From contig CAZIUK010000003.1 in the NCBI GenBank assembly GCA_964542785.1, forward strand, positions 12,946-76,945: 64,000 bases of DNA. The letters are read 5' to 3'. The position numbers were made by a program, and so were the translations under genes. The stretch is from an uncultured Planctomycetales bacterium (GTDB lineage Bacteria; Omnitrophota; Gorgyraeia; Gygaellales; Profunditerraquicolaceae). This document shows, one piece after another, positions 1 to 64,000 of this stretch. The notes below the pieces were generated by a model. That model searched no databases. It saw nothing but the letters and a program-made list of their open reading frames with translations, and had not been told where the DNA came from. Position 1 is the first letter of the stretch, and the number at the start of each line of letters is the position of its first letter.

Positions 1-6
1 ATTAGT

Positions 7-3000
7 ATGCGTTCTTTAGAAGATTTTAAGCTTAAAAAGAACCCACACGGGCAATACCGAGTAGATGATTTTTATTCTGTTTTAAAATATCTTAAATCTG
101 AATATCCCGAAGATATTTTATTTCTCTTTACCTCAACCGATTTAACTTCAAAATTTTATAGCCTAGTCCCTTATTACATCTTTGGCCGGGCGTGGATAGA
201 AGATAAAGTAATAGTTACCTCTATTTATCAATTCCATTCTTTTTCTGCTGAATTATTCAAAGAGCGTATTTATAAGCAGATTCTTCATGAATTAGGTCAT
301 ATATTAGGGCTTGATGATTGTCTTGATTCTAATTGTGCTATGCGTTTTTCTAGAAATATTATGGAATTGGATGAGAGAAAAAAAGAGTTTTGTAGCGGAT
401 GCAGGGGTTTTCTTAAGGTAGAATTAAGCAATTTCCGTGAGAATGACGGCGCTTATACCGCTAATAGTATTTATCTAATAGGGTCAGAAAAAGGCTTACA
501 GGGTGTTAGTTATTTTAGCCTTTATCTTTCGGGATCTGAGGATAAAGAAGGGTTTTTTGGCAATCTTACTAAGCAAGTGGTAGCTTACCATGGGTATAAA
601 GAGGTTGTAGAGTATGAATGTAGCCTGCAAGTTCATCAAAAAGCATTGCACGATATTTATGCAAAAGAGGTTAATTTTAAGACAGGATTAAGAAGGGATT
701 TAGAAACTTTAAAGAGACCTAGATTACCTAAAGAAACTAAAATAGAAAATGTATATCCTTTTAGGCTTTACAGCAAAGAGAGGATTGTAAGTAAGGCAGA
801 TATAGAAAACATAGAGTATTTAAAAGAAAGTCTAAAACGAAATATATACTACGTTAATGCTCCGTCGTTAAGAAAAGATCAGATTATTTTTAGGGTTAAG
901 GACCTTGTTAAAATAGTTTCGTTTATTAAAGCAGAAATAAACAAGCGTCTTCCCAAATTACAGATAATAAATATTTCTGTTTATGGGTCATATCTTTTTA
1001 GCGATGAGGAAGTTGTCCCAAGCGATATAGATATAATTGTTATTGTTGGCGGGAATTACTTTAGTACCGGCATTGAGATCCCGATTAGCCGTTTATGGAT
1101 ACCTTCTTTTGGCAATCTACGTTTGGCTAAGCAGTTTTCTATTTATGTTATGGGCGACGAAAATCTTAAGGACGGCATTTTGGATGAGACTGCAATTTTT
1201 AGCCCGCAGGAAAAAGTTAGATGGCTTGCAACGCAGAAGAGAGTTGTTGAGAATACCTCTTTTGTTTTATACAGAAGGAATGTTGTTTTAGACGGTTGTG
1301 ATTTTATAGCAAACGAAGAGATTTACCGCAGAAATATCTTAGCGCGTGTTTACGACCTTCTTTATAATGCCTACCGTAGGATGTATCTTCATCAACTTAA
1401 GACTAATGAAAAAGAGTTTGAAAGGTTTAAAATTGCTACTACTCGCTTATTAGACGCAGCATTATTTTTAAAAGACCATAAGCCTGTTAGTTTTGATTGC
1501 GAGGAGATATTTAACTTAAGAAAGAGGTTTGAAGAGACCTACGTGATAGACCGTAAGATGGCAAAGTTGGAAGTTCAAAGGGCATGGGTTCAATTATCAG
1601 AGGAATACTCTAGATTTTTAGGAGTTTCTAATTACCGCGATAATGGAGGCAGTTATAAAAATACAAAGCAGGGGTATAGTTGCCCTTTTTTTACAGTAGA
1701 TAGACATCAGGAGGCGTATACCCTAATTCAAGAGTATGTAAAGATAATTGATAAGCTACCTGTACTTATTAACTTTGATGCTCGTTTTGATATAGGGCAA
1801 ACAATTCCGCTTTTAATTGCAGGCCGTAATTGGATATCTTTCCTATTGGATAGTAAGCTAATCCGGAGTTGTTATTTTATTTCAAACAGGCCTAAGTATA
1901 GTAGCTTTATTTTGCATTATGACAATAAAGGAATGATTTTAAAGAGCAATAGTCTAAATTCTTTAGATTGCGCTGAAGAGAATGCTATTGTCAGCATTGA
2001 CTTAGACTATATTATTTCGAAAGATATTCCGGAAGAGATAGACGAAAGTAGGATAGCTTTAGTGGTTAATAGTATATTTAGAATTTTGCGGGAGAATAAT
2101 ATAAAGCCTTCTATGGTTATTGTATTGCGTTCTTCGGACTCCATTCTATCCGCTTTAGAGTGGAGAGCAAGGGCGAGGATTGAATCTTGTTTTCTAGAAT
2201 TTTTTGTGGAGATTAGAAGGAATACCGAATTAGAAAACGAGGCACAAGCTAGGCAGAAGGTTTTAAATAAGGCTACCCTTAAGAAGATAAAAGAGGAGGA
2301 TAATGCTAAGATAAGTATAGTCCTTGGTAATAAGTTAAGGACTTTTACTCTTTATAGATGGGTTAGGATATTTGATAGCATCCTTTTTTCTCTTGATAAA
2401 GAGAGTTCTTCCTTAAAGGGAATGGTTAAAGATATAGAAAGTTTCCGGTTTAGCAATAATTGCTTATCTAAAATACAGGGTTTTATGAATTTGGTAAAAG
2501 ACTCAAGGTTAGAGGAGAAAAAAGAGTCTTTCAGGAGGCTCCTTGTTGCTAAAGAGTTTATAGGGTTAGGAAGGGTTAATTTGGCGGTAGAATCAATGCA
2601 GGCGGTAGCTTTGTTAATAAGGTCGCGTATTGCTGATATTGAGTCTATGAGAGAGAGATTGTTTAAAGTTAGAAAAGAGCTTTTAACATTATCTAAAAAT
2701 AGATTGGAGAGGGTTCAAGGAGCTATTAGAGAAGTAACGGCAGGTTATTGCTATTCTAAAGATAGTAGTTATCTTAAGCAGTCTTTATTTCGGCTATTTA
2801 GATGGCCTTTTTTAGGGGAGCCGGATTTTATAGGGGTACGTAATCAGATTAAGCGCTTAGGAATAATCGTAAATAATCTGCAAAAGAATAAAGCTAGAGG
2901 GCTTCTTTTTGAAAGATTAAAGTTGATAGAGTCTATTTTATCTGAGGCGTTATTAGAGAATGAGTTTACAACAGATTATAGAAATAAGGTTAAATCTTTT

Positions 3001-3423
3001 AGCGGGAGGTTAGAAGAGTTTGATGTTTTATTTAAGGAGTGGGCCGTAAAAAATAGCCTTATTCGAGGCTCTCCGAGGTATTGGAGGGCGCGCCTCTTTA
3101 AGGCTCTCTTTATCTCGGAGAAATCCCCTTGTTTTGCTGCCTGCGATACTATGCTCTTAGTCATCAAGGTTACGAATTTTAGGTTGATTATTCATAGTTT
3201 AATTAAAAATAACCGCTCTAATCTTTTAGGGTTTATTCTTGGTTTTTTAAAATCAAACCCAGATATGCATTGCGCAAAAGATATTACCGGTAAAAATAGG
3301 AATCAATTCCTTATGGAGCTTATAGCAAATGCCTCTTCTGATTTTAATTTATTAGAAAAAGCCAAGGCAGAAGATATAGTAAACCTTTATAAGGCGTTTT
3401 TAATCAAGTTTCCTGGAAAATAG
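7..3423 (+). CDS. Large multidomain protein. It has an N-terminal archaemetzincin-like (M54-type) zinc-metalloprotease signature, a Pol-beta-type nucleotidyltransferase motif and a ~750-aa helical C-terminal region. The 5' end may lie upstream of the window.
   Basis: The ORF is 1138 aa, and its frame stays open back to nt 1 (ATT AGT ATG), so the true start may be upstream. HELGHILGLDDC-LDSNC-AM...EFCSGC matches the HExxHxxGxxxC / Cx4C / Met / CxxC archaemetzincin pattern. YGSYLFSDEEVVPSDIDIIVIVGG matches the GS-x(9-13)-DxD minimal NTase motif. No signal peptide is evident. Confidence 0.6.
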   Translation: MRSLEDFKLKKNPHGQYRVDDFYSVLKYLKSEYPEDILFLFTSTDLTSKFYSLVPYYIFGRAWIEDKVIVTSIYQFHSFSAELFKERIYKQILHELGHILGLDDCLDSNCAMRFSRNIMELDERKKEFCSGCRGFLKVELSNFRENDGAYTANSIYLIGSEKGLQGVSYFSLYLSGSEDKEGFFGNLTKQVVAYHGYKEVVEYECSLQVHQKALHDIYAKEVNFKTGLRRDLETLKRPRLPKETKIENVYPFRLYSKERIVSKADIENIEYLKESLKRNIYYVNAPSLRKDQIIFRVKDLVKIVSFIKAEINKRLPKLQIINISVYGSYLFSDEEVVPSDIDIIVIVGGNYFSTGIEIPISRLWIPSFGNLRLAKQFSIYVMGDENLKDGILDETAIFSPQEKVRWLATQKRVVENTSFVLYRRNVVLDGCDFIANEEIYRRNILARVYDLLYNAYRRMYLHQLKTNEKEFERFKIATTRLLDAALFLKDHKPVSFDCEEIFNLRKRFEETYVIDRKMAKLEVQRAWVQLSEEYSRFLGVSNYRDNGGSYKNTKQGYSCPFFTVDRHQEAYTLIQEYVKIIDKLPVLINFDARFDIGQTIPLLIAGRNWISFLLDSKLIRSCYFISNRPKYSSFILHYDNKGMILKSNSLNSLDCAEENAIVSIDLDYIISKDIPEEIDESRIALVVNSIFRILRENNIKPSMVIVLRSSDSILSALEWRARARIESCFLEFFVEIRRNTELENEAQARQKVLNKATLKKIKEEDNAKISIVLGNKLRTFTLYRWVRIFDSILFSLDKESSSLKGMVKDIESFRFSNNCLSKIQGFMNLVKDSRLEEKKESFRRLLVAKEFIGLGRVNLAVESMQAVALLIRSRIADIESMRERLFKVRKELLTLSKNRLERVQGAIREVTAGYCYSKDSSYLKQSLFRLFRWPFLGEPDFIGVRNQIKRLGIIVNNLQKNKARGLLFERLKLIESILSEALLENEFTTDYRNKVKSFSGRLEEFDVLFKEWAVKNSLIRGSPRYWRARLFKALFISEKSPCFAACDTMLLVIKVTNFRLIIHSLIKNNRSNLLGFILGFLKSNPDMHCAKDITGKNRNQFLMELIANASSDFNLLEKAKAEDIVNLYKAFLIKFPGK

Positions 3424-3588
3424 GGGGGTCTTTTTTGTAAGGGGGAAGGATTTGCAAGAAATTAAGAAGGGTTTTGTTTTTTATTTTAGAAGAGTAGTTG
3501 TTTGTTTCTGTTATATTGTATCGGAGTTTATGATATAATAATTTAGAGTTTAAGCAGGAAAAGCTACAGAGAGAAAGGATGTTAGAGT

Positions 3589-3945
3589 ATGGATGAGCGT
3601 AGAGCTTACCCTAGGATGAGAGTGGATAAAAATGCGGCTTGTACGATTGAAAACCGCTTTACTCCGCTTGCCTGTAATGTTGATGATATAAGTTTAAGTG
3701 GAGTAAGGATTACGATGTCAAAGAATCTTTTCCCGGAGGCTTTTTCTAATATAACCCTGGATATTCCGGAAACTTTATCTTTTAATGTCGGAACGCATGT
3801 CGCCTGGCATGATGAATACGAAGGAAAAAACACATATGGCCTTGCCTTCAATAGGTTAGATGATGGGGATAGAGATAAAATAGCCATTTTTATAAAAGAT
3901 AATTTGTTTAAGACTTTAAGTAAAGAATGGTGGAGGGGCTTATAA
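3589..3945 (+). CDS. PilZ-domain protein (c-di-GMP receptor), single domain
   Basis: The N-terminus carries an RxxxR motif (RRAYPRMR) followed by DISLSGV, which fits the D/NxSxxG PilZ signature. The ORF is 118 aa. Confidence 0.65.
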   Translation: MDERRAYPRMRVDKNAACTIENRFTPLACNVDDISLSGVRITMSKNLFPEAFSNITLDIPETLSFNVGTHVAWHDEYEGKNTYGLAFNRLDDGDRDKIAIFIKDNLFKTLSKEWWRGL

Positions 3946-3946
3946 T

Positions 3947-4633
3947 ATGTATGAACGCAGGAAGATATCCAGATGGCGCATTGATAAGCCGGCGAGGATT
4001 AAGTTTGAAGGATCCGTTTCTTTTATTGATTGCTTGGTCAAAGATATTAATTTTAAAGGCATGCAGATTGTAATGCCTTTAAGATTTAAGGCAGATACTT
4101 ATATAAAATTTAAGTTAAAATTGTCAGATCTTTTTTCTATAGAGAGTGAGGCATGGATAGCTTGGCATAAAAATAGCGATAGGCATAACATTTACGGCTT
4201 TTTATTTACAAGACTTACTGATGCAGATAAAGAAGTTATTTATAAATTTGTTTATCAGAGTGTCCCTGAAGCAATTTCGCATAATTTGTGGAAGGATGCT
4301 TTAAGGGAAGGAGGTGAAGATATGAATGACCGTAGGGTTTTCCAGAGGTTTAATATTCGTTTTTCTGTTAGGTTGTTTGATTTAAATAGCGGATATGAGT
4401 TTACCGGAGAGACAAGCGATATAAGCGCTAAAGGTCTAGGGGTATGGTTAAAAGACGATATACCTCCTAATACTCCTTTGGAGGCTTGGCTGAAGATCCC
4501 CGATAAAGGTGAACCTTTATACACAAGGGGGAGCGTGGCCTGGTCAAAGCCTGACCTTCAGGGTGAACACCGTTTAGGCATAAGCCTTGAACGGGCTGAC
4601 CTTATGGGTTTATCTAGGATATTGAGGATTTAG
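3947..4633 (+). CDS. Tandem (double) PilZ-domain protein
   Basis: Two RxxxR plus DxS/AxxG pairs are present: ERRKISRWR with DINFKGM, and DRRVFQRFNIRF with DISAKGLGV. The gene starts 2 bp after the previous PilZ gene. Confidence 0.6.
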   Translation: MYERRKISRWRIDKPARIKFEGSVSFIDCLVKDINFKGMQIVMPLRFKADTYIKFKLKLSDLFSIESEAWIAWHKNSDRHNIYGFLFTRLTDADKEVIYKFVYQSVPEAISHNLWKDALREGGEDMNDRRVFQRFNIRFSVRLFDLNSGYEFTGETSDISAKGLGVWLKDDIPPNTPLEAWLKIPDKGEPLYTRGSVAWSKPDLQGEHRLGISLERADLMGLSRILRI

Positions 4634-4670
4634 AAAAATATTTTAAAAATTTTAATCAGATTATAAAAAT

Positions 4671-5981
4671 ATGATAAGATCTAAGTTTTGCCTCTTTATT
4701 TTTGGTACTTTTTTTGCGTTTGCGATAGTATTATCAGGCTGTCTGCAAAAAAACAGGATAGATAAACCTACCCTTACTCTCTGGCATTGGATGACTGACC
4801 GAGAAACTCCCTTTAAAGAGTTAGCTAAAAAGTATGAAGCTAAGACAGGGATAAAGATAAACCTTGAGCTTTATGCGCCCTCAGAGGCTTATGCGCAAAA
4901 GGTGCGTGTTGCAGCACAAGGAGCAAACCTGCCTGATATCTTTGCCATCTTAGGGGAAAAGAGGGATCTTGCATCTTTTATTAAAGCCGGGCTTATCCTC
5001 GATCTTACCTCTTATATGCAAGAAGATTCCTTTAGGTGGGAGGGGCTTTTTTATCCTAAGGCGATAGCTGTAAATAGTTTTAGCAAGGATGACAGCTATG
5101 GAGTTAGTCCAGGGATTTATGGCGTGCCGATAGATATAATGACTATTCAAATGCTTTATAATAAGTCTTTATTTAAGAGCCTGGGGTTAAATCCGAATAA
5201 CCCCCCGAAAGATTTTACAGAAATTTTAAATATAGCAAAGAAGATTAAGGAAGAAGGTTTGCAAGGGTTTGTTTCCGGCTTTAGCGAGGTATGGTTGGTT
5301 TATTGCTTTGCCGAAAACTATGCCTTTAATATTATGGGTCCGGAAAAGATGTTAGCTACCATAAAAGGAGAGGTTCCTTATACTGATTCAGACTGGGTTA
5401 GAGTTTTAGAATTATTTAAGGATATGCAGGAATCCGGACTGTTGGCTAAGGGGATAGTTACTATGGTTAATAAGACCGCTGAACAGCTTTTTGCTAATGA
5501 GAAGGCGGTATTTGCTTTTAATGGCTCTTGGTCTGTAAATGTCTATAAAGCGATGAACCCAAAATTAAATTACGATGTTTTTTTTCCTCCTCGGGCAAGC
5601 TATAATTATCCTATGGTTATAAGGGGAGGGGCTGGTTCTTCATTTGTGGTTAATGCACGTTCGCCTAATAAAAAAGAGGCGGTAAATTTTTTACGTTGGC
5701 TTACTGAAGATGAGCAGCAGGTATATCTATCTGAAGCAACTAATAATCTTCCAGCGAATAAAAAGGCAACAGGTTCCCTAAGTGGAGTTTTAGCCGGTTT
5801 TGCCAAGGGTATAGATAGCGCCATACATCCTAATCTTTGGGAAGAAAGGGAATCGTCGTCGGTAATTGATGCTTTTGGCAGGGGGGTGCAGTCAATTATT
5901 ATAGGCAAGAAGACTCCTGAAGAGGCGGCTTTAGAGATCCAGAAGATAAAAGAGAAGGAGTTAATTAGAAAGCGCAAATAA
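4671..5981 (+). CDS. Sugar ABC transporter substrate-binding lipoprotein (family 1 SBP)
   Basis: It has a signal peptide with a lipobox (FAIVLSGC). At 436 aa its length and composition fit extracellular solute-binding proteins. Two permease genes follow. Confidence 0.75.
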   Translation: MIRSKFCLFIFGTFFAFAIVLSGCLQKNRIDKPTLTLWHWMTDRETPFKELAKKYEAKTGIKINLELYAPSEAYAQKVRVAAQGANLPDIFAILGEKRDLASFIKAGLILDLTSYMQEDSFRWEGLFYPKAIAVNSFSKDDSYGVSPGIYGVPIDIMTIQMLYNKSLFKSLGLNPNNPPKDFTEILNIAKKIKEEGLQGFVSGFSEVWLVYCFAENYAFNIMGPEKMLATIKGEVPYTDSDWVRVLELFKDMQESGLLAKGIVTMVNKTAEQLFANEKAVFAFNGSWSVNVYKAMNPKLNYDVFFPPRASYNYPMVIRGGAGSSFVVNARSPNKKEAVNFLRWLTEDEQQVYLSEATNNLPANKKATGSLSGVLAGFAKGIDSAIHPNLWEERESSSVIDAFGRGVQSIIIGKKTPEEAALEIQKIKEKELIRKRK

Positions 5982-5982
5982 G

Positions 5983-6864
5983 ATGAAGTTAGGGCCTAAT
6001 TTAGAAAATTATGCTTTGATTTTCCCGGCGTTATTGATCTTCTCTATATTTTATATCATTCCTTTTATATGGATTTTTCAGTTAAGTTTTTTTGATTGGG
6101 ACGGGATATTGCCCTATAAGTCTTTTTGCGCTCTGGCTAACTTCAAGGAGGTTCTTTTTGAGGATTTTAGTTTTTGGCAATCTATGCGTAACGCAGGGTA
6201 TATTACTCTTGTAGCGCTCTCTTTTCAGAATCTTTTAGCGTTCTTGTTAGCTTTGGCGTGTGACCGTCAGATACGTATGAAGAATTTTTATCAAGCGGTA
6301 TTTTTTATCCCCCCTATACTCTCTGAAATAGTTGTAGGTATAGTATGGCGTTTTATCATTAGCGATGTTGAAGGAGCTAATATAGTTAACCGTATCCTCT
6401 GCGGGATTGGGCTGCAAGAGCTTGCGCGCAACTGGTTGGCTGATCCTGATATTGCGCTTACCACTATATCTATAGTGCATAGCTGGAAGGGGTTTGGCTG
6501 GGGATTTTTAATCTTTCTTGCCGGGCTACAAACTATCCCTAAAGAGCTTTACGAGGCGGCGCGCATTGACGGGGCTAATGCTTGGGATTCCTTTAAAAAG
6601 ATTACCCTTCCTTCAATGGTGCCGGTAATAGTATTAGTATCAATATTAACAATTTTAGGGACGATGCAGGCATTTGCATTGATTATAGGGCTTGTAGGAG
6701 GGGAGTTTGCCGGGCATACCTCGGTTCCGGTTTTAAGGATATTAGCGGTTATGCGCGATTCATCGCGCTTTGGCTATGCCTGCGCACAAGGGTTGATCTT
6801 TGGGGCAGTTTTGGTAATAATCTCATTTATGCAATATAGGTTTTCTGGTAAATATCGTAAATAA
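5983..6864 (+). CDS. Sugar ABC transporter permease (MalF/UgpA-like)
   Basis: It is a multi-TM protein with the EAA loop motif (YEAARIDGANAWDSFKKITLP). Confidence 0.85.
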   Translation: MKLGPNLENYALIFPALLIFSIFYIIPFIWIFQLSFFDWDGILPYKSFCALANFKEVLFEDFSFWQSMRNAGYITLVALSFQNLLAFLLALACDRQIRMKNFYQAVFFIPPILSEIVVGIVWRFIISDVEGANIVNRILCGIGLQELARNWLADPDIALTTISIVHSWKGFGWGFLIFLAGLQTIPKELYEAARIDGANAWDSFKKITLPSMVPVIVLVSILTILGTMQAFALIIGLVGGEFAGHTSVPVLRILAVMRDSSRFGYACAQGLIFGAVLVIISFMQYRFSGKYRK

Positions 6865-7712
6865 TGGAAAGCGCTGTTTATTATAAAATAAAAAGATTTA
6901 TACAAGGTTTTTTTACGCACCTATTCCTTATCAGCGTGGCTTTAACCTGTCTGTATCCTTTACTATGGATATTCTTTGGTAGTTTTAAGACACAAGAGAG
7001 TATTTTTAATAGTATCTCGATTATCCCTGAAAAATTTCATTTTGAAAATTATTATTTTGCGTTAATTAAAAGTGATTTTAGCCGTTATTTTTTTAATAGC
7101 GTTTTCTATACTATTATCGTAGTAATTGCGGTAGTAATCATTTCTTCAATGGCAGGGTATGCCTTTAGCCGTTTGCGTTTCTTTGGGAGAAGGGCGGTAT
7201 TTTTAATATTTATAGCAGCGATGATGATTCCTTTACCCGGAAGTTTCGTAGCCCTATTTATCCTATTAAATAAATTGCATCTGCGCGATACTCCTTTAGG
7301 GTATATTTTATGTATGGTTAATGCCGGGCTGCCCGTAAGCATATTTTTGCTAAAGACATTTTTTGACACGATGCCTAAAGAGATTGAAGATGCCGCGCGC
7401 ATTGACGGTTGTTCTAAAATAGGTATTTGGCGGCATATAGCCTTGCCGCTTGCGCGGCCTGCCCTAGCGGTAGTAATTATTATTAACGTTTTAAATGTTT
7501 GGAATGAATATATCCTGGCTTTGGTAGTTTTTGACAACAAAAACTTTATGCCCCTTCAGCGGGCGTTAGTAGTTTTTCAGGGGGAGTTTTTAACTAACTA
7601 TCCGCTTTTAATGGCAGGACTTACCATAACAGTCATGCCCATAATTATTATCTATATCCTGATGCAAAAGCATATAGTCAAGGGGGTAACTTCCAAGGTC
7701 TTTTTTGGATAA
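6864..7712 (+). CDS. Sugar ABC transporter permease (MalG/UgpE-like)
   Basis: It carries the EAA loop (EDAARIDGCSKIGIWRHIALPLARPAL). Its start overlaps the stop of the upstream permease. Confidence 0.85.
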   Translation: MESAVYYKIKRFIQGFFTHLFLISVALTCLYPLLWIFFGSFKTQESIFNSISIIPEKFHFENYYFALIKSDFSRYFFNSVFYTIIVVIAVVIISSMAGYAFSRLRFFGRRAVFLIFIAAMMIPLPGSFVALFILLNKLHLRDTPLGYILCMVNAGLPVSIFLLKTFFDTMPKEIEDAARIDGCSKIGIWRHIALPLARPALAVVIIINVLNVWNEYILALVVFDNKNFMPLQRALVVFQGEFLTNYPLLMAGLTITVMPIIIIYILMQKHIVKGVTSKVFFG

Positions 7713-7824
7713 TAAATGTATTTACAAGCATAGTAAATCTGTTATAATATATTTCTTAATTTTTGCCTATTTTGGCTTTACCTAATATATTAACTGTAGT
7801 TATAAGAGAAAGGACAGGCAACTT

Positions 7825-9336
7825 ATGAGCCAGCTGGAGGGTCAAGTTAAGCACCATCTTACAGCGCCAGAAGACCGTATCTCTATTTTTCAGCAGTTTA
7901 TTTATAGCTTAGGCGGGTTTGCAAATACTGCGCAGGCTGCTTTTATCGGGCAGATGGTTATTGTCTTAAACTTAGGTTTAGGGGTAAACCCAGCCTTAGT
8001 TGGTTTGGTAGGAGCTATCCCGCGCATAGTGGATGCTATCTCAGACCCTATAACCGGGTATTTTTCCGATAATTTACGTACCCGTTGGGGGAGGCGTAAG
8101 CCAATGATATTTTTAGGGGCTATAACCGGAGGGATTTGTTTTGCCTTGATGTTTCAGCTTTACAAAGGGTACAGCGAGATGTTTTACTTCTGGTATTTTT
8201 TGATATTCCAAATCCTTTATTTTATAGGGTTTACCTGTTTTTCTATTCCTTGGATAGCTCTTGGTTATGAGATGACCCCTGATTACCATGAAAGGACGCG
8301 GCTGCAAGGCGCAAGTAATATCGCCGGGCAGTTACCTTGGCTTATTGCTCCTTGGTGTTGGGCTATTATGCATAATCAAGCATGGTTCCCAGATATAGTT
8401 TACGGGGGGAGGGTTCTCTCGGTTATTATTGGGACCATTATCGTTATTTTTGGTATTATGCCGGCAATCTTTAATAAGGAGCGTTTTTATGCCTTGCCAA
8501 AGCCTGATGTAAGGGGTGCTTTAAATGTAACAAAGAGCTTTTTTTCCGGAGCCCTCATTACCCTTAAATGTAAATCTTTTCTTAAGCTGTGTTTAGCTAC
8601 CCTGCTTATCTTTGGCGGGTTCATGTGTGCCTCAGCTTTTACGATTTACGTAGTCTTCTTTTATGTTTTTCAGAATGCTCCTATTCTTGATCAGGCCTAT
8701 GCGAAGGGGGGAATTTTACTTGGATTCTACGGGACCTTCAGCGCTATTTGTACGATGGGGGTAATTTTTGTGACTACGTGGCTTTCTAGAAAGCTCGGCA
8801 AGAGAAACGCATTTTTTGTTACTATACCTATTTCAATTATTGGTTATGCCTTAAAGTGGATAGGCTATAATCCACAGTATCCTTATTTGCTTTTTGTTGC
8901 TGCTCCTTTTATCGTTTTTGGATTAGGGTCTCTTTTTACTCTAATGAGCTCTATGGTAGCTGATGTCTGTGACCTAGATGAGCTTAATACGACTACCCGG
9001 CGTGAAGGCATGTTTAGTGCAGTTTATTGGTGGATGGTTAAGTTAGGGATTGCGCTCGCCTCGATTATTTCGGGGGTACTCATAAATGCAACCGGCTTTC
9101 GTCAAGAGCTTGGTTTATTCCAGTCTGTAGATACCTTGCTTTGGCTTAGGATTTATGATATAGGTATCCCTATAGTAACTTCCCTTATTGCTATTTTTAT
9201 TATTATGACTTTTGATATTTCTGAGTCTAGGGCGTGCGATATCCGCCAGCAGATAGAAAGACGCAGAGGAGAAAGGCGTGCAGAAGAAGAGAAACATATA
9301 GAAGAAGAAAGGCGTAAGGGAGAAAGAAGGAATTAA
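7825..9336 (+). CDS. GPH-family (glycoside-pentoside-hexuronide:cation symporter, MelB/YihO-like) MFS transporter with a charged RE-rich C-terminal tail
   Basis: It has 12 predicted TM segments and the GPH-type motif DAISDPITGYFSDNLRTRWGRRKP. The C-terminal tail is ERRRGERRAEEEKHIEEERRKGERRN. Confidence 0.7.
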   Translation: MSQLEGQVKHHLTAPEDRISIFQQFIYSLGGFANTAQAAFIGQMVIVLNLGLGVNPALVGLVGAIPRIVDAISDPITGYFSDNLRTRWGRRKPMIFLGAITGGICFALMFQLYKGYSEMFYFWYFLIFQILYFIGFTCFSIPWIALGYEMTPDYHERTRLQGASNIAGQLPWLIAPWCWAIMHNQAWFPDIVYGGRVLSVIIGTIIVIFGIMPAIFNKERFYALPKPDVRGALNVTKSFFSGALITLKCKSFLKLCLATLLIFGGFMCASAFTIYVVFFYVFQNAPILDQAYAKGGILLGFYGTFSAICTMGVIFVTTWLSRKLGKRNAFFVTIPISIIGYALKWIGYNPQYPYLLFVAAPFIVFGLGSLFTLMSSMVADVCDLDELNTTTRREGMFSAVYWWMVKLGIALASIISGVLINATGFRQELGLFQSVDTLLWLRIYDIGIPIVTSLIAIFIIMTFDISESRACDIRQQIERRRGERRAEEEKHIEEERRKGERRN

Positions 9337-9348
9337 GGTAATAGTACA

Positions 9349-11643
9349 ATGAAAAGATTAGAGAGTTTTTTAAGAATATTATTTATTTTCCCGCTGGCCT
9401 TGGCCCTTGTTAGTCTTTCTCAACCGGCGGTCAAAGTTTTAAAAGCCGGCGAAGAGCCTATTACAGCTTCCTCCGCAGAACTTATTAATAAGGCTTGGGC
9501 CGCGCATGGTAGGCGGAATATTGAGGCGACCTTTAAATACACCCAGCAGGTTATAGATCTTTATAAAGATAAGGCAGATAAAGACCAGGCGGGTTTAAGG
9601 TCGCTGCCTAAGAGCAAGGATGAGATAGAAGATGTAAGGGCTTTAAATGACGTAGCTACTGCTTATTTTATCCAGGCGGAGAGTTATCTGCGCCAAGATA
9701 AGCCTAAAGAGGCTAAGCAGTTGTTAGAATTGGTAGTTAGTAAGTATCCTTTTGCTCAAGCCTGGGACCAACGGGGATGGTTCTGGTCAATAAAAACAGC
9801 TGCGGAGCAAACGATTAAGAAGATAGAGACCGGTTCAATTGAGGTAGAAAAGAAAAAGAAGGTAAGCCAGTTAGTTACTGATATTAACCTTTATGATTCC
9901 GGGAAAGAGGATTTTTTAGATTATACCAAGTATGGGGAATTTAAGAATGTAGGGACAAAGGATTATAAGTATCATGTTACTGATCAGGCGGGTTTAATTG
10001 CCGCAGTAGGTGAAGGCATTTATCCTAACTCTACTTCTGTAAGGTGGGATCCTGCTTTTAAAAACGCATTAAAAGAAAAGAGACTTGAAGGGGAGCTTTG
10101 GGATTTTCTCCAATCCCCGGATTTAGAGGCTGCATTTTTTAAATGGGCCACAGCTTCAGAGCCGCAGGGGGTAAAATTATTCTATACGGCATTAATTTTA
10201 GAGAAGGCAGGTTTGATAAAACATGCGCTTAAATGTTATTATGCTATTGTTGTTCATTTTCCCGGGAGTTATGGGTGGACATACTTTAAGACCCCTTGGT
10301 ATGTAGGCCAAGCTGCTCTTTCTAAGATAAAATTTATTCTTAAGAATAATCCTCAGTTAGGGTATAAACTTGAGGGTGCAGATATAAAGATTGTTAATGG
10401 GTATGATAATAATGTTGCGAACGACATTGCAGTAGTAAGTCCGGGCAAGTTTGTTAAAGTCAAGAGAACTGAGGTATCTTCTAAAAATAGTATTAAGCCC
10501 TTGAAGATTAAAAGGCAGTCAGGGGCGGGCAAGGTTTATACAGTGCAGTATGAAAATGGAGACTGGCAACTTATGGTAGAAGGGAAACCTTATATAATAA
10601 AAGGGATTACCTATACTGCAACTAAGGTCGGGCAATCCCCAGATGAGGGGACATTGACCAGCTGGATGGAGGATGATTTTAATAACAATAAGAGGCCAGA
10701 CGGGCCGTACGATGCTTTTTTAGATACTAACCCTAATTTACCTATTGGGGATTTTAAATTAATGAAAGATATGGGGGTAAATACCATAAGGCTTTATCAT
10801 CATCCTGAGAAAGTAAATAAAGAGGTTTTAAGGGATATGTATAATACTTATGGTATCCGCGTAATTCTGGGGGATTTTTTAGGTAAATATGCTTTAGGCT
10901 CAGGTGCTGCGTGGGATCCGGGGACCGATTATAATAACGAGGAACATAAGAAGAATATGATTGAATCGGTTAAAAAGATGGTTTATGAACATAAGGATGA
11001 GCCGTATCTTTTATTTTGGGTTTTAGGAAATGAAAATGTCTACGGGTATGCGTGTAATGCTAATACTGATCCGGATGCTTTTTTTAAATTTGCCAATGAA
11101 GTGGCTAAGATCATTAAATCTATTGATTCTGACCATCCTGTGGCTATATGTAGTGGAGATATACTTTATCTAGATAGGTTTGGCAAGAGTTCTACGGATA
11201 TAGATATTTTTGGGGCTAATTCTTACCGCGGAGACTACGGCTTTGGCCGTTTCTGGAAGAGTGTTAAAGAGGAGGCAGGCATACCTGCCTTTATTACTGA
11301 GTATGGTTGTTCTGCATATGTAGAGGGGAAGTCTTTGCTTGAGGCAGAGGAGCTTCAGGCATCTTACCATAAAGGTTCTTGGGAAGATATAGCCTTTAAC
11401 ATGGCTTTTGGAGAAGGAGAAGGGAATGCTTTAGGCGGAGTAATATTTGAGTGGATGGATGAGTGGTGGAAGGGTTATGAGCCATTTATCCATGATACTA
11501 AAGGGCTTTGGGCAGGTCCATTCCCGGGAGGATATATGCTTGAAGAGTGGTTAGGCTTATGCGGGCAAGGGGATGGAAAAGAGAGCCCGTTTTTTAGGCA
11601 TCTGCGTAAAGCTTATTACACTTATCAAGAGATGTGGAGGTGA
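9349..11643 (+). CDS. Secreted glycoside-hydrolase-like protein with a clan GH-A (GH2/GH5-like) TIM-barrel catalytic region and a ~400-aa N-terminal extension
   Basis: It has a signal peptide. WVLGNENVYGY fits the NEx acid/base motif and ITEYGCSAY fits a TEYG-type nucleophile (cf. ITEYG of GH2 beta-glucuronidase). It is paralogous to 13022..14188. Confidence 0.55.
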   Translation: MKRLESFLRILFIFPLALALVSLSQPAVKVLKAGEEPITASSAELINKAWAAHGRRNIEATFKYTQQVIDLYKDKADKDQAGLRSLPKSKDEIEDVRALNDVATAYFIQAESYLRQDKPKEAKQLLELVVSKYPFAQAWDQRGWFWSIKTAAEQTIKKIETGSIEVEKKKKVSQLVTDINLYDSGKEDFLDYTKYGEFKNVGTKDYKYHVTDQAGLIAAVGEGIYPNSTSVRWDPAFKNALKEKRLEGELWDFLQSPDLEAAFFKWATASEPQGVKLFYTALILEKAGLIKHALKCYYAIVVHFPGSYGWTYFKTPWYVGQAALSKIKFILKNNPQLGYKLEGADIKIVNGYDNNVANDIAVVSPGKFVKVKRTEVSSKNSIKPLKIKRQSGAGKVYTVQYENGDWQLMVEGKPYIIKGITYTATKVGQSPDEGTLTSWMEDDFNNNKRPDGPYDAFLDTNPNLPIGDFKLMKDMGVNTIRLYHHPEKVNKEVLRDMYNTYGIRVILGDFLGKYALGSGAAWDPGTDYNNEEHKKNMIESVKKMVYEHKDEPYLLFWVLGNENVYGYACNANTDPDAFFKFANEVAKIIKSIDSDHPVAICSGDILYLDRFGKSSTDIDIFGANSYRGDYGFGRFWKSVKEEAGIPAFITEYGCSAYVEGKSLLEAEELQASYHKGSWEDIAFNMAFGEGEGNALGGVIFEWMDEWWKGYEPFIHDTKGLWAGPFPGGYMLEEWLGLCGQGDGKESPFFRHLRKAYYTYQEMWR

Positions 11644-11751
11644 AATCGGAGGAGAAAGGAGTGGAGAATAAACAGGTATATAAAAATAAAAAATATAAAT
11701 AATGGAGTAAGATATATATTAAGTTAAAAAGAAGGAAAGGAAGGTGCGGCA

Positions 11752-12888
11752 ATGAAAAAAATATTGGTAGTCTTGTTAATGTTAGGCTTGATTTTGCCTA
11801 TGGCTCATTCAGTTCAGGCACAGCCTAAGGAGTTTGTGGTTTATTTTGATAAGAACGCCAAGAATAATCATTATATCCCTGCCGGTTGGATGGGGGATAC
11901 AGGGGATATTACCCTTGATGATAATTCAGCAGATAATCCGTATTCAGGGACGACTTCTATGAAATTTGTTTATAGCGCCAAGAAATCCCAAAAACAAGGA
12001 TGGGCTGGAGTATATTGGCAGAGCTCTCCTAATAACTGGGGGAATAAGAAGAGTGGATTTGATCTCTCCGGTATGACCAAACTTACCTTTTGGGCGCGTG
12101 GGGCAAAGGGAGGAGAAGTAATACATAAGTTTGTAGTCGGAGGTTTAAAGGGTATTTACCCGGATTCAGCAACTATTGAGATGGGCCCTGTAGAACTAAC
12201 TAATTCTTGGAAGCAATATACTATTAACCTTGCCGGGAAAGACCTTACTTATATAAATGGCGGTTTTTCTTGGGTGACGAATGCGGATTTAAACCCCGAT
12301 GGTGCAACCTTCTACATTGACGATATTAAATTTGAAGCAGATTCTTCTATGAAACCGGAAGGAAAAAAAGAAGAAGCTATGCCTTTTTATGTTTTTTCTG
12401 ACAGGTCTTCTATGAACAATCATTTTATCCCTTCGGGTTGGATGGGTGATTTTGGCGATTTAAAGTATGATATATCTAAAGAAGATCCGTATTTAGGAGA
12501 TACCTGCATTAAATTATCTTATAGTGCTAAAAAGGCGCAGGGTGCTGGTTGGGCAGGTATATACTGGCAAAACCCGGCTCATAATTGGGGGACAGTTGAC
12601 GCAGGATACGATTTGTCTAAAGCTAAAAGCCTTACATTTTGGGCTAAAGGGGCTGAAGGAGAAGAGCGTATTGAGGAGTTTAAAGTCGGAGGAGTAATGG
12701 GAGAGTTCTCTGATTCTGATTCGGCAGTAATTGGCCCGGTTATTTTAAATAAGGAATGGACAAAATATACCATTGACTTAAAAGGCAAGGATATGTCCTA
12801 TATTATCAGCGGATTCTGCTTATCTGCTAACGCAGATAATAATCCTGAAGGCGCTGAGTTTTATTTGGATGAGATTAAATTCGAATAA
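11752..12888 (+). CDS. Secreted protein with two tandem paralogous beta-sandwich (CBM-like) domains
   Basis: It has a signal peptide. The internal duplication is HYIPAGWMGDTGD...YSAKKSQKQGWAGVYWQSSPNNWG versus HFIPSGWMGDFGD...YSAKKAQGAGWAGIYWQNPAHNWG. The GWxGxYW aromatic-rich motif suggests carbohydrate binding. Confidence 0.5.
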   Translation: MKKILVVLLMLGLILPMAHSVQAQPKEFVVYFDKNAKNNHYIPAGWMGDTGDITLDDNSADNPYSGTTSMKFVYSAKKSQKQGWAGVYWQSSPNNWGNKKSGFDLSGMTKLTFWARGAKGGEVIHKFVVGGLKGIYPDSATIEMGPVELTNSWKQYTINLAGKDLTYINGGFSWVTNADLNPDGATFYIDDIKFEADSSMKPEGKKEEAMPFYVFSDRSSMNNHFIPSGWMGDFGDLKYDISKEDPYLGDTCIKLSYSAKKAQGAGWAGIYWQNPAHNWGTVDAGYDLSKAKSLTFWAKGAEGEERIEEFKVGGVMGEFSDSDSAVIGPVILNKEWTKYTIDLKGKDMSYIISGFCLSANADNNPEGAEFYLDEIKFE

Positions 12889-12896
12889 AAAAATCA

Positions 12897-12965
12897 GGGA
12901 CGGCTCTTGTGCCGTTTTAAAAGTGTCCCCTTTTTGTCTTTGGGGACACTTCTGCTTTATTTTTA
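12897..12965 (+). terminator. Two consecutive rho-independent terminator hairpins after the CBM-like gene
   Basis: The first is ACGGC-tcttgt-GCCGT followed by TTTT. The second is AAGTGTCCCC-tttttgtcttt-GGGGACACTT (10-bp stem) followed by tctgcTTTaTTTTT. The second stem (GGGGACAC) resembles the dispersed GGGGACAGCGAC repeat. Confidence 0.65.
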
Positions 12966-13021
12966 GAGCCATCCCTATTTTTATTTTAGTTATTTTTAAT
13001 TTAGGCGCGGCTGTAAGGCCT

Positions 13022-14188
13022 ATGCCAAAAGCCTTTGTTAAAAAGTTAAAGAACAGCCATTACCAGCTCATCGTGGAAGGCAAGCCCTATGTTATAAAAG
13101 GTGTTTGTTATAATCCTATACCTATAGGCCAAAACCATGAATATAATTGGTGGGGTGATCCTAATAAGCCTTGGGAGATAGACGGCGAGCTTATGCAGAA
13201 GATGGGGGTTAATGCTATAAGGGTATATCAGGTGCAGGGCGAACCGGAAGAGGTAAAAAGAGTTATAAGGTATTTATATGAGAAGCACGGCATACGCACT
13301 ATATTAGGAGATTGGCTCGGTTTTTGGGAGTTTCCCTGTCCTTTTTATGGAGATAAAAGGTTTCAGAAGAAGATAAAAGAAGAGGTTTTAAATATGGTCA
13401 AAGAGTATAAGGACGAGCCCGGGGTCCTAATGTGGGTTTTAGGGAATGAGAATAATTATTCTTGTTTAGGGCATGTTAATCCTTGGGGTAATGAGGACAT
13501 TGACAAAGAGACCGACCCTCAGAAACAAAAGGCGATGCGCGCTAAGGTTTATTATTCTTTTGTAAATGAGATAGCGTTAGAGATAAAAAAGATTGATAAA
13601 GACCATCCGGTGGCGTTAGGGAACGGAGAGCTTGTGGGGTTAGAGTTTGCCAAAGAATATGCCCCGGATATAGACATAGTTGCTTGTATAATTTATCGCG
13701 GAAAAACCTTCGGCAACCTTTTTAACTCGCTTCGGCTTACCTTTGATAAGCCTATATTTTTATCTGAGTTCGGCGCGGATGCGTATGATGCGTATTTAAA
13801 AAAAGAAGACCAGAATATGCAGGCTTTTTTCTTAGAATCGCAGTGGCGGCAGGTTTATCAAAACTTAGCCGGCAATATAGATGGCGCGGGAAACTGCCTT
13901 GGTGGAGCAATGTTTGAATGGACGGATGAATGGTGGAAGCATGATGAACATAATCCGGATAGTTGGAGCGTGCATGATACCGGTTCAAATTGGTCTAATA
14001 GCAGTTATTATTTTGATATCAAGGCTGAAGGGAATAAGAATATGAATGAGGAGTGGTTCGGCTTGGTAGAGCTTTTAAAAGAAGAAGAGTGCGGGATAAA
14101 TAAAAGGCTGCCAAGGAAAGCGTATTATGTTGTAAGGGAATTTTGGAATGAGCCGGGCTTAAATAAAAATAAAAGGAATAAAAAATGA
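13022..14188 (+). CDS. Clan GH-A glycoside-hydrolase-like protein (paralog of 9349..11643 catalytic region), probably cytoplasmic
   Basis: WVLGNENNYS and LSEFGADAY motifs are present. GGAMFEWTDEWWKHDE parallels GGVIFEWMDEWWKGYE. The track ORF starts at 12869, but that 5' part spans the upstream terminator hairpins, so the start is more likely ATG 13022, which has the RBS-like taagg upstream. Confidence 0.55.
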   Translation: MPKAFVKKLKNSHYQLIVEGKPYVIKGVCYNPIPIGQNHEYNWWGDPNKPWEIDGELMQKMGVNAIRVYQVQGEPEEVKRVIRYLYEKHGIRTILGDWLGFWEFPCPFYGDKRFQKKIKEEVLNMVKEYKDEPGVLMWVLGNENNYSCLGHVNPWGNEDIDKETDPQKQKAMRAKVYYSFVNEIALEIKKIDKDHPVALGNGELVGLEFAKEYAPDIDIVACIIYRGKTFGNLFNSLRLTFDKPIFLSEFGADAYDAYLKKEDQNMQAFFLESQWRQVYQNLAGNIDGAGNCLGGAMFEWTDEWWKHDEHNPDSWSVHDTGSNWSNSSYYFDIKAEGNKNMNEEWFGLVELLKEEECGINKRLPRKAYYVVREFWNEPGLNKNKRNKK

Positions 14189-15780
14189 AAAAAATAACCT
14201 TATTTATTATACTTCTATTTTTTATTTTTTTTCCAAAGGTAAAAATTTTTGCCTTTGACTTAGATGAGTTAAAAAAATGCGCCTGCGAAGGAGTTTTGGA
14301 TAATAATCTTGTTAGAGGATGCCTTAATGAGGCTAAGAGCGGGTATCTAAAAGAGAATAGGTATTCGGAGTTTGTGGAGCTTCTAAAAAGCTTGTGCCCA
14401 AACAAAGAAGCAAATAGATTGTTAAATTACAATATAGCATTAGCGCGTTATGAGCAGTTAAAGTATTTAGAGGAGTCTAAGGGGTGGGATGAGTATTTTG
14501 CCATGGGGAATAATTACCGAAATGATATAGCAAGAGAAGCCGGTTTAGTTATTATCTCTTTACCTGAGGATAGCCGGGAGTCTCTTGAGGCGAGGCTCCT
14601 TCTTTATAGGTTCCATAAAGACCAGCAGGATTCTTTTGTTGAGGATGCGCTCTTAGACTTAATGGCCTCTGCACAAGGGTATGCAAAATTTGGCGATGAC
14701 CCAAGCCTTTTAAAAGAGGTTGCGGATACCCTTTTTTCTTACCAAGAGAGCTTCAGGTCTAAAGAGGCGTATAGGTTGTATGTTGCTTTACTTACAAGGT
14801 TAGATATAAAAGATGAAGAATTAAAAAAATTAGCGGTTCAATTTTATCAAGAAGGGAACTTAGAGTTAGCAGAGAATATTTATGATACCTATATGACAAG
14901 AATTAATGACTCTTTTCTGCAAGAGGATATTTTAAAAGAATTAAAGGAAGTAGCGAGGTTATTTTCTTATAAAGACTCAGGGCATTATGATTTAGATTAT
15001 GCTGAAAGTATTTTTCAGAAGATAGAGGACATAGACGGTATAGATGCTTTTGACGAAGATTTAATTTATATGCGTGGGTTTAACTTGGAGAAGAATAAAT
15101 CTTTTGAAAAGACAAAGAATATTTATTTAATGCTTTTAAAGGATTATCCTGAAAGCCGTTATGCTCAAGAGGTTATTTTTAAACTCGGCGTTATCTTTAC
15201 CTATGCCTTGAGGGACCCTAAAGAAGGGGAAGGGTATTTTAAGCTCCTTGCCGATAAGCAGGATTTAACTTCTTATTCTTTAAGTAGTTTATACCAGTTA
15301 GGATTAATAAAGCAGTGGGAGGCGGATACCGCTGCCGCTAAAAATTATTACAATAAATTAATTAGCAATTCTCAAATAAGTGAAGAAACGAACCTCGTTT
15401 TGGCGGCTAAGAAGAGATTAAAAGAGGTAGAGGATAAAGAGCCTATGGAGCATAACCTTAGATTTTTTATGGATGCTTCTCTTGGAAAAGAGTTTTCGGG
15501 TTTAGGCATGAGTAAGGTTGGTTTAAGGCCGAATATTTATATGCCTAAATTAACTGAAGACATAAATATAAGTTCTTACGTTTATCTTGCTGCAAGCGGT
15601 TGTTTTAATGTTGAGGTACAGTATCTCTGGTCAGGGGATTTAGGAGGGGCTGAACCCGGGGTAAAGGATCCCGGGTTTAACCTATCCTATAAAAATCCTG
15701 GGACAAAGATAGTAGGTCTGGTTTTAATCTCGCCAACAGGCATAACAGATTATGCCTTTGACTTTGTAGATGTCAGGTAA
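14185..15780 (+). CDS. Secreted helical-repeat (TPR-like) protein of unknown function
   Basis: It has the signal peptide MKKITLFIILLFFIFFPKVKIFA. It is helical-repeat rich, and its start overlaps the upstream stop (ATGA). Confidence 0.45.
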   Translation: MKKITLFIILLFFIFFPKVKIFAFDLDELKKCACEGVLDNNLVRGCLNEAKSGYLKENRYSEFVELLKSLCPNKEANRLLNYNIALARYEQLKYLEESKGWDEYFAMGNNYRNDIAREAGLVIISLPEDSRESLEARLLLYRFHKDQQDSFVEDALLDLMASAQGYAKFGDDPSLLKEVADTLFSYQESFRSKEAYRLYVALLTRLDIKDEELKKLAVQFYQEGNLELAENIYDTYMTRINDSFLQEDILKELKEVARLFSYKDSGHYDLDYAESIFQKIEDIDGIDAFDEDLIYMRGFNLEKNKSFEKTKNIYLMLLKDYPESRYAQEVIFKLGVIFTYALRDPKEGEGYFKLLADKQDLTSYSLSSLYQLGLIKQWEADTAAAKNYYNKLISNSQISEETNLVLAAKKRLKEVEDKEPMEHNLRFFMDASLGKEFSGLGMSKVGLRPNIYMPKLTEDINISSYVYLAASGCFNVEVQYLWSGDLGGAEPGVKDPGFNLSYKNPGTKIVGLVLISPTGITDYAFDFVDVR

Positions 15781-15892
15781 TCCTTACAACCTGGGCATTT
15801 CTCATTAATTCTTAATAATACTTGACTTATGTTTTATTTAGTAGTATAAATAATTCAGTATATTTTGCCACGGAGATAAAGGAAATGTTTTT

Positions 15893-17059
15893 ATGCGCAA
15901 TTTTGATTTCGATAAAGAGGTCTCTAGCGAAAAAGGAAAACGCAATATTGAAATTTTAGATATTTTAAGAAAACGCGGTCCGCTAAGTAGGCCGGAGATC
16001 TCTAAGGATATGGGTATCAATGTCGTTACCATATCTAATTATATAAATGATTTTATAAAAAACAATTTGGTCTTTGAAAAAGAGCTTGATATCTCTGAAG
16101 GGGGCAGAAGGCCTTTGCTTTTAGATTTAAACCCGCAAGCCGGATTTGTTATCGGCGTGGGTTTAAATCTTACCAATATGGTCGGAGTATTAGTGGACCT
16201 TAAGGGGAATATAATTACTAAGACTCAAACCGCAAGACCAAAAGTTTTGGCTAAAGAGATATCTGAGTGTGCTCTGGAGATTATACGTGAAATACTGAGG
16301 CGCTCTAAAGAATATTCTTCCGAGATTAAAGGGATTGGCATTGGGGTTGCAGGGTTAGTTAATAAAGATACCGGCTTAATACACTGGCCCCAAAAGGCGG
16401 ATCGCTATTATACCTATCTTTCTTTAGACCTGCCTCTTAAAGAACTTATAGAAAAAGAATTCGGGTTTCCTTGTCTAATTGAAAATGATGCTACCAGCGC
16501 ATGTTTTGGGGAGCAGTGGTTTGGCGCTGGGCAGGGGTATAAGAATATTATATATATGTTCTCCGGAGTTGGTTGTGGCATAATGATAAATGGAGATGTT
16601 TACCGTGGGGCAAAAGGGTATGCAGGAGAGTTAGCTATTTATAGCCATAAAGAAGAGGATATCTTTAACTGTGATTTAGGCCCTGAATGTTTTGTTAAGC
16701 CTTGGGAGACAGATCTTAAGATGCTTAAAGATACGGGGAAACCAGATTTAAGGACTCTATTTAATCTTATTTGGCAAGGTGATGAGCAGGCTTCAAAAGC
16801 TATTATAAGAGCGGCAAAGAGGTTAGGGGTTAAAATAGCTTTTTTAGTGAATCTTCTTAACCCTGAGATGGTTGTTATTGGGGGAGGGCTAGAAGATGCA
16901 GGAGATAGTTTTTTAAAAGAGGTAAATAGTACTGTAAATGATTGGGCTTTTAGCGAATCTACCAAAGGCTTAAGAATAGTTTTTTCTCAATTGCGGGAAA
17001 ACTCAGTTGCCTTAGGAGCAGCCAGTATAGTAATACAAAGGGTTTTTGCGCAAGCATAA
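15893..17059 (+). CDS. ROK-family transcriptional regulator (NagC/XylR-like)
   Basis: It has an N-terminal HTH (ILRKRGPLSRPEISKDMGINVVTISNYI) followed by a ROK sugar-kinase fold (GIGVAGLV, CGCGIMINGDVYRGAKGYAGELAI). Confidence 0.8.
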   Translation: MRNFDFDKEVSSEKGKRNIEILDILRKRGPLSRPEISKDMGINVVTISNYINDFIKNNLVFEKELDISEGGRRPLLLDLNPQAGFVIGVGLNLTNMVGVLVDLKGNIITKTQTARPKVLAKEISECALEIIREILRRSKEYSSEIKGIGIGVAGLVNKDTGLIHWPQKADRYYTYLSLDLPLKELIEKEFGFPCLIENDATSACFGEQWFGAGQGYKNIIYMFSGVGCGIMINGDVYRGAKGYAGELAIYSHKEEDIFNCDLGPECFVKPWETDLKMLKDTGKPDLRTLFNLIWQGDEQASKAIIRAAKRLGVKIAFLVNLLNPEMVVIGGGLEDAGDSFLKEVNSTVNDWAFSESTKGLRIVFSQLRENSVALGAASIVIQRVFAQA

Positions 17060-17073
17060 ATTAAGGAGGATAG

Positions 17074-18228
17074 ATGGAGCAGAAGGAAAAGTTTATTATT
17101 GTAGGCCTCATTGGGGTTGCGGTTGTCTGCGCTTTTCTTTTAATTCAGTCAGCTGGCGATAGACAGCAGTTGACGCACGAACGAGACGAGCTAAAGAAGG
17201 AGAATGTAAGTTTAACTTTAAAGATAGACAGGTTTACTGCTGATTTGCGCGCCTATCAGGATAAGATAAATTCTTTAAATGCTGATTTAGATAAGGCTTA
17301 TCAGGATAAGGCGGAGTTTGAAAAAAAATATATATTAGTAAATAAAGCTCGGGAAGAGTTGGTAGAAAAATTAAAATCTCAAGCGCGCCCTGCTTTGGCA
17401 GTCCAAGAGACTCAACAGTCTTCTGCCCCACAGGCAAATGATGTTTATTGGGCAGATATACTAAAAACAAAGACTGACCTTGAGCTTCAGCTGAATAATT
17501 TAAGAGGAGAGCTTAAAAAGTTGCAGATAGATAATGAGCAGTTGCAAAGAGAAAAGGGTTCTTTTGAGTTAGAGCTAAATAATTTAAAGCGGGAGAAGGA
17601 CGATTTAAGCAGGCAGTTAGACTATAATAAAAAATTATTGGATAGTTTGGCGCAGGAGTTAGTAAGGGAAAAGAACGATAAAACTCAAATTCAGGATAGC
17701 TATAAACTTATACGTAATGAGAACTCTGTTTTAACCAGGCAGATAAATAGGCTTAACTTGCGCAAGGTAGATTTGGAGAGAAAGCTTCAAGAGGCAAATG
17801 AAGAAAGATCTAACCTTGAGCATAGGGCCCAAGAGATGGAGGTTATGCTTACCGAAAGGTTAAATCAGATTAATAACCTTAAAGAGAGGATAGAGAGTGT
17901 AAGGTCAGGCGAACCTCTTAAGGGGCAGAAGCAGGAATCGGTAAATTTGCCTGCTATAGTAGTAAAACCTAAAGATCCGGCTTACTACCATCAGGATGAT
18001 ACAGGCTCTAGCCTTATAGGAAAAATTATGGCGGTGAATAAGGAGAATAATTTTGTAATTATTGATTTAGGGGAAGAGGCAGGCGTGAAGGTAGGTGATA
18101 CGCTTAGGGTTTATAGGAATGATAAGCCTATTGCGAATATTGAGGTTACGCAGGTACGACGGAACATCTCTGCCTGTGATATAAAGCAGCAAGGTTCTAC
18201 AATAAAAATCGGCGATACAGTAAGGTAA
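17074..18228 (+). CDS. Membrane-anchored coiled-coil protein with a small C-terminal beta domain
   Basis: It has an N-terminal TM segment (IIVGLIGVAVVCAFLLI) and about 250 aa of heptad-rich Q/E/K/L sequence. No enzyme motif is recognisable. Confidence 0.45.
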   Translation: MEQKEKFIIVGLIGVAVVCAFLLIQSAGDRQQLTHERDELKKENVSLTLKIDRFTADLRAYQDKINSLNADLDKAYQDKAEFEKKYILVNKAREELVEKLKSQARPALAVQETQQSSAPQANDVYWADILKTKTDLELQLNNLRGELKKLQIDNEQLQREKGSFELELNNLKREKDDLSRQLDYNKKLLDSLAQELVREKNDKTQIQDSYKLIRNENSVLTRQINRLNLRKVDLERKLQEANEERSNLEHRAQEMEVMLTERLNQINNLKERIESVRSGEPLKGQKQESVNLPAIVVKPKDPAYYHQDDTGSSLIGKIMAVNKENNFVIIDLGEEAGVKVGDTLRVYRNDKPIANIEVTQVRRNISACDIKQQGSTIKIGDTVR

Positions 18229-18235
18229 TTATTAA

Positions 18236-19261
18236 ATGGCACGCATTAAGAAGAATCCCACCGGAAGTATCTCTATAGAGGATGTTGCTAAAAGAGCAGG
18301 GGTTTCTATCACTACCGTCTCTAGAGTTATTAATAAGGTTGGGACGGTAAAGGAGAAAAACCGGCTTAAGGTTTTAAGCGCTATAAAAGAGTTAAAATTC
18401 CAACCTTCGGTTTTTGCCCAAAGGCTTGCTACGGGAAAAAGCAATGTGGTTGCTTTAATTATCCCTCGCTACGAAGGGGTATTTTATTCTTTTTATGCAT
18501 TAGAGTTAATTCGCGCTACGGGAAACCTCTGCGAAGTTTTTAATCTAGACCTTTTGCTTCATCTAACTGATAGCCATAAGAGAGCCCCGCTTAATTTAAA
18601 GGGCGTGGGGGGGGTTATGTTTTCGGATATTATCGGTACCCGTTTTCAGGTAGAAGAAGCAATAACTTCAGGCACACCAGCAGTTGTAATAAATAATTAT
18701 GTTAAAGACCTGCCGGTAAGTTGTGTGGCTATTGATAATGTAGGCGGCGCAGAAAACGCAGTTAATTATTTGGTAAGCCTAGGGCATAAAAAAATAGCGC
18801 ATATTACAGGAGACATAACAACGCAGGCAGCAGCCTTAAGGCTTGAGGGGTATATTCAGGCATTAAAAAAGAATAATATCCCGGTAAGAGAAGAGTATAT
18901 ATTAAAAACAGATTATTCTAGGGGGCAGGCTAGGTCTGCAGCAGAGACTTTATTTAAGCTTTCTAATATCCCTACGGCAGTTTTTGTGGCTTCAGATTCA
19001 ATGGCACTTGAGGTTATGACTTTAGCGCGCGAGATGGGCAAGAGTATCCCTACGGATTTATCTATTGTAGGATTTGATGATAACCCCTCAGGGCTTTACG
19101 GGCCCGTGGCATTGACTACAGTTAGACAGCCTTTAATTAAGATGGCGGAAGAGGGGGTAAAGGAATTAAATAGGTTGATGACCTTAAAAAAAGGAAGCCA
19201 AGTAAAAAAAGTTATTTTACCGACGGAACTAATCGTAAGGGAATCCTGCCGAAGCCTTTAA
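18236..19261 (+). CDS. LacI-family transcriptional regulator
   Basis: It has an N-terminal HTH (ISIEDVAKRAGVSITTVSRVIN) and a periplasmic-binding-protein-like sugar-binding core. Confidence 0.85.
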   Translation: MARIKKNPTGSISIEDVAKRAGVSITTVSRVINKVGTVKEKNRLKVLSAIKELKFQPSVFAQRLATGKSNVVALIIPRYEGVFYSFYALELIRATGNLCEVFNLDLLLHLTDSHKRAPLNLKGVGGVMFSDIIGTRFQVEEAITSGTPAVVINNYVKDLPVSCVAIDNVGGAENAVNYLVSLGHKKIAHITGDITTQAAALRLEGYIQALKKNNIPVREEYILKTDYSRGQARSAAETLFKLSNIPTAVFVASDSMALEVMTLAREMGKSIPTDLSIVGFDDNPSGLYGPVALTTVRQPLIKMAEEGVKELNRLMTLKKGSQVKKVILPTELIVRESCRSL

Positions 19262-19271
19262 TTTTTTTAAT

Positions 19272-19315
19272 ACAATCAGTTGTATATCTATCGTTCTTAA
19301 AGCACAATATATTGT
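19272..19315 (+). promoter_or_regulatory. Tandem NrdR-box-like palindromes upstream of nrdJ
   Basis: Box 1 is ACAATCAGTTGT (19272-19283) and box 2 is the perfect palindrome ACAATATATTGT (19304-19315). Their centres are about 32 bp apart, which is the typical NrdR box spacing. A TTGACA at 19325 and the AGGAG RBS at ~19393 follow. Confidence 0.45.
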
Positions 19316-19403
19316 AATTTTTTATTGACAAGTAAATGTCTCTTGTGTTATTATTGTCTATAAAAATAAAATGTCTTTTTAATTTTTCTAATAGGAGATT
19401 GTT

Positions 19404-22400
19404 ATGAAGCCAAAATTATCCGAAAATGCATTGAAAGTTTTAGAAAGAAGGTATTTGAAAAAAGATGAAGAGGGGAAAGTTGTAGAAACCCCGCAAGAGC
19501 TTTTTAGAAGAGTGGCCTCTGCAATTGCTTCGGCAGATAGGTTATACGGAAAAACAGAAAAAGAGATTAAGGTGTTAGAGGAAGAGTTTTACAATATGAT
19601 GGCTTCTTTGGAGTTTCTCCCTAATTCCCCTTGCCTTATGAACGCCGGTAAGGATTTAGGGCAACTATCTGCTTGTTTTGTCCTTCCGATAGAAGATTCC
19701 ATGGACTCTATATTTGAGAGTCTTAAAGCAACTGCTATGATCCATAAGTGCCTTGTCCCAGAAACTATTGTTATGGTTGATAGCGGTTTAAAGGAATTAA
19801 AAGATGTTTCTCCCGGAGAGAGGATACTTACCGAAGAGGGGTATTATAAGGTAAGCGAAATACATAAAAATGGAACCAAAGATATTTTTGAAGTAGTTAC
19901 TGAAAAAGGATATGCAATTAGAGGCACTGCTAAGCACCGCCTATTTATTATTGATGAAAATGGCAATTATGCATGGAAAAAGATAAAAGATTTAAGCCCG
20001 GATGATTGGGTGGTTTTAAAGCCCGCTAAGTGGCATGGTAGAGAAGTAGTAAAGCTTTCTAATTTTAAGTATGATTATCATCCGGTTAATAACGGGTCTT
20101 TTAACTTAAAGAGGGTAAAGATTCCAAGCTTCCTCTCTGTGCAATTGGCAGAATTATGGGGGATGTATATAGGCGATGGCTCTAACCATCGCGACGGAAT
20201 CAGGTTTAGCGTTGGAGAAGAGAGCCGGGAGCTTGTTGATTACATCTCTAAAATCTCCTTAGAACTATTTAACAAAAAACCAAGTGTGAGTAGATATGAA
20301 AAGAAGAGTTGTTATGAGGTAGCTCTTCTTAGCGTTGAACTTAAAGAATGGTTTGCGTCTTTAGGCATAACCAAAGCCTCAGCGCGTAGCGCAAGGATCC
20401 CTAAGATTCTTAAAAACGCGGGAGAAGATTATATATGTGGTTTTTTAAGAGGGCTTTTTTCTACGGATGGCTGTATAAGGAAGAGCGGGCATATTGCTTT
20501 AAGTACTACATCAAGCGCTTTGGCAGAAGAATTACAGGTCATTATGCTTTATTTAGGGATACCTACGCAAAAAACATACCGTCCGGATACAGATAGTTAT
20601 CAAGTCTCAGTTTGTAATAAGTCAGGATTTGCTATTTTTAGGGATAAGATAGGATTTTTAATCCGCGCTAAGCAAGAAAGGTTAAGTTCCGTTAATATTG
20701 AGGAGATTTTTACTAAAGGGCAGATAATCCCGAACCAGAAGAATCGTTTAAGTTCTTGGTATAATAGCTTGGAAGATATCTTAGAAAGAAGAAGGGCGGC
20801 AGATTTTATAGAAGGAATAATCCATAGGCCATCCGGCTTTCGCCAGTTAACCCGGCAGAAGGCATTGCTTATGCAAGAAGATGGCTTAGGCCCCGAATTC
20901 CTTAAGCAGTTTTTACAGGATAACTTATTCTATACGAAAATAAGCAGTATAAAACATTGCGGCAAGAGCGTAGTGTATGACTTAACTGTTCCTTATAAAC
21001 ATTCTTATGTGGCGAATGGTTTTGTTAGCCATAATTCTGGTGGAGGGACGGGTTTTTCCTTTTCGCGCCTTCGGTCGAAAAATGCGGTAGTTAAGACTAC
21101 TGGGGGTGTTGCCTCGGGGCCTATATCTTTTATGCGCGTTTATGATGCGGCGACCGAAGCGGTAAAACAAGGCGGGACAAGGCGTGGCGCTAACATGGGC
21201 ATATTAAGGGTAGACCACCCGGATGTCTTAGAGTTTATTACCTGTAAAGATAATAATAAGCAGATTAATAATTTCAATATCTCTATCGCCTTAACCGATG
21301 AATTTATGCGCAAGTTAGAAAAGAATGAGGATTATGATTTGATAGATCCCCATACTCAAAAGGTAGTAGAGAAGGTTAACTCTAAGGAGGTATTTGACTT
21401 AATAGTAAAGCAGGCGCATAAGAACGGAGAGCCTGGGGTGATCTTTATTGACAGGATGAATGAATTTAATCCTACCCCTAAATTAGGCAAGTATGAGTCT
21501 ACTAATCCTTGCGGGGAGCAGGTCTTACTTCCTTATGAGAGTTGTGATTTAGGTTCAATAAACCTTTCTTTGATTTGCAAGCAAAGAGACGGGCTTTATG
21601 AGATTGATTGGAATAGGTTAAAAGAGGTGACGCATTTAGCTGTGTATTTTTTAGATAATCTAATTGACGAGAATAAGTTTCCTCTTTTGCAAATTGAAAA
21701 GGCGACAAAAGCGACCCGCAAGGTTGGGTTAGGGGTTATGGGTTGGGCTTCTCTGCTTATACGTTTGAATATACCTTATAATAGCGACGAGGCGGTTGCC
21801 TTGGCTGAGAAGGTTATGTCTTTTATTTTAGATGAAGCGGTTAAAAAATCTTTAGAGTTAGGCAAGGCAAAGGGTGCCTTTCCTGCATTTAAAGGAAGTA
21901 TCTATGATAAGAAGAACGCAACGGCTAAGATGCGCAATGCCACTCTTACTACGATAGCTCCGACAGGGACAATTAGTATTATTGCCGGTCCGTGCTCTTC
22001 TGGGATTGAGCCGTTGTTTGCGATATCTTATTACCGTAATGTAATGGACAATGATAAGTTAGTAGAGGTTGATCCTTTATTTGAAGAGGTGGCGCGTTTG
22101 CGCGGTTTTTATAGCCGTGAATTGATGGAGAAGATTGCTAAGAGCGGTTCCCTTGCGCATATTGAAGAGGTGCCTGAGGATGTAAAAAAGATTTTTGTTA
22201 CTGCCCACGATATATCTCCTGAATGGCATGTGCGTATGCAGGCGGCATTTCAGAGGTTTGTACATAATGCTACTTCAAAGACAATAAACTTTCCAGAGGA
22301 GGCTTCTATCGAAGATGTCCGTGAGGCCTATCTTTTAGCTTATGATTTAGGGTGTAAGGGGATAACTGTTTATCGCGATAAGAGCCGAGAGGAACAGGTC

Positions 22401-23003
22401 TTAAATATTGGTAGCTCTAAAGAAGACAAGAGCATAAAGACAGATACCTTTAAGCAGGATTTTAAGAAAGAGATTGCGCCTAGGCCTCGACCGGAGGTAA
22501 TTTTTGGCACAACGACAAAGGTCCCAACCGGCTGCGGGAATCTTTACGTTACTATAAATGTTGACGAAAAAGGAGAGCCATTTGAATTGTTTACTCAAAT
22601 GGGTAAAGCCGGGGGGTGCGCTGCTTCCCAACTTGAAGCCATAGGCAGATTAGTCTCTTTAGGTTTTCGTACAGGAGTAGAGGTCAAATCTATTATTGAA
22701 CAGCTTAGGAATATCCGCTGTCCGTCTCCTTCTTGGGAGAAAGGGCAACGTATATTTTCTTGTGCTGATGCTATTGCCAGAGTAATAGAGAGAAGGTTGG
22801 TAAATACGCAAACCTCAAAAGAAGGGCTTGAAGTAGCTCCAATAGCGATGAAGCACTCTTCTGATGATGAGCAAGTAGTAACTGAGATTAATAATAGCAC
22901 TAGCCGCGGGGATATTGTTGGAGTATGCCCTGATTGCGGGGGAGCTCTTCGCCATGAAGAAGGGTGTATGAAGTGTTATGCCTGCGGGTTTTCTAAGTGT
23001 TGA
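19404..23003 (+). CDS. nrdJ: Class II (adenosylcobalamin-type) ribonucleotide reductase NrdJ, interrupted by an in-frame intein
   Basis: The N-extein ends ...LKATAMIHK and the C-extein begins SGGGTGFSFSRLR..., and the C-terminal region contains a zinc ribbon (CPDCGGALRHEEGCMKCYACG). The 1199-aa ORF is 770 aa once the intein is removed. Confidence 0.8.
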   Translation: MKPKLSENALKVLERRYLKKDEEGKVVETPQELFRRVASAIASADRLYGKTEKEIKVLEEEFYNMMASLEFLPNSPCLMNAGKDLGQLSACFVLPIEDSMDSIFESLKATAMIHKCLVPETIVMVDSGLKELKDVSPGERILTEEGYYKVSEIHKNGTKDIFEVVTEKGYAIRGTAKHRLFIIDENGNYAWKKIKDLSPDDWVVLKPAKWHGREVVKLSNFKYDYHPVNNGSFNLKRVKIPSFLSVQLAELWGMYIGDGSNHRDGIRFSVGEESRELVDYISKISLELFNKKPSVSRYEKKSCYEVALLSVELKEWFASLGITKASARSARIPKILKNAGEDYICGFLRGLFSTDGCIRKSGHIALSTTSSALAEELQVIMLYLGIPTQKTYRPDTDSYQVSVCNKSGFAIFRDKIGFLIRAKQERLSSVNIEEIFTKGQIIPNQKNRLSSWYNSLEDILERRRAADFIEGIIHRPSGFRQLTRQKALLMQEDGLGPEFLKQFLQDNLFYTKISSIKHCGKSVVYDLTVPYKHSYVANGFVSHNSGGGTGFSFSRLRSKNAVVKTTGGVASGPISFMRVYDAATEAVKQGGTRRGANMGILRVDHPDVLEFITCKDNNKQINNFNISIALTDEFMRKLEKNEDYDLIDPHTQKVVEKVNSKEVFDLIVKQAHKNGEPGVIFIDRMNEFNPTPKLGKYESTNPCGEQVLLPYESCDLGSINLSLICKQRDGLYEIDWNRLKEVTHLAVYFLDNLIDENKFPLLQIEKATKATRKVGLGVMGWASLLIRLNIPYNSDEAVALAEKVMSFILDEAVKKSLELGKAKGAFPAFKGSIYDKKNATAKMRNATLTTIAPTGTISIIAGPCSSGIEPLFAISYYRNVMDNDKLVEVDPLFEEVARLRGFYSRELMEKIAKSGSLAHIEEVPEDVKKIFVTAHDISPEWHVRMQAAFQRFVHNATSKTINFPEEASIEDVREAYLLAYDLGCKGITVYRDKSREEQVLNIGSSKEDKSIKTDTFKQDFKKEIAPRPRPEVIFGTTTKVPTGCGNLYVTINVDEKGEPFELFTQMGKAGGCAASQLEAIGRLVSLGFRTGVEVKSIIEQLRNIRCPSPSWEKGQRIFSCADAIARVIERRLVNTQTSKEGLEVAPIAMKHSSDDEQVVTEINNSTSRGDIVGVCPDCGGALRHEEGCMKCYACGFSKC
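19749..21035 (+). mobile_element. Intein (429 aa) with a LAGLIDADG homing-endonuclease domain inside nrdJ
   Basis: It begins with Cys (CLVPET...) and ends ...VSHN immediately before the +1 Ser of the extein. LAGLIDADG-type blocks are LAELWGMYIGDGS and LRGLFSTDGCI. Confidence 0.75.
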
Positions 23004-23058
23004 TTTAGTTATTCGATTATTTTGTTTATCAGTTTGATAGTTAAATAAGGGGATTAAG

Positions 23059-24342
23059 ATGAAAAAAATTCTTTATGTAGTGCTTGATGGTTTAGGGGAT
23101 TTGCCGATAAAAGAGTTGGGAGGAAAGACCCCGCTTGAAGCGGCAGTTACTCCTAATATGGATAGGTTAGCGCAGTCAGGCAGAACAGGGATAGTTTATC
23201 CCGTAGGAAAAGGTATTGCCCCGGAGTCGGATGTAGCGGTAATCAGCCTATTAGGGTATGACGCGCATAAGTATTATACCGGACGCGGGCCATTAGAGTC
23301 TTTTGCCGAAGGTTTGAATATAAATGATGGGGATGTTGCTTTTAGAGTTAATTTTGCTACGGTAGGCGATGACCTAAAGACTATAAAAGACCGCCGCGTG
23401 GGGAGAAACCTCTCTACAGAAGAAGCCGCTGCTTTAGCTAAGGAGATAAATGCAAAGGTTACTTTGTCTAGCGCTACATTTGAGTTTAAGAGTACTATTG
23501 GACACCGCGGGATATTAGTGATAAGAGGGATGCATCAGAAGTTATCAGGTTGGATTACTAATACAGACCCTGCTTATGGCCGTTACGGAGTATTTGGCGT
23601 AGCCTTAGATGAGTTTGAAAATAGGGTAGCGGTATCTGTACCTATACAAGGACATGAGGAGGACTTAAGCGCTAAAGAGTCTTCTAAGCTTTTAAATGAA
23701 TTTACTGAAAAATCTATAAAGGTATTAAATGAATCAGCAATAAACAAGAAGAGGATTAGTGAAGGAAAGTTGCCGGGAAATTTAATCCTCTCGCGTGACG
23801 CAGGGGATCGGTTGCCTAAATTTCCTTCTATTTTAAGCATATTTAATTTAAAGTTTGGTTCTTTTGTGCAGATGCCTGTTGAGAAGGGAATAGCACTTTT
23901 AACGGGGATAGATGTTATTGAAGTTCCTCAATCAAGCGGCCATTTAGATGTGGATTATCCTATTTGGGCAAAGATAGCGTTAGATTCTATGCAAAAGTAT
24001 GACGGAATTTATGTGCATTTAAAAGGCCCTGATGAGCCTGCGCACGATGGAGATTTCTTGAATAAAAAAGAGAGTATAGAGGCAATAGACAAACATTTCT
24101 TCTCAAGTCTCTTACCTAAATTGGATATCGCTAATACTATTGTTGCTATAACCGCAGATCACTCTACTGCCTGCGCAATCAAAGCGCATACTGCAGATCC
24201 TGTTCCGCTATTAATATGCGGGGGGAATATTAGGCCTGATGGCTCAATGAGTTTTTCAGAGCGGGCAGCAGCCTTAGGCTCAATCGGAGAACTTTTAGGT
24301 AATCAGATACTGCCGTATTTAGTGGATTTATCTAAAGAGTAA
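23059..24342 (+). CDS. apgM: Cofactor-independent phosphoglycerate mutase, archaeal type
   Basis: It has the N-terminal LYVVLDGLGD metal-binding motif. Its length and overall layout fit the ApgM family. Confidence 0.75.
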   Translation: MKKILYVVLDGLGDLPIKELGGKTPLEAAVTPNMDRLAQSGRTGIVYPVGKGIAPESDVAVISLLGYDAHKYYTGRGPLESFAEGLNINDGDVAFRVNFATVGDDLKTIKDRRVGRNLSTEEAAALAKEINAKVTLSSATFEFKSTIGHRGILVIRGMHQKLSGWITNTDPAYGRYGVFGVALDEFENRVAVSVPIQGHEEDLSAKESSKLLNEFTEKSIKVLNESAINKKRISEGKLPGNLILSRDAGDRLPKFPSILSIFNLKFGSFVQMPVEKGIALLTGIDVIEVPQSSGHLDVDYPIWAKIALDSMQKYDGIYVHLKGPDEPAHDGDFLNKKESIEAIDKHFFSSLLPKLDIANTIVAITADHSTACAIKAHTADPVPLLICGGNIRPDGSMSFSERAAALGSIGELLGNQILPYLVDLSKE

Positions 24343-24363
24343 GGCATTGGTTTTATCTCTTAT

Positions 24364-24394
24364 GGGGCCGGAGTTATATCCGGCCCCTTTATTT
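24364..24394 (+). terminator. Rho-independent terminator after apgM
   Basis: GGGGCCGGA-gttata-TCCGGCCCC (9-bp GC-rich stem) is followed by TTTATTT. Confidence 0.75.
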
Positions 24395-24426
24395 ATATAA
24401 TTATTTTAGGATTAGGTTTTTTAGCG

Positions 24427-26262
24427 ATGGAGAATTACGAGATTATAGTAATAGGTGCAGGGCATGCCGGGATAGAGGCTGGTTTGGCAGCTTCGCGGAT
24501 GGGGCGTAAGACAGCGATAGTTACCTTTAGAAAAGAGACCATTGGGCTTATGAGTTGTAATCCGGCGATTGGAGGAGTAGGCAAGGGGCAATTAGTCCGT
24601 GAAATAGATGCTTTAGGGGGAGAGATGGCTCATGCTATAGATTTTAGCGGGATACAGTTTCGCACTCTCAATGCTTCTAAAGGAGCGGCAGTTCATTCAT
24701 CCCGGGCTCAGGCAGACCGAAAGATTTATCAAAGATATATGCAAAAGAGGGTAACAAGTCAAAAAAATCTTACTCTTATAGAAAAGGAAACGACAGGTAT
24801 TATTAAGGAAGATAGGGCAGTTGGAGTTAGATGTGGTAAAGAGGTAATCCTCGCAAAAAAAATTATTCTTGCTGCGGGGACTTTTTTAAACGGAGTAATA
24901 CGTATTGGCTTAGATAAGTATAAAGGAGGCAGGGTTAATGAGCCTGTTAGTCAGAGATTGCCTTTAAGTTTAAAAAGTGCCGGGCTTAAAATGGGCCGGT
25001 TTAAGACTTGCACTACAATGTGCCTTGACAAAAGGACGATTGATTTTTCTAAGATGGCGCCCCAATTTGCAGATAGCAGGATAAGGCCTTTTTCTTCTGC
25101 TACCAAGAAGATAAATTTAAAACAAAAACCATGTTACTTAACTTATACTAATGATAAGACGCATAAGATAATCGCTTCCTCTTTAAAGGATAAAGAGTTT
25201 TTAGCTATCCTTAAAGAGGGGGTAAACCCGCGTTACTGTCCTTCTATAGAAGATAAGATCATGCGTTTTCCTGATAGAGAGAGGCACCAGGTATTCTTAG
25301 AGCCCGAAGGCATAGATACTGATGAGTATTATTGTAACGGGCTGTTTACTTTTCTGCCGAAAAATACACAAGAGGCTATAATCCGCTCTATTGTGGGGTT
25401 AGAAAAAGCCAAGATAACTAAGTTTGGTTATGGTATAGAGTATGATTACTTTGACCCGACTCAACTTTTTCCTACTTTAGAGGTAAAAAAAATTAGAAAC
25501 TTATATCTTGCTGGACAGATTAATGGCACAACCGGGTATGAGGAAGCTGGAGCGCAAGGGTTGATTGCCGGGATTAATGCGGCTTTAAGCATAAGCAAAA
25601 AAGAACCGTTAATACTTAACCGCGCTTTAAGTTATATCGGCGTCTTAATTGACGACCTTGTTACTAAGGGGGTTGAGGAGCCGTATCGTATGTTTACCTC
25701 GCGGGCAGAATACCGGCTTATATTAAGAGAGGATAATGCGGATATACGCTTAAGCAAAATAGGTTATGACTTAGGGTTAGTTAAAGATTGTCTTTATAAA
25801 AAGTCTTTAGTTAAGGCTGAAGAGATTAAAAAGGGGATACTTTTTTTAAGGGATACTCGGGTTAAATCTTTTAAAGCAGAGAGATTAAAAAAAGAGGCAA
25901 CGCTTGAAAGTTTATTAAAAAGGCCCGGTGTAGGGCTGGATGACTTTAAGGAGTATAACTATAAAGAGCTTAAAGGTGTAGAGGTTGATGTGTCTAAGGG
26001 CATAGAGATTGAGGTAAAGTATAGCGGGTTCATAAGCAGGCAGATAAAAGATGTTGAGAGGTTTATGCATCTTGAGAAGATAAAAATTCCTAATAGTATA
26101 GTTTATACTGATATTCCGGGGTTATCCAACGAGGCAAAGGAAAAATTAAGCAGGCTTAGACCTTTGACCCTTGGCCAGGCATCACGTATATCAGGGGTAA
26201 CTTTGGCGGCTATTTCAATATTGATGATCTATCTTAAGAAAGAGCGTTTAGGGGTAGTATAA
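24427..26262 (+). CDS. mnmG: tRNA uridine-5-carboxymethylaminomethyl modification enzyme MnmG (GidA)
   Basis: It has the FAD-binding N-terminus (YEIIVIGAGHAGIEAG) and the conserved GQINGTTGYEEAGAQGLIAGINA region. The ORF is 611 aa. Confidence 0.9.
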   Translation: MENYEIIVIGAGHAGIEAGLAASRMGRKTAIVTFRKETIGLMSCNPAIGGVGKGQLVREIDALGGEMAHAIDFSGIQFRTLNASKGAAVHSSRAQADRKIYQRYMQKRVTSQKNLTLIEKETTGIIKEDRAVGVRCGKEVILAKKIILAAGTFLNGVIRIGLDKYKGGRVNEPVSQRLPLSLKSAGLKMGRFKTCTTMCLDKRTIDFSKMAPQFADSRIRPFSSATKKINLKQKPCYLTYTNDKTHKIIASSLKDKEFLAILKEGVNPRYCPSIEDKIMRFPDRERHQVFLEPEGIDTDEYYCNGLFTFLPKNTQEAIIRSIVGLEKAKITKFGYGIEYDYFDPTQLFPTLEVKKIRNLYLAGQINGTTGYEEAGAQGLIAGINAALSISKKEPLILNRALSYIGVLIDDLVTKGVEEPYRMFTSRAEYRLILREDNADIRLSKIGYDLGLVKDCLYKKSLVKAEEIKKGILFLRDTRVKSFKAERLKKEATLESLLKRPGVGLDDFKEYNYKELKGVEVDVSKGIEIEVKYSGFISRQIKDVERFMHLEKIKIPNSIVYTDIPGLSNEAKEKLSRLRPLTLGQASRISGVTLAAISILMIYLKKERLGVV

Positions 26263-26281
26263 TTTAAAGCAGAATATCTCC

Positions 26282-26310
26282 TTGACCCGGGATTTCCCCT
26301 AGTATATAAT
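26282..26310 (+). promoter_or_regulatory. Sigma70-type promoter (TTGACC-17-TATAAT) immediately upstream of nadE, implying a leaderless or near-leaderless transcript
   Basis: The -35 TTGACC is at 26282-26287 and the -10 TATAAT at 26305-26310. The nadE ATG lies at 26319, only 8 nt after the -10. Confidence 0.5.
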
Positions 26311-26318
26311 TCATTTTA

Positions 26319-27035
26319 ATGAAGAAGAAGATTGTAACTTGGATAAAAAAAAAGGTTAAGTCTGCAAGGGCTAGGGGGATTGTTTTAGGGTTATCCGGAG
26401 GGTTAGATTCAGCAGTTGTTGCCGAATTGTCTTTACAAGCAGTTGGGAGAGAGAATGTATTAGCTTTAATCTTACCTTGCAATAGCATAAGAGAGGATTT
26501 AAAGGATGCTAAGTTAGTTGTAAAGGCGCTTAAACTAAAGGCAAAAAATATAGACCTAACTAAGGTTTATGAGCTTTTTATAAAGCTTTTACCTTCGGCA
26601 GGCATCCTTGCTAAGGCTAATCTTAAACCTAGGCTGCGCATGACTGCGCTTTATTACTTTGCCAATAAGTTTAATTACCTTGTTTGCGGTACAAGCAATA
26701 AATCAGAGGTATCTATAGGGTATTTTACTAAGTTTGGGGATGGCGGGGCAGATATACTTCCTTTGGCGGGGTTGTTAAAATCTCAAGTAAGAGATTTGGC
26801 AAGAGAGCTAAATATCCCAAAGAGGATAATTTCTAAAGCTCCTAGTGCCGGACTTTGGAGGGGCCAAACTGATGAAGCAGAGCTAGGACTTACATACAAT
26901 GAGCTTGATGATATATTGATGCGGCTCGAGAAGGGGTTAAAGCAGTTGTCGTCTTTAGATAAGGTAAGAAAGGTAAAGAGTTTGATTTTACACTCTGCGC
27001 ATAAAAGAGGTAATGCGGCTGTTTTCCGTATTTAA
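26319..27035 (+). CDS. nadE: NH3-dependent NAD+ synthetase
   Basis: It carries the PP-loop (GLSGGLDSAVVA). Its 238-aa length fits NadE. Confidence 0.85.
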   Translation: MKKKIVTWIKKKVKSARARGIVLGLSGGLDSAVVAELSLQAVGRENVLALILPCNSIREDLKDAKLVVKALKLKAKNIDLTKVYELFIKLLPSAGILAKANLKPRLRMTALYYFANKFNYLVCGTSNKSEVSIGYFTKFGDGGADILPLAGLLKSQVRDLARELNIPKRIISKAPSAGLWRGQTDEAELGLTYNELDDILMRLEKGLKQLSSLDKVRKVKSLILHSAHKRGNAAVFRI

Positions 27036-27050
27036 GCGAAAGGGGAAAAG

Positions 27051-27542
27051 ATGGATGAGATACTTAAGATATTAGAGAAAGATGCGCGCACAGCTCCTGA
27101 GGATATCGCTAAGATGCTTAAGAAAAAAAGGAGCCCTCAAGAGATAAGGGATAAGATTAAAAAGTATGAAAAAGACGGGGTGATTTTAAAATATAAGACA
27201 GTTTTGAATAAAGATTTAATTCGAAATAATGAATCATGTGTACGCGCTTTAATTGAGGTTAATGTCCTTCCGCAGAAAGATGTTGGTTTTGATAGGATAG
27301 CCGAGCGGATATATTCCTTTCCAGAGGTCTTAAGTTGTTATCTTATATCAGGCGCATACGACCTTCTTGTGATAGTGGAGGGTAAGAATATACATGCTGT
27401 ATCAAACTTTGTGGCAGAGAAACTTTCCTGCCTTGAGAATGTCCGCGAGACGACTACGCATTTTCTGCTTAAAAAATACAAAGAAGACGGAGTCGCCTTG
27501 AAGCGCAAAGAGGATAATAAAAGGATAGCTATCTCTTATTAA
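27051..27542 (+). CDS. Lrp/AsnC-family transcriptional regulator
   Basis: It has an N-terminal HTH and a C-terminal RAM/ACT-like domain. The ORF is 163 aa. Confidence 0.7.
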   Translation: MDEILKILEKDARTAPEDIAKMLKKKRSPQEIRDKIKKYEKDGVILKYKTVLNKDLIRNNESCVRALIEVNVLPQKDVGFDRIAERIYSFPEVLSCYLISGAYDLLVIVEGKNIHAVSNFVAEKLSCLENVRETTTHFLLKKYKEDGVALKRKEDNKRIAISY

Positions 27543-27628
27543 TAAAATATTTTTTAGCTGCTATTTTTTTAAAAGGATTTTTATGCGAAAAGATAAGTTT
27601 TAGCAAGAAGCAATAATAAAGTAAAACA

Positions 27629-28789
27629 ATGAGAAATATCGTATCTAATAAAGTAGAGCAGATACAGCCTTCAGGCATCAGGGCTTTTTTTGATTTAGTC
27701 TTGGGAATGAAGGATGTTATATCATTAGGCGTAGGCGAGCCTGATTTTGTTACCCCTTGGGCGATACGTGAATCTGGGATAACTGCGCTTGAAGAGGGCT
27801 TTACTTCATATACTTCTAATAAAGGTTTATACAAGCTGCGCTTGGGTATAAGCCGTTATCTAAGGAGTAGATTCGGCATGGAGTATTCTGCGGATGAGGA
27901 GATTCTGGTTACTGTCGGGGTAAGTGAAGCTATGGATTTAGCTTTGCGTACGATTGTAAACCCTAATGACAAGATCCTAATACCTTCTCCTAACTATGTC
28001 TCTTACGGTCCGCTTGCGGAGTTAGCCTCAGGCATCCCCGTATATATAGATACGCAGAAGGATGGGTTTAAATTAACCGCCAAAAATCTAGAGAGGCATA
28101 TAGATGATAAGGTAAAAGGGATAATTTTTAATTACCCGTGTAATCCCACCGGAGTTTCTTACAAGAGAAAAGAGTTAAGCAGGATAAATGAGATTCTCTT
28201 AAAGAATAAGATTATATGTATATCGGATGAGATATACGGGGATTTAACTTATGATTTTGAGCATGTAGCCTTCCCCTCGTTGCCTAAGGCTAAAAAGAAT
28301 ACGATTTATCTTAATGGTTTCTCTAAGTCATACGCGATGACCGGCTGGAGGGTAGGTTTTGCCTGTGGGCCTAAAGATATTATCGCAGGAATGACCAAGA
28401 TACATCAATATACTATCATGTGTGTCCCTACAGTCTCTCAGATGGCAGCATCTGAAGCGTTGTATTCTGGGGAAAGGGAAGTTAGGGAGATGAAACGCGA
28501 GTATGCAAGAAGAAGGGAATTTATTATTGAAGGGTTAAATAAGTTAGGGCTTCTTTGCCATAAGCCGCAAGGAGCTTTTTATGCTTTCCCTAATATCAAA
28601 AAAACAGGGTTGACTGCTCTTGATTTTGCCCAGAGGCTTTTAAAGAAGAAGAGAGTTGCAGTGGTCCCGGGGACTGCCTTTGGCAGGGAATACAAAGACT
28701 ACCTTCGTATATCCTATGCTTCAAGTTTAGATAATCTTAAAGAAGCTTTAAAAAGGATCGGCGATTTTTTAATTAGCGGGGGTATCTAA
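27629..28789 (+). CDS. Class I/II pyridoxal-phosphate aminotransferase (aspartate/aromatic aminotransferase-like)
   Basis: NGFSKSYAMTGWRVG carries the PLP-lysine motif. The ORF is 386 aa. Confidence 0.85.
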   Translation: MRNIVSNKVEQIQPSGIRAFFDLVLGMKDVISLGVGEPDFVTPWAIRESGITALEEGFTSYTSNKGLYKLRLGISRYLRSRFGMEYSADEEILVTVGVSEAMDLALRTIVNPNDKILIPSPNYVSYGPLAELASGIPVYIDTQKDGFKLTAKNLERHIDDKVKGIIFNYPCNPTGVSYKRKELSRINEILLKNKIICISDEIYGDLTYDFEHVAFPSLPKAKKNTIYLNGFSKSYAMTGWRVGFACGPKDIIAGMTKIHQYTIMCVPTVSQMAASEALYSGEREVREMKREYARRREFIIEGLNKLGLLCHKPQGAFYAFPNIKKTGLTALDFAQRLLKKKRVAVVPGTAFGREYKDYLRISYASSLDNLKEALKRIGDFLISGGI

Positions 28790-28822
28790 AAAAAGGTTTA
28801 CGGAATAGAAGAGGAGATAAAG

Positions 28823-29209
28823 ATGGTAAAAAGACGTATTTTTATTGCAGATGACGAGCCGGAGGTCCTCTTTTTGCTAAAAGATTTTCTTACTGCTAAT
28901 AATTTTGATGTTAAAGTTTGCAAGGTATCTAAAAATGTTGTGCGCTTAATTCGTTCTTTTAAGCCCCATTTAATTCTCTTAGATTTATTGATGCCTGATC
29001 TAGGCGGTTTTGAGGTGTGTGAAATTTTAAATCACGATTCTTGTACTTGCGGGATACCGATAATTATTATTTCCGGGTTAGGCGACCCAAAGGATATTAA
29101 AAAAGCCTATAAATTGGGCATAGTGGGTTATCTGGTTAAGCCATTTTCTTTAGAGAGTATGCTTAAAAAAATTAATCAGGCCATTGCTAATAAGGAGAAA
29201 GTCTTTTAG
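28823..29209 (+). CDS. Stand-alone response-regulator receiver (CheY-like)
   Basis: It has the acidic pocket (DDEPE), the phospho-acceptor context (LILLDLLMPDLGG) and a conserved Lys (VGYLVKPF). Confidence 0.8.
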   Translation: MVKRRIFIADDEPEVLFLLKDFLTANNFDVKVCKVSKNVVRLIRSFKPHLILLDLLMPDLGGFEVCEILNHDSCTCGIPIIIISGLGDPKDIKKAYKLGIVGYLVKPFSLESMLKKINQAIANKEKVF

Positions 29210-29259
29210 CCTTTTTTTCCTTCACGACGGTAGATTTAAATAAAAATTAAAAATACTTC

Positions 29260-29307
29260 TTGACAAAAACCCCATTCTTTTATATCATTTGATATAGAGT
29301 TATATCA
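29260..29307 (+). promoter_or_regulatory. Strong sigma70-like promoter (TTGACA-17-TATCAT) with an adjacent 7-4-7 palindromic operator upstream of the secretin operon
   Basis: TTGACA is at 29260-29265 and TATCAT at 29283-29288. The inverted repeat TGATATA-gagt-TATATCA lies at 29290-29307, around the expected +1. The first gene downstream encodes a MerR-like HTH protein. Confidence 0.5.
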
Positions 29308-29358
29308 AGTGCTATAACTTACCATATATCTATAATCCTTTTAACAGAGGAGACTCAA

Positions 29359-29586
29359 ATGGCCGAATCCTTAATTTCTCCCGCTGAAATAACTAAAATT
29401 CATAGCATATCTTATCAGACGGTTAACTACTATACTAACCTTGGGCTCTTAAAAGTCAAAAAGAGAGAGGCTAATAATCGTCTTTACAGCTCCAAGGAAG
29501 TCAGTTCTAGCTTAAAGAAGGTCTCTGAGCTTAAGAGCCGGGGGTATTCATTAAAGCTTATATGTGATTTATTAAGAAAGGGCTGA
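29359..29586 (+). CDS. Small MerR-superfamily HTH DNA-binding protein
   Basis: The N-terminal HTH is ITKIHSISYQTVNYYTNLGLL. The ORF is 75 aa and is the first gene of the operon. Confidence 0.5.
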   Translation: MAESLISPAEITKIHSISYQTVNYYTNLGLLKVKKREANNRLYSSKEVSSSLKKVSELKSRGYSLKLICDLLRKG

Positions 29587-29590
29587 TGGG

Positions 29591-30415
29591 ATGAGCTATT
29601 ATTCCGCGCTGGGGTTAAAAAAGGAACCTTTTTCTAATAGCCCTGACCCCGATTTTTTCTTTGAATCCAATGAACATAAAGCTGCCCTTACCAGGCTTTT
29701 GATTGAAATACGTCTGCGTAGAGGCTTAAGCGTTATTTTAGGTGATGTAGGAGTCGGCAAGACTACTCTTTCCCGTAAACTTTTTCAAATGCTAAAAGAG
29801 CGTTTGGATATACTCTTCTTTATGGTCTTGGATCCAACCGCTGAAAGCGCAGAGTTATTCTTAGAGTCGTTAGTGCGTACCTTTAACCTGCAGGATGATA
29901 TCGGTGATTCTCCGACAATACTTGATTATAAAGAGGTTATTAAAAAATTTCTCTTTCAGAAGGGGGTGGAGGAGAATAAAACTATAGTTTTAGTTGTTGA
30001 TGAAGCTCAAAAGCTTAACCCCTTGTCTTTAGAGATCTTACGCGTCTTATTAAATTATGAAACTAATGATTTTAAGCTTTTGCAGTTAGTCTTATTGGGG
30101 CAGTTGGAGCTCTTGTCTAGAATAAAAGAGATTAAGAATTTTTATGACCGTATAGTCCTTAAATATGTAATAAACCCTTTAGATGAATTAGCGACAAGGG
30201 ATTTAATTGATTTTCGTTTGAAGCATTCTGGTTTTGATTCTGAACTAAAACTTTTTACAGAGGAAGCAGTTAGCGAGGTTTACCGTTATAGCCAAGGTTA
30301 TCCGCGCAGGATTAATTTAATTTGCCATAATTCATTAAGAAATTTTTTGATGAGCAAAAAAACTTTAATTGATGCAGATATAATTAGAGAAGCAATAACT
30401 AAAAGCGCCTTATAG
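29591..30415 (+). CDS. ExeA/GspA-like AAA ATPase (secretin-assembly factor family)
   Basis: Walker A is GDVGVGKTT. The Walker B plus sensor region is LVVDEAQKLNPLSLEILRVLLNYETNDFKLLQLVLLGQLEL. Its length and motifs resemble the short GspA forms. Confidence 0.7.
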   Translation: MSYYSALGLKKEPFSNSPDPDFFFESNEHKAALTRLLIEIRLRRGLSVILGDVGVGKTTLSRKLFQMLKERLDILFFMVLDPTAESAELFLESLVRTFNLQDDIGDSPTILDYKEVIKKFLFQKGVEENKTIVLVVDEAQKLNPLSLEILRVLLNYETNDFKLLQLVLLGQLELLSRIKEIKNFYDRIVLKYVINPLDELATRDLIDFRLKHSGFDSELKLFTEEAVSEVYRYSQGYPRRINLICHNSLRNFLMSKKTLIDADIIREAITKSAL

Positions 30416-30417
30416 TT

Positions 30418-31077
30418 ATGGATAAACAGAGCTCTGACGAAAGACTCCTTAAGCTTATAGAAGGTCAATATAATACCACTACCTTAAAAGGACAGCAAAT
30501 CCCATTTCCCAAAGGACAGAAGCCCGCTATAGAGAAAATAGAGAGAAAATTTAACCTCAATAAATTATTATCTCAAATTAAGGAGCTAAAAATTGATTTA
30601 GTTTATATTAACAAAGGATTAATTTTAGCAGCTGTTTTTTTAGTTTTAGTTTTTTTATTTACTATCTTTACTCCTCCTGGGACTTCTCTTTTAAGCCTTG
30701 AGACTTTTAATAACGCTAGCTCTCGGCAGATAGAGCAGCTAATTAATATGGGGCAAAAGCAGGCGAGTTTGCGTAAATCTGCCTCCTTTAAGGATATAAA
30801 AAGGAATATATTTCTTCCTTTTAGCGCTCCTCAGGGTTTATTAAACCTACAGCAAGCTACAGAATTATCGGAAGAGATAAAAGCGTTAAAATTGGTGGGT
30901 ATTATTTGGTCGGCTGATCCTGAGGTTATGATTGAGAATGCAAAAGACACAAGGACTTATATACTTAAAAAAGGAGATACTTTTAATGAATCTTATAAGG
31001 TAAAAAATATAACACGCAATTCAGTAACCTTGCAGGTATCTACCCAAGATGGCCTAAAGGATTATGAGCTAAGATGA
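30418..31077 (+). CDS. Bitopic inner-membrane protein with a GspB/GspC-HR/PilP-like C-terminal domain (putative secretin-interacting partner of GspA)
   Basis: It has a single TM segment (GLILAAVFLVLVFLFTIF). The C-terminus LKLVGIIWSADPEVMIENAKDTRTYILKKGDTFNESYKVKNITRNSVTLQ resembles the HR/PilP fold. It sits directly between the GspA-like gene and the secretins. Confidence 0.45.
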   Translation: MDKQSSDERLLKLIEGQYNTTTLKGQQIPFPKGQKPAIEKIERKFNLNKLLSQIKELKIDLVYINKGLILAAVFLVLVFLFTIFTPPGTSLLSLETFNNASSRQIEQLINMGQKQASLRKSASFKDIKRNIFLPFSAPQGLLNLQQATELSEEIKALKLVGIIWSADPEVMIENAKDTRTYILKKGDTFNESYKVKNITRNSVTLQVSTQDGLKDYELR

Positions 31078-32609
31078 GGATTTTATTTTATTTTTTCTTA
31101 TATTTATCTTTATTTTTATTTTATCCCGGGTTAATTTTATCAGGAGAGGAAGGTACGCAGGTAAGCGCAGTTAAGGAGGTTAAGTTAGACGGGGTAAATG
31201 ATGATAGTCAAGAGAGTATTGATAAGATTTCTTTGGATCTGAAAGGGGTTGATATCAATGAGCTTTTTAAGATAATTTCTGCAAAATCCGGAATCACCAT
31301 AGTTACCTCTCCTGAAGTAAGGGGCCGGGTTTCGGTTTTTATTGATAATTTAAGTTTTGATGATGCGTTAGACGTAATCGTGACCTTACAGGATCTTGCT
31401 TACGAGAAGAAGGGGAACGTAGTAAAGGTGATGACTATGGTAGAGTATGAGCGGGCCTATGGGAAAAAATTCGGGGAGAGGAAAGAGACCCGTACTATAC
31501 GGCTTACTTATGCTAAGCCTTCTAATGTCGTCAATGCAATTACCTCCTTAAAGTCTGACCTTGGCAAGATTATTGCCGATGAATCTACCGGGACTATTAT
31601 TATAACCGATACTCCGCAATCTTTAAGTGTCATTTTAGAAGCTATTAAAGAATTAGACCGTCCTTTAGAAACTTTAGTAATTGATATTAATTATGCGCGT
31701 TTTGGGGATATAAAAAATTACCTGAATGAATTAATTACCCCCGGGGTAGGGCAGATTATCTCTGATGATAGAAGCGGTAAAGTGGTGGTTTATGATTTTC
31801 CTCAAAGGTTGGCGCGCATTAAAAACCTTTTGCAGGAATTAGACGAACAGTCCCGTCAGGTGCTTATTACTGGAGAGATTATTGAAGTAGAGATAGGCGA
31901 TAAATTTCAAAGCGGTATTGAGTGGGAAAAAATATTTAAGTCTGTGCATATGGATAATTTGGATTTAGTAGCGAAATTTCCAGTTACCCCGGCTTTGGCT
32001 AATTACGGTAAAATTAGCATAGGAACCTTGACACAGGACCATTATAATATAATAATTAATATGATTAATGAATATGGAAAGACTAAGATACTTAACCGCC
32101 CTAGGATTGTGGCGGTTAATAAAGAAGAGGCTAGGATTCTTGTCGGGACTCGCGAGGCCTATGTTACCTCTAGCCAAAGCCAAAGCGAAACTTCTGTAGT
32201 TACCGCAGAGAACATCAACTTTGTAGATGTCGGGCTTAAGCTGGTGGTTATTCCTACTATTGGCTCTGACGGTTTTATTACTATGAAAATAAAGCCTGAA
32301 ATCAGCACAGTAAAGGAGTATTTAGATACTGAGGCAGGTGGCCGTGTGCCGATAGTTAAAACTGCTGAATCGGAGACTGTGGTTAAGGTAAAAGACGGAA
32401 ATATGTTAGTTATAGCAGGGTTGATGATAGATAGTGATTTAAAAGAGGCTAAGGGGCTGCCTGATTTGTCTAAGTTGCCTATTTTAGGCCATTTATTTTC
32501 TACGAAGACAAAGGAAAAGACAAAATCAGAAATAGTTATTTTTATAACGCCAACAATTATAAGCGGCACTAGTGATTTTGGGCGCGAGGAGAGAAATGCA
32601 ATCAGGTAA
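31074..32609 (+). CDS. Secretin (GspD/PilQ family) outer-membrane channel protein, copy 1
   Basis: It has a signal peptide, secretin-N-type domains (TIRLTYAKPSNVVNAITSLKSDLGKII...TGTIIITDTPQSL) and a C-terminal secretin domain (YGKTKILNRPRIVAVNKEEARILVG ... VKDGNMLVIAGL ... LPILGHLFS). Confidence 0.8.
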   Translation: MRILFYFFLYLSLFLFYPGLILSGEEGTQVSAVKEVKLDGVNDDSQESIDKISLDLKGVDINELFKIISAKSGITIVTSPEVRGRVSVFIDNLSFDDALDVIVTLQDLAYEKKGNVVKVMTMVEYERAYGKKFGERKETRTIRLTYAKPSNVVNAITSLKSDLGKIIADESTGTIIITDTPQSLSVILEAIKELDRPLETLVIDINYARFGDIKNYLNELITPGVGQIISDDRSGKVVVYDFPQRLARIKNLLQELDEQSRQVLITGEIIEVEIGDKFQSGIEWEKIFKSVHMDNLDLVAKFPVTPALANYGKISIGTLTQDHYNIIINMINEYGKTKILNRPRIVAVNKEEARILVGTREAYVTSSQSQSETSVVTAENINFVDVGLKLVVIPTIGSDGFITMKIKPEISTVKEYLDTEAGGRVPIVKTAESETVVKVKDGNMLVIAGLMIDSDLKEAKGLPDLSKLPILGHLFSTKTKEKTKSEIVIFITPTIISGTSDFGREERNAIR

Positions 32610-32628
32610 TATTATAAATGGTATAAAA

Positions 32629-32665
32629 GGGGACAGCGACTTTTTTATCAAAAAGTCGCTGTCCC
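32629..32665. repeat. REP-like inverted pair (hairpin): GGGGACAGCGAC-ttttttatcaaaaa-GTCGCTGTCCC
   Basis: I read it directly from the sequence. It lies in the 20-bp gap between the secretin-1 stop and the likely secretin-2 start. Confidence 0.8.
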
Positions 32666-32670
32666 TATTT

Positions 32671-34611
32671 ATGAAATGGGGTATCTGCCTATTTTTATTA
32701 TTTTTGCTGATAGCGCCTTTAGGGGCTTTTATTTTTGCGCAAGGCGATATTGATTATGATGAACAGATAGATAAGATTTCTTTAGATTTAAAGAATGTTG
32801 AAATTGTAGAGCTTCTGCGCATACTTTCTCTTAAGACAAAAAAGACAATTGTCCCCAGCAAAGATATCTCAGGGCGCGTTACTATTTACCTTAATAACGT
32901 CTCTTTTAATGACGTTTTAGATATAGTCCTTTTAACTCAAGGCCTGGCTTTAAACAAAAAAGATAATATTTATTATGTTATGAGCGAAGCTGAATTTAAA
33001 AAAATTTTCGGCCGGGATTACATTGACAATAGAAAGGTAGAGACGGTAAAGCTTGCTTATGCTAAGCCCTCGGTAGTTTTTAATGCCTTAGGCCAGTTAA
33101 AATCAGATCTGGGGAAATTAGTCGTAGATGAATCAAGCGGGACGGTTATTCTTATAGATATTCCCGAAAAACTTTCTCTGATGAAAAAGATGATAAATGA
33201 AATGGACCAGCCATTGACAACCAAGGTCTACAACCTTAACTACATTAAAGCTGCTGATGCTAAAACTCAAATAACTGCCGCTATTACGCAAGGCACAGGA
33301 GAGGTTATAGTAGATGAAAGAAGCAGTAAAGCTATTGTTTCAGATTTATCTAAGAAAATGGATAAGATAGGTATGCTTGTACGCGAGATAGACGAAGAAT
33401 CGCGCCAGGTTTATGTGGAGGCTGATATTGTAGAGCTTAGTTTAAGCGATAAGTTTGAGCGCGGCATAGATTGGGAGAAGGTTTATACCTCTGCGGCTAT
33501 GGATGGATTAACCTTTGCCGGTTATTTCCCTGCTACATTAGCGCAGTTTCAAAAAATATCCGTTGGCACTTTAGCCGTGGATCACTACAAGGCCATATTA
33601 AATTTTCTTAACACTTACGGCAAGACGAATATCATCTCTCAGCCTAGGATAGCAGTTGTTAATAATGAAGAGGCAAATATTATGATTGGCGTGCGTGAGG
33701 CTTATATAACACAGACGCAGAGTCAGGCTACTTCCACTACGGTTACTTCGGAAACGGTAGAGTTTATTGATGTTGGCGTTAAGCTTAAAATATCCCCAAG
33801 GATAGGCTCTGATGGTTTTATCACTATGAAACTTAAACCTGAGGTAAGCTCTGTAAAGGAGACAGTAGAGACTTCTTTAGGCAGCCGTATTCCGATAGTC
33901 CAGACTTCTGAGTCAGAGACGACGGTAAAGGTTAAGGATGGGACGATGATTATGATTGCCGGGATGACTAAGATTGAAAATGTAGATGCGATTAAGGGTT
34001 GGCCAGTGCTTTCTAAAATTCCCTTTCTTGATATATTCTTTGGCAATCGTACCAGCGAGAAAAAGAGAACAGAGGTTATAGTCTTTTTGACTCCGAGAAT
34101 AATGCGCAGTGATGAAGGCTTAAGAGGATTAGAGATTGCTAAGATTCTCCCTAAGGAATATCTGCCTGAGAAGCTGCAGGTTAAGATAGACAGGGACCAG
34201 AAGATAGATGACGCTTTGTTTGAGACTGAGGAGAATCCGCAGGAATTACTTACGGCGCGCGATTATTATTTTAAGGGGTTAGAGTCGCAGGCATCTTTGG
34301 ATAATAAAGAGGCCATACGTTATTTTAAGAAGGCTATAGAGTTAGATAGTAAATATGCCGCGGCTTATAACAATTTAGGAATTGCTTATGAGAAGGAGTT
34401 TATGCCGGAAAAAGCAGAAGAGGCGTATCTTCAGGTTATATCTATGGACCCTTCTTTTGTCTCTGCTTATTCTAATTTAGCCTTACTTAATGAAGACCGG
34501 CTTGATTATGCCCGGGCGCTTATTTATTGGAGAAAACGAGTCCTTTACGGAGACCCTAATGATGAGTGGACTAAACAGGCTGTTCAAAGGGTTAAGGAGC
34601 TTAGCCGTTAA
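32671..34611 (+). CDS. Secretin (GspD/PilQ family), copy 2, with a C-terminal TPR-repeat extension
   Basis: It is paralogous to copy 1 (KISLDLKNVEIVELLRIL..., YGKTNIISQPRIAVVNNEEANIMIG, VKDGTMIMIAGM). C-terminal TPR repeats include AIRYFKKAIELDSKYAAAYNNLGIAYEK. The track start 32572 would translate the REP hairpin, so the more likely start is ATG 32671, which gives the signal peptide MKWGICLFLLFLLIAPLGAFIFAQG. Confidence 0.75.
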   Translation: MKWGICLFLLFLLIAPLGAFIFAQGDIDYDEQIDKISLDLKNVEIVELLRILSLKTKKTIVPSKDISGRVTIYLNNVSFNDVLDIVLLTQGLALNKKDNIYYVMSEAEFKKIFGRDYIDNRKVETVKLAYAKPSVVFNALGQLKSDLGKLVVDESSGTVILIDIPEKLSLMKKMINEMDQPLTTKVYNLNYIKAADAKTQITAAITQGTGEVIVDERSSKAIVSDLSKKMDKIGMLVREIDEESRQVYVEADIVELSLSDKFERGIDWEKVYTSAAMDGLTFAGYFPATLAQFQKISVGTLAVDHYKAILNFLNTYGKTNIISQPRIAVVNNEEANIMIGVREAYITQTQSQATSTTVTSETVEFIDVGVKLKISPRIGSDGFITMKLKPEVSSVKETVETSLGSRIPIVQTSESETTVKVKDGTMIMIAGMTKIENVDAIKGWPVLSKIPFLDIFFGNRTSEKKRTEVIVFLTPRIMRSDEGLRGLEIAKILPKEYLPEKLQVKIDRDQKIDDALFETEENPQELLTARDYYFKGLESQASLDNKEAIRYFKKAIELDSKYAAAYNNLGIAYEKEFMPEKAEEAYLQVISMDPSFVSAYSNLALLNEDRLDYARALIYWRKRVLYGDPNDEWTKQAVQRVKELSR

Positions 34612-35965
34612 CTTAAAACCAAAGAAGAGCTTTTTTCAGGAGAAACTCCTCCTCTTTTCTTTTTTCATCCTTATTTTTAGCACCTTTCTTATAGGATCTG
34701 TTGGTATATCCAAAATATATTGGTTTAATGCTAAAGTTAAAGATTTAGCCCAACATAACCTTAAATTAGAGTCCGCAGTTCTTGAGATGAGGATAAGGAA
34801 TGCTAATTTTGCGATGGGGGTGCGTAACTATGTTTTTTGGCGCGCTTCACGCTACTTGCAGTCTGTATCCATTGCCGGAGACTTAGATAAGATTTTTATT
34901 TCGGTAGAAGATTTTGAAGAGCATCTTAAAGCGTATCGCCAGAGTTCTTATCTAAAGGAGCAGAGGGATTGGGCAGATGAAGTAGCTTTAGCTTTTGATG
35001 GGGTTGTCCAGCAAGGCAAGAGGCTTGTTGAGCTGCTTGGAAAAGAAGAACCGGGAAAGATAAGCGAGCTTATAAACAGCCAGTTGATGAGCTTTGAGAA
35101 TAATGTTTACCGAATTGATGAATTTTTAGATAAGGCGATGGGCAAGTCTAATCTTGCTGAGGTAGAGCGCCAGATGCTTATTACAGCTCAGGATAAGGAG
35201 CAGGCTATTAGTTTTTTGAAGGTAAGCCTTATTGTATCTATTCTTATGGGGTTAGTTATTGCGTCTGTGGTATATCGCAGGATAGTCCGGGAAAAAGCTT
35301 ACCGCCAGAAACTCTTTGACCGGATTGTAAATCTTGAGGAGGACGAGCGTAAGAAGCTCTCTACCGCGGTTCATGATGAGATGGGCCAAGACTTAAGCGC
35401 CCTTAAGATTTATTTAGGGTTAATTTCTCAAGAGCTGCCGGATATAGCTGAAGATACTAAGAAAAAGCTTGATGAGTGCAAAAAGATCGCTTCCGGGCTT
35501 ATCGAGAAGAGCCATAATATTTCTTTTCTTCTCAGGCCCCCGGAGTTAGACGAGGTAGGGCTTTTAGAGAGCATAGAATCGCTTCTTCTTGAGGCTAAAC
35601 ATTTAACGGGGATAGAGTATTCATTTCAGAAGCCTAAGCTTTTGCTGGATTGTTCGGCAGAGAGGAGTCTTTTGCTTTACCGCGCCTCTCAGGAACTTTT
35701 AACCAATATGATAAAATATGCAAAGGCAAAAAATGTGGTTTTACGTTTAAATAGGATCGGTGATTCCGCTCAGCTTTTTTATTATGATGATGGTTGCGGG
35801 TTTGATCTTGCAAAGTTAAAGTATAAATTATTGCGCCGCAGAGAGGATAAGTTTGGCTTGGGGTTATTGGGCCTGAAAGAAAGGGTGGAGCTTTTAGGCG
35901 GGGATATAAAGATAAATTCGTCTTTGGGGGGAGGCACGACTATTATAGTCAATTTGCCGCTTTAA
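34559..35965 (+). CDS. Sensor histidine kinase (NarX/LiaS-type, HisKA_3 + HATPase)
   Basis: It has two N-terminal TM segments and the H-box LSTAVHDEMGQDLSALKIY. The ATPase G-boxes include DDGCGFD and GLGLLGLKERVELLGG. The start is probably ATG 34559/34562 rather than the track's 34490, because the 5' end overlaps the secretin stop. Confidence 0.75.
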   Translation: MMSGLNRLFKGLRSLAVNLKPKKSFFQEKLLLFSFFILIFSTFLIGSVGISKIYWFNAKVKDLAQHNLKLESAVLEMRIRNANFAMGVRNYVFWRASRYLQSVSIAGDLDKIFISVEDFEEHLKAYRQSSYLKEQRDWADEVALAFDGVVQQGKRLVELLGKEEPGKISELINSQLMSFENNVYRIDEFLDKAMGKSNLAEVERQMLITAQDKEQAISFLKVSLIVSILMGLVIASVVYRRIVREKAYRQKLFDRIVNLEEDERKKLSTAVHDEMGQDLSALKIYLGLISQELPDIAEDTKKKLDECKKIASGLIEKSHNISFLLRPPELDEVGLLESIESLLLEAKHLTGIEYSFQKPKLLLDCSAERSLLLYRASQELLTNMIKYAKAKNVVLRLNRIGDSAQLFYYDDGCGFDLAKLKYKLLRRREDKFGLGLLGLKERVELLGGDIKINSSLGGGTTIIVNLPL

Positions 35966-35967
35966 TC

Positions 35968-36609
35968 ATGCCTATAAGAGTCGCTATAGTCGATGACCAC
36001 GATATAATCCGTTTGGGGATAAAGAGTGTCTTAGAGAAAATCACAGATTATGAAATTTGCGCTGAAGGAGAGAATGGCGAAGAAGCCTTAAAGATCGCGC
36101 AAAGCTTATCTCCGGATATTATGTTGTTAGATATAACTATGCCTAAGCTTGGAGGGCTTGATATTATTTCCAGGATAAAACGTGCCAGTCCTAAAACCCG
36201 CATTGTGATTATTTCGGTGCATAAATTAGGGGCGTATGTTTTAAAGGCCTTAAGGCAAGGAGTAAGCGGGTATCTTAATAAGGAGAATGTTGCAGAAGAA
36301 CTACTTCTAGCACTTTCAAGCGTATCTAAGGGTAAGGTTTATTTTGGTCAAGAGATATCTCAGTATCTTGCAGAGACTGTTAAAAACCCGGACCAAAAAC
36401 CCTTGTCTCACAGCCTTCTGAGTGAAAAGGAATTGGATATTCTGCGTTTGGTAGTTGAAGGGAAGACAGCAAAAGAGATAGCAGAGGTTACTTTTCTAAG
36501 CCATCGGACAGTTGAAAATTATAAGAATAGTATTATGAAAAAGCTTAATTTACACAAGACAAGTGATTTGATTAAGTACTCATTAGAGAACAAAATACTT
36601 GATATTTGA
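35968..36609 (+). CDS. NarL/LuxR-family response regulator (REC + LuxR HTH)
   Basis: The receiver reads RVAIVDDHDIIR...IMLLDITMP. The C-terminal LuxR HTH reads LSEKELDILRLVVEGKTAKEIAEVTFLSHRTVENYKNSIMKKL. Confidence 0.85.
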   Translation: MPIRVAIVDDHDIIRLGIKSVLEKITDYEICAEGENGEEALKIAQSLSPDIMLLDITMPKLGGLDIISRIKRASPKTRIVIISVHKLGAYVLKALRQGVSGYLNKENVAEELLLALSSVSKGKVYFGQEISQYLAETVKNPDQKPLSHSLLSEKELDILRLVVEGKTAKEIAEVTFLSHRTVENYKNSIMKKLNLHKTSDLIKYSLENKILDI

Positions 36610-36614
36610 TCTTA

Positions 36615-36644
36615 TAAATGTCCAATCTAAAATGTCCATTCTAA
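36615..36644 (+). repeat. Tandem 15-bp direct repeat (AAATGTCCAATCTAA / AAATGTCCATTCTAA) just downstream of the response-regulator gene
   Basis: I read it directly from the sequence. It is a candidate regulator-binding site, with a single REP copy immediately after it. Confidence 0.5.
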
Positions 36645-36656
36645 GGAGAAGGGAAA

Positions 36657-36669
36657 GGGGGACAGCGAC
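36657..36669 (+). repeat. REP-like single copy GGGGACAGCGACT
   Basis: It is an exact copy of the 12-mer core. Confidence 0.7.
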
Positions 36670-36787
36670 TATTTATAAGAGTAATATTTATAATAAAATA
36701 GAGTAGTTTTACGATTGTTATTTTAGGATAAATATAATATACTTAAGGTACAGGTTAAAAATAAAAAATGGCAGGTATAATGAAAAT

Positions 36788-36817
36788 AATAAACAATAAC
36801 AATAACAATAACAACAA
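36788..36817 (+). repeat. Hexanucleotide microsatellite (AATAAC/AACAAT) with about 4.5 units
   Basis: The sequence is aataaacaataacaataacaataacaacaa. It would encode poly-Asn if the track start 36768 were real, but it is more likely noncoding 5' leader. Confidence 0.55.
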
Positions 36818-36818
36818 A

Positions 36819-36872
36819 GGGGACAGCGACTATTACTATTTTTGCGCTATGATAAAAAAAGTCGCTGTCCCC
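36819..36872. repeat. REP-like inverted pair with a 30-nt spacer (GGGGACAGCGAC ... GTCGCTGTCCCC)
   Basis: The spacer contains the likely ATG (36849) of the downstream gene. The second arm AAAAAAGTCGCTGTCCCC is translated as KKVAVP within the signal peptide. Confidence 0.8.
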
Positions 36873-39338
36873 ATTTTGGTTGCGTGTTTTTTTGTTGTCG
36901 CAGCGCAGGCAGAGGTCTTGGTAATTAAAGCTCCCTTAACTTGGGGGCTTGATAAATCCGCAGAATACCCTTTGCCAAAAGTATTAAACGGTATTTATAC
37001 AACTGACCAGTTTGTAGCTACTGAAGGACAAGTTAGCGCTATTACGATGAATTGGGAATCAAGGGGCGCTATATCAATGGAGGTAAGCGCTGATAATGGG
37101 CTGCATTATACTCCGGTAATAAATGGCGTTCCTTTAGAGAGCGGTTTTGTAAGTGGAGATAGGATTCGCTGGCGGGCACAAGCGCTAAATGAGGATGCGC
37201 AGTTAACAGCGGTGAATCTTTCTTATTCTGATACATCCGGAGTAATAGGGGATTTTGGCCAGCCACTTTTAAGCGGATTTATGTACCGTAAAGAATTTAT
37301 AGTGCGCAATGATTCTAGAGAAGATTTATACAATTATCAGATGAAGCTAAGAATAGGGGAAAGTGAATTAGCCAAGGATGCTGATATCTGCCTTTCTAAA
37401 AAAGCAAAAGAGGATTTTAGCGATATAAGAATTAGCGCATCTGATGGTAAGCGTATTTTATCCTATTATCTTGAAAGCATAGAAGGCGAGCTTCCAGGAA
37501 AGCGCAGTGCTGTAATTTGGGTTAATATTCCTCAACTGCCAAAAGAAAAAGATTTAAAGCTTTACCTATATTATGGGAATCCGCAGGCTTTAAGTTTATC
37601 AAGCGGCGAGCAGACGTTTGATTTTTTTGATGATTTTAAAGACCCTGCCAAGAGCAATGAGAAATGGATAACCTATACAGAAAAAAACGGTACCTTGCAA
37701 TTAAAAAATGGGGAAATTAAGCTTGATGCAGCCGAAGCCATTACAAAAGATTTTCTTTTTAAAGAAGGAATTGTTGAGTATCCCGTAGAGATTGAGAGCG
37801 GTTTTGAAAACAGTTTAAACTTGCGTGTCCAGAATGGTAACTCTTATGATATTCCGCTTTGGTCGGGTTATTCTTCTTTATACAAAGGTGCAGAGCATTG
37901 CATTGCTGTAGAGGGGACAGTAAGAAATAATGACACAACTGCTCTACCTTCTTTTGCCGGAAATAGGTATTACTACCGTTTTGAATATTTTAATGGTAAT
38001 ATAGTCTTTAGCCGTTTTGATGCTTTGACTAAAGAAAAGCAGGCAGAGGCAGTCTTTAAGTCTGATTCTTTGCAAAAAATAGGCTATCTGTCTTTGCGTT
38101 CCGGAGGTGACGGGAATGGCAAGAATGTTATTCGTTTTGGCGCTATACTTGTGCGTAAAGCTGCTTTAATCAAACCGTATTTTGTTTCAGCAGGAAAAGA
38201 AGAGCAACTCTCTTTGCCTATTTTTTCCGGTACAACTCTTTCTTCTTTTGGGAGCCTTACTTTGGCCAAAGGGGCAATGAGCGGGCATTATATTTCAAGT
38301 AATATCCGAAGCGAAGACCAGATAAGGATCATGATCCCTGACTGGGATATTGATTCTCTTGGAGGAGAGTTTATCTTACATCTTTCTGCTGATGCCGGCG
38401 GGTCATATAAGAAAGGCTGCGAAAAGGGGAAGTATTATTATGCTTCAAAAAAGGATTTTGTCCCCGGGAAAAACTTAAAGATACGCATTGACCTTTTAAA
38501 AGGGGCAGGCTCCGAAGTCGAAAAAGTCGCTGTCCCCTTTGTGAAGGTGGAGCATAGGGCAGGAAAGGTAAATATTATTTCACCTAATGGCAGAGAGGTC
38601 TGGGAGGTAGGAAGCAGTAAGAAGATTAGCTGGAGTGCCTTGGATTACGATGAAACTTATCTTTTTGATTTAGCTTACTCTGTCAATGGAGGAAAGGATT
38701 ATATTGAGATTATAGCCAATAAAGATAATGATGGAGTTTATACTTGGGTTGTCCCGGATAAAATTACTAAAATCGCAAAGATAAAGATATCTGATTCTTT
38801 GGATAAAGGTATTTATGATCTTTCCGATGCTTATTTTTCTATTGTAGCTAGAGAAGATTTAAGCATTCAGGAAGAGAAAAAAGAAGAAGCAGGGGTAGTA
38901 GTGCAGGCAGCGCTAAAAGATAAAGCCAGTAAAGAGAGCAAAGATAAGAAAGATAAAGTTACTAAAGAAAGCAAAAAGAAGAAAGATAAAGTTAGCAAAG
39001 AGAACAAAAAGTTGCCGGGGAAAAATCTTTATGATCTTTTAATTAAGATAGGCGATAGCAGGTCTTCCTACAGCGAGGGGGATATTGTTATCTTAAGGCC
39101 TTCAGGTTATATTTGGAGCGTTGAAGAGAGGGAGAAGTTTTTGATTGCGCAGGTATACCTAACTGAAAAGCAGGCTGAGGAATTAACCTCTCCTTTAAAA
39201 ACAAAGGATGGAGAGATATTAAGCCGCAGGAAATATAGGATTAACTTGCTTAAGCAGGGGCTTAAAGGTTTGACAGGGTCAATTAAAAGGCCAAAGGGCT
39301 CTTTTGAGGCAGGGGTTATTGAGGATAAGGCAAATTAG
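36849..39338 (+). CDS. Large secreted protein (~830 aa) of unknown function with a K/E-rich low-complexity segment
   Basis: The likely start at 36849 gives the signal peptide MIKKVAVPILVACFFVVAAQA. The track start 36768 lies within a TATAAT-like element and runs through the microsatellite and REP. The K/E-rich segment is KDKASKESKDKKDKVTKESKKKKDKVSKENKK. Confidence 0.5.
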   Translation: MIKKVAVPILVACFFVVAAQAEVLVIKAPLTWGLDKSAEYPLPKVLNGIYTTDQFVATEGQVSAITMNWESRGAISMEVSADNGLHYTPVINGVPLESGFVSGDRIRWRAQALNEDAQLTAVNLSYSDTSGVIGDFGQPLLSGFMYRKEFIVRNDSREDLYNYQMKLRIGESELAKDADICLSKKAKEDFSDIRISASDGKRILSYYLESIEGELPGKRSAVIWVNIPQLPKEKDLKLYLYYGNPQALSLSSGEQTFDFFDDFKDPAKSNEKWITYTEKNGTLQLKNGEIKLDAAEAITKDFLFKEGIVEYPVEIESGFENSLNLRVQNGNSYDIPLWSGYSSLYKGAEHCIAVEGTVRNNDTTALPSFAGNRYYYRFEYFNGNIVFSRFDALTKEKQAEAVFKSDSLQKIGYLSLRSGGDGNGKNVIRFGAILVRKAALIKPYFVSAGKEEQLSLPIFSGTTLSSFGSLTLAKGAMSGHYISSNIRSEDQIRIMIPDWDIDSLGGEFILHLSADAGGSYKKGCEKGKYYYASKKDFVPGKNLKIRIDLLKGAGSEVEKVAVPFVKVEHRAGKVNIISPNGREVWEVGSSKKISWSALDYDETYLFDLAYSVNGGKDYIEIIANKDNDGVYTWVVPDKITKIAKIKISDSLDKGIYDLSDAYFSIVAREDLSIQEEKKEEAGVVVQAALKDKASKESKDKKDKVTKESKKKKDKVSKENKKLPGKNLYDLLIKIGDSRSSYSEGDIVILRPSGYIWSVEEREKFLIAQVYLTEKQAEELTSPLKTKDGEILSRRKYRINLLKQGLKGLTGSIKRPKGSFEAGVIEDKAN
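38526..38537 (-). repeat. REP-like single copy (GTCGCTGTCCCC) embedded inside the coding sequence
   Basis: GAAGTCGAAAAAGTCGCTGTCCCCTTT is translated as EVEKVAVPF, the same KVAVP peptide as in the signal peptide. Confidence 0.6.
38931..39011 (+). repeat. 33-bp imperfect tandem repeat (about 2.4 units) encoding the KESKDKKDKVT / KESKKKKDKVS low-complexity segment
   Basis: The units are aaagagagcaaagataagaaagataaagttact and aaagaaagcaaaaagaagaaagataaagttagc. Confidence 0.6.
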
Positions 39339-39379
39339 GCAAAGGTATAACTTTTCTTCCTATTAAGGGGGTTTTTAAG

Positions 39380-40987
39380 ATGAGAAAGAAGTTATTAGTC
39401 TTCTGGGTTTTATTTTTTGCTTTAGTATTTTTAAAGAGTACCTTTGCCAATAATATAACTGTAAGCAACCTTTCGCTGGATAACCTGGATTCAGCTTCAG
39501 GCACAGTTGAGATAAAGTTTGATTTAGATTGGGAGAATAGTTTTTCCCCGGAACAAGACCCTGATGCTACAACATTTGACGCAGCGTGGGTATTTGTTAA
39601 GTTTTACAGCGGAGATCCTAAGAAGTGGCATCATGCGCGGCTAAGCGAAGGCGGGACCTTCCAGTTGTATAGCACGGAGACAAAATTAGGGATTACCGAG
39701 GATAGAGTAGGTGTTTTTTGCCGCCCGGGAAACAACCAAACCCTTATCTGGAACTATCGTGATGCAGGAGTCAGCTTGGAAGAGGAGGATATAAAGATTA
39801 AGGTCTTTGCCATTGAGATGGTATATATACCAGAGGGAGAGTTTTATATAGGTTCCGGTATGCTAGAAGCTTATTCGTTTTATGACGCCTCTGATCCTAC
39901 TCGGAGTCAGCCTATTAAAATTACTGCCTCTTCTCCCTGGCTCTCTGATAGGGCTAATGGCGCTGAAGGCACAGGAATACCAGGAGATATAGCGTTTAAT
40001 AAGACTACCAGTCCTGGCTATGGTAATCTGCCAGTAGTAAGAACCCAATTAAACCCTAACTATCCTACAGGATACAAGGGGTTTTATATCGCAAAGTATC
40101 CGATCTCTCAGGGTCAATACAGGGATTTTTTAAATACCCTGACTAGGGAAGAGCAGCATAGGCTGGTTGGGAAAACTATAAGTGACACTAACGCATCTTT
40201 CTCACTTCCTGACAATATCCCTCCAGGAACAACAGAGGTAACTAATGTATATGTAATGGAGAATTCTCCCGCCTTAACTAGGCGTGTTTCAATAAGATGC
40301 GATAGCCAGATAGATGCGTATGCTCCGGTAACTTTTTACTGCGACTTAAATGGAAACGGTATTCCTAATGAAGAAGATGATGGAGAGTGGCTCCCGATGA
40401 GTGACATCTGGTGGCACTTTAACGGAGCATTCTGTGATTGGGCAGGGTTGCGGCCTATAACTGAATTAGAATATGAAAAAGCCTGCCGCGGTCCAGTTTA
40501 TCCTGTCCCAGGGGAATTGGCTCATGGGCTTTCTAACGTTAATTATCTTTCGGTTTCCGCTGCCCAGGTAGGTAACCCCGGGCGAATTGATGAGTATGCA
40601 ACTAATAACGGGAACTTTCGTTGGATATATGGTACCTCGTGGATAATGCGGGTAGGTTTTGCCGCGACCCCTAATTCTACCAGGGAATCAGCAATTTCTT
40701 CTTATTATGGGGTAATGGATATGACATCCCAGGTTAGTACTCCTGTTGTAAGTGTAGTTGCTCTTACTTTTGACGGACAACATGGAGATGGAGAGTTAGA
40801 CGCGTCAGTAAACACAGTGCATAATGTGCCTAACTGGCCTACAGATCATGCAGGCTGGCGCTCCGGTGACAGGAATTATGTGAGTGCGGTTTCGTACCGT
40901 TATTCTGATAGCAATCTGGATCCTTTAGTATGGAAAAAGAATCGTACTGGAAATAGCAGTATACGTCCTTGCCGGACTGCTTATTAG
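39380..40987 (+). CDS. Secreted protein with an FGE-sulfatase (SUMF1/formylglycine-generating-enzyme-like) domain
   Basis: It has a signal peptide. KGFYIAKYPISQGQYRDFL and WWHFNGAFCDWAGLRPITELEYEKACRG resemble the conserved FGE-sulfatase domain blocks (...GKYEVTQ.QY..F / SW.DA.AFC.W...RLPTEAEWEYAARG). Confidence 0.55.
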   Translation: MRKKLLVFWVLFFALVFLKSTFANNITVSNLSLDNLDSASGTVEIKFDLDWENSFSPEQDPDATTFDAAWVFVKFYSGDPKKWHHARLSEGGTFQLYSTETKLGITEDRVGVFCRPGNNQTLIWNYRDAGVSLEEEDIKIKVFAIEMVYIPEGEFYIGSGMLEAYSFYDASDPTRSQPIKITASSPWLSDRANGAEGTGIPGDIAFNKTTSPGYGNLPVVRTQLNPNYPTGYKGFYIAKYPISQGQYRDFLNTLTREEQHRLVGKTISDTNASFSLPDNIPPGTTEVTNVYVMENSPALTRRVSIRCDSQIDAYAPVTFYCDLNGNGIPNEEDDGEWLPMSDIWWHFNGAFCDWAGLRPITELEYEKACRGPVYPVPGELAHGLSNVNYLSVSAAQVGNPGRIDEYATNNGNFRWIYGTSWIMRVGFAATPNSTRESAISSYYGVMDMTSQVSTPVVSVVALTFDGQHGDGELDASVNTVHNVPNWPTDHAGWRSGDRNYVSAVSYRYSDSNLDPLVWKKNRTGNSSIRPCRTAY

Positions 40988-41036
40988 GAAGTTAACAGGT
41001 TTTTGTAGGATTAAAGAGGATTTAAAAGAGGGAAAG

Positions 41037-43922
41037 ATGGAAAAGAAAGAGAGAATAAACATAATAATTTCAGTAATTCTTATTCTTACGGCAGCATCCC
41101 TGTTTTTTCCGCTTTCTTCTGCCTTTGCCGGCCAATTTACCGGAGGTATCGGCGACGGAGATGCTTGTGCAGAGGTCTCTCTCTCCTCTCTGGCTACGGT
41201 TCCAGAAGTAGTTTCAAAGATTATCCGGGCAGGGGAGGAGATATTATCTATCAGCCGCTTAAATAACAAAGTTACCGTTGTCTTGACTAACCCCTACCCT
41301 AATAATAACCTTAAACCCGGCCAGTATATTGTGATTTATACCGGGATCTCTGGGACTCCTTCTTTTAACGGCAGATTCTTAATTGATAGCGTCTTAAGCC
41401 AAAGCGAGTTTACCTATCAGCAGGGAGGCAGTAATGAGTCAGGGTCTATAGGAAGCTTTAGTTTTGCCGGAGGAGATTTTAGTACCCTTACTAGCTGGGA
41501 GGCTGATTTACCGTATGATTTAGCCAGTACAGGCACGCCGCATATCGCCGTATGTTATAATGATTGGGTATCAGGGCTTAAAGATAACCTTGTGGTTGAA
41601 GGACATACAACCACCCCTAAATATTATATAAAAATTACTCCTTTTAGGCTTGACCGAAATACTGGGAAACCAAAGTCAGGCTTTTTTATTGCTCCTTCAA
41701 GCGGAAATGCAATAATCCTCCAGGATAATGCTGATTTGGTGCTTGATAGTATTGAAGCTACTGCTCCGGTAGTGATCAATGCCGGAGTAGCCCGGGTTGA
41801 TGATCGTTCCATCTATTCAAAGTTAGAGGTAGGTAGCGGCGCGACCTTGGCTCTTAGCGGGGCGAATTTTGGTAATTTAAAAGAGATGGTTATAAACGCA
41901 GGTTCAACCCTTGAATATCTTGACGGTGATTCTTCTTCTTTAGACAACCCAATAGCCTTGCTTAACCAGGATCACCATCATCTTAAGCTTTCTAAGGGGT
42001 TTTTTAAGTTACCGGCAGATAATTTTACTATTATGGGTAATATTGATATCGGATCACAGGCAAGCTTGGATGCGACAGAAAATAATTATAATATCAAAGT
42101 TGCAGGAGATTGGTTCTGTTTGGGGAATTTTAATTCGCGCGTGGCAGGAGTGGAATTTAACGGAACTAACCAAAAGATATCCGGGTCAACTTCTTTCTTT
42201 AATTTTAGAAAAGATAACTCAGGCCCTGGTACCTTAATCTTGACCTTTGAAAGCGCATCTCTTCAGACTGTCAAAGGCAGGCTTGACTTAGGAAGAGGAA
42301 GCAGGGAAAATTTTTTAAAGTTGCGCAGCAGCCAGGAGGGGAGTCAGTGGGAGCTTGACCTTCAGGGAGATAGCTTAGCCGGGTTTGTAAATGTAAAGGA
42401 TTCTGATGCTTCCAGGGGAAATAAGGTTTATGCTACAGCTTCTTTGGATTCCGGGAATAATGATAATTGGGAGTTTAACAGCGCTGAAGGAGGGCCTATC
42501 CAGTCTGTGAGCGTTTCTCCTTCAAGCGGGTATCGAAAGATCGGAGAGAGTGTAGGGTTTACAATTAAAATCAAGCCGCAATATTCTAACAGCACTCTTT
42601 TGTATTATGAATCTTATTTTGGAAACCATTTAATTGAGCTAACCAGGGAAGAAGACGGTATAACTTTTAATGGTTCCTATATAGTTAAAGAGGGTGATCC
42701 TGATATAGCTGATCCTTCTTTGTCAGGCAGGCTTGAGATTATGCCTTTTGGGGGAGCTACATCTCTTTTTAGCGCGATTTTATCTAAAACCACTCTGTAT
42801 ATAGATGCTAATAAGCCGGTAGTAAGTAGTGGAAACATCTTAGTTACCACTAGTCCTGATAATGGTGAATTTTATCGCGCTGGCGAAGATATTACTCTTA
42901 CCTGGGATAATTCTGCTTCTGGAGACGGGAGCCATAATCCGGATATTGCCCTAGTTACCGCTGATTTTTCAGCTTTAGGCGGAAGTTCTGCTGTAGAGAT
43001 GTCAGAGAGCGAAGGTATTTATACCGCAAGCTATACAGTTTCTGCTGAGAGTATAAATGGTACCCATGATATCTTAGTTACTGTTACGGATAAGGCCGGC
43101 AACCAGACCTCTCTTGCCGCCCCTACAAAGGTAAGAGTTGTCTCTGGCTCTCTTACGCTTACCAGCCCCACTACCCCGGTAAGCTATGTTGCCGGAACAA
43201 CCCAGAAGATAACCTGGAATGCTTCTGGAGATATAAGTACGGTAAATTTAAAATATTCCATTGATTCAGGACAAAGTTATAAGACCATTAACACTGTAGG
43301 GTCTTTGACCGGGGGGAATACTTGTGACTGGGTAGTTCCTAGCGATATAACTTCTAAGGCCCGGGTTAAGGTTGAGGATACTGCCATTAAGCAGGTTTAT
43401 AGCGCCTCAAGCGTAGATTTTAGCATTGTTTATCCTTCTGTTACTATTACCAGTCCTAATGGAGGGGAGTCTTGGACAGCAGGCTCTAAACAGAATATTA
43501 CTTGGACAACGAATTCACCTTTAGTGACTCATCTTAAACTTGAATATTCTGTTGATGGAGGATCAAGCTGGAATTTAATTGCCGCAGCAGTTCCTAATAC
43601 AGGATCATATTTATGGAAACTGGATAACCTTTTTGCTGTAGATACTGTTAGGGTAAGGGCGACAGGCTTAGCCCGTAATCAAATGTTAACTTTAGGCGGA
43701 AGCGCTATGGACAAAGTTTCTTCTGGCGCTTGGCTGGAGGATAACTATAAGGTTTTAGCCATAGAGGTCTTAAGTGATTTTAACGCAGGAGACACTCTGC
43801 TGATATCTGGTCTAAAGTTCGGTAATTTTATTGTCTCTCCTGCGAATAACCTGAAGTTAAGCGCTGGAAGTAATTCTGTTATAGATGATAAGAAGATTAC
43901 AGTTATAGCGCCTTCTGTTTAG
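41037..43922 (+). CDS. Large secreted surface protein with repeated Ig-like/beta-sandwich modules
   Basis: It has a signal peptide or TM segment. Repeated modules include ITWNASGDISTVNLKYSIDSGQSYKTIN and ITWTTNSPLVTHLKLEYSVDGGSSWNLIA. Confidence 0.5.
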   Translation: MEKKERINIIISVILILTAASLFFPLSSAFAGQFTGGIGDGDACAEVSLSSLATVPEVVSKIIRAGEEILSISRLNNKVTVVLTNPYPNNNLKPGQYIVIYTGISGTPSFNGRFLIDSVLSQSEFTYQQGGSNESGSIGSFSFAGGDFSTLTSWEADLPYDLASTGTPHIAVCYNDWVSGLKDNLVVEGHTTTPKYYIKITPFRLDRNTGKPKSGFFIAPSSGNAIILQDNADLVLDSIEATAPVVINAGVARVDDRSIYSKLEVGSGATLALSGANFGNLKEMVINAGSTLEYLDGDSSSLDNPIALLNQDHHHLKLSKGFFKLPADNFTIMGNIDIGSQASLDATENNYNIKVAGDWFCLGNFNSRVAGVEFNGTNQKISGSTSFFNFRKDNSGPGTLILTFESASLQTVKGRLDLGRGSRENFLKLRSSQEGSQWELDLQGDSLAGFVNVKDSDASRGNKVYATASLDSGNNDNWEFNSAEGGPIQSVSVSPSSGYRKIGESVGFTIKIKPQYSNSTLLYYESYFGNHLIELTREEDGITFNGSYIVKEGDPDIADPSLSGRLEIMPFGGATSLFSAILSKTTLYIDANKPVVSSGNILVTTSPDNGEFYRAGEDITLTWDNSASGDGSHNPDIALVTADFSALGGSSAVEMSESEGIYTASYTVSAESINGTHDILVTVTDKAGNQTSLAAPTKVRVVSGSLTLTSPTTPVSYVAGTTQKITWNASGDISTVNLKYSIDSGQSYKTINTVGSLTGGNTCDWVVPSDITSKARVKVEDTAIKQVYSASSVDFSIVYPSVTITSPNGGESWTAGSKQNITWTTNSPLVTHLKLEYSVDGGSSWNLIAAAVPNTGSYLWKLDNLFAVDTVRVRATGLARNQMLTLGGSAMDKVSSGAWLEDNYKVLAIEVLSDFNAGDTLLISGLKFGNFIVSPANNLKLSAGSNSVIDDKKITVIAPSV

Positions 43923-44022
43923 CAAGGCGGATTTGGGGATAGTTTTGTTTAGGTAAGGGGATTATAGAGGTTTTAAGATAAGAGTAGTTAGAGATGGTTA
44001 GAAGATGTGGGGTGAATAGATT

Positions 44023-47000
44023 ATGAAGAAAATACTCAAGGTATTATTAATAGGCGGGTTAGCGCTCTGGGGTTATTTTGAATCCGCATCCTTGGCTTTA
44101 GGAGCTAATCTTTCTATCTCAAGCGCGTCTGATCAGACCTTTATCTCTGAGGAAGCGCCTAAGGATGCGCAGGCTATAACCATTACTGATGTATCTGGAT
44201 CCGGCATAATCGTTTCAAGCGGGTTGAGGATACTTATCCCGGATTCTTTCGGGATGCAGTGGCATGGGGCTATGCTTAGGGATGATAGCGTGACTGATAC
44301 CTCTAACGCTGATTTTAGTGTTATTGCCGCGCAGATAATCTCTGCCGGGGTAACCTTGGAAAGTTCAGATGCCGGAGCAACCGGGAGCGTGGAGGTTAAT
44401 TTTACCAGTATAAACTCTATACCTGCTGATGCAAAGATAGTGATTACATTCCCGGATAATTTTGTTTTTAATTCTAAAAGCCCAACTCTTGCTTCTTCTG
44501 CCACAATGAGCGGGGATTTTAGTGTTAGTATTACTGGGCAGGTTATAACAGTTACCCGCAACTCAACTTCGGCTTCTTCTGCTGGAAGCCACTTAATTAC
44601 CTTAACTAATATTAAGAATCCGATTAGGCCGGGAACAACTGGGGCATATTCATTGAAGATCCAGACTCTGGCGGGGTTTGATATTGATGTGAATAATGAT
44701 TTAGCCGCTTCCACGATTGTCCCTGCGGCAACTTCCCGTATAACTTTAAATTCTCCGGATGATATGACTGCAGGCGCAGCGCGCGCAGCCTACACCTTAA
44801 CCCGTTATGATGAGTACGGTAATTTAAGTACACAAGAGGAAGAAGTCTTTGACATTTCAACTACCTCTACCGGGGATAATGCTGTTTTCTACAATGATGC
44901 TACTGCAAGCGAAGCCGGGAATATCATTACCAGTATCACTATCCCCCAGGGTTCTTCTTCGGTTAACTTCTGGTATGACGATACCAAGATGGGGGCGTAT
45001 ACAATTGCGGCTATTAAATCAGATCAGCCTGAGATTACCGTTTCTGATGGTATAAATGTAAAGCATGCTGAACCGGATCATTTAAGGTTTGTTTCTGATA
45101 TACCTACTGCGGATGCCAAGCAGGTCTCTGTGCAGTTTAACCTGCCTCAGCTTGCTGCTGTTGACCGTTATGATAATATACTTACTAATGACTACGGAGC
45201 TGCTGCTTATTCCGGGAATAAGGCTATAACCTATTCCTTAAGCGGTCAAAGAGACGCTCCCGACGGAAATGGGACAGATCTTTTTTATTCCGACAATGTA
45301 GCTTCGGCGAAGGTAAATTTTACTAACGGCCTCTCAACAAATGCCCTTAGCGCTAAGTTATACCGGGCGCAGAATACGGTTATATCCCCGGCGGATAGTA
45401 ATCTTCCCAGCGAGAGTCTTCCTTCTAACGAGATTATTGTTAACCCGGCTACAGCGACAAAACTGGTCTTTAAACAGCAGCCTTCTGGCAGTGCGATAGT
45501 CAACTCTGCCTTTTTACAACAGCCGGTAGTAGCTATCCAGGATCATTACGGCAACCAGACTTTGGATATATTCCCGATAAAGCTCTATGATTCTATCCGT
45601 TCGGAATTTCCTTATGCCGATGCTCCTGGAATTTTAACTTCTGACCACGAGGATAATACATTAAATGCCGTTGCAGGCGAGGCGTCTTTTAGCGGGGTTG
45701 AATATAATGCCTCAGGTGTAATATACCTGTATGCCCAAGGATTAGGCGCAGGCAGCAATGTTAACCCTGTTTTTTCAAATGAGATAACCCTGGCTACTTC
45801 CGTCACAACCATGGTTAAGGCCGCGGATACTCCTGTAGCTGACTTTAACCTAACTCCTACCAACGATACATTGGAAAAGAAGTTTAAGGTTTTAAAGTTT
45901 AAGGTAACTGATGCCGGAGAAGATAAGACTCCTACATTGATCGATCAGATTAAAATAGCAGTATCCGGCACCGGGGGTCATGCTTCTACAGATATTGCCT
46001 GGGCAGGTTTATATGTAGGAGAAGAAAAGGTGGCGGATGCTGCTTCTATAACAGATGACTTTATTACTTTTGGGCAGGAGCCTAACAGCGATTCTACTGC
46101 AGGTATCTACAGCGTGCCTGATAGTAGCTCTGTTGAATTTACCGTGTATATCCATATGAAGCCGGATAAGTTATCCGCCCTTGACGGCCAGTCGTATATC
46201 TTTACTACTGATGAAGATAGGGTAGGGGTTGACAGAGGGGCTTCTTCGCAAATGACGGCAAGCTCAGGCAGTATAGCCGCTGTTACCGGAACTATTAAAG
46301 TTGATATGACGCATCTTGAGATTGTAACTGAAGAAGGAGCCTCAACATTAACTGTCTCTGCTGGGGTGCCGGTAGAGCTGTTGGTGCGCGCTACCGACGC
46401 TAATAAGAACATAGATAGCGATTATAATGGTAGCCATACCTTAGTCTTCTCAGGGTTAAATAGTGTTGGTACCCTTTACCCAAAGATAGAGAGTGTCCTT
46501 TTTGGCTATAATATAACTATTTCTTTTTCAGGAGGTATTTCTGCTTCTCAAGGAGTTACCCTTACTCCTTATAAGAGCGAGGAAGGTATAATCGTTGTCC
46601 AGGAATCAGGAAAGTCTTACAGTCAGCATGGATTAACTGCCACGATTGTCCCTGCGGCGACTTCCCGTATAACTTTAAATTCTCCGGATGATATGACTGC
46701 AGGCGCAGCGCGCGCAGCCTACACCTTAACCCGTTATGATGAGTACGGTAATTTAAGTACACAAGAGGAAGAAGTCTTTGACATTTCAACTACCTCTACC
46801 GGGGATAATGCTGTTTTCTACAATGATGCTACTGCAAGCGAAGCCGGGAATATCATTACCAGTATCACTATCCCCCAGGGTTCTTCTTCGGTTAACTTCT
46901 GGTATGACGATACCAAGATGGGGGCGTATACAATTGCGGCTATTAAATCAGATCAGCCTGAGATTACCGTTTCTGATGGTATAAATGTAAAGCATGCTGA

Positions 47001-50000
47001 ACCGGATCATTTAAGGTTTGTTTCTGATATACCTACTGCGGATGCCAAGCAGGTCTCTGTGCAGTTTAACCTGCCTCAGCTTGCTGCTGTTGACCGTTAT
47101 GATAATATACTTACTAATGACTACGGAGCTGCTGCTTATTCCGGGAATAAGGCTATAACCTATTCCTTAAGCGGTCAAAGAGACGCTCCCGACGGAAATG
47201 GGACAGATCTTTTTTATTCCGACAATGTAGCTTCGGCGAAGGTAAATTTTACTAACGGCCTCTCAACAAATGCCCTTAGCGCTAAGTTATACCGGGCGCA
47301 GAATACGGTTATATCCCCGGCGGATAGTAATCTTCCCAGCGAGAGTCTTCCTTCTAACGAGATTATTGTTAACCCGGCTACAGCGACAAAACTGGTCTTT
47401 AAACAGCAGCCTTCTGGCAGTGCGATAGTCAACTCTGCCTTTTTACAACAGCCGGTAGTAGCTATCCAGGATCATTACGGCAACCAGACTTTGGATATAT
47501 TCCCGATAAAGCTCTATGATTCTATCCGTTCGGAATTTCCTTATGCCGATGCTCCTGGAATTTTAACTTCTGACCACGAGGATAATACATTAAATGCCGT
47601 TGCAGGCGAGGCGTCTTTTAGCGGGGTTGAATATAATGCCTCAGGTGTAATATACCTGTATGCCCAAGGATTAGGCGCAGGCAGCAATGTTAACCCTGTT
47701 TTTTCAAATGAGATAACCCTGGCTACTTCCGTCACAACCATGGTTAAGGCCGCGGATACTCCTGTAGCTGACTTTAACCTAACTCCTACCAACGATACAT
47801 TGGAAAAGAAGTTTAAGGTTTTAAAGTTTAAGGTAACTGATGCCGGAGAAGATAAGACTCCTACATTGATCGATCAGATTAAAATAGCAGTATCCGGCAC
47901 CGGGGGTCATGCTTCTACAGATATTGCCTGGGCAGGTTTATATGTAGGAGAAGAAAAGGTGGCGGATGCTGCTTCTATAACAGATGACTTTATTACTTTT
48001 GGGCAGGAGCCTAACAGCGATTCTACTGCAGGTATCTACAGCGTGCCTGATAGTAGCTCTGTTGAATTTACCGTGTATATCCATATGAAGCCGGATAAGT
48101 TATCCGCCCTTGACGGCCAGTCGTATATCTTTACTACTGATGAAGATAGGGTAGGGGTTGACAGAGGGGCTTCTTCGCAAATGACGGCAAGCTCAGGCAG
48201 TATAGCCGCTGTTACCGGAACTATTAAAGTTGATATGACGCATCTTGAGATTGTAACTGAAGAAGGAGCCTCAACATTAACTGTCTCTGCTGGGGTGCCG
48301 GTAGAGCTGTTGGTGCGCGCTACCGACGCTAATAAGAACATAGATAGCGATTATAATGGTAGCCATACCTTAGTCTTCTCAGGGTTAAATAGTGTTGGTA
48401 CCCTTTACCCAAAGATAGAGAGTGTCCTTTTTGGCTATAATATAACTATTTCTTTTTCAGGAGGTATTTCTGCTTCTCAAGGAGTTACCCTTACTCCTTA
48501 TAAGAGCGAGGAAGGTATAATCGTTGTCCAGGAATCAGGAAAGTCTTACAGTCAGCATGGATTAACTGCCACGATTAATGCGGGTGCTGCCAGTAATATT
48601 GCCCTATTAAGCGGCAATAACCAATCTGGAAAGATAGCCGCGCCTCTACTCCAGGCTTTTGTGGTGGCAGTTACCGATGTTTATGGTAATGGTATTGGAT
48701 CTGGGACCGGGGTTGATTTTGCTATTCTTAGCCAGCCTGAAGGTGCAACAGGAGCTTTATTAAGCACTATTTCTGGTGTAACTGATGCTAATGGCCATGC
48801 CTTTACAACCCTGACTGTAGGTAGCCTTGCTGGTGATTATCAGGTGACTGCTTCTTCAGCGGGGTTATCTGGTTCACCGGTAACTTTTATCGCTACGGGT
48901 TTACTCCCTAGTGCAATTCAGCTTTTAAGCGGAGATAACCAGTCTAAACAGGTAGTTTCTGCATTAGATGACCCTCTGGTAGTTAAAATAGTTGATTCAA
49001 CAGGTATTCCTATTCCTCGTGAGAAAGTGGATTTTACTATATCTTCTTATCCTGAAGGCGCGGTTGGGCAAGCGCTCTTGTCAGGCTCAGTGGTAACTGA
49101 TGATAACGGCCAGGCACAGACCAGCTTTACTTTAGGAGATAAGGCAGGGGTTTACAAGGTAACTGTTAATTGCGGTTCGCTTACTGCGGTTGATTTTAAT
49201 TTTAATGCTACTGCCAGGGCTCCTTATCAGGTAGCCTTAAGAGGTCCGGTTTCAGTCAAGGCAGGGGAGGTCTCTACCAAATTTACCGTCTCCATAGAGG
49301 ATGAATACAATAATCCTTCTAATTTATCCCAGGCAACTGTATTTTCATTAACCAATAATCCTTCTCGGCCAAGCGGAATATTTTATTCAAATAGCGACGG
49401 GACGTTAGCAATTAATTCTCTGACTGTAGCTAAGGGTACGAATAGCGCCAGTTTTTACTATAAGGATACAATAACTGGCATGGCGAATATTACGGCAACC
49501 CGTACTAGCGGGCAGTCTTTAATCCAGGGAATATCAAGCCAGGAAGTTACGGTTATCCCTTCGGATGCCTATCGTTTTACTATTGTTGGCAATACTGATA
49601 CTATAGAGACAGGGGAAAGTAAAGTATTGACCATAACCGCTTATGATAATTTAGGCAATGTAAAGAGCGATTATACCGGGAATGTTAATGTTCTCTTCTC
49701 TGGGGCTAGTGCTTCCCCAGCTCCTTCATCAAAGAAAGCCACAGCTTCTAACCATCTAAGTCAGGATATTGAATTTGGAAAGACTACCAGCCTAAACTTT
49801 ATTAATGGTGTAGCTGTTTCAACCTTGAAGTTTTATAAAGTAGAGGATGTGAATATAAAGATAACCAGCGGTTCAATAGTTACTGCTGAAGAGGATAGTC
49901 TAAGCTTTACCGTCAGGCATGGTCAGGCAGATCACTTGAAATTCGGCGGGAATCTTCCTGCTTTGCAGGAGGCGGGGGTAGAGTTTGATTTTGAAACTAC

Positions 50001-53000
50001 GCTGCAAGCGGTTGACCTTTATGATAATATCTGCAACGGCCTTAATGGTTCTTCCGGATTCTCTGGTTCAAAGAAGGTTACCTGGAGTTTAAGCGGAGCT
50101 TCTGATGGACCTGAGGGGAATGTTATTGATGAGTTTGTCAGTCCTGTAGAGTTTAGCTTAGGGGTATCCACTACTACTTTAAGCGCAAAGCTCTACCGTG
50201 CACAGGATACCACCATTACCGCTGCTATTTCTGCTTTAATAGGGGTAAATGTTGCTTCGAATACAATTACAGTTGAGCCTGGGGCAGTAGCAAAGCTAAG
50301 GTTCTCTCAGGAGCCTGCGGCTTCTTCCATTACCAGTCAGGCTTTAGAGGTACAGCCTAAGGTTGCGGTAAGTGATCAGTATGGTAACCCTGTTTCTACT
50401 ACCTCGGCTAACGTAAGCATTGCTGCTTCAACTAGCAATGATTCATTTGTACCTGTGGTTAATGGAGTATTAAGCGCTATTGGAGGACTTACAGCATCTA
50501 CAGTTAACGGAGTAGCTTCTTTTAGCGGAGTAACCTATAATTATCCTGAGACTATTTACCTTCGCGCCACAGTCGCAGGGGTAAGCCTGGTGCCGGTATT
50601 CTCTTCAGGTATAACATTTAGTACCGCTCAGGAAACAGCTCTCTCTGTTACTACACCAGGGCCTACTGCTATTTCTTCTCTTGCCTATACTACTGCAGAC
50701 AGAGTTGGGGTGCTTAATTTTAGGGTTGTTGATGGGGGGACTGATGGTTTCTCCAGTAAGATACGCCAGGTGATTGTAAAGCGCAACACCTCTGATACTA
50801 CCGGCGGGTGGACAAATTACCTGCAGGGAGTCTATATTACCGATGGAGCAACGCAGGTGGTTGGGAGGATAGAGGATGATCAGATTATTTTTGGCTTGGG
50901 GGGAAATGATATTTATGATGTTACTAACGGCACGACTAAGAATTTTACTGTGAGCGTATTTTTGAAGAATCCGCTCCCCTTAGATTCAGATAATAAGGTT
51001 TTGGGTTTCAAGCTTGATCCGGCTACAGATATAGTATTTGGTTCACCTAGCTCTAGGCTTGTCTCTTCTTCTGTGATGAGTTCAACTCCAAAGATCTCGG
51101 TTGTGGCTACTGATTTTGCTATTTTTGGCTCTCCTACCATGAATGCCGGAGATACCCAGCCGATTACGCTTAAGGCCGTAGATATACTGGGCAATATTGA
51201 TAAGGATTATGTTGGAGAAAAAACTTTAGTTTTTAGCGGACCAAGTATAACGAGTAAAGGAAATGAGCCCATCGAGACGACCTCAAATATTCCTTTTGGT
51301 ACGGATACCCCGGTTTCTTTTACCAACGGCCAGAGCTCATCTACCGTCGGGATTAAACTCTTTAAAGCCGAAACTGCTTATGTTAAGGCAGCCGATATTT
51401 CTGCGGGGATAACTACTCCTAATCAGAAAGCCTTGATTGTTACGGTTTACGGCGGAGCTGCCACGGGTTTAAGTTGGCTTACCCAGCCGGTGGGCGTAGT
51501 TGTCGAAAATGCCCCGTGGAAAGAGTTTAGTATTTCAGTTACCGATGCTTATGGCAATACCTCATCCAGCAGTACTGAGGTAACCGTAGCTCCTTCTAAC
51601 GGCAGTATCTCTACAGGTTCGCAGGCAACAGTTACCGCTCAATCGGGAATAGCCACATTCTATAATTTTGCGGTAAATGGTCTTAATGATGAAGAGAAGA
51701 TCACTTTAAGCGCATCAGCAAGCGGGGTAGCCGGTACCGGTCCTTCCAATGAAGTGCAGGTATTTAAGGTTTATAAGGTAACGGTCTTTGTAAAAGATTA
51801 TACTAGCGCTAGTAATCTTACTGAATGCGCTTTGGATGCCACATCTAACGGAGTAGTCGTAGATGGTTTTCCAAAGACAGGCAACAGCCCGTTTACTTTT
51901 AACTTGCCCTACGGGACGTATACCTTCCGGGTCTCTAAGGAAAAATATGTTGATGAAAACACCGAAAAGACAGCTGGTGTTGCCGCGGATTACCTGGACG
52001 GAGTATATGATGCAAAGATTACCTGGTCTTTGACTGCTACAAGTTTAGTTGAGGCTACTGCTGATTATAAAGCACAGAGCGCTTTTGTTTATGATGAAAG
52101 TACTGACAAGCTTTCTATCCGCGTCTGGCTGGAGAAGCGCGGGAAGATGGTAGTTAATGATGATGTTAATATTTTAGGTAATGCGGTTGTAGATATCTAT
52201 AATGATTCTACCGGGGGATGGCTTAAGTCAATTACCTTAGAGCCTCCTGCTGCGTCTAATACTGTAAATGGAGTTTATTTTAAGGAGATACCTAATGTAG
52301 TTTCTGTTGACGATGATTTTAACCTTGTTGCAGGCAAGACCTATTTTGCCCGTGTTGTCATTAATTATGGTGGGCTTACTGGTACAGGCAGAAGTTATGA
52401 AGGAGGAGCGACCTTTAGTGTTACTATAAACGAGAATCTGCGCGCAGTTACTAATTCTATTCAGACGGTTGCTACTAATATCGCCGGGCAGACTGCGGCA
52501 ATTCAAAAGACGATAAAGGATGAGATAGAAGGCCAGATTACTAGTGTTGTTGTGCCTAAGATTACTGATGTAAAGACTGAGACATCTAAGATTCTTTCTG
52601 CCACAGGCACAGAGTCTTTGCAGGATAAGATTGCCGAGGTAAAAACACAGGTAGTCCAGGAGGTTCAGCCGCATATTAAATCCGGTATATTAAATGGAGA
52701 GACTGCGGTAAGAACTGGCTCTAAACTAGCTGTTCGTTATCGAACTGATTCTGGACTTTCTCCAACGATATCCGTATATAGCCCCAAGAACAATCTTCTT
52801 ATCTCCGACAGGGCTATGGCAGAGATAGGGATAACGGGAATCTATGAGTATAATGTAACATTTTTACCGGCTTGGGGGAGGGGATCCTTTACTATTGTTT
52901 GTTCAGAGCCGGTAAAAGGAACAGCTGATGCCTTTGTGCTTAAGGTAAGTGATTCGGATATAGAGGATATATCAAGTAGTGTCTCTGCTGTTTTAGGTAG

Positions 53001-53370
53001 CACCTCTGGCATTACCAACCTTAAGAAAGTAACCGAAACCTTAAACGCGCAGTTTAGTGATATGGATAAGGCTATTGCCCAAATCAGCAAGAATATTACT
53101 GGAAAGGTTGAAGAGGTAAAAGGGGCTGCCGTTGAACTTGCCGGCGTATTTAAGCAGCTTGAGGATATGAGTAATACCATTAAGAGCTTAGGAGGGACAG
53201 CCGGTATAAATATTGATAAGATTTACGAGGTATCTAAAGATAAGCAGGAGGATATTAGTTATATTAAGAATAAGAGCGAAGAGCTTAAGGCGGCGATGGA
53301 GCTTAACCAAAAGATGATAGAGAATGTTGCTAAGAAGCCAGTAGTTCAAACCTGGTTTGAATTCAAGTAA
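44023..53370 (+). CDS. Giant (3115-aa) secreted adhesin/S-layer-like protein built of repeated beta-sandwich modules, with a coiled-coil-like C-terminus
   Basis: It is a single uninterrupted ORF with a signal peptide (MKKILKVLLIGGLALWGYF). It contains diverged internal module repeats plus one near-identical 643-aa tandem duplication. Confidence 0.6.
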   Translation: MKKILKVLLIGGLALWGYFESASLALGANLSISSASDQTFISEEAPKDAQAITITDVSGSGIIVSSGLRILIPDSFGMQWHGAMLRDDSVTDTSNADFSVIAAQIISAGVTLESSDAGATGSVEVNFTSINSIPADAKIVITFPDNFVFNSKSPTLASSATMSGDFSVSITGQVITVTRNSTSASSAGSHLITLTNIKNPIRPGTTGAYSLKIQTLAGFDIDVNNDLAASTIVPAATSRITLNSPDDMTAGAARAAYTLTRYDEYGNLSTQEEEVFDISTTSTGDNAVFYNDATASEAGNIITSITIPQGSSSVNFWYDDTKMGAYTIAAIKSDQPEITVSDGINVKHAEPDHLRFVSDIPTADAKQVSVQFNLPQLAAVDRYDNILTNDYGAAAYSGNKAITYSLSGQRDAPDGNGTDLFYSDNVASAKVNFTNGLSTNALSAKLYRAQNTVISPADSNLPSESLPSNEIIVNPATATKLVFKQQPSGSAIVNSAFLQQPVVAIQDHYGNQTLDIFPIKLYDSIRSEFPYADAPGILTSDHEDNTLNAVAGEASFSGVEYNASGVIYLYAQGLGAGSNVNPVFSNEITLATSVTTMVKAADTPVADFNLTPTNDTLEKKFKVLKFKVTDAGEDKTPTLIDQIKIAVSGTGGHASTDIAWAGLYVGEEKVADAASITDDFITFGQEPNSDSTAGIYSVPDSSSVEFTVYIHMKPDKLSALDGQSYIFTTDEDRVGVDRGASSQMTASSGSIAAVTGTIKVDMTHLEIVTEEGASTLTVSAGVPVELLVRATDANKNIDSDYNGSHTLVFSGLNSVGTLYPKIESVLFGYNITISFSGGISASQGVTLTPYKSEEGIIVVQESGKSYSQHGLTATIVPAATSRITLNSPDDMTAGAARAAYTLTRYDEYGNLSTQEEEVFDISTTSTGDNAVFYNDATASEAGNIITSITIPQGSSSVNFWYDDTKMGAYTIAAIKSDQPEITVSDGINVKHAEPDHLRFVSDIPTADAKQVSVQFNLPQLAAVDRYDNILTNDYGAAAYSGNKAITYSLSGQRDAPDGNGTDLFYSDNVASAKVNFTNGLSTNALSAKLYRAQNTVISPADSNLPSESLPSNEIIVNPATATKLVFKQQPSGSAIVNSAFLQQPVVAIQDHYGNQTLDIFPIKLYDSIRSEFPYADAPGILTSDHEDNTLNAVAGEASFSGVEYNASGVIYLYAQGLGAGSNVNPVFSNEITLATSVTTMVKAADTPVADFNLTPTNDTLEKKFKVLKFKVTDAGEDKTPTLIDQIKIAVSGTGGHASTDIAWAGLYVGEEKVADAASITDDFITFGQEPNSDSTAGIYSVPDSSSVEFTVYIHMKPDKLSALDGQSYIFTTDEDRVGVDRGASSQMTASSGSIAAVTGTIKVDMTHLEIVTEEGASTLTVSAGVPVELLVRATDANKNIDSDYNGSHTLVFSGLNSVGTLYPKIESVLFGYNITISFSGGISASQGVTLTPYKSEEGIIVVQESGKSYSQHGLTATINAGAASNIALLSGNNQSGKIAAPLLQAFVVAVTDVYGNGIGSGTGVDFAILSQPEGATGALLSTISGVTDANGHAFTTLTVGSLAGDYQVTASSAGLSGSPVTFIATGLLPSAIQLLSGDNQSKQVVSALDDPLVVKIVDSTGIPIPREKVDFTISSYPEGAVGQALLSGSVVTDDNGQAQTSFTLGDKAGVYKVTVNCGSLTAVDFNFNATARAPYQVALRGPVSVKAGEVSTKFTVSIEDEYNNPSNLSQATVFSLTNNPSRPSGIFYSNSDGTLAINSLTVAKGTNSASFYYKDTITGMANITATRTSGQSLIQGISSQEVTVIPSDAYRFTIVGNTDTIETGESKVLTITAYDNLGNVKSDYTGNVNVLFSGASASPAPSSKKATASNHLSQDIEFGKTTSLNFINGVAVSTLKFYKVEDVNIKITSGSIVTAEEDSLSFTVRHGQADHLKFGGNLPALQEAGVEFDFETTLQAVDLYDNICNGLNGSSGFSGSKKVTWSLSGASDGPEGNVIDEFVSPVEFSLGVSTTTLSAKLYRAQDTTITAAISALIGVNVASNTITVEPGAVAKLRFSQEPAASSITSQALEVQPKVAVSDQYGNPVSTTSANVSIAASTSNDSFVPVVNGVLSAIGGLTASTVNGVASFSGVTYNYPETIYLRATVAGVSLVPVFSSGITFSTAQETALSVTTPGPTAISSLAYTTADRVGVLNFRVVDGGTDGFSSKIRQVIVKRNTSDTTGGWTNYLQGVYITDGATQVVGRIEDDQIIFGLGGNDIYDVTNGTTKNFTVSVFLKNPLPLDSDNKVLGFKLDPATDIVFGSPSSRLVSSSVMSSTPKISVVATDFAIFGSPTMNAGDTQPITLKAVDILGNIDKDYVGEKTLVFSGPSITSKGNEPIETTSNIPFGTDTPVSFTNGQSSSTVGIKLFKAETAYVKAADISAGITTPNQKALIVTVYGGAATGLSWLTQPVGVVVENAPWKEFSISVTDAYGNTSSSSTEVTVAPSNGSISTGSQATVTAQSGIATFYNFAVNGLNDEEKITLSASASGVAGTGPSNEVQVFKVYKVTVFVKDYTSASNLTECALDATSNGVVVDGFPKTGNSPFTFNLPYGTYTFRVSKEKYVDENTEKTAGVAADYLDGVYDAKITWSLTATSLVEATADYKAQSAFVYDESTDKLSIRVWLEKRGKMVVNDDVNILGNAVVDIYNDSTGGWLKSITLEPPAASNTVNGVYFKEIPNVVSVDDDFNLVAGKTYFARVVINYGGLTGTGRSYEGGATFSVTINENLRAVTNSIQTVATNIAGQTAAIQKTIKDEIEGQITSVVVPKITDVKTETSKILSATGTESLQDKIAEVKTQVVQEVQPHIKSGILNGETAVRTGSKLAVRYRTDSGLSPTISVYSPKNNLLISDRAMAEIGITGIYEYNVTFLPAWGRGSFTIVCSEPVKGTADAFVLKVSDSDIEDISSSVSAVLGSTSGITNLKKVTETLNAQFSDMDKAIAQISKNITGKVEEVKGAAVELAGVFKQLEDMSNTIKSLGGTAGINIDKIYEVSKDKQEDISYIKNKSEELKAAMELNQKMIENVAKKPVVQTWFEFK
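44711..48568 (+). repeat. Near-perfect tandem duplication, 2 x 1929 bp (643 codons, in frame), inside the giant gene
   Basis: Copy 1 is 44711-46639 and copy 2 is 46640-48568. The 8-bp junction homology ccacgatt repeats at 48569-48576. The only difference I noticed is a vs g at 44729/46658, which is synonymous. Shadow ORFs at 1929-bp offsets confirm the identity. Confidence 0.85.
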
Positions 53371-53390
53371 AAATAATGATAATGGATAAT

Positions 53391-53449
53391 GGGGACAGCG
53401 ACTTTTTTGATAAAAAGTCGCTGTCCCCCTAGAAAAAGTCGCTGTCCCC
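53391..53449. repeat. REP-like triplet: GGGGACAGCGAC-tttttgataaaaa-GTCGCTGTCCCC-ctagaaaaa-GTCGCTGTCCCC
   Basis: It starts 20 bp after the giant-gene stop. The first pair forms a hairpin and probably acts as a terminator or mRNA stabiliser. Confidence 0.8.
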
Positions 53450-53495
53450 TTTAAAAGGGTGACATATTTGAAAAATATGGTAAAATAAAATCAAG

Positions 53496-54200
53496 ATGAT
53501 AAAAATACTATTGAAGGGTAGGTTTAATTTTATTCTAATTATCTTTATTGCGTTATTTCTTTTTTTTGTTCCTGCGGAAGCTGGCATTACTATGCGCCTT
53601 ATGGCAGTAAACCCGGCTGATTCAGAGCAAACCGTTCCGATAAAGGTTTATCTTCCTGTAGAAGTCAAGCCCGAAGATATAATATATAAAGACGATTTAG
53701 ATGTAGCTTATGATACCCAGCAGGGAAGTTATTATGTTTTTGGAGAATTCCTCTTAGCCCCTAAAGAGGTATTAGAGAAAGAAATAGAGATAAAGGATAT
53801 CTGGGTTATAGATTTAAGCGAGGTTGAAATGTTACGCTTAGAGGCTAAGGATATGCTGAAGTCTTTTAAGAAGACAAAGTATTATGAACGCGCCCAGCTT
53901 ATTTATAATGGGATAGATAAAAAGCTTAAAGAGGTAGAAGAGGAGCAAGATTTGTCTTCTGCCAGCCCTGCTTATAAGATTTCAAATTATAGAAATTCTT
54001 TAAGTTTGATTGATTCTGTCAAGGCCGATCTTGTCTCAGCTAAAACCCTTTTATCTGAGGCTTTACCTAAAGGTATGGCTAAGCTTACTTGGGGAGTTAT
54101 TTTGTTTATTGTGCTTTTTTTAGGGGTTTTAGGGGGAGGATCTTTTTTTATTTGGCAACACCAGTCAAGGCTTGAATCTGAAGAGAAGACCAAGGAGTAA
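53496..54200 (+). CDS. Membrane protein of unknown function, with an N-terminal signal/TM segment and a C-terminal TM anchor
   Basis: The N-terminus reads FILIIFIALFLFFVPAEA and the C-terminus reads LTWGVILFIVLFLGVLGGGSFFIW. Confidence 0.4.
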   Translation: MIKILLKGRFNFILIIFIALFLFFVPAEAGITMRLMAVNPADSEQTVPIKVYLPVEVKPEDIIYKDDLDVAYDTQQGSYYVFGEFLLAPKEVLEKEIEIKDIWVIDLSEVEMLRLEAKDMLKSFKKTKYYERAQLIYNGIDKKLKEVEEEQDLSSASPAYKISNYRNSLSLIDSVKADLVSAKTLLSEALPKGMAKLTWGVILFIVLFLGVLGGGSFFIWQHQSRLESEEKTKE

Positions 54201-54266
54201 ATAAAATAAATACAAATATTATCAGGACAGATAGGGCAAGCCCTTTTAATACCTAAACGTTAATTA

Positions 54267-55046
54267 ATGAAAAGGGAATTTGTTATTTTATTAGTAATTT
54301 TATTTTTTTTTGTGCATAGTTTAGGCGCGCAGGCTTCAGAAGGGCTTTGGAATACTGAAAAGACTCAGCATTTTATAATATATTACCAGTCTGCCCAGGC
54401 AAGTTTTATTCGGGATTTGGCTTATGCCGCTGAAAGGTATTATAACAGCATTATTGATGAGCTTGGTTTTAGGCGTATGGATTTTTGGAGTTGGGATAAC
54501 CGGGCTAAAATCTATATATACAATGGATTTGAAGATTATAAAAAAGAGGCTGACCGTAAAGATTGGTCTGGTGCGGTTGTTTTTGTGGATACCCGTACTA
54601 TTAAAAGTTTTTTAGGGCAGTTTGATTTTTTTGATTCTATCCTTCCGCATGAGATGACCCATATAATATTCAGGGAATTTGTGGGTAGAGAAGCAATCCT
54701 TCCTTTGTGTATAGATGAAGGAGTTGCAAGCTCTCAGGAGAAAGGCCATTTGCATGAGAGGTTATCTTTGATAAAGAAACTTATTTTGCAGGGAAAATAT
54801 ATGCATTTTGATAAATTATTCAATATCTACCAGGCTAAGGGTATAAGCCCTCAGGAGTTTTATGCCCAGTCAGCCTCGCTCGTTGTTTTTTTAATAAAAC
54901 AATATGGAAGAGAACGTTTTGTTGATTTTAGCCGTAAATTAAGGGACGGAATGCTTTGGGATAAGGCTTTATTAAGCGTATATAAGTTTAAGAGCTTTGC
55001 AGATATGGAGAATGAGTGGAAAGATTTTATTTTGAGAAATTTCTGA
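54267..55046 (+). CDS. Secreted putative zinc-metallopeptidase-like protein (HExxH)
   Basis: It has a signal peptide. ILPHEMTHIIF is the only HExxH in the protein. Its length is 259 aa. Confidence 0.4.
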   Translation: MKREFVILLVILFFFVHSLGAQASEGLWNTEKTQHFIIYYQSAQASFIRDLAYAAERYYNSIIDELGFRRMDFWSWDNRAKIYIYNGFEDYKKEADRKDWSGAVVFVDTRTIKSFLGQFDFFDSILPHEMTHIIFREFVGREAILPLCIDEGVASSQEKGHLHERLSLIKKLILQGKYMHFDKLFNIYQAKGISPQEFYAQSASLVVFLIKQYGRERFVDFSRKLRDGMLWDKALLSVYKFKSFADMENEWKDFILRNF

Positions 55047-55075
55047 AATACTGCTATAATAAACAGTGATATAGT

Positions 55076-55087
55076 GGGGACAGCGAC
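55076..55087 (+). repeat. REP-like single copy GGGGACAGCGAC (left flank of the RayT remnant)
   Basis: It is an exact 12-mer in forward orientation. Its partner at 55700 is in reverse orientation. Confidence 0.75.
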
Positions 55088-55213
55088 TTTTTGACTTTTT
55101 ATTTTTAGCTCTTTGATAATTTTTACTTAAATTTTTAAGTTAGATTTCCTTCCTTGCCGCGTCTATTGATAGTGAAGGTGATAGATGATATAGGGCCTAA
55201 AAGGAAGGGGTGG

Positions 55214-55650
55214 TATGGGGAGAATAGCCAGAATAGTAGGAGTAGGGTTGCCGCACCATATTACACAGAGAAGGAATTACCAATAATGTTGCTCATATGC
55301 GTTATTCGCAGTATTTTAATAATAAATTAAACCAGCGAGGGCATCTTTGGCAGGGAAGATTTTATTCTTGTATTTTGTCGCAAGCGCACCTTATGCTTGC
55401 TGCTTGCTATATAGAGCGTAATCCTGTACGCGCGGGTTTAGTAGATCAGCCATGGCATTGGCAATGGTCAAGTGCTGCCAGCCATACAAACCGTAAGATT
55501 GATGAGTTGGTTAATTCTGATGAGTTGTTAAAGCTTGTAGGTATGTCAAGCTCTTCTTGGGAGAAATATATAGAAACAAAGGAAGAAGAGAGTTTTTTGC
55601 AGGATATAAGGAAACATACTTTTACCAGTCGTTCTTTTGGCGTGGTTTAG
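55214..55650 (+). pseudogene. Decayed RayT / IS200-IS605-family HUH Y1 tyrosine-transposase (REP-associated transposase) remnant
   Basis: ATG 55214 encodes MGRIARIVGVGLPHHITQRRNYQ*, which matches the conserved N-terminal ...HH(V/I)TQRGN block. A frame change follows, and ORF 55297-55650 encodes ...NQRGHLWQGRFYSCIL...YIERNPVRAGLV...WQWSSAASH, the conserved C-terminal GxLWQxRFxS / YIxxNPVxAGLV / WSS blocks. The central HuH (HVHLL) segment is missing. Confidence 0.65.
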
Positions 55651-55699
55651 GTTATTTTAAGGAGCAGGTCTAAGAAGGATAGGGTTGGGTTAAAAAAAA

Positions 55700-55711
55700 G
55701 TCGCTGTCCCC
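55700..55711 (-). repeat. REP-like single copy GTCGCTGTCCCC (right flank of the RayT remnant)
   Basis: It is an exact 12-mer in reverse orientation, preceded by A8. It lies 24 bp upstream of the GGDEF gene. Confidence 0.75.
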
Positions 55712-55735
55712 GTTTTAGTATGGAGGTTATTTAAG

Positions 55736-56614
55736 ATGCATAAAGATGTAGATATTTTAGTTATCAAAGGAGAAGAAAAAGCCACAGGGTTGATTGAATC
55801 TACGGTTCGTTCTGCAGGCTACAATGTTTGGTTGGCCAATGATCATAATGAAGGCTTGAAGCTTTTGCGTTCTAATACTTTCCCGATAGTAATTACAGAA
55901 GTACTTTCTGTAAAGATGGATGTTGCTCACTTTTGTAGAGAGGTCAACAAACTAAGCCCGTTGACTAACGTGATTGTTGTTGCCCTCTATTCTTTAATTA
56001 ATAACGCTATTAAGGCTATGGAGGCAGGGGCTTACGGGTATATTACTAAGCCACTAAATGTTTCTGAAATACGTATAGTCGTGGAGAGGGCAGTAGAGAG
56101 GTACTTTCTGTTTTCTGCCAGGGAAGATAAGGATTATTTTGTTGATTTAGCTGTAAGGGATGGGCTTACCGGACTTTTTAATCGGCGCTATTTTAATGAA
56201 TTAATAAAAATAGAGTTTAGCCGCATTAAGCGGTTACCGTCGTTTCTCTCTCTGCTAATTCTTGACATAGATAATTTTAAAAACTATAATGATACGCAAG
56301 GACATAGCGCAGGCGACATTTTATTAAAGAATGCCGCTAAAATTTTTAAGAGTTCTGTGCGTACCGTAGATATAGTTTTTCGCTATGGGGGAGAGGAGTT
56401 TGCAGTAATACTTCCTAGTACAGATAAAAAAGGGGCTCAGATTATTGCAGAGAGGATACGTATGCAGGTGAGCCTGTATCTACCTACTACTGTAAGTATA
56501 GGCATTTCTACTGCCCCAGAAGATGCCGAGGAGATAAGCCTATTGATAGAGAAGGCGGATAAGGCTTTGTATCAAGCGAAGAACAGTGGTAAAAATAAGT
56601 GGTGTGTTGCATGA
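55736..56614 (+). CDS. Response-regulator-like receiver (atypical) fused to a GGDEF diguanylate cyclase
   Basis: The receiver-like N-terminus reads IVITEVLSVKMD, with Glu where the phospho-acceptor Asp is expected. The GGDEF domain has an intact RYGGEEF active site and the upstream DGLTGLFNRRYF I-site region. Confidence 0.75.
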   Translation: MHKDVDILVIKGEEKATGLIESTVRSAGYNVWLANDHNEGLKLLRSNTFPIVITEVLSVKMDVAHFCREVNKLSPLTNVIVVALYSLINNAIKAMEAGAYGYITKPLNVSEIRIVVERAVERYFLFSAREDKDYFVDLAVRDGLTGLFNRRYFNELIKIEFSRIKRLPSFLSLLILDIDNFKNYNDTQGHSAGDILLKNAAKIFKSSVRTVDIVFRYGGEEFAVILPSTDKKGAQIIAERIRMQVSLYLPTTVSIGISTAPEDAEEISLLIEKADKALYQAKNSGKNKWCVA

Positions 56615-56835
56615 GGGTTCTTATACTAGAGCCTAAAGGGACTATTTGGGAGGGGATAGCAGAGCAAGTGACCCTTCCGGCTAAAGAAGGTCAAATGTGT
56701 GTGCTTGATTTTCATCAGCCTTTTGCAGTTAGGTTGATAAATGGCAGCATTGTTTTTAGCAATAAAAGAATAAAAATAAAAGACGGGGTTGCTTATATGC
56801 GGTCTAACAATTTGACGGCCTTTGTGCAAACTTAA
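56611..56835 (+). CDS. atpC: F-type ATP synthase epsilon subunit carrying only the N-terminal beta-sandwich domain (truncated)
   Basis: RVLILEPKGTIWEGIAEQVTLPAKEGQMCVLDFHQPFAVRLINGSI...DGVAYMRSNNLTAFV aligns with the epsilon N-domain pattern (IVSPE..F.G.V..V.LP...GE.GILP.H.PLLT.L.PG...VSGGFLEV....VTVLAD). It is only about 74 aa, with no C-terminal helical hairpin. ATG 56611 overlaps the GGDEF TGA stop (ATGA); the track's GTG 56599 is an alternative start. Confidence 0.5.
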   Translation: MRVLILEPKGTIWEGIAEQVTLPAKEGQMCVLDFHQPFAVRLINGSIVFSNKRIKIKDGVAYMRSNNLTAFVQT

Positions 56836-56840
56836 AAAAT

Positions 56841-57053
56841 ATGAGTAGTATAGGATTAATTATCGTTATGTTTTTAAGCACTGCCGGCCCGGCTGCAGTT
56901 ATAGCTTTTGTAGGATATGCTGCGGTTAAGGCGGTCGCGCGTAATCCTTCCGCGAGCCCAAAGATATTTACTGTTATGATTCTATCATTTATATTCGCAG
57001 AGGCGATAGCGATTTTAGCCCTTCTGATTATATATAATTTGTTTACCAAATAA
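56841..57053 (+). CDS. atpE: F-type ATP synthase c subunit
   Basis: The 70-aa two-helix hairpin has a GxGxGxG-like N-helix (AGPAAVIAFVGYAAV), an RNP loop (ARNPS) and the carboxylate helix FIFAEAIAILALLI. Confidence 0.8.
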   Translation: MSSIGLIIVMFLSTAGPAAVIAFVGYAAVKAVARNPSASPKIFTVMILSFIFAEAIAILALLIIYNLFTK

Positions 57054-57060
57054 GATAAAT

Positions 57061-57774
57061 ATGTTGATTAACCTTTTGATTTTGCAAATTATTACCTTTA
57101 TAGGGGTTGTCTTACTTTTACGTTTTATATTTACCCGCCACTTAAAATCCGCGTTATCCAGGCTTAATGCCTTGCATGGGGAAAATTTATCTAAAGAAGA
57201 AGAGCTTAAGGAGGAGATCAGGCGTGTTAAGGAGCAAAGCGAAGCCTTTATTAAACAAAGCAGGGAAGAAGCAGAATTAATCATTGCTGAGGCTAATAAG
57301 AATGCTCAGAGAATTAGGATGAATATTGAGGAGCAGGCTAGAAATCAGGCAGAGAAGATCATCAGTGATTCTCGCATAGATAGCGAGAAAATTCAAAAGG
57401 AAGCACTTAAGAATATACAGGGACAGAGTATAGAGTTAGCCTTAAGGATGATTTCAGAATTGCTTACTGAAACAGATAAGGTAGCTTTGCAGTATGAGTT
57501 AGCCAACGGTATTATTGAAGAGATCTCCCGATTGCCTAAAGAACAGTTTAGTGTTCCCGGGGGGGAAGTCAACATTACTTCCAGCTTTCCGCTGTTAGAA
57601 AGGCAATGCAATAAAATAAAGAGTATTCTTACAGATAAATCAGGTTCGCCTGTAAATTTAAATCAAAAGTTAGACCCGGAGATTATCGGCGGGCTTATAG
57701 TTGAAATGGGGGGCATGGTCATCGACGGGACATTAAGAAGCAGGCTACAGAGGGTTGCTGAGGGGTTTAAATAA
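57061..57774 (+). CDS. ATP synthase b subunit fused to a delta (OSCP) C-terminal domain; the delta N-domain is absent
   Basis: It has an N-terminal TM segment and a long charged coiled coil typical of b. The C-terminus ...VNITSSFPLLERQ...LNQKLDPEIIGGLIVEMGGMVIDGTLRSRLQRV matches the delta C-terminal-domain consensus (...VTSA.PL......DPSLIGG..I..GD.VIDGSVRGRL). Confidence 0.6.
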   Translation: MLINLLILQIITFIGVVLLLRFIFTRHLKSALSRLNALHGENLSKEEELKEEIRRVKEQSEAFIKQSREEAELIIAEANKNAQRIRMNIEEQARNQAEKIISDSRIDSEKIQKEALKNIQGQSIELALRMISELLTETDKVALQYELANGIIEEISRLPKEQFSVPGGEVNITSSFPLLERQCNKIKSILTDKSGSPVNLNQKLDPEIIGGLIVEMGGMVIDGTLRSRLQRVAEGFK

Positions 57775-59251
57775 GCTTATGGCTGTTGAGGCGTTAGATA
57801 TTAAAGAAGTAGGCAAGGTTGAGGAGCTTAAGCAGGGGATCGTTAAAATTAGTGGTTTGCCTAATTGCGCCTTTGGGGATGTTATAACTTTTGATAATTC
57901 ATCTTTTAGCATTGATAGTATGCTTAAGGGGATGATTATTGAGTTTGATTCTAAATACGCCTTTGGCATTGTTTTTGGGGATGAGCATAGCATAAAAGTA
58001 GGGGATATTGTTTCTAGCCGTAAACATTTATTAAGCGTACCGGTTGGAGATAGTTTTATAGGTAGGGTGGTAGATGCCTTAGGTAATCCTTTGGATGGTA
58101 AAGGTAAGATAGAGAAGGATGAAGATTATCCGGTTTTTCGGCAAGCTGCCGGGATAATGGAACGCGAACCCATTTCTCAGACTTTGCATACGGGTATTAA
58201 AATTATAGATATGTTGATTCCTTTAGGCAAGGGGCAACGTGAGCTTGTTGTTGGGGATAGGCAAATAGGCAAAACTTCTATTGCCTTGGATATGATAATA
58301 AATCAAAAAGGCAGAGATGTTATATGTATATATTGCTGGATTGGAGGCAGTATATCTGCCTTTAATAAGGTTATTCAGACTATAAAAGAGCACGGGTGCA
58401 TGGATTTTACTTTAGCTGTTTGTGCTTCTGCCGGGTCATCGGTTAGCGAACAGTATATTGCTCCTTATACTGCCGCGGCTTTAGGCGAGTATTTTATGTA
58501 TAAAGGCAAGGATGTGTTAGTAGTTTTTGATGATTTGACTAAGCATAGCTGGGTTTATAGGCAGATGTCTTTGTTACTGGAGCGTGCCCCTGGGAGAGAA
58601 GCTTACCCCGGAGATATATTCTTTCTTCACTCTCAATTAATGGAACGTGCTGGGAGGCTTAAAAAAGAATTTGGCGGAGGAACTATGACTTTTTTACCTT
58701 TGGCTGAAACACTGCAAGGAGATATTACAGGCTATATCTGTTCTAATATCGTTTCAATGACTGACGGGCAAATCTATTTAAATACTGGGTTATTCCAAGA
58801 AGGTTTTAAGCCAGCAATTGATTTAGAGTTATCTGTATCTCGTATTGGCAGTAAGGTACAGTCTCCGGCCATTAAGAAGTTAAGCGAAGGATTGCGTTAT
58901 GAATATGTACATTACCGTTCTTTGTTGAGATTGACGCGCCTGCGGACAAAATTAAGCCCCGAGGCTACGCAACAGATTCAGCGCGGTAGGGCGCTCTATG
59001 AATTGCTTATACAAGAAAATTTTTCTCCTGTTTCTCAAGCAGAAGAGATTGTTTCTTTTTACGCTTTTCAACAAAAAATCCTCGAGTCGATAAATTTGGA
59101 CGAGGTAAAATTGTTTAAGAAAAACTTTTTCCCTTATTTAAGTAAAAATAATCAAGATTTGGTGGATATTTTGAATGATAAAGGTGAACTTACAGAAGAA
59201 GTCAAGCAGCTTTTAGACAAGGCGATAAAAGGTTTTTTTGCGCTTTCATAA
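57755..59251 (+). CDS. atpA: F-type ATP synthase alpha subunit
   Basis: The P-loop is GDRQIGKTSIALDMIINQKG and there is extensive F1-alpha-like sequence. The start may be the downstream ATG (MAVEALD...) at 57779. Confidence 0.85.
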   Translation: MLRGLNKLMAVEALDIKEVGKVEELKQGIVKISGLPNCAFGDVITFDNSSFSIDSMLKGMIIEFDSKYAFGIVFGDEHSIKVGDIVSSRKHLLSVPVGDSFIGRVVDALGNPLDGKGKIEKDEDYPVFRQAAGIMEREPISQTLHTGIKIIDMLIPLGKGQRELVVGDRQIGKTSIALDMIINQKGRDVICIYCWIGGSISAFNKVIQTIKEHGCMDFTLAVCASAGSSVSEQYIAPYTAAALGEYFMYKGKDVLVVFDDLTKHSWVYRQMSLLLERAPGREAYPGDIFFLHSQLMERAGRLKKEFGGGTMTFLPLAETLQGDITGYICSNIVSMTDGQIYLNTGLFQEGFKPAIDLELSVSRIGSKVQSPAIKKLSEGLRYEYVHYRSLLRLTRLRTKLSPEATQQIQRGRALYELLIQENFSPVSQAEEIVSFYAFQQKILESINLDEVKLFKKNFFPYLSKNNQDLVDILNDKGELTEEVKQLLDKAIKGFFALS

Positions 59252-59280
59252 ATGGGATAAATGAAATGGGGGACGAAATG

Positions 59281-59340
59281 GGGGACAGCGACTTTTTTCT
59301 AAAAAAAGTCGCTGTCCTCCCATAAAGTCGCTGTCCCTCC
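59281..59340. repeat. REP-like triplet between atpA and atpG: GGGGACAGCGAC-ttttttctaaaaaaa-GTCGCTGTCCtCC-cataaa-GTCGCTGTCCCtCC
   Basis: It is an intercistronic, BIME-like arrangement with slightly degenerate arms. It is preceded by short GAAATGGGGGAC direct repeats at 59259-59283. Confidence 0.75.
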
Positions 59341-59349
59341 CATTAAAAG

Positions 59350-60192
59350 ATGATACCGGTTGGGAAGCTAAAAGTAAACCTGCAGTTTAATAAGAACCTC
59401 GGCAATTTAGTTGAGGTGATGAAGTTGGCGGCGACCTCGCAGTTTAATCAATTTCGTTTAAAGGGGGAGCCGTCTTCTGAGTATGTAAAGCTGCTTGGTG
59501 ATTTCTTTGGAACCCTTTTAAGTATTGGTATTGGCAATGATTTATTAAGGCCCAGGGAGGGCCTGCCGTCTCTTTTAGTCTTAGTAAGTTCCGATGAAGG
59601 TTTTTTAGGAGAGCTTAACTTTCTTTTAGTTAATAGTCTTCTTAATACTTTAAGGCGAAATGATATCATTGCTTGTTCAGGAACCTTAGGGGCCAACTAT
59701 TTAAAAGAGGTCCAAATTGACTTTTCTTATTTTGATTCTCCTGGAGAAAAGCTTGATACAAAAGCCCTATCTTCCTTAAGGGATTATATATTAAACCTTT
59801 ATTTAAAGAAGAAGGTTGGCAGGGTTTATATAATTTACTCTAAGTTTATAAACATCGGCGCTCAACAGATTGAGGTAGAGACTATATTGCCTTTGTTTCA
59901 AGATTACCAGATGCAAAGAGTCCCCATTCAAAATTTTTTAATTGAGCCTAACCTTAAGTCGGTAATAGAAGGATGGGTTAAAAGCTGGCTGGATTTTCGC
60001 CTTTATCAAATTTTTTGGTTAAGCAAGCTCTCAGAGTTTGCCGCTAGGATTATGCATTTAGAGGGTAGTGTCCAAGAGTTAAAAAGGATAAATGGCCGCT
60101 TGAATATAGAGTATTTTAAATATTTACATGCCTTATCTGATAAATCGATTAGGGAGATTACTGCGGCGCGTTTAATTAATAAATATAGGTAA
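59350..60192 (+). CDS. atpG: F-type ATP synthase gamma subunit (divergent)
   Basis: Its position lies between alpha and beta. The ~280-aa length and N- and C-terminal helices (MKLAATSQFNQFRL..., ...RLNIEYFKYLHALSDKSIREITAARLINKYR) fit the gamma architecture. Confidence 0.6.
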   Translation: MIPVGKLKVNLQFNKNLGNLVEVMKLAATSQFNQFRLKGEPSSEYVKLLGDFFGTLLSIGIGNDLLRPREGLPSLLVLVSSDEGFLGELNFLLVNSLLNTLRRNDIIACSGTLGANYLKEVQIDFSYFDSPGEKLDTKALSSLRDYILNLYLKKKVGRVYIIYSKFINIGAQQIEVETILPLFQDYQMQRVPIQNFLIEPNLKSVIEGWVKSWLDFRLYQIFWLSKLSEFAARIMHLEGSVQELKRINGRLNIEYFKYLHALSDKSIREITAARLINKYR

Positions 60193-61599
<1,407 letters not shown>

Positions 61600-61601
61600 A
61601 T

Positions 61602-63227
61602 ATGTCTAATAAATTATTAGGAGAGATGTTGTTGAGGAAGAAGTTTATCAGCGAGGAACAACTTTCTCAGGCATTAATGGCTTGTTCTCAGAATGAATCT
61701 ATGTTGGGGGCATACTTAGTGGAGAAAGGTCTTATCAGGGAAGAGGAGCTTTTAAGTGTCTTGTCCGAACAGTTTAATATTCCTTTTCTTTCTAATTTAA
61801 GAGAGGTTAAGGTTTCTACTGAAGCGATAAAAGCTATCCCGGCAAAATTAGTACAACACCACGGGTTTATCCCCATAAGTTTAGATGGCCAAGTTTTAAC
61901 GGTTGTGGTTTTTAATCCCATGGATTTATGGCTTGCGGAAAATATTAAACTTAATTTAGGCTTTCAAATTAAGAGGGTACTCTCTACGCGAAATGAAGTA
62001 GAGAAGGCAATACACAAGTATTATGGTGCTGTTGCCGGTACTGTGGATAAAATCATGGAAGGAAGATTTAGGCCCGGGATAAAGATTGAAAAAAGAGAGA
62101 CCATAGAGGATATTGAAAAAAACTCCGATGAGGCCTCAGTGATAAAGCTGGTGAATCAGATTATTTCAGAGGCAATAAAAATAAACGCGACTGATATTCA
62201 CATTGAGATTTATGAGAAGAAGATAGAGTTGCGTTACCGCATTGATGGAGTTTTACGTGAAATGAAGTTGCCCCAGGATGCTTATTATATCGGCCCGGCA
62301 ATTGTATCCAGGGTTAAAATTATGTGCCGTTTGGATGTTGTAGAACACCGCTTGCCTCAGGATGGCAGGGCAAGGGTGCGTTTAATTAGCGGGCAAGAGG
62401 TAGATTTAAGGGTTTCGGTTTTACCCAGTTATTTTGGAGAGAATGTTGTTATTCGCATACTTCCTTCGGGAGTTTTGCTTTGTTTGGATAAGATAGGTTT
62501 TTTCCCCGAAGATCTAAAGAAGATAAAAATGCTTTTGCAAAAACCGCACGGGATAATCCTTATTACAGGGCCTACCGGAAGCGGCAAGACTACCACGCTC
62601 TATGCTTCTTTAAGCCAATTAAACCGTAAAGAGGTAAAGATAATCAGTATAGAAGATCCGGTTGAATATGCAGTAGAGGGAATTACCCAAATCCATATTA
62701 ATCCTAAAATCGGGCTTACTTTTGCCAGCGCATTACGCAGTGTATTAAGGCATGATCCGGATGTTATGATGATAGGGGAGATCCGAGATCCTGAGACTGC
62801 GGATTTAGCGATACGTTCTGCATTAACCGGCCATTTGGTATTCTCTACGCTTCATACCAATGATTCAGCATCTGGGGTTGCCCGTCTTATAGATATGGGG
62901 ATCGAGCCGTATCTTTTAGCTTCCTCAATTGAGGTAATTATAGCGCAGAGGTTAGTGCGCTTGCTCTGTACTGCTTGTTCAGGAAAAGGTTGCGAGGCTT
63001 GCAGTGAAACAGGGTTTAAGGGGAGAAGGCCGGTTTATGAGATTATGATTATAGATGATGAAATTCGTAATATGATTATATCTCGTAAAAGTTCGCAAGA
63101 AATAAAGGCTAAGGCGCGGCAGAACGGGATGCTTACCCTTATGGATAACGGCATGCTTTTAGTTGAACAAGGTTTAACTAGTAAGGAAGAGATTTTACGC
63201 GTTGTGGAGTTAGAGCAGGAAGGTTAA
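61602..63227 (+). CDS. GspE/PilB-family secretion ATPase (type II secretion / type IV pilus assembly)
   Basis: It has an N-terminal GspE_N domain, Walker A GPTGSGKTTTLYASL, Asp and His boxes, and a tetracysteine motif (CTACSGKGCEACSETG). Confidence 0.9.
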   Translation: MSNKLLGEMLLRKKFISEEQLSQALMACSQNESMLGAYLVEKGLIREEELLSVLSEQFNIPFLSNLREVKVSTEAIKAIPAKLVQHHGFIPISLDGQVLTVVVFNPMDLWLAENIKLNLGFQIKRVLSTRNEVEKAIHKYYGAVAGTVDKIMEGRFRPGIKIEKRETIEDIEKNSDEASVIKLVNQIISEAIKINATDIHIEIYEKKIELRYRIDGVLREMKLPQDAYYIGPAIVSRVKIMCRLDVVEHRLPQDGRARVRLISGQEVDLRVSVLPSYFGENVVIRILPSGVLLCLDKIGFFPEDLKKIKMLLQKPHGIILITGPTGSGKTTTLYASLSQLNRKEVKIISIEDPVEYAVEGITQIHINPKIGLTFASALRSVLRHDPDVMMIGEIRDPETADLAIRSALTGHLVFSTLHTNDSASGVARLIDMGIEPYLLASSIEVIIAQRLVRLLCTACSGKGCEACSETGFKGRRPVYEIMIIDDEIRNMIISRKSSQEIKAKARQNGMLTLMDNGMLLVEQGLTSKEEILRVVELEQEG

Positions 63228-64000
63228 ATGATATTTAGATATAAAGCTAAAAAAAATCTTAACGAGGCAGTAGAAGGAGAAATCAAGAGTGAAAGTTTAG
63301 AAAAAGCCCTAGCTAGCCTTCAGTCTGAAGGTTTGGTCCCAGTTTATATTGAACCTGTTAGCCAGGATATTCCTATTGAGCAGTTAGAGGTTAACCCTAA
63401 GAAAAATTTTGGCAAGTGGCAACAGAAGCAGTTAATTTTATTTACACAGAAGCTTTATAATTTAGTTAATTCTAATGTAGAATTGTTAAGGGCATTAATG
63501 CTTTTAGAGGAGGATTGCCGCAATCTTACGGAAAAGGTATTAATTGGAGAAATTATAAGGAGTATTAAAGATGGGGCTACTTTCTCTGCTTCTTTAAGCT
63601 TGTACCCGCAATATTTCCCTGCTATTTATGTTAATATGCTGCGCGCAGGAGAATCAACCGGGAGGATTAAGGATGCACTTTTTCAGGTCTTAGGCTACCT
63701 CTGTAGGGTTGAAGACTTAAAAAGTAAGGTTAAGCAGGCTTTGGCTTATCCGCTATTTATGGTGATAGTAGGGACGGGGACTATATTTTTAATGCTTACC
63801 TTTGTTTTACCCCGTATTGCCGGGATGTTTGAAGATTTTCAGGCAGAACTTCCTTTCCCTACGCGCGTACTCTTATCTACCTCTGAATTTATTAAAACCC
63901 ACTGGTTTTTTTTGTTACTTTTTGCTTTTCTTTTAGTTTTTATTATCGGGAAAAAAGGCAAAAAAGGAATTTTTGCCAGTATTAAATACCGCCTCCCCAT
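63228..64000 (+). CDS. GspF/PilC-family inner-membrane platform protein (3' end beyond window)
   Basis: ATG 63228 overlaps the GspE stop (TAAATG), and the frame is open to the window end. The N-terminal region (MIFRYKAKKNLNEAVEGEIKSESLEKALASLQSEGLVPVYIEP) and the first T2SSF repeat (LALLL--GRSLIEEDCRNL..., YPLFMVIVGTGTIFLMLTFVLP) are present. Confidence 0.7.
   Translation, partial: MIFRYKAKKNLNEAVEGEIKSESLEKALASLQSEGLVPVYIEPVSQDIPIEQLEVNPKKNFGKWQQKQLILFTQKLYNLVNSNVELLRALMLLEEDCRNLTEKVLIGEIIRSIKDGATFSASLSLYPQYFPAIYVNMLRAGESTGRIKDALFQVLGYLCRVEDLKSKVKQALAYPLFMVIVGTGTIFLMLTFVLPRIAGMFEDFQAELPFPTRVLLSTSEFIKTHWFFLLLFAFLLVFIIGKKGKKGIFASIKYRLP

Follow-up and report, generated by a model that had tools for sequence, protein, structure and literature searches.

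A near-identical, in-frame tandem duplication of a five-domain cassette in a putative surface fibre gene of an uncultured Omnitrophota bacterium

Introduction

Periscope Proteins are bacterial surface proteins of variable length, such as SasG, Rib, Sgo_0707 and CdrA (Whelan et al. 2021, PMC8201768; review PMC9704523), and repeats with high DNA identity go with this length variation (PMC8201768). Here we analyse a 9.3-kb gene of an Omnitrophota bacterium within a 64-kb window, that is, the whole stretch of DNA studied. Its product is a long surface-type protein of folded beta-sandwich domains and, as in Periscope Proteins, highly identical tandem DNA repeats lie in the stalk, flanked by an N-terminal head and a C-terminal base, where expansion and contraction by homologous recombination between the repeats would be expected. 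One feature of the class, long near-identical tandem repeats encoding folded domains, is present (1928/1929 bases; five beta-sandwich domains). Unlike Periscope Proteins, however, the fibre gene has only two copies and a single assembly spans the repeat; the repeated cassette spans 643 aa and combines five mutually dissimilar domains instead of being a single domain of 50-165 residues; and the host is an uncultured member of the Omnitrophota, with no cell-wall or other known attachment motif found in the protein.

The fibrillar adhesins of the Big_1 or invasin-intimin type, including FdeC (PDB 4e9l), are strings of Ig-like domains (PMC8286594, PMC9210967). The fibre protein resembles them in this respect, its stalk of repeated Ig-like domains being recognised by Pfam (Big_1, E 4.9e-14) and Foldseek, and also in its variable N-terminal region, conserved remainder and putative signal peptide. 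It differs in that Pfam, NCBIfam and PDB sequence searches recognised neither an adhesive head domain nor a known anchor, and in that its C-terminus combines beta-sandwiches with long helices in a family-specific way.

Bacterial duplications can arise by routes other than homologous recombination, such as strand slippage; RecA-based recombination then expands or removes them, which makes them unstable (PMC11721125). The repeat described here is likewise head-to-tail, with 8 bp of homology at its junction, among tandem duplications that arise at short or no junction homology, and RecA-dependent exchange would be expected to make it unstable and reversible. In contrast to the duplications reviewed there, no selective agent is known for it; moreover, it is intragenic and in frame, thus altering protein architecture and not gene dosage.

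Finally, the Omnitrophota are known for giant proteins (West-Roberts et al. 2023, 10.1101/2023.11.21.568195; Nielsen & Lui 2026, 10.64898/2026.06.07.730766). The fibre protein shares with them the phylum, a large size, predicted export, a repeat-rich sequence and type II secretion or secretin-type genes nearby, but at 3.1 kAA it falls far under the 10-kAA and 30-kAA classes, and it is without HEAT, dockerin or SecA-DEAD content. Archaeovorin and Dockerin-type proteins have at least 30,000 aa, many TM regions and either HEAT and SecA-DEAD or dockerin and TSP3 domains, whereas this protein has 3115 aa and these domains were not found in it. In the Omnitrophota set of at least 10 kAA, strict identical tandems never reach 10% of the CDS and the repeats are read as ancient (10.1101/2023.11.21.568195; 10.64898/2026.06.07.730766); in the fibre gene, the near-identical tandem occupies 41%.

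Results

The gene is a single ORF at 44023..53370 on the plus strand, which is the strand of all gene features given below, and encodes 3115 aa plus a stop (ORF list, translation). An identical protein in NCBI (P0001) comes from a 101,391-bp contig, and its homologues are Candidatus Omnitrophota and Velamenicoccus proteins of 2500-4700 aa. A preliminary description of this DNA had proposed a surface-type protein; by Foldseek and the Pfam Big_1 match, it does look like a secreted Ig-rich fibre. The first residues (MKKILKVLLIGGLALWGYFESASLALG; 44023..44103), read by eye, form a predicted signal peptide with a basic n-region, a hydrophobic core and an A-L-G motif. They are followed by the N-terminal head module (aa 28-230; 44104..44712), which corresponds to the most variable part among family members. 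N-terminal to the A cassette, relatives carry different modules or several copies of the head module, and the Pfam families precomputed for the homologues include NHL, LamG and RCC1-type.

Beyond the duplicated cassettes lies a spacer of Ig-like domains (aa 1517-1842; 48571..49548) with Pfam matches to Big_1, above its gathering score, and to Invasin_D3 (E 1.8e-6), which at 28.8 bits is under its 33-bit gathering score. After a further cassette, B, comes the conserved C-terminal region (aa 2560-3115; 51700..53367; alignments, AF2). It consists of three beta-sandwiches interleaved with long helices and ends in the family-wide motif KPVVQTWFEFK; the AF2 model has a pLDDT of 65, with the helices at low confidence, and the first beta-sandwich is weakly PEGA-like (PEGA E 8e-4, below the Pfam cutoff). 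This region presumably anchors the fibre or forms its base. For the head and the C-terminus, no match other than this sub-threshold PEGA came from Pfam, NCBIfam or PDB sequence searches, and neither a known anchor (beta-barrel, LPXTG, LysM) nor a recognised adhesive head domain was found anywhere in the 3115 aa. The putative signal peptide, the variability of the N-terminal part and the conservation of the C-terminal part are all readings of the sequence.

Just upstream of the fibre gene are two secretin genes, a histidine kinase/LuxR pair and further Ig-rich genes, a neighbourhood in keeping with a fibre protein. The chromosomal housekeeping context, with RNR, MnmG, NAD synthase and ATP synthase, led us to reject an origin as a phage tail fibre. 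Directly 3' of the stop codon, the repeat search placed a REP-like palindrome (GGGGACAGCGACTTTTTT…AAAAAGTCGCTGTCCCC; 53388..53428, no strand assigned), possibly a terminator hairpin, of which further copies occur at 32626, 36854, 55671 and 59278. Scans for promoters and terminators along the gene gave no more hits than in shuffled sequence. In relatives, a diversity-generating retroelement (DGR) is located just upstream of the orthologous gene, and its targets there are likely FGE-sulfatase-domain genes. In the window, neither RT nor Avd was found among the scanned ORFs, all outside ~14.2-19.3 kb, nor was a TR-like repeat, and the fibre gene does not qualify as a DGR target. The 1929-bp copies differ at one base only and are thus no template/variable-repeat (TR/VR) pair, so this explanation was rejected.

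The duplicated cassettes, A1 (aa 231-873; 44711..46639) and A2 (aa 874-1516; 46640..48568), are adjacent 1929-bp copies, both in frame and identical at 1928 of 1929 bases by direct comparison, which far exceeds chance; the tandem accounts for the 41% of the CDS given above. Megablast of the window and a repeat finder recovered this pair without any other long repeat. The two near-perfect in-frame copies of the preliminary description are therefore borne out by direct comparison, megablast and the single-ORF translation. Identity runs 8 bases past copy 2, through CCACGATT at 48569-48576, and ends immediately left of 44711. The sole difference is A at 44730 against G at 46659; it falls in a third codon position (GCA and GCG, both Ala) and is thus synonymous, as had been noted, although the positions first given for it, 44729 and 46658, were off by one. 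In the alignment with relatives, which also have G, copy 2 keeps the ancestral base.

This difference is 20 nt from the copy start, and a random difference would fall at most 20 nt from a boundary with p ~0.02. It is therefore within k-mer reach of the unique flank, where a graph assembler using a single consensus for the two interiors would retain it, and this speaks for an assembly misrepresentation, in which some reads do contain the junction while the contig is unfaithful to the genome. In one form, a de Bruijn graph loop was traversed once and the true copy number could be 2 or more, or the duplication could exist only in a sub-population, with interior differences collapsed into one consensus; a graph-loop walk would make both the number of copies (2 or more) and their near-perfect interior identity partly assembler-made. 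In the other form, a chimeric read or amplification chimera arose at the 8-bp microhomology in a low-coverage region, and the true gene encodes ~2472 aa. We regard such a misrepresentation as unlikely, though it carries real weight. The 101-kb contig reads through 3.9 kb of repeat, which would be easier with long reads and counts somewhat against a misrepresentation.

The cassette itself is predicted by AF2 to be all-beta (pLDDT 90.4), with a strand pattern that splits into five domains, D1-D5. The preliminary description was right on the 643 aa per copy and close with about four beta-sandwich modules. We read the model as four modules of ~115 aa with an Ig-like look and a shared D-x-(Y/F)-(G/D/K)-N motif, plus one larger sandwich of ~165 aa. 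Foldseek matched the cassette to PrgB Ig-like domains, titin I65-I70, SbsC, FdeC and complement MG domains, with a probability of 1.00 for PrgB, FdeC, SbsC and titin; Pfam, NCBIfam and PDB sequence searches gave no named family for the cassette domains. The mutual similarity of D1-D5 is weak and local. It had also been suggested that other modules in the protein are related but strongly diverged, and this can now be sharpened: cassette B (aa 1843-2468; 49549..51426) is an ancient paralogue of the entire five-domain cassette, with 31.5% identity to A over 653 columns (BLASTP, E 1e-53) and a full-length profile match. It begins at the same linker position as A and is found in all orthologues.

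At both ends, the A cassette is bounded by a conserved A-(S/A)-T-I inter-domain linker, ahead of the first strand of D1 and past the last strand of D5 (AF2 model and alignment). The left breakpoint (44711..44718; linker ...AAS-TI-VPAAT) and the right breakpoint (48569..48576; …HGLTA-TI-NAGAA), placed by copy comparison and word search, both carry CCACGATT. At the novel junction (46640..46647; copy comparison, relatives' alignment), this word connects the end of copy 1 (…TTAACTG) to the start of copy 2 (GTCCCTGCGGCG…) and the sequence encodes …HGLTA-TI-VPAAT…. The claimed 8-bp microhomology holds, since the word is present at all three boundaries and nowhere else in the 64 kb; the chance probability of at least 8 bp at the junction is ~1e-4. 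An equivalent 8-mer already stands at both cassette ends in single-copy relatives. At the left end it is CTACAATT in locus L022 and CGACAATT in the single-copy L021. The site equivalent to the right breakpoint has CTACAATT in L021 and in L001.

These breakpoints also bear on the assembly. The longest word common to the 1929-bp unit and the rest of the window is 13 nt; repeat-driven misassembly is thus rejected, and no assembler could invent the junction without reads that contain it. The artefact alternative raised in the preliminary description accordingly loses its repeat-induced misjoin, while its graph-loop form survives, in weaker shape. A junction that is in frame, at equivalent linker positions and on a conserved 8-mer is expected of a selected biological product, and a random chimera need not have these properties.

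To count cassettes in other proteins, we searched 1.84 billion representatives with a profile and then counted domains locally; in relatives, the cassettes were placed by whole-protein alignment, A and B being too diverged for unit-level locus finding. Among 38 cassette-bearing proteins, 19 have one cassette and 18 have two (A and a diverged B), and three occur only in the 3115-aa protein. A second A cassette is present in none of the 37 others and in no fetched locus. Every relative that is readable across the region has a single A cassette, and the orthologues have one A and one B; these include the L021 contig (72% nucleotide identity), which runs from the gene start through the single cassette to the right flank, and the closed genome of Velamenicoccus archaeovorus LiM (L006). 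Relatives at 82% nucleotide identity or less either carry one copy or are truncated. The comparison with related genomes thus supports a duplication that is derived and private to the source genome, and it shows that the ancestral gene carried a single A cassette together with an old, diverged B.

No independent assembly confirmed the junction, a point in favour of an assembly misrepresentation. Neither the JGI metagenome contigs nor any of the 22 fetched loci contained a degenerate junction 41-mer, a peptide-pattern scan of the unit in JGI metagenome contigs gave no relatives, and a protein search with a 400-aa junction-spanning query returned only fragments at 72-78% identity. The same strain (99.98% nucleotide identity) occurs in three JGI samples and one Logan run (L017-L020), on contigs of at most 4.3 kb which were found via the downstream 234-aa gene and stop 3.2 kb short of the repeat. 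Short-read assemblies break up in or near the gene, both for the strain itself and for its close relatives, and the L001 (MEGAHIT k127) and L002 contigs both end within the A cassette; amplified repeats are hard to assemble from short reads (review PMC11721125). L001, the closest relative (82-91% nucleotide identity), ends 318 bp from the cassette end, a poor fit to a simple k=127 repeat-boundary break, and no inference was drawn from it.

The relatives also weigh on an older origin, in which the copies have been kept identical by gene conversion (concerted evolution) and their near-identity would not date the event. Homologous exchange acts readily on identical tandem copies of 1.9 kb (PMC11721125). 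The event is only loosely bounded in time, as the nearest relative whose architecture is known shares only 72% DNA identity and L001, which is closer, gives no copy number because its contig ends inside the cassette. However, the absence of a second A copy from the other cassette-bearing proteins and the fetched loci argues against an old duplication, and the old A/B pair of the same gene, at 31% identity, has not been homogenised. Tandem repeats of ~1.9 kb are, furthermore, more often lost than kept, which also counts against this origin. Tandem amplifications are described as unstable (PMC11721125). We consider concerted evolution highly improbable.

Discussion

We propose that a real, recent, microhomology-mediated tandem duplication of the 643-aa five-domain cassette has lengthened a surface fibre, an Ig-like protein with predicted Sec export, and we give this a probability of roughly 0.65. 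The very recent block duplication of the preliminary description stands to this extent, as an event that is derived, private and in frame, with its ends in inter-domain linkers. The ends of A are paralogous linkers, both A-(S/A)-T-I, that share the 8-mer, and the new junction joins them in frame. The first duplication may have occurred by replication slippage, template switching or illegitimate recombination between 8-mers 1929 bp apart, a step that would need no extended homology. Once formed, two identical 1.9-kb copies are a substrate for homologous unequal exchange, thus the array could shrink to one copy or grow. The fibre would gain five beta-sandwich domains between the variable N-terminal head and the conserved C-terminal base, so that the head would be held farther from the cell. 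As the unit consists of five mutually dissimilar domains, no domain adjoins an identical neighbour.

A further-reaching and decidedly speculative idea is a "cassette periscope": in an Omnitrophota bacterium living as an episymbiont or predator, the cassette would serve to vary the length of a fibre that contacts the host, with cells that have 1, 2, 3 or more cassettes tuning the reach of the head, at a locus where relatives use a diversity-generating retroelement. If so, length would vary without identical domains being placed side by side, and a single attachment apparatus would draw on two distinct mechanisms of variation.

For a bacterial surface protein, the cassette duplication is an ordinary event; it opens no new mechanism and settles no long-standing question. 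For users of metagenome-assembled genomes, it means that neither the number of copies in a 2-kb tandem repeat nor the identity between them is trustworthy without long reads. If real, the duplication would be an exception, in a shorter gene, to the near-absence of near-identical tandems in very long Omnitrophota genes. It would also have caught in the act the growth of long multi-domain surface proteins in uncultured, host-dependent bacteria, by duplication of whole multi-domain cassettes at short conserved linker homologies, and the ancient A/B pair in the fibre gene would be an earlier instance of the same step.

The tandem cassette and the protein that carries it

The gene at 44023-53370 (+) is a single ORF encoding a 3115-aa product, the fibre protein, and it contains two in-frame tandem copies of a 1929-bp unit, as the preliminary description had stated. 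By direct comparison, copy 1 (44711-46639; aa 231-873) and copy 2 (46640-48568; aa 874-1516) differ by a single mismatch, 44730 A against 46659 G, which falls in a third codon position (GCA against GCG) and is synonymous; this difference had already been seen, with its coordinates placed one base low. Together, the copies make up 41% of the CDS. The match between them ends immediately left of 44711 and extends 8 bases past copy 2 through CCACGATT (48569-48576). No further long repeats were found in the 64 kb by megablast self-comparison and repeat finding. A 101,391-bp contig in NCBI encodes a protein identical to the ORF product.

Homologues of the fibre protein, 2500-4700 aa long, occur in Candidatus Omnitrophota / Velamenicoccus archaeovorus. 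The protein begins with a putative signal peptide and an N-terminal part that is variable among family members. Cassette A (encoded by the unit and here present twice) comes next, then ~330 aa of Ig domains, Big_1 among them, cassette B, more Ig domains, and finally a well conserved C-terminal region of 556 aa with beta-sandwiches, long helices and the terminal motif KPVVQTWFEFK. Cassette B is a paralogue of the entire cassette A at 31.5% identity, with the same linker start position, which fits the earlier view that the other modules are related but strongly diverged. The C-terminal motif, (K/E)P(V/I)(V/T)x(T/S/G)W(F/L/Y/M)E…, is present in all family members (53335-53367 in the window; homologues P0002-P0012) and comes after the helical region; P0011 has an extra C-terminal tail beyond it. 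A comparison with known anchors gave no match, and the motif may serve as a signal for docking or sorting. Classification of the fibre protein as an Archaeovorin or Dockerin-type giant was considered and rejected.

Structure of the cassette

The unit is unrecognised by Pfam, NCBIfam and PDB sequence searches. An AlphaFold2 model built from 16 cassette sequences is all-beta and confident, with a mean pLDDT of 90.4, and Foldseek against the PDB relates it to strings of Ig-like domains, namely those of PrgB, titin I65-I70, the S-layer protein SbsC and the adhesin FdeC as well as complement / alpha-2-macroglobulin MG domains. The strand pattern splits the unit into five domains (approximately residues 1-117, 118-245, 246-361, 362-530 and 531-643), with only weak local similarity to one another; the beta-sandwich nature of the modules had been recognised correctly from the sequence, and their number, about four, had been set slightly low.

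The cassette profile matches 10,713 representative proteins at E ≤ 1e-3; thus, the component domains belong to a widespread Ig-like type that Pfam does not detect in this cassette. Elsewhere, single cassette domains build very large arrays, as in the domain-sharing proteins P0040 (6874 aa), P0041, P0052, P0066 and others. The commonest domain type in such arrays is that of profile positions ~233-350 (D3, the third domain), and the matched stretches reach 45, in one protein.

Cassette copies in relatives

With the profile as query against 1.84 billion representative proteins, followed by a local count of full-length cassettes, one cassette is found in 19 proteins and two in 18, and the window protein alone has three. 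In these counts, strain-level variation is hidden by the clustering of representatives at 50% identity, and repeats of this kind are prone to being collapsed or broken in short-read assemblies. The comparison with related genomes suggested in the preliminary description has now been carried out, and each orthologue carries either a single A plus a single B cassette or B alone. The closed V. archaeovorus LiM genome has one A cassette, and in the SPAdes contig L021, at 72% DNA identity, the gene start, a single cassette and the right flank follow one another uninterrupted. On these sequence comparisons, the duplication is derived and private to the window genome. The relatives carry G at the single variable site; therefore, copy 2 retains the ancestral base there and copy 1 has changed. 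It is also conceivable that the duplication is old and that its copies, now one mismatch apart, were homogenised by gene conversion; beside orthologues with a single A cassette or none, we regard this as highly improbable.

In two relatives the contig ends inside cassette A, at L001:1 (a MEGAHIT k127 assembly; equivalent to window position 48251) and at L002:2 (unit residue 256); MAG MFD13470_ilm_asm_bin9 belongs to the L001 lineage. Anecdotally, this is a hint that assembly is difficult here in other lineages too, through repeats or strain variation.

The junction and the possibility of an assembly artefact

The 41-mer running from the end of copy 1 into the start of copy 2 is CAGCATGGATTAACTGCCACGATTGTCCCTGCGGCGACTTC, and the left and right boundaries read …TTAGCCGCTTCCACGATTGTCCCTGCGGCAAC… and …GGATTAACTGCCACGATTAATGCGGGTGC…. 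In the whole 64-kb window, CCACGATT is restricted to the three copy boundaries, which bears out the 8-bp junction microhomology reported earlier; the chance probability of a microhomology of at least 8 bp is ~1e-4. All boundaries sit within inter-domain linkers (left, …AAS-TI-VPAAT; junction, …LTA-TI-VPAAT; right, …LTA-TI-NAGAA). Since both cassette ends in the single-copy relatives already bear a counterpart of this word (CTACAATT, or a form that differs by one base), the short homology is ancestral and a by-product of linker-motif conservation.

The unit and the other window sequence share words of 13 nt at most; thus, repeats could not have led any k-mer or overlap assembler to make the junction, and the junction must occur in the reads. 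This argues against assembly misrepresentation in some form, which we consider unlikely, yet the only inter-copy difference lies 20 nt from a boundary (p ~0.02 for random placement), and a loop-walking graph assembler writes one consensus for both interiors and retains a difference only where unique flank allows it to be phased. Because such an assembler reuses one consensus, the near-perfect identity and the count of exactly two copies could be partly made by assembly even if the duplication is real. The same strain is present in three JGI samples (3300076261, 3300076258 and 3300076594) and one Logan run (SRR12447105), in contigs of at most 4.3 kb that are 99.98% identical over 4258 bp and end 3.2 kb downstream of the repeat. 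Among JGI contigs and the protein collection, nothing closer than 72-78% identity to the unit or the junction was found. Overall, we favour a faithful, real duplication, with a probability of roughly 65%.

Genomic surroundings

The genes around the fibre gene are chromosomal (ribonucleotide reductase, MnmG, ATP synthase). Just upstream of it are two secretins, a histidine kinase / LuxR pair, a DUF2341 protein, an FGE-sulfatase-domain protein and another Ig-rich protein. In four relatives, including the closed V. archaeovorus LiM genome (L006), a diversity-generating retroelement (DGR) with FGE-sulfatase-domain genes, Avd and reverse transcriptase immediately precedes the orthologous fibre gene (L021:1153-3747; L022:1686-4766; L006:1472-7598; L012:999-8224). 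L006 and L012 have two FGE-sulfatase genes each, 95% and 93% identical, respectively, and in the relatives these genes are likely the DGR targets. The window retains an FGE-sulfatase-domain gene (39380-40987); the interval up to the fibre gene (39380-44023) yielded neither reverse transcriptase nor Avd, and no TR-like repeat of the 3' end of this FGE-sulfatase-domain gene was found within the window. The fibre gene was rejected as a DGR target.

Repeated copies of a REP-like palindrome, GGGGACAGCGACTTTTTT…AAAAAGTCGCTGTCCCC, lie between genes (32626-32687, 36854-36893, 53388-53470, 55671-55732 and 59278-59343), one of them directly after the fibre gene. The ORF at 55297-55650 (117 aa) adjoins one copy; from a weak, below-cutoff match (NF047646, E 1e-8) to the C-terminal part of a REP-associated tyrosine transposase, it might be a fragment of such a transposase. 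The left edge (7-7712) shows an ORF at least 1138 aa long that encodes a Peptidase_M54 domain; next come two PilZ genes and a sugar ABC transporter. The same context has been reported downstream of Omnitrophota giant genes (West-Roberts et al., bioRxiv 10.1101/2023.11.21.568195); thus, the window may start within the 3' end of a giant gene. An intein that includes a LAGLIDADG homing-endonuclease domain lies within the ribonucleotide reductase large-subunit gene (19404-23003), which also encodes a C-terminal TSCPD domain. Across 1-64000, the + strand carries every family-matched ORF and nearly all ORFs of at least 150 aa, the sole exception lying inside the fibre gene. GC skew is strongly positive (0.15-0.26), falling to 0.03-0.12 over the Ig-rich surface-protein genes (40001-52000), where G+C rises from ~0.39 to 0.445.

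Proposed origin and meaning of the duplication

We propose that the first duplication would have arisen by slippage, template switching or illegitimate recombination between two 8-mers; strand slippage is one route to duplication without homologous recombination (PMC11721125). Once homology is present, RecA-based exchange adds or deletes copies, giving unstable arrays (PMC11721125). The protein would thereby be longer by five beta-sandwich domains between head and base, and identical domains are never adjacent, because the unit is a heterogeneous cassette.

High DNA identity of repeats goes with surface-protein length variation in Periscope Proteins (PMC8201768, PMC9704523). These are the closest functional analogy; however, their defining feature is repeat-number variation between strains, and here one assembly spans the repeat. 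In a recent survey of Omnitrophota genes of at least 10 kAA, strict identical tandems never exceeded 10% of the CDS and the repeats were concluded to be ancient, whereas the tandem here occupies 41% of a gene that is shorter and outside the length class of that survey. The type of event is familiar: stalk domains of a bacterial surface-type protein are duplicated in frame and in tandem. Less usual, besides the 41% share set against that survey, are the repeat unit, a 643-aa cassette of five different domains, and the host, an uncultured Omnitrophota bacterium.

Follow-up and report, generated by a model that had tools for sequence, protein, structure and literature searches.

At positions 55,076 to 55,711 of a 64-kb stretch of Omnitrophota DNA (the window in what follows), a gene remnant is flanked on both sides by a short repeat, in opposite orientations, and further copies of this repeat are found elsewhere in the same stretch. 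This raises the question of what kind of element the gene and the repeat once formed, and what has become of it.

The dispersed repeat and the gene remnant

The 12-mer GGGGACAGCGAC is present in the window in 11 exact copies against 0.00 expected from 100 dinucleotide-preserving shuffles, and a mismatch search added three copies with one mismatch, at 32655(-), 59308(-) and 59327(-). The repeat is real and non-random, with a total of 14 copies at 8 loci (Table 1), which bears out the statement of the initial annotation that the 12-mer and its reverse complement recur at eight loci. The coordinates given there agree within 1-2 nt (36657 becomes 36658, and 59340 becomes 59338), while the unit, described as a 12-mer, proves to be longer: its conserved part consists of GGGGACAGCGAC plus a run of T5-T8, 17-20 nt overall. 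The 5' flanks of all 14 copies are A/T-rich (aaaa/aaat), and a search for a GT[AG]G tag 5' of the repeat found no GTAG or GTGG shared across the 14 window copies. No Rfam family matched at any repeat site. Although 95% of the window bases lie in ORFs, these contain only 5 of the 14 copies, which represents a depletion. A CRISPR-like or tandem-array reading was dropped because the spacing is irregular and copies are inverted. Lone matches to the 17-mer in about 80 unrelated taxa are attributed to chance, since by our own estimate about 70 are expected in 596 Gb on both strands.

The doublet between the two secretin genes stands 19 nt past the stop codon of the first, and the second probably starts about 4 nt after it. 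The right arm of the doublet at 36819 reaches into the DUF2341 gene, whose probable start and signal peptide (MIKKVAVPIL...) it overlaps, and the single copy within the DUF2341 ORF has a degenerate left arm upstream and gives no significant fold. The cluster in the atp operon begins 29 nt downstream of the atpA stop and ends 11 nt upstream of the atpG start. Most of the hairpins stand shortly downstream of stop codons. As had been predicted, the inverted pairs form hairpins, and their stems measure 17 bp: all four paired loci fold very stably as RNA (-29 to -43 kcal/mol, z -5.5 to -8.5), and the doublets folded as ssDNA reach z -8.6 to -11.5 overall, with about -8.6 for two window doublets. 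A single unit (55070-55110) does not fold on itself (-2.5 kcal/mol, z +0.59); the unit alone is not palindromic, and only inverted pairs fold.

Table 1. Features of the cassette and of the repeat loci elsewhere in the window
Feature	Position	Strand	Context
Left TIR of the cassette, GGGGACAGCGACTTTTT	55076..55092	+	Opens with the TIRYT TIR motif GGGGWSAS (PMC3733652)
Leader motif, probably promoter or operator, GTTAGATT...GCGTCTATTGAT	55139..55170	+	Upstream of the transposase start; from the leader alignment
N-terminal fragment of the TIRYT pseudogene, 23 codons MGRIARIVGVGLPHHITQRRNYQ then TAA	55215..55286	+	TAA results from the frameshift
Junction of the 161-bp internal deletion	55283..55284	+	From alignments to L115 and JBASUY01
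C-terminal fragment	55285..55650	+	ATG-initiated 117-aa ORF (55297-55650), in another frame than the N-terminal piece
Right TIR, A8-GTCGCTGTCCCC	55692..55711	-	12-mer copy at 55700
TIR doublet, hairpin with 17-bp stem	32629..32666	.	Between two secretin genes
Single TIR copy	36658..36669	+	48 nt past a LuxR-type response-regulator gene; also in JBASUY01
TIR doublet with 30-nt interior	36819..36872	.	At the 5' end of the DUF2341 gene
Single TIR copy, AAAAAGTCGCTGTCCCC	38521..38537	-	Within the DUF2341 ORF, translated EKVAVPF
TIR hairpin plus third tandem half-unit (+ - -)	53391..53449	.	20 nt past the stop of a 3115-aa gene
TIR hairpin plus third tandem half-unit (+ - -; two 1-mismatch copies)	59281..59338	.	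Between atpA and atpG

The locus is a decayed HUH/Y1 transposase gene between inverted copies of the dispersed repeat. The remnant is indeed bracketed by the single inverted copies at 55076 and 55700 and comprises two ORF pieces of 23 aa and 117 aa in different frames, as the initial annotation had it. Its history can be read against JBASUY01, a sister Omnitrophota genome that is syntenic and about 90% identical to the window and encodes an intact 225-aa protein at the same locus, and against L115, which has an intact 205-aa orthologue (P0001) in the same synteny. A Shine-Dalgarno-like sequence, AAGGAAGGGG, precedes the ATG of the N-terminal fragment. The leader motif is common to the window, JBASUY01, L115, L046 and L120 in the leader alignment, and it is probably a promoter or operator. 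The N-terminal piece shares 22 of its 23 residues with the start of the intact protein of the sister species, and at 55272 its conserved QRGN motif carries a G to R change; by itself the piece matched no profile. The deletion is exactly 161 bp long, removing codons 24-77 of the intact gene and shifting the frame. Loss of a central HuH segment had been proposed, and alignment to the two intact genes maps it: the missing part comprises helix A and strands 2 and 3 of an AF2 model, and strand 3 bears the HUH motif NHVHF. The junction is 100% identical in two independent metagenome assemblies (L117 and L118), and the deletion is therefore no assembly artefact.

The C-terminal fragment keeps the WQ motif (HLWQGRF), the catalytic-tyrosine motif (YIERNPVRAG), the WSS tail motif and the IRKHT.T.R tail, and it ends in a TAG (55648-55650) where the sister species has GAG, a Glu to stop change. 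The expected match to Y1 profiles holds for this piece, which matched the NCBIfam model NF047646 REP_Tyr_transpos (E=1e-8, 35 bits, model positions 96-146 of 146) and, weakly, Pfam Y1_Tnp; it fails for the N-terminal piece. Judged from its sequence, the enzyme gene at this locus is dead, disabled by the 161-bp deletion and its frameshift, with one conserved motif altered by substitution and the C-terminus cut short by an early stop. Its inactivation is recent, and the locus has been caught soon after the enzyme was lost. This is the one Y1 locus of the 64 kb searched, and an intact paralogue elsewhere in the genome is possible.

Assignment of the enzyme to the TIRYTs

The intact orthologues carry the NHVHF and YIERNP motifs and pass Pfam Y1_Tnp with 51-59 bits (cutoff 23). 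In a 46-sequence alignment NHVH, WQ, YIERNP and WSS are invariant or nearly so. When compared by BLASTP with a published RAYT/TIRYT alignment, the orthologues matched TIRYTs over their full length with 41-47% identity, the best being gsu_2396 (GSU2396; 47% identity, E about 1e-66), along with pca_3049 (Pcar_3049) and aba_2776 (Acid345_2776). The best RAYT match in the same alignment was partial (pfs_3939, E about 1e-13), and E. coli RayT (eco_b228) aligned weakly, with E about 1e-4 (approximately 5e-5). A Pfam C-terminal HTH domain was sought in the three intact orthologues and was not found even at E<=5; in the AF2 model the C-terminal tail is helical (H155-191).

The initial annotation called the locus a REPtron with a RayT-like transposase. 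Such a canonical REPtron, with a RayT of the E. coli/Pseudomonas type recognising GTAG-tagged REPs that are each an imperfect palindrome of 20-40 nt, with the GT[AG]G tetranucleotide 5' at the hairpin foot, shares its architecture with the locus, in that a Y1 gene lies between inverted repeats that are also dispersed as intergenic doublets. The top NCBIfam model is likewise named 'REP-associated tyrosine transposase', and the closest solved structure is that of E. coli RayT (4ER8), which was reached with a profile of 46 sequences (E=9e-5) and by Foldseek (E=1e-7, TM 0.67, model pLDDT 87), while single-sequence phmmer of the intact sister protein against the PDB gave no match. However, the intact orthologues remain just under the cutoff of NF047646 (68-73.4 bits over the full model, cutoff 80), the single unit is unfolded (z +0.6), no GT[AG]G precedes the copies, and BLASTP E values of about 1e-66 to TIRYTs stand against about 1e-4 to 1e-13 to RAYTs. 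The combination NHVH/WQ/YIERNP/SS is furthermore that of subclass 2.1 and not that of subclass 2.2 (DHLH/WE/YIHYNP; PMC6006769) or 2.5. Canonical REPtron membership is largely refuted and has become improbable: what stands of the original label is the Y1 gene with its inverted, dispersed repeats, while the TIRYT protein, the missing GT[AG]G and the non-palindromic unit make the element a TIRtron.

The TIRs of TIRYTs have the consensus GGGGWSAS (Di Nocera, De Gregorio & Rocco 2013, BMC Genomics 14:522, PMC3733652), and the 5' end of the TIR described here, GGGGACAG (GGGG-A-C-A-G), fits it. TnpA-Y1 subclass 2.1, which was equated with the TIRYTs by Quentin, Siguier, Chandler & Fichant 2018 (PMC6006769) and corresponds to Bertels RAYT Group 1 (PMC5581495), is defined by NHVH/NH[YF]H, W[EQ], YIELNP/Y[IV]HLNP and SS in the proximal tail (PMC6006769); YIERNP is one residue off that consensus. 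The TIRYTs form the second-largest branch of the Y1/HUH superfamily and are present in about 15% of the strains sampled (Quentin 2018, PMC6006769). Y1 motifs, grouping with TIRYTs, TIRs that do not fold on themselves, GGGGWSAS and a dispersed repeat family were all found, with the Y1/HUH protein represented in the window itself only by a pseudogene whose HUH part is deleted. The locus is thus very probably a decayed TIRtron of the TnpA-Y1 subclass 2.1-like kind, an element type that has already been described.

Intact relatives and the state of the locus

JBASUY01 and L115 share the gene order Peptidase_MA_2, Y1 gene, RR-GGDEF, atp genes, and in three lineages, with nucleotide identity as low as 76%, the Y1 gene is found at one and the same site. 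The left TIR keeps its position in JBASUY01 and is also present in L115 with 1 mismatch, and the right TIR overlaps the final codons of the intact orthologues, which end in KKVAVPILGA or EMVAVPI. All seven repeat loci that can be compared between the window and JBASUY01 are shared. The differences consist of tandem unit indels with 4-6 nt of flank, among them one additional 21-nt unit at the 32629 locus and an additional 24-nt unit, in frame, at the 36819 locus of JBASUY01; replication slippage alone could explain them. Among these comparable loci no polymorphism of occupied versus empty sites was seen. Perfect copies number 11 of 14 in the window, with its dead gene, versus 12 of 14 in JBASUY01, with its intact gene, and by this measure of copy integrity no excess repeat decay is visible in the lineage with the dead enzyme.

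JAUYEC01, a third species, has an intact 213-aa gene between two mutually inverted doublets of about 59 nt, in a gene neighbourhood different from that of the window; the two share too little synteny for insertion sites to be compared. The matches listed for JAUYEC01 comprise at least 73 repeat copies in 21 contigs, genome-wide copy numbers being lower bounds, and the approximately 59-nt doublet makes up 33 of the 38 repeat clusters among these matches. The doublets have a conserved asymmetric interior, fall into two interior subfamilies and occur in both orientations. Altogether, the TIR is dispersed in the genome of the window and in at least three other Omnitrophota genomes as singles, hairpin doublets and small clusters, which are mostly intergenic. 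Three further members of the clade have TIRs of their own on a common GGG(G)AC core, the repeat sequence varying along with the protein (GGGACAGACAC in L119, GGGGACGTACAC in L121), and at all six independent loci where divergent proteins of this clade are encoded, inverted repeats flank the gene.

From TIR to TIR, divergence from the sister species is a third of that in the flanks (3.2% versus 9.5%, p=2e-10), as if the block had recently been replaced. This, the perfect TIRs at the ends of the cassette and the different neighbourhood of the JAUYEC01 gene would suit an autonomous IS of the IS200/IS605 type, active now or until recently, with the whole cassette mobile and the hairpins as its MITE-like miniatures. 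Such an IS is decidedly improbable: a site shared by three lineages is what a domesticated gene with vertical inheritance typically shows, one Y1 locus is present in the 64 kb, the orthologue scores 20 bits with the IS200 model NF033573 (cutoff 55), subterminal hairpins and a tnpB partner are missing, the flanks being plain TIRs, and the tyrosine motif reads Y---NP instead of the Y---Q of an IS200/IS605 TnpA of about 150 aa.

The same low divergence from the sister species, with the persistence of an ATG-initiated ORF of 117 aa, could also mean that the truncated gene is alive and that its C-terminal product is expressed and has a DNA-binding or regulatory role at the hairpins. That is very improbable, given that the ATG has no Shine-Dalgarno sequence while the neighbouring genes have one, that half of the HUH fold is gone, including three core secondary-structure elements, and that relative to the JBASUY01 gene 8 nonsynonymous and 5 synonymous changes have accumulated, the stop included, with conserved motifs such as the TGRP tail affected.

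The hairpins do not look like intrinsic terminators, and the role as terminators proposed for the repeats at first is not supported. A scan of 44000-63900 for a hairpin followed by a T-tract, a range that takes in the loci at 53391, 55076, 55700 and 59281, flagged no repeat locus, and the T-run lies within the hairpin stem and not 3' of it. A terminator role is doubted also because efficient termination at the repeat that separates atpA from atpG would be detrimental. Such stable RNA or DNA hairpins would probably affect mRNA 3'-end stability or operon polarity. In other bacteria, inverted pairs of uptake sequences serve as terminators. That selection on the host maintains the repeats as hairpins, be it as terminators, as mRNA stabilisers or as sites of protein binding or DNA uptake, and that their adjacency to a Y1 gene is coincidental would agree with this precedent, with their usual position shortly after stop codons and with the conservation of positions between species, but it is extremely improbable when repeats flank six independent loci of the clade, co-vary with the protein, bear the published TIRYT TIR motif and fail the terminator pattern. 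For annotation, the 85-aa 'hypothetical protein' at this locus should be treated as a pseudogene fragment and the hairpins as repeat elements, not terminators.

Proposed activity and comparison with known systems

The decayed TIRtron would once have comprised a single-copy TIRYT gene, coding for a HUH/Y1 ssDNA endonuclease-ligase, with ends formed by the 17-20-nt TIRs. If it worked as E. coli RayT and IS608 TnpA do, the intact enzyme would bind the hairpin of a TIR doublet in ssDNA, for example on the lagging-strand template, and would cut and rejoin the DNA beside the hairpin by means of a HUH-bound metal and the tyrosine, and doublets might thereby be copied or moved in trans. We found no biochemical test of any TIRYT in the literature, and for this reason TIRYT cleavage and mobilisation are pure analogy. 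After loss of the enzyme, the repeats would be relics that change only through slippage-type gain or loss of tandem half-units.

A wider reading, which we offer tentatively and consider rather doubtful, is that the TIRYTs of Omnitrophota run a true REPIN-type system, in which a vertically inherited enzyme maintains a population of approximately 59-nt doublets over the long term. The same 17-mer would then be kept across species whose enzymes are about 60-80% identical, repeat arms would be recruited into coding sequence (e.g. the KKVAVP of a signal peptide), and species would swap or homogenise the TIR-to-TIR cassette, whose threefold lower divergence would be explained in this way. If this holds, the window and JBASUY01 are a natural dead/alive pair for measuring the effect of the enzyme on the repeats.

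Published surveys disagree about such repeats. TIRYT TIRs were found to be dispersed also as singles, dimers and groups, in families termed 'moderately abundant' (PMC3733652), whereas no REP-like repeats were reported near subclass 2.1 genes by Quentin 2018 (PMC6006769). The present locus and its relatives offer a clear case in which the enzyme gene and a dispersed doublet family occur together, in an uncultivated phylum, and a close pair of genomes, of which one keeps the gene intact while that of the other has only recently been broken, could show whether the repeats depend on the enzyme.

Among known systems, the TIRtrons provide the closest likeness: a Y1/HUH protein of about 200-230 aa with PHHVTQRGN, NHVH, GHLWQGRF, Y.E.NPVRA, WSS and IR...TGRP.G, and GGGGWSAS TIRs around the gene, the 3' TIR overlapping its end. 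The differences are that the host belongs to a phylum outside the 2013 sampling, that the gene of the window is a pseudogene, and that the uniform doublets of JAUYEC01 are more REPIN-like than the TIR families described as moderately abundant. Subclass 2.1 is matched in NHVH, WQ, YIE(L/R)NP and the SS tail, and in an apparently low copy number unlike that of an IS. In contrast to the survey of Quentin 2018, the repeats are here plainly dispersed; the orthologues have 197-225 aa versus a median of 238, and no Pfam HTH domain, while an HTH-like C-terminal domain (Bac_DnaA_C/HTH_23/HTH_28), heterogeneous in subgroup 2.1.2, was described for the subclass (PMC6006769). With the REPtron or RAYT-REPIN systems (Nunvar 2010; Bertels & Rainey 2011; Ton-Hoang 2012) the locus has in common a Y1 gene that is single in the 64 kb, inverted flanking repeats, probable vertical inheritance and a short repeat that fills intergenic space as hairpin-forming doublets, as well as the nearest structure, that of E. 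coli RayT bound to a REP hairpin (4ER8; Messing 2012). It differs from them in the untagged, non-palindromic unit and in an identity of only about 19-24% to E. coli RayT. Finally, the TnpA proteins of IS200/IS605 elements (IS608, ISDra2) share the HUH/Y1 fold and presumably also the chemistry on ssDNA, but the locus described here differs from these elements in having neither subterminal hairpins nor tnpB, in the Y---NP motif and in its conserved genomic position.

A dispersed hairpin-forming repeat

The 12-mer GGGGACAGCGAC is present in 11 exact copies in the 64-kb window, compared with none in dinucleotide-preserving shuffles, and in 3 more copies with one mismatch. These copies make up 8 loci, whose coordinates are essentially those of the initial annotation, which had described the repeat as recurring throughout the window. 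Extraction of all copies with their flanks revealed that conservation extends past the 12 nt: the unit consists of the 12-mer followed by T5-T8, so that inverted pairs form perfect 17-bp stems. The hairpins proposed for the four paired loci proved strongly stable upon RNA folding (-29 to -43 kcal/mol, z -5.5 to -8.5), and two of them had similar stability when folded as single-stranded DNA, while a lone unit does not fold (z +0.6). The copies avoid coding sequence: just 5 of 14 lie in ORFs of at least 100 aa, though this intentionally generous mask covers 95% of the window. No Rfam family was found at the repeat sites.

A role of the repeats as terminators had also been suggested, but no repeat locus in 44000-63900 passes a hairpin-plus-T-tract scan, since the T-run lies inside the stem. 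One locus is indeed located within the ATP-synthase operon, between atpA and atpG. REPs are known to act as barriers at mRNA 3' ends or to modulate operon polarity, and by analogy the hairpins described here may plausibly do the same. The ATP-synthase genes are arranged in the order epsilon, c, b/delta fusion, alpha, gamma, beta, with no a-subunit gene evident in this stretch and a T2SS/T4P ATPase gene directly 3' of the cluster. All long ORFs with a plausible product in 1-64000 are on the + strand; therefore, the whole 64 kb appears to be co-directionally transcribed. A long tandem repeat appears to lie within the 3115-aa ORF, which has no Pfam match: a spacing of exactly 1929 nt separates two occurrences of GGCTACAGCGAC (45447 and 47376), two identical small hairpins (45258 and 47187) and two promoter-like matches (45563 and 47492).

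A single repeat copy and, apparently, a doublet arm also lie in the gene of a DUF2341 protein. The right doublet arm at 36850-36872 is seemingly translated, as in the orthologue from the sister genome JBASUY01; a putative ATG in the doublet loop would give MIKKVAVPILVACFFVVAAQA followed by EV, a textbook signal peptide. The sequence AAAAAGTCGCTGTCCCC encodes KKVAVP, and the JBASUY01 gene has an in-frame extra 24-nt unit resulting in MIKKVAVPFLKKVAVPFL... In the same repeat frame, KKVAVPI is the C-terminal tail of intact transposase orthologues. Opposite the EKVAVPF of the single copy, JBASUY01 has unrelated residues of about equal length, and nucleotide similarity stops near 38361; this copy may have inserted long ago into a variable part of the gene.

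Features of the window around the transposase remnant and the repeats
Feature	Position	Strand	Remark
Single repeat copy	55076	+	left bracket of the ORF pair
Single repeat copy	55700	-	right bracket of the ORF pair
Short ORF, N-terminal piece	55215-55286		different frame from 55297-55650
Short ORF, C-terminal piece	55297-55650		different frame from 55215-55286
Public annotation (P0002)	55392-55650		85-aa 'hypothetical protein' (MLAACYIERNP...)
Leader motif GTTAGATT...GCGTCTATT(G/A)A	55139-55170		upstream of the transposase start codon
Strong sigma-70-like site	55032-55060		TTGAGA-17-TATAAT with TG; just outside the left TIR
Single repeat copy	38521-38537		within the DUF2341 ORF, read EKVAVPF
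3115-aa ORF	44023-53370		

The transposase remnant and its intact orthologues

The C-terminal ORF between the inverted copies matches the NCBIfam model NF047646 'REP-associated tyrosine transposase' (E=1e-8, model positions 96-146 of 146) and, weakly, Pfam Y1_Tnp; neither score reaches its cutoff, which is unsurprising for a fragment. A protein search retrieved about 250 relatives, mainly from Omnitrophota metagenomes, the complete ones being typically 165-205 aa long. The nearest full-length relative, P0001 (205 aa, 78% identity), is found in the same neighbourhood, comprising Peptidase_MA_2, the transposase gene, a response-regulator/GGDEF gene and then the ATP-synthase genes. Alignment of its locus to the window gave a single clean 161-bp gap in the window, with the junction between 55283 and 55284 and both flanking repeat copies kept. 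A 17-mer scan of species-representative genomes identified JBASUY01, about 90% identical to and collinear with the window, where an intact 225-aa gene occupies the same site between the same single inverted repeats.

Codons 24-77 of the JBASUY01 gene are missing from the window; in the AlphaFold model of P0001 (pLDDT 87) they form helix A, strand 2 and strand 3 with the HUH motif NHVHF. The remnant is thus that of a Y1 transposase lacking its central HUH segment, as initially proposed, and it is dead: the deletion shifts the reading frame, the conserved QRGN motif carries a G-to-R replacement, and a GAG codon has become a TAG stop. With P0001 as outgroup, most of the damaging changes can be assigned to the lineage of the window. 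The deletion is real, as two independent metagenome assemblies have a 100% identical sequence across the junction. This is the only Y1 locus in the window, and the annotated 85-aa protein is a transposase pseudogene fragment, better annotated as such.

Repeats and cassette in related genomes

JAUYEC01, from a third species of Omnitrophota, has an intact 213-aa gene with a complete doublet of about 59 nt on either side, the two being mutually inverted. Of the 38 repeat clusters on 21 contigs, 33 are this doublet, which occurs in both orientations. It consists of terminal inverted repeats (TIRs) of 19-20 nt and an asymmetric interior of 20-23 nt, of which there are two subfamilies; the outer flanks co-vary (AAATA...TATTT or AAAAA...TTTTT), and the stems reach 25-29 bp as single-stranded DNA (z about -10). 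The copies avoid ORFs (22 of 73 on the 21 contigs, versus 90% ORF coverage) and represent a REPIN-like population. The subfamily B interior (CACGCTTGCTAACAGCGACGGGG) holds a partial third TIR core (ACAGCGAC), e.g. at L044 2388-2447 and L111 125-184, a hint that rearrangement of TIR units gave rise to doublet interiors. In JAQTTQ01, a fourth species, the repeat takes the form of a short hairpin. Two Candidatus Firestonebacteria MAGs, of different species, share a locus (L036 4860-4990, L048 120-250) where a perfect 52-nt tandem duplication, located downstream of a gene, contains two direct copies of the 17-mer GGGGACAGCGACTTTTT; this may be a related TIR family or a coincidence.

If the intact enzyme works like E. 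coli RayT and IS608 TnpA, it would recognise doublets folded into hairpins in single-stranded DNA, cleave and religate next to them, and in this way spread doublets in trans. Every comparable repeat locus has the same position in the window and JBASUY01, with no empty versus occupied sites among them. The loci at 32629-32666, 36819-36872 and 59281-59338 differ only by clean tandem gain or loss of one half-unit (21, 24 and 19 nt), always the downstream '-' arm relative to transcription plus 4-6 nt of non-repeat flank; slippage without any enzyme could be the source. Repeat integrity in the window, where the gene is dead, is no worse than in JBASUY01, which fits a very recent inactivation.

The TIR-to-TIR block (~55046-55711), including the non-coding leader, is 3.2% diverged from JBASUY01, compared with 9.5% for both flanks, 53500-55000 and 55800-57000 (binomial p=2e-10). 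Such a pattern could arise if the cassette had recently been exchanged between lineages or homogenised, or if it evolved unusually slowly. The leader motif, possibly a promoter or operator that has been conserved, is common to the window, JBASUY01, the P0001 locus, JAUYEC01 and the distant clade member L120.

Relationship to TIRtrons and REPtrons

Motifs, TIR consensus and alignments with TIR-associated tyrosine transposases (TIRYTs) indicate that the element is most probably a TIRtron; elements of this type are related to REPtrons and have been described, but have received little study. The Y1 superfamily comprises 12 subclasses (Quentin et al. 2018, PMC6006769), and the motifs NHVH, WQ, YIERNP and the SS tail motif, together with the length of ~200-225 aa, fit subclass 2.1 (Bertels Group 1). 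Quentin et al. equated this subclass with the TIRYTs, Y1 genes lying between terminal inverted repeats of consensus GGGGWSAS and forming 'TIRtrons' (Di Nocera et al. 2013, PMC3733652); the repeat start GGGGACAG fits this consensus exactly. When the three intact Omnitrophota proteins were compared with sequences from the supplementary alignment of Di Nocera et al., full-length matches were obtained with the TIRYTs GSU2396 (47% identity, E~1e-66), Pcar_3049 and Acid345_2776; E. coli RayT matched no better than E~1e-4, and the matches to Pseudomonas RAYTs were partial.

The initial annotation, correct and careful in observation and nearly correct in interpretation, had proposed a REPtron with a RayT. 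The element shares the working logic of REPtrons, but the repeat unit is not palindromic, no GT[AG]G tag was found 5' of the extracted copies, and even the intact orthologue scores 73.4 bits on the NCBIfam RayT model, just under the 80-bit cutoff; a canonical REPtron is unlikely. A mobile IS-like cassette is also improbable, with the orthologue reaching 20 bits on the IS200 model, far below its RayT score. Structure comparison assigns the family an HUH fold, the nearest solved structure being E. coli RayT with a REP hairpin (4ER8; profile E=9e-5, Foldseek E=1e-7), followed by the IS608, ISDra2 and IS200 transposases. We consider it very unlikely that the C-terminal fragment is still functional; the remnant has 8 nonsynonymous and 5 synonymous differences from the JBASUY01 gene, and housekeeping neighbours show about 3 synonymous changes per nonsynonymous one. 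Least probable is that the hairpins belong to the host and have no connection with the gene: flanking inverted repeats on the same core also occur in three more distant members of the clade (L119, GGGACAGACAC arrays; L120, AGGGACAGCGAC; L121, GGGGACGTACAC...GTCCC) and vary with the protein, and the association is therefore systematic rather than a coincidence of one locus.

The literature search found no paper linking Omnitrophota with such repeats. The locus is a clear case of a TIRYT travelling with a dispersed doublet family, and the window and JBASUY01 form a natural dead/alive species pair. TIRtrons are a kind of element already known, for which Omnitrophota is a new host phylum.
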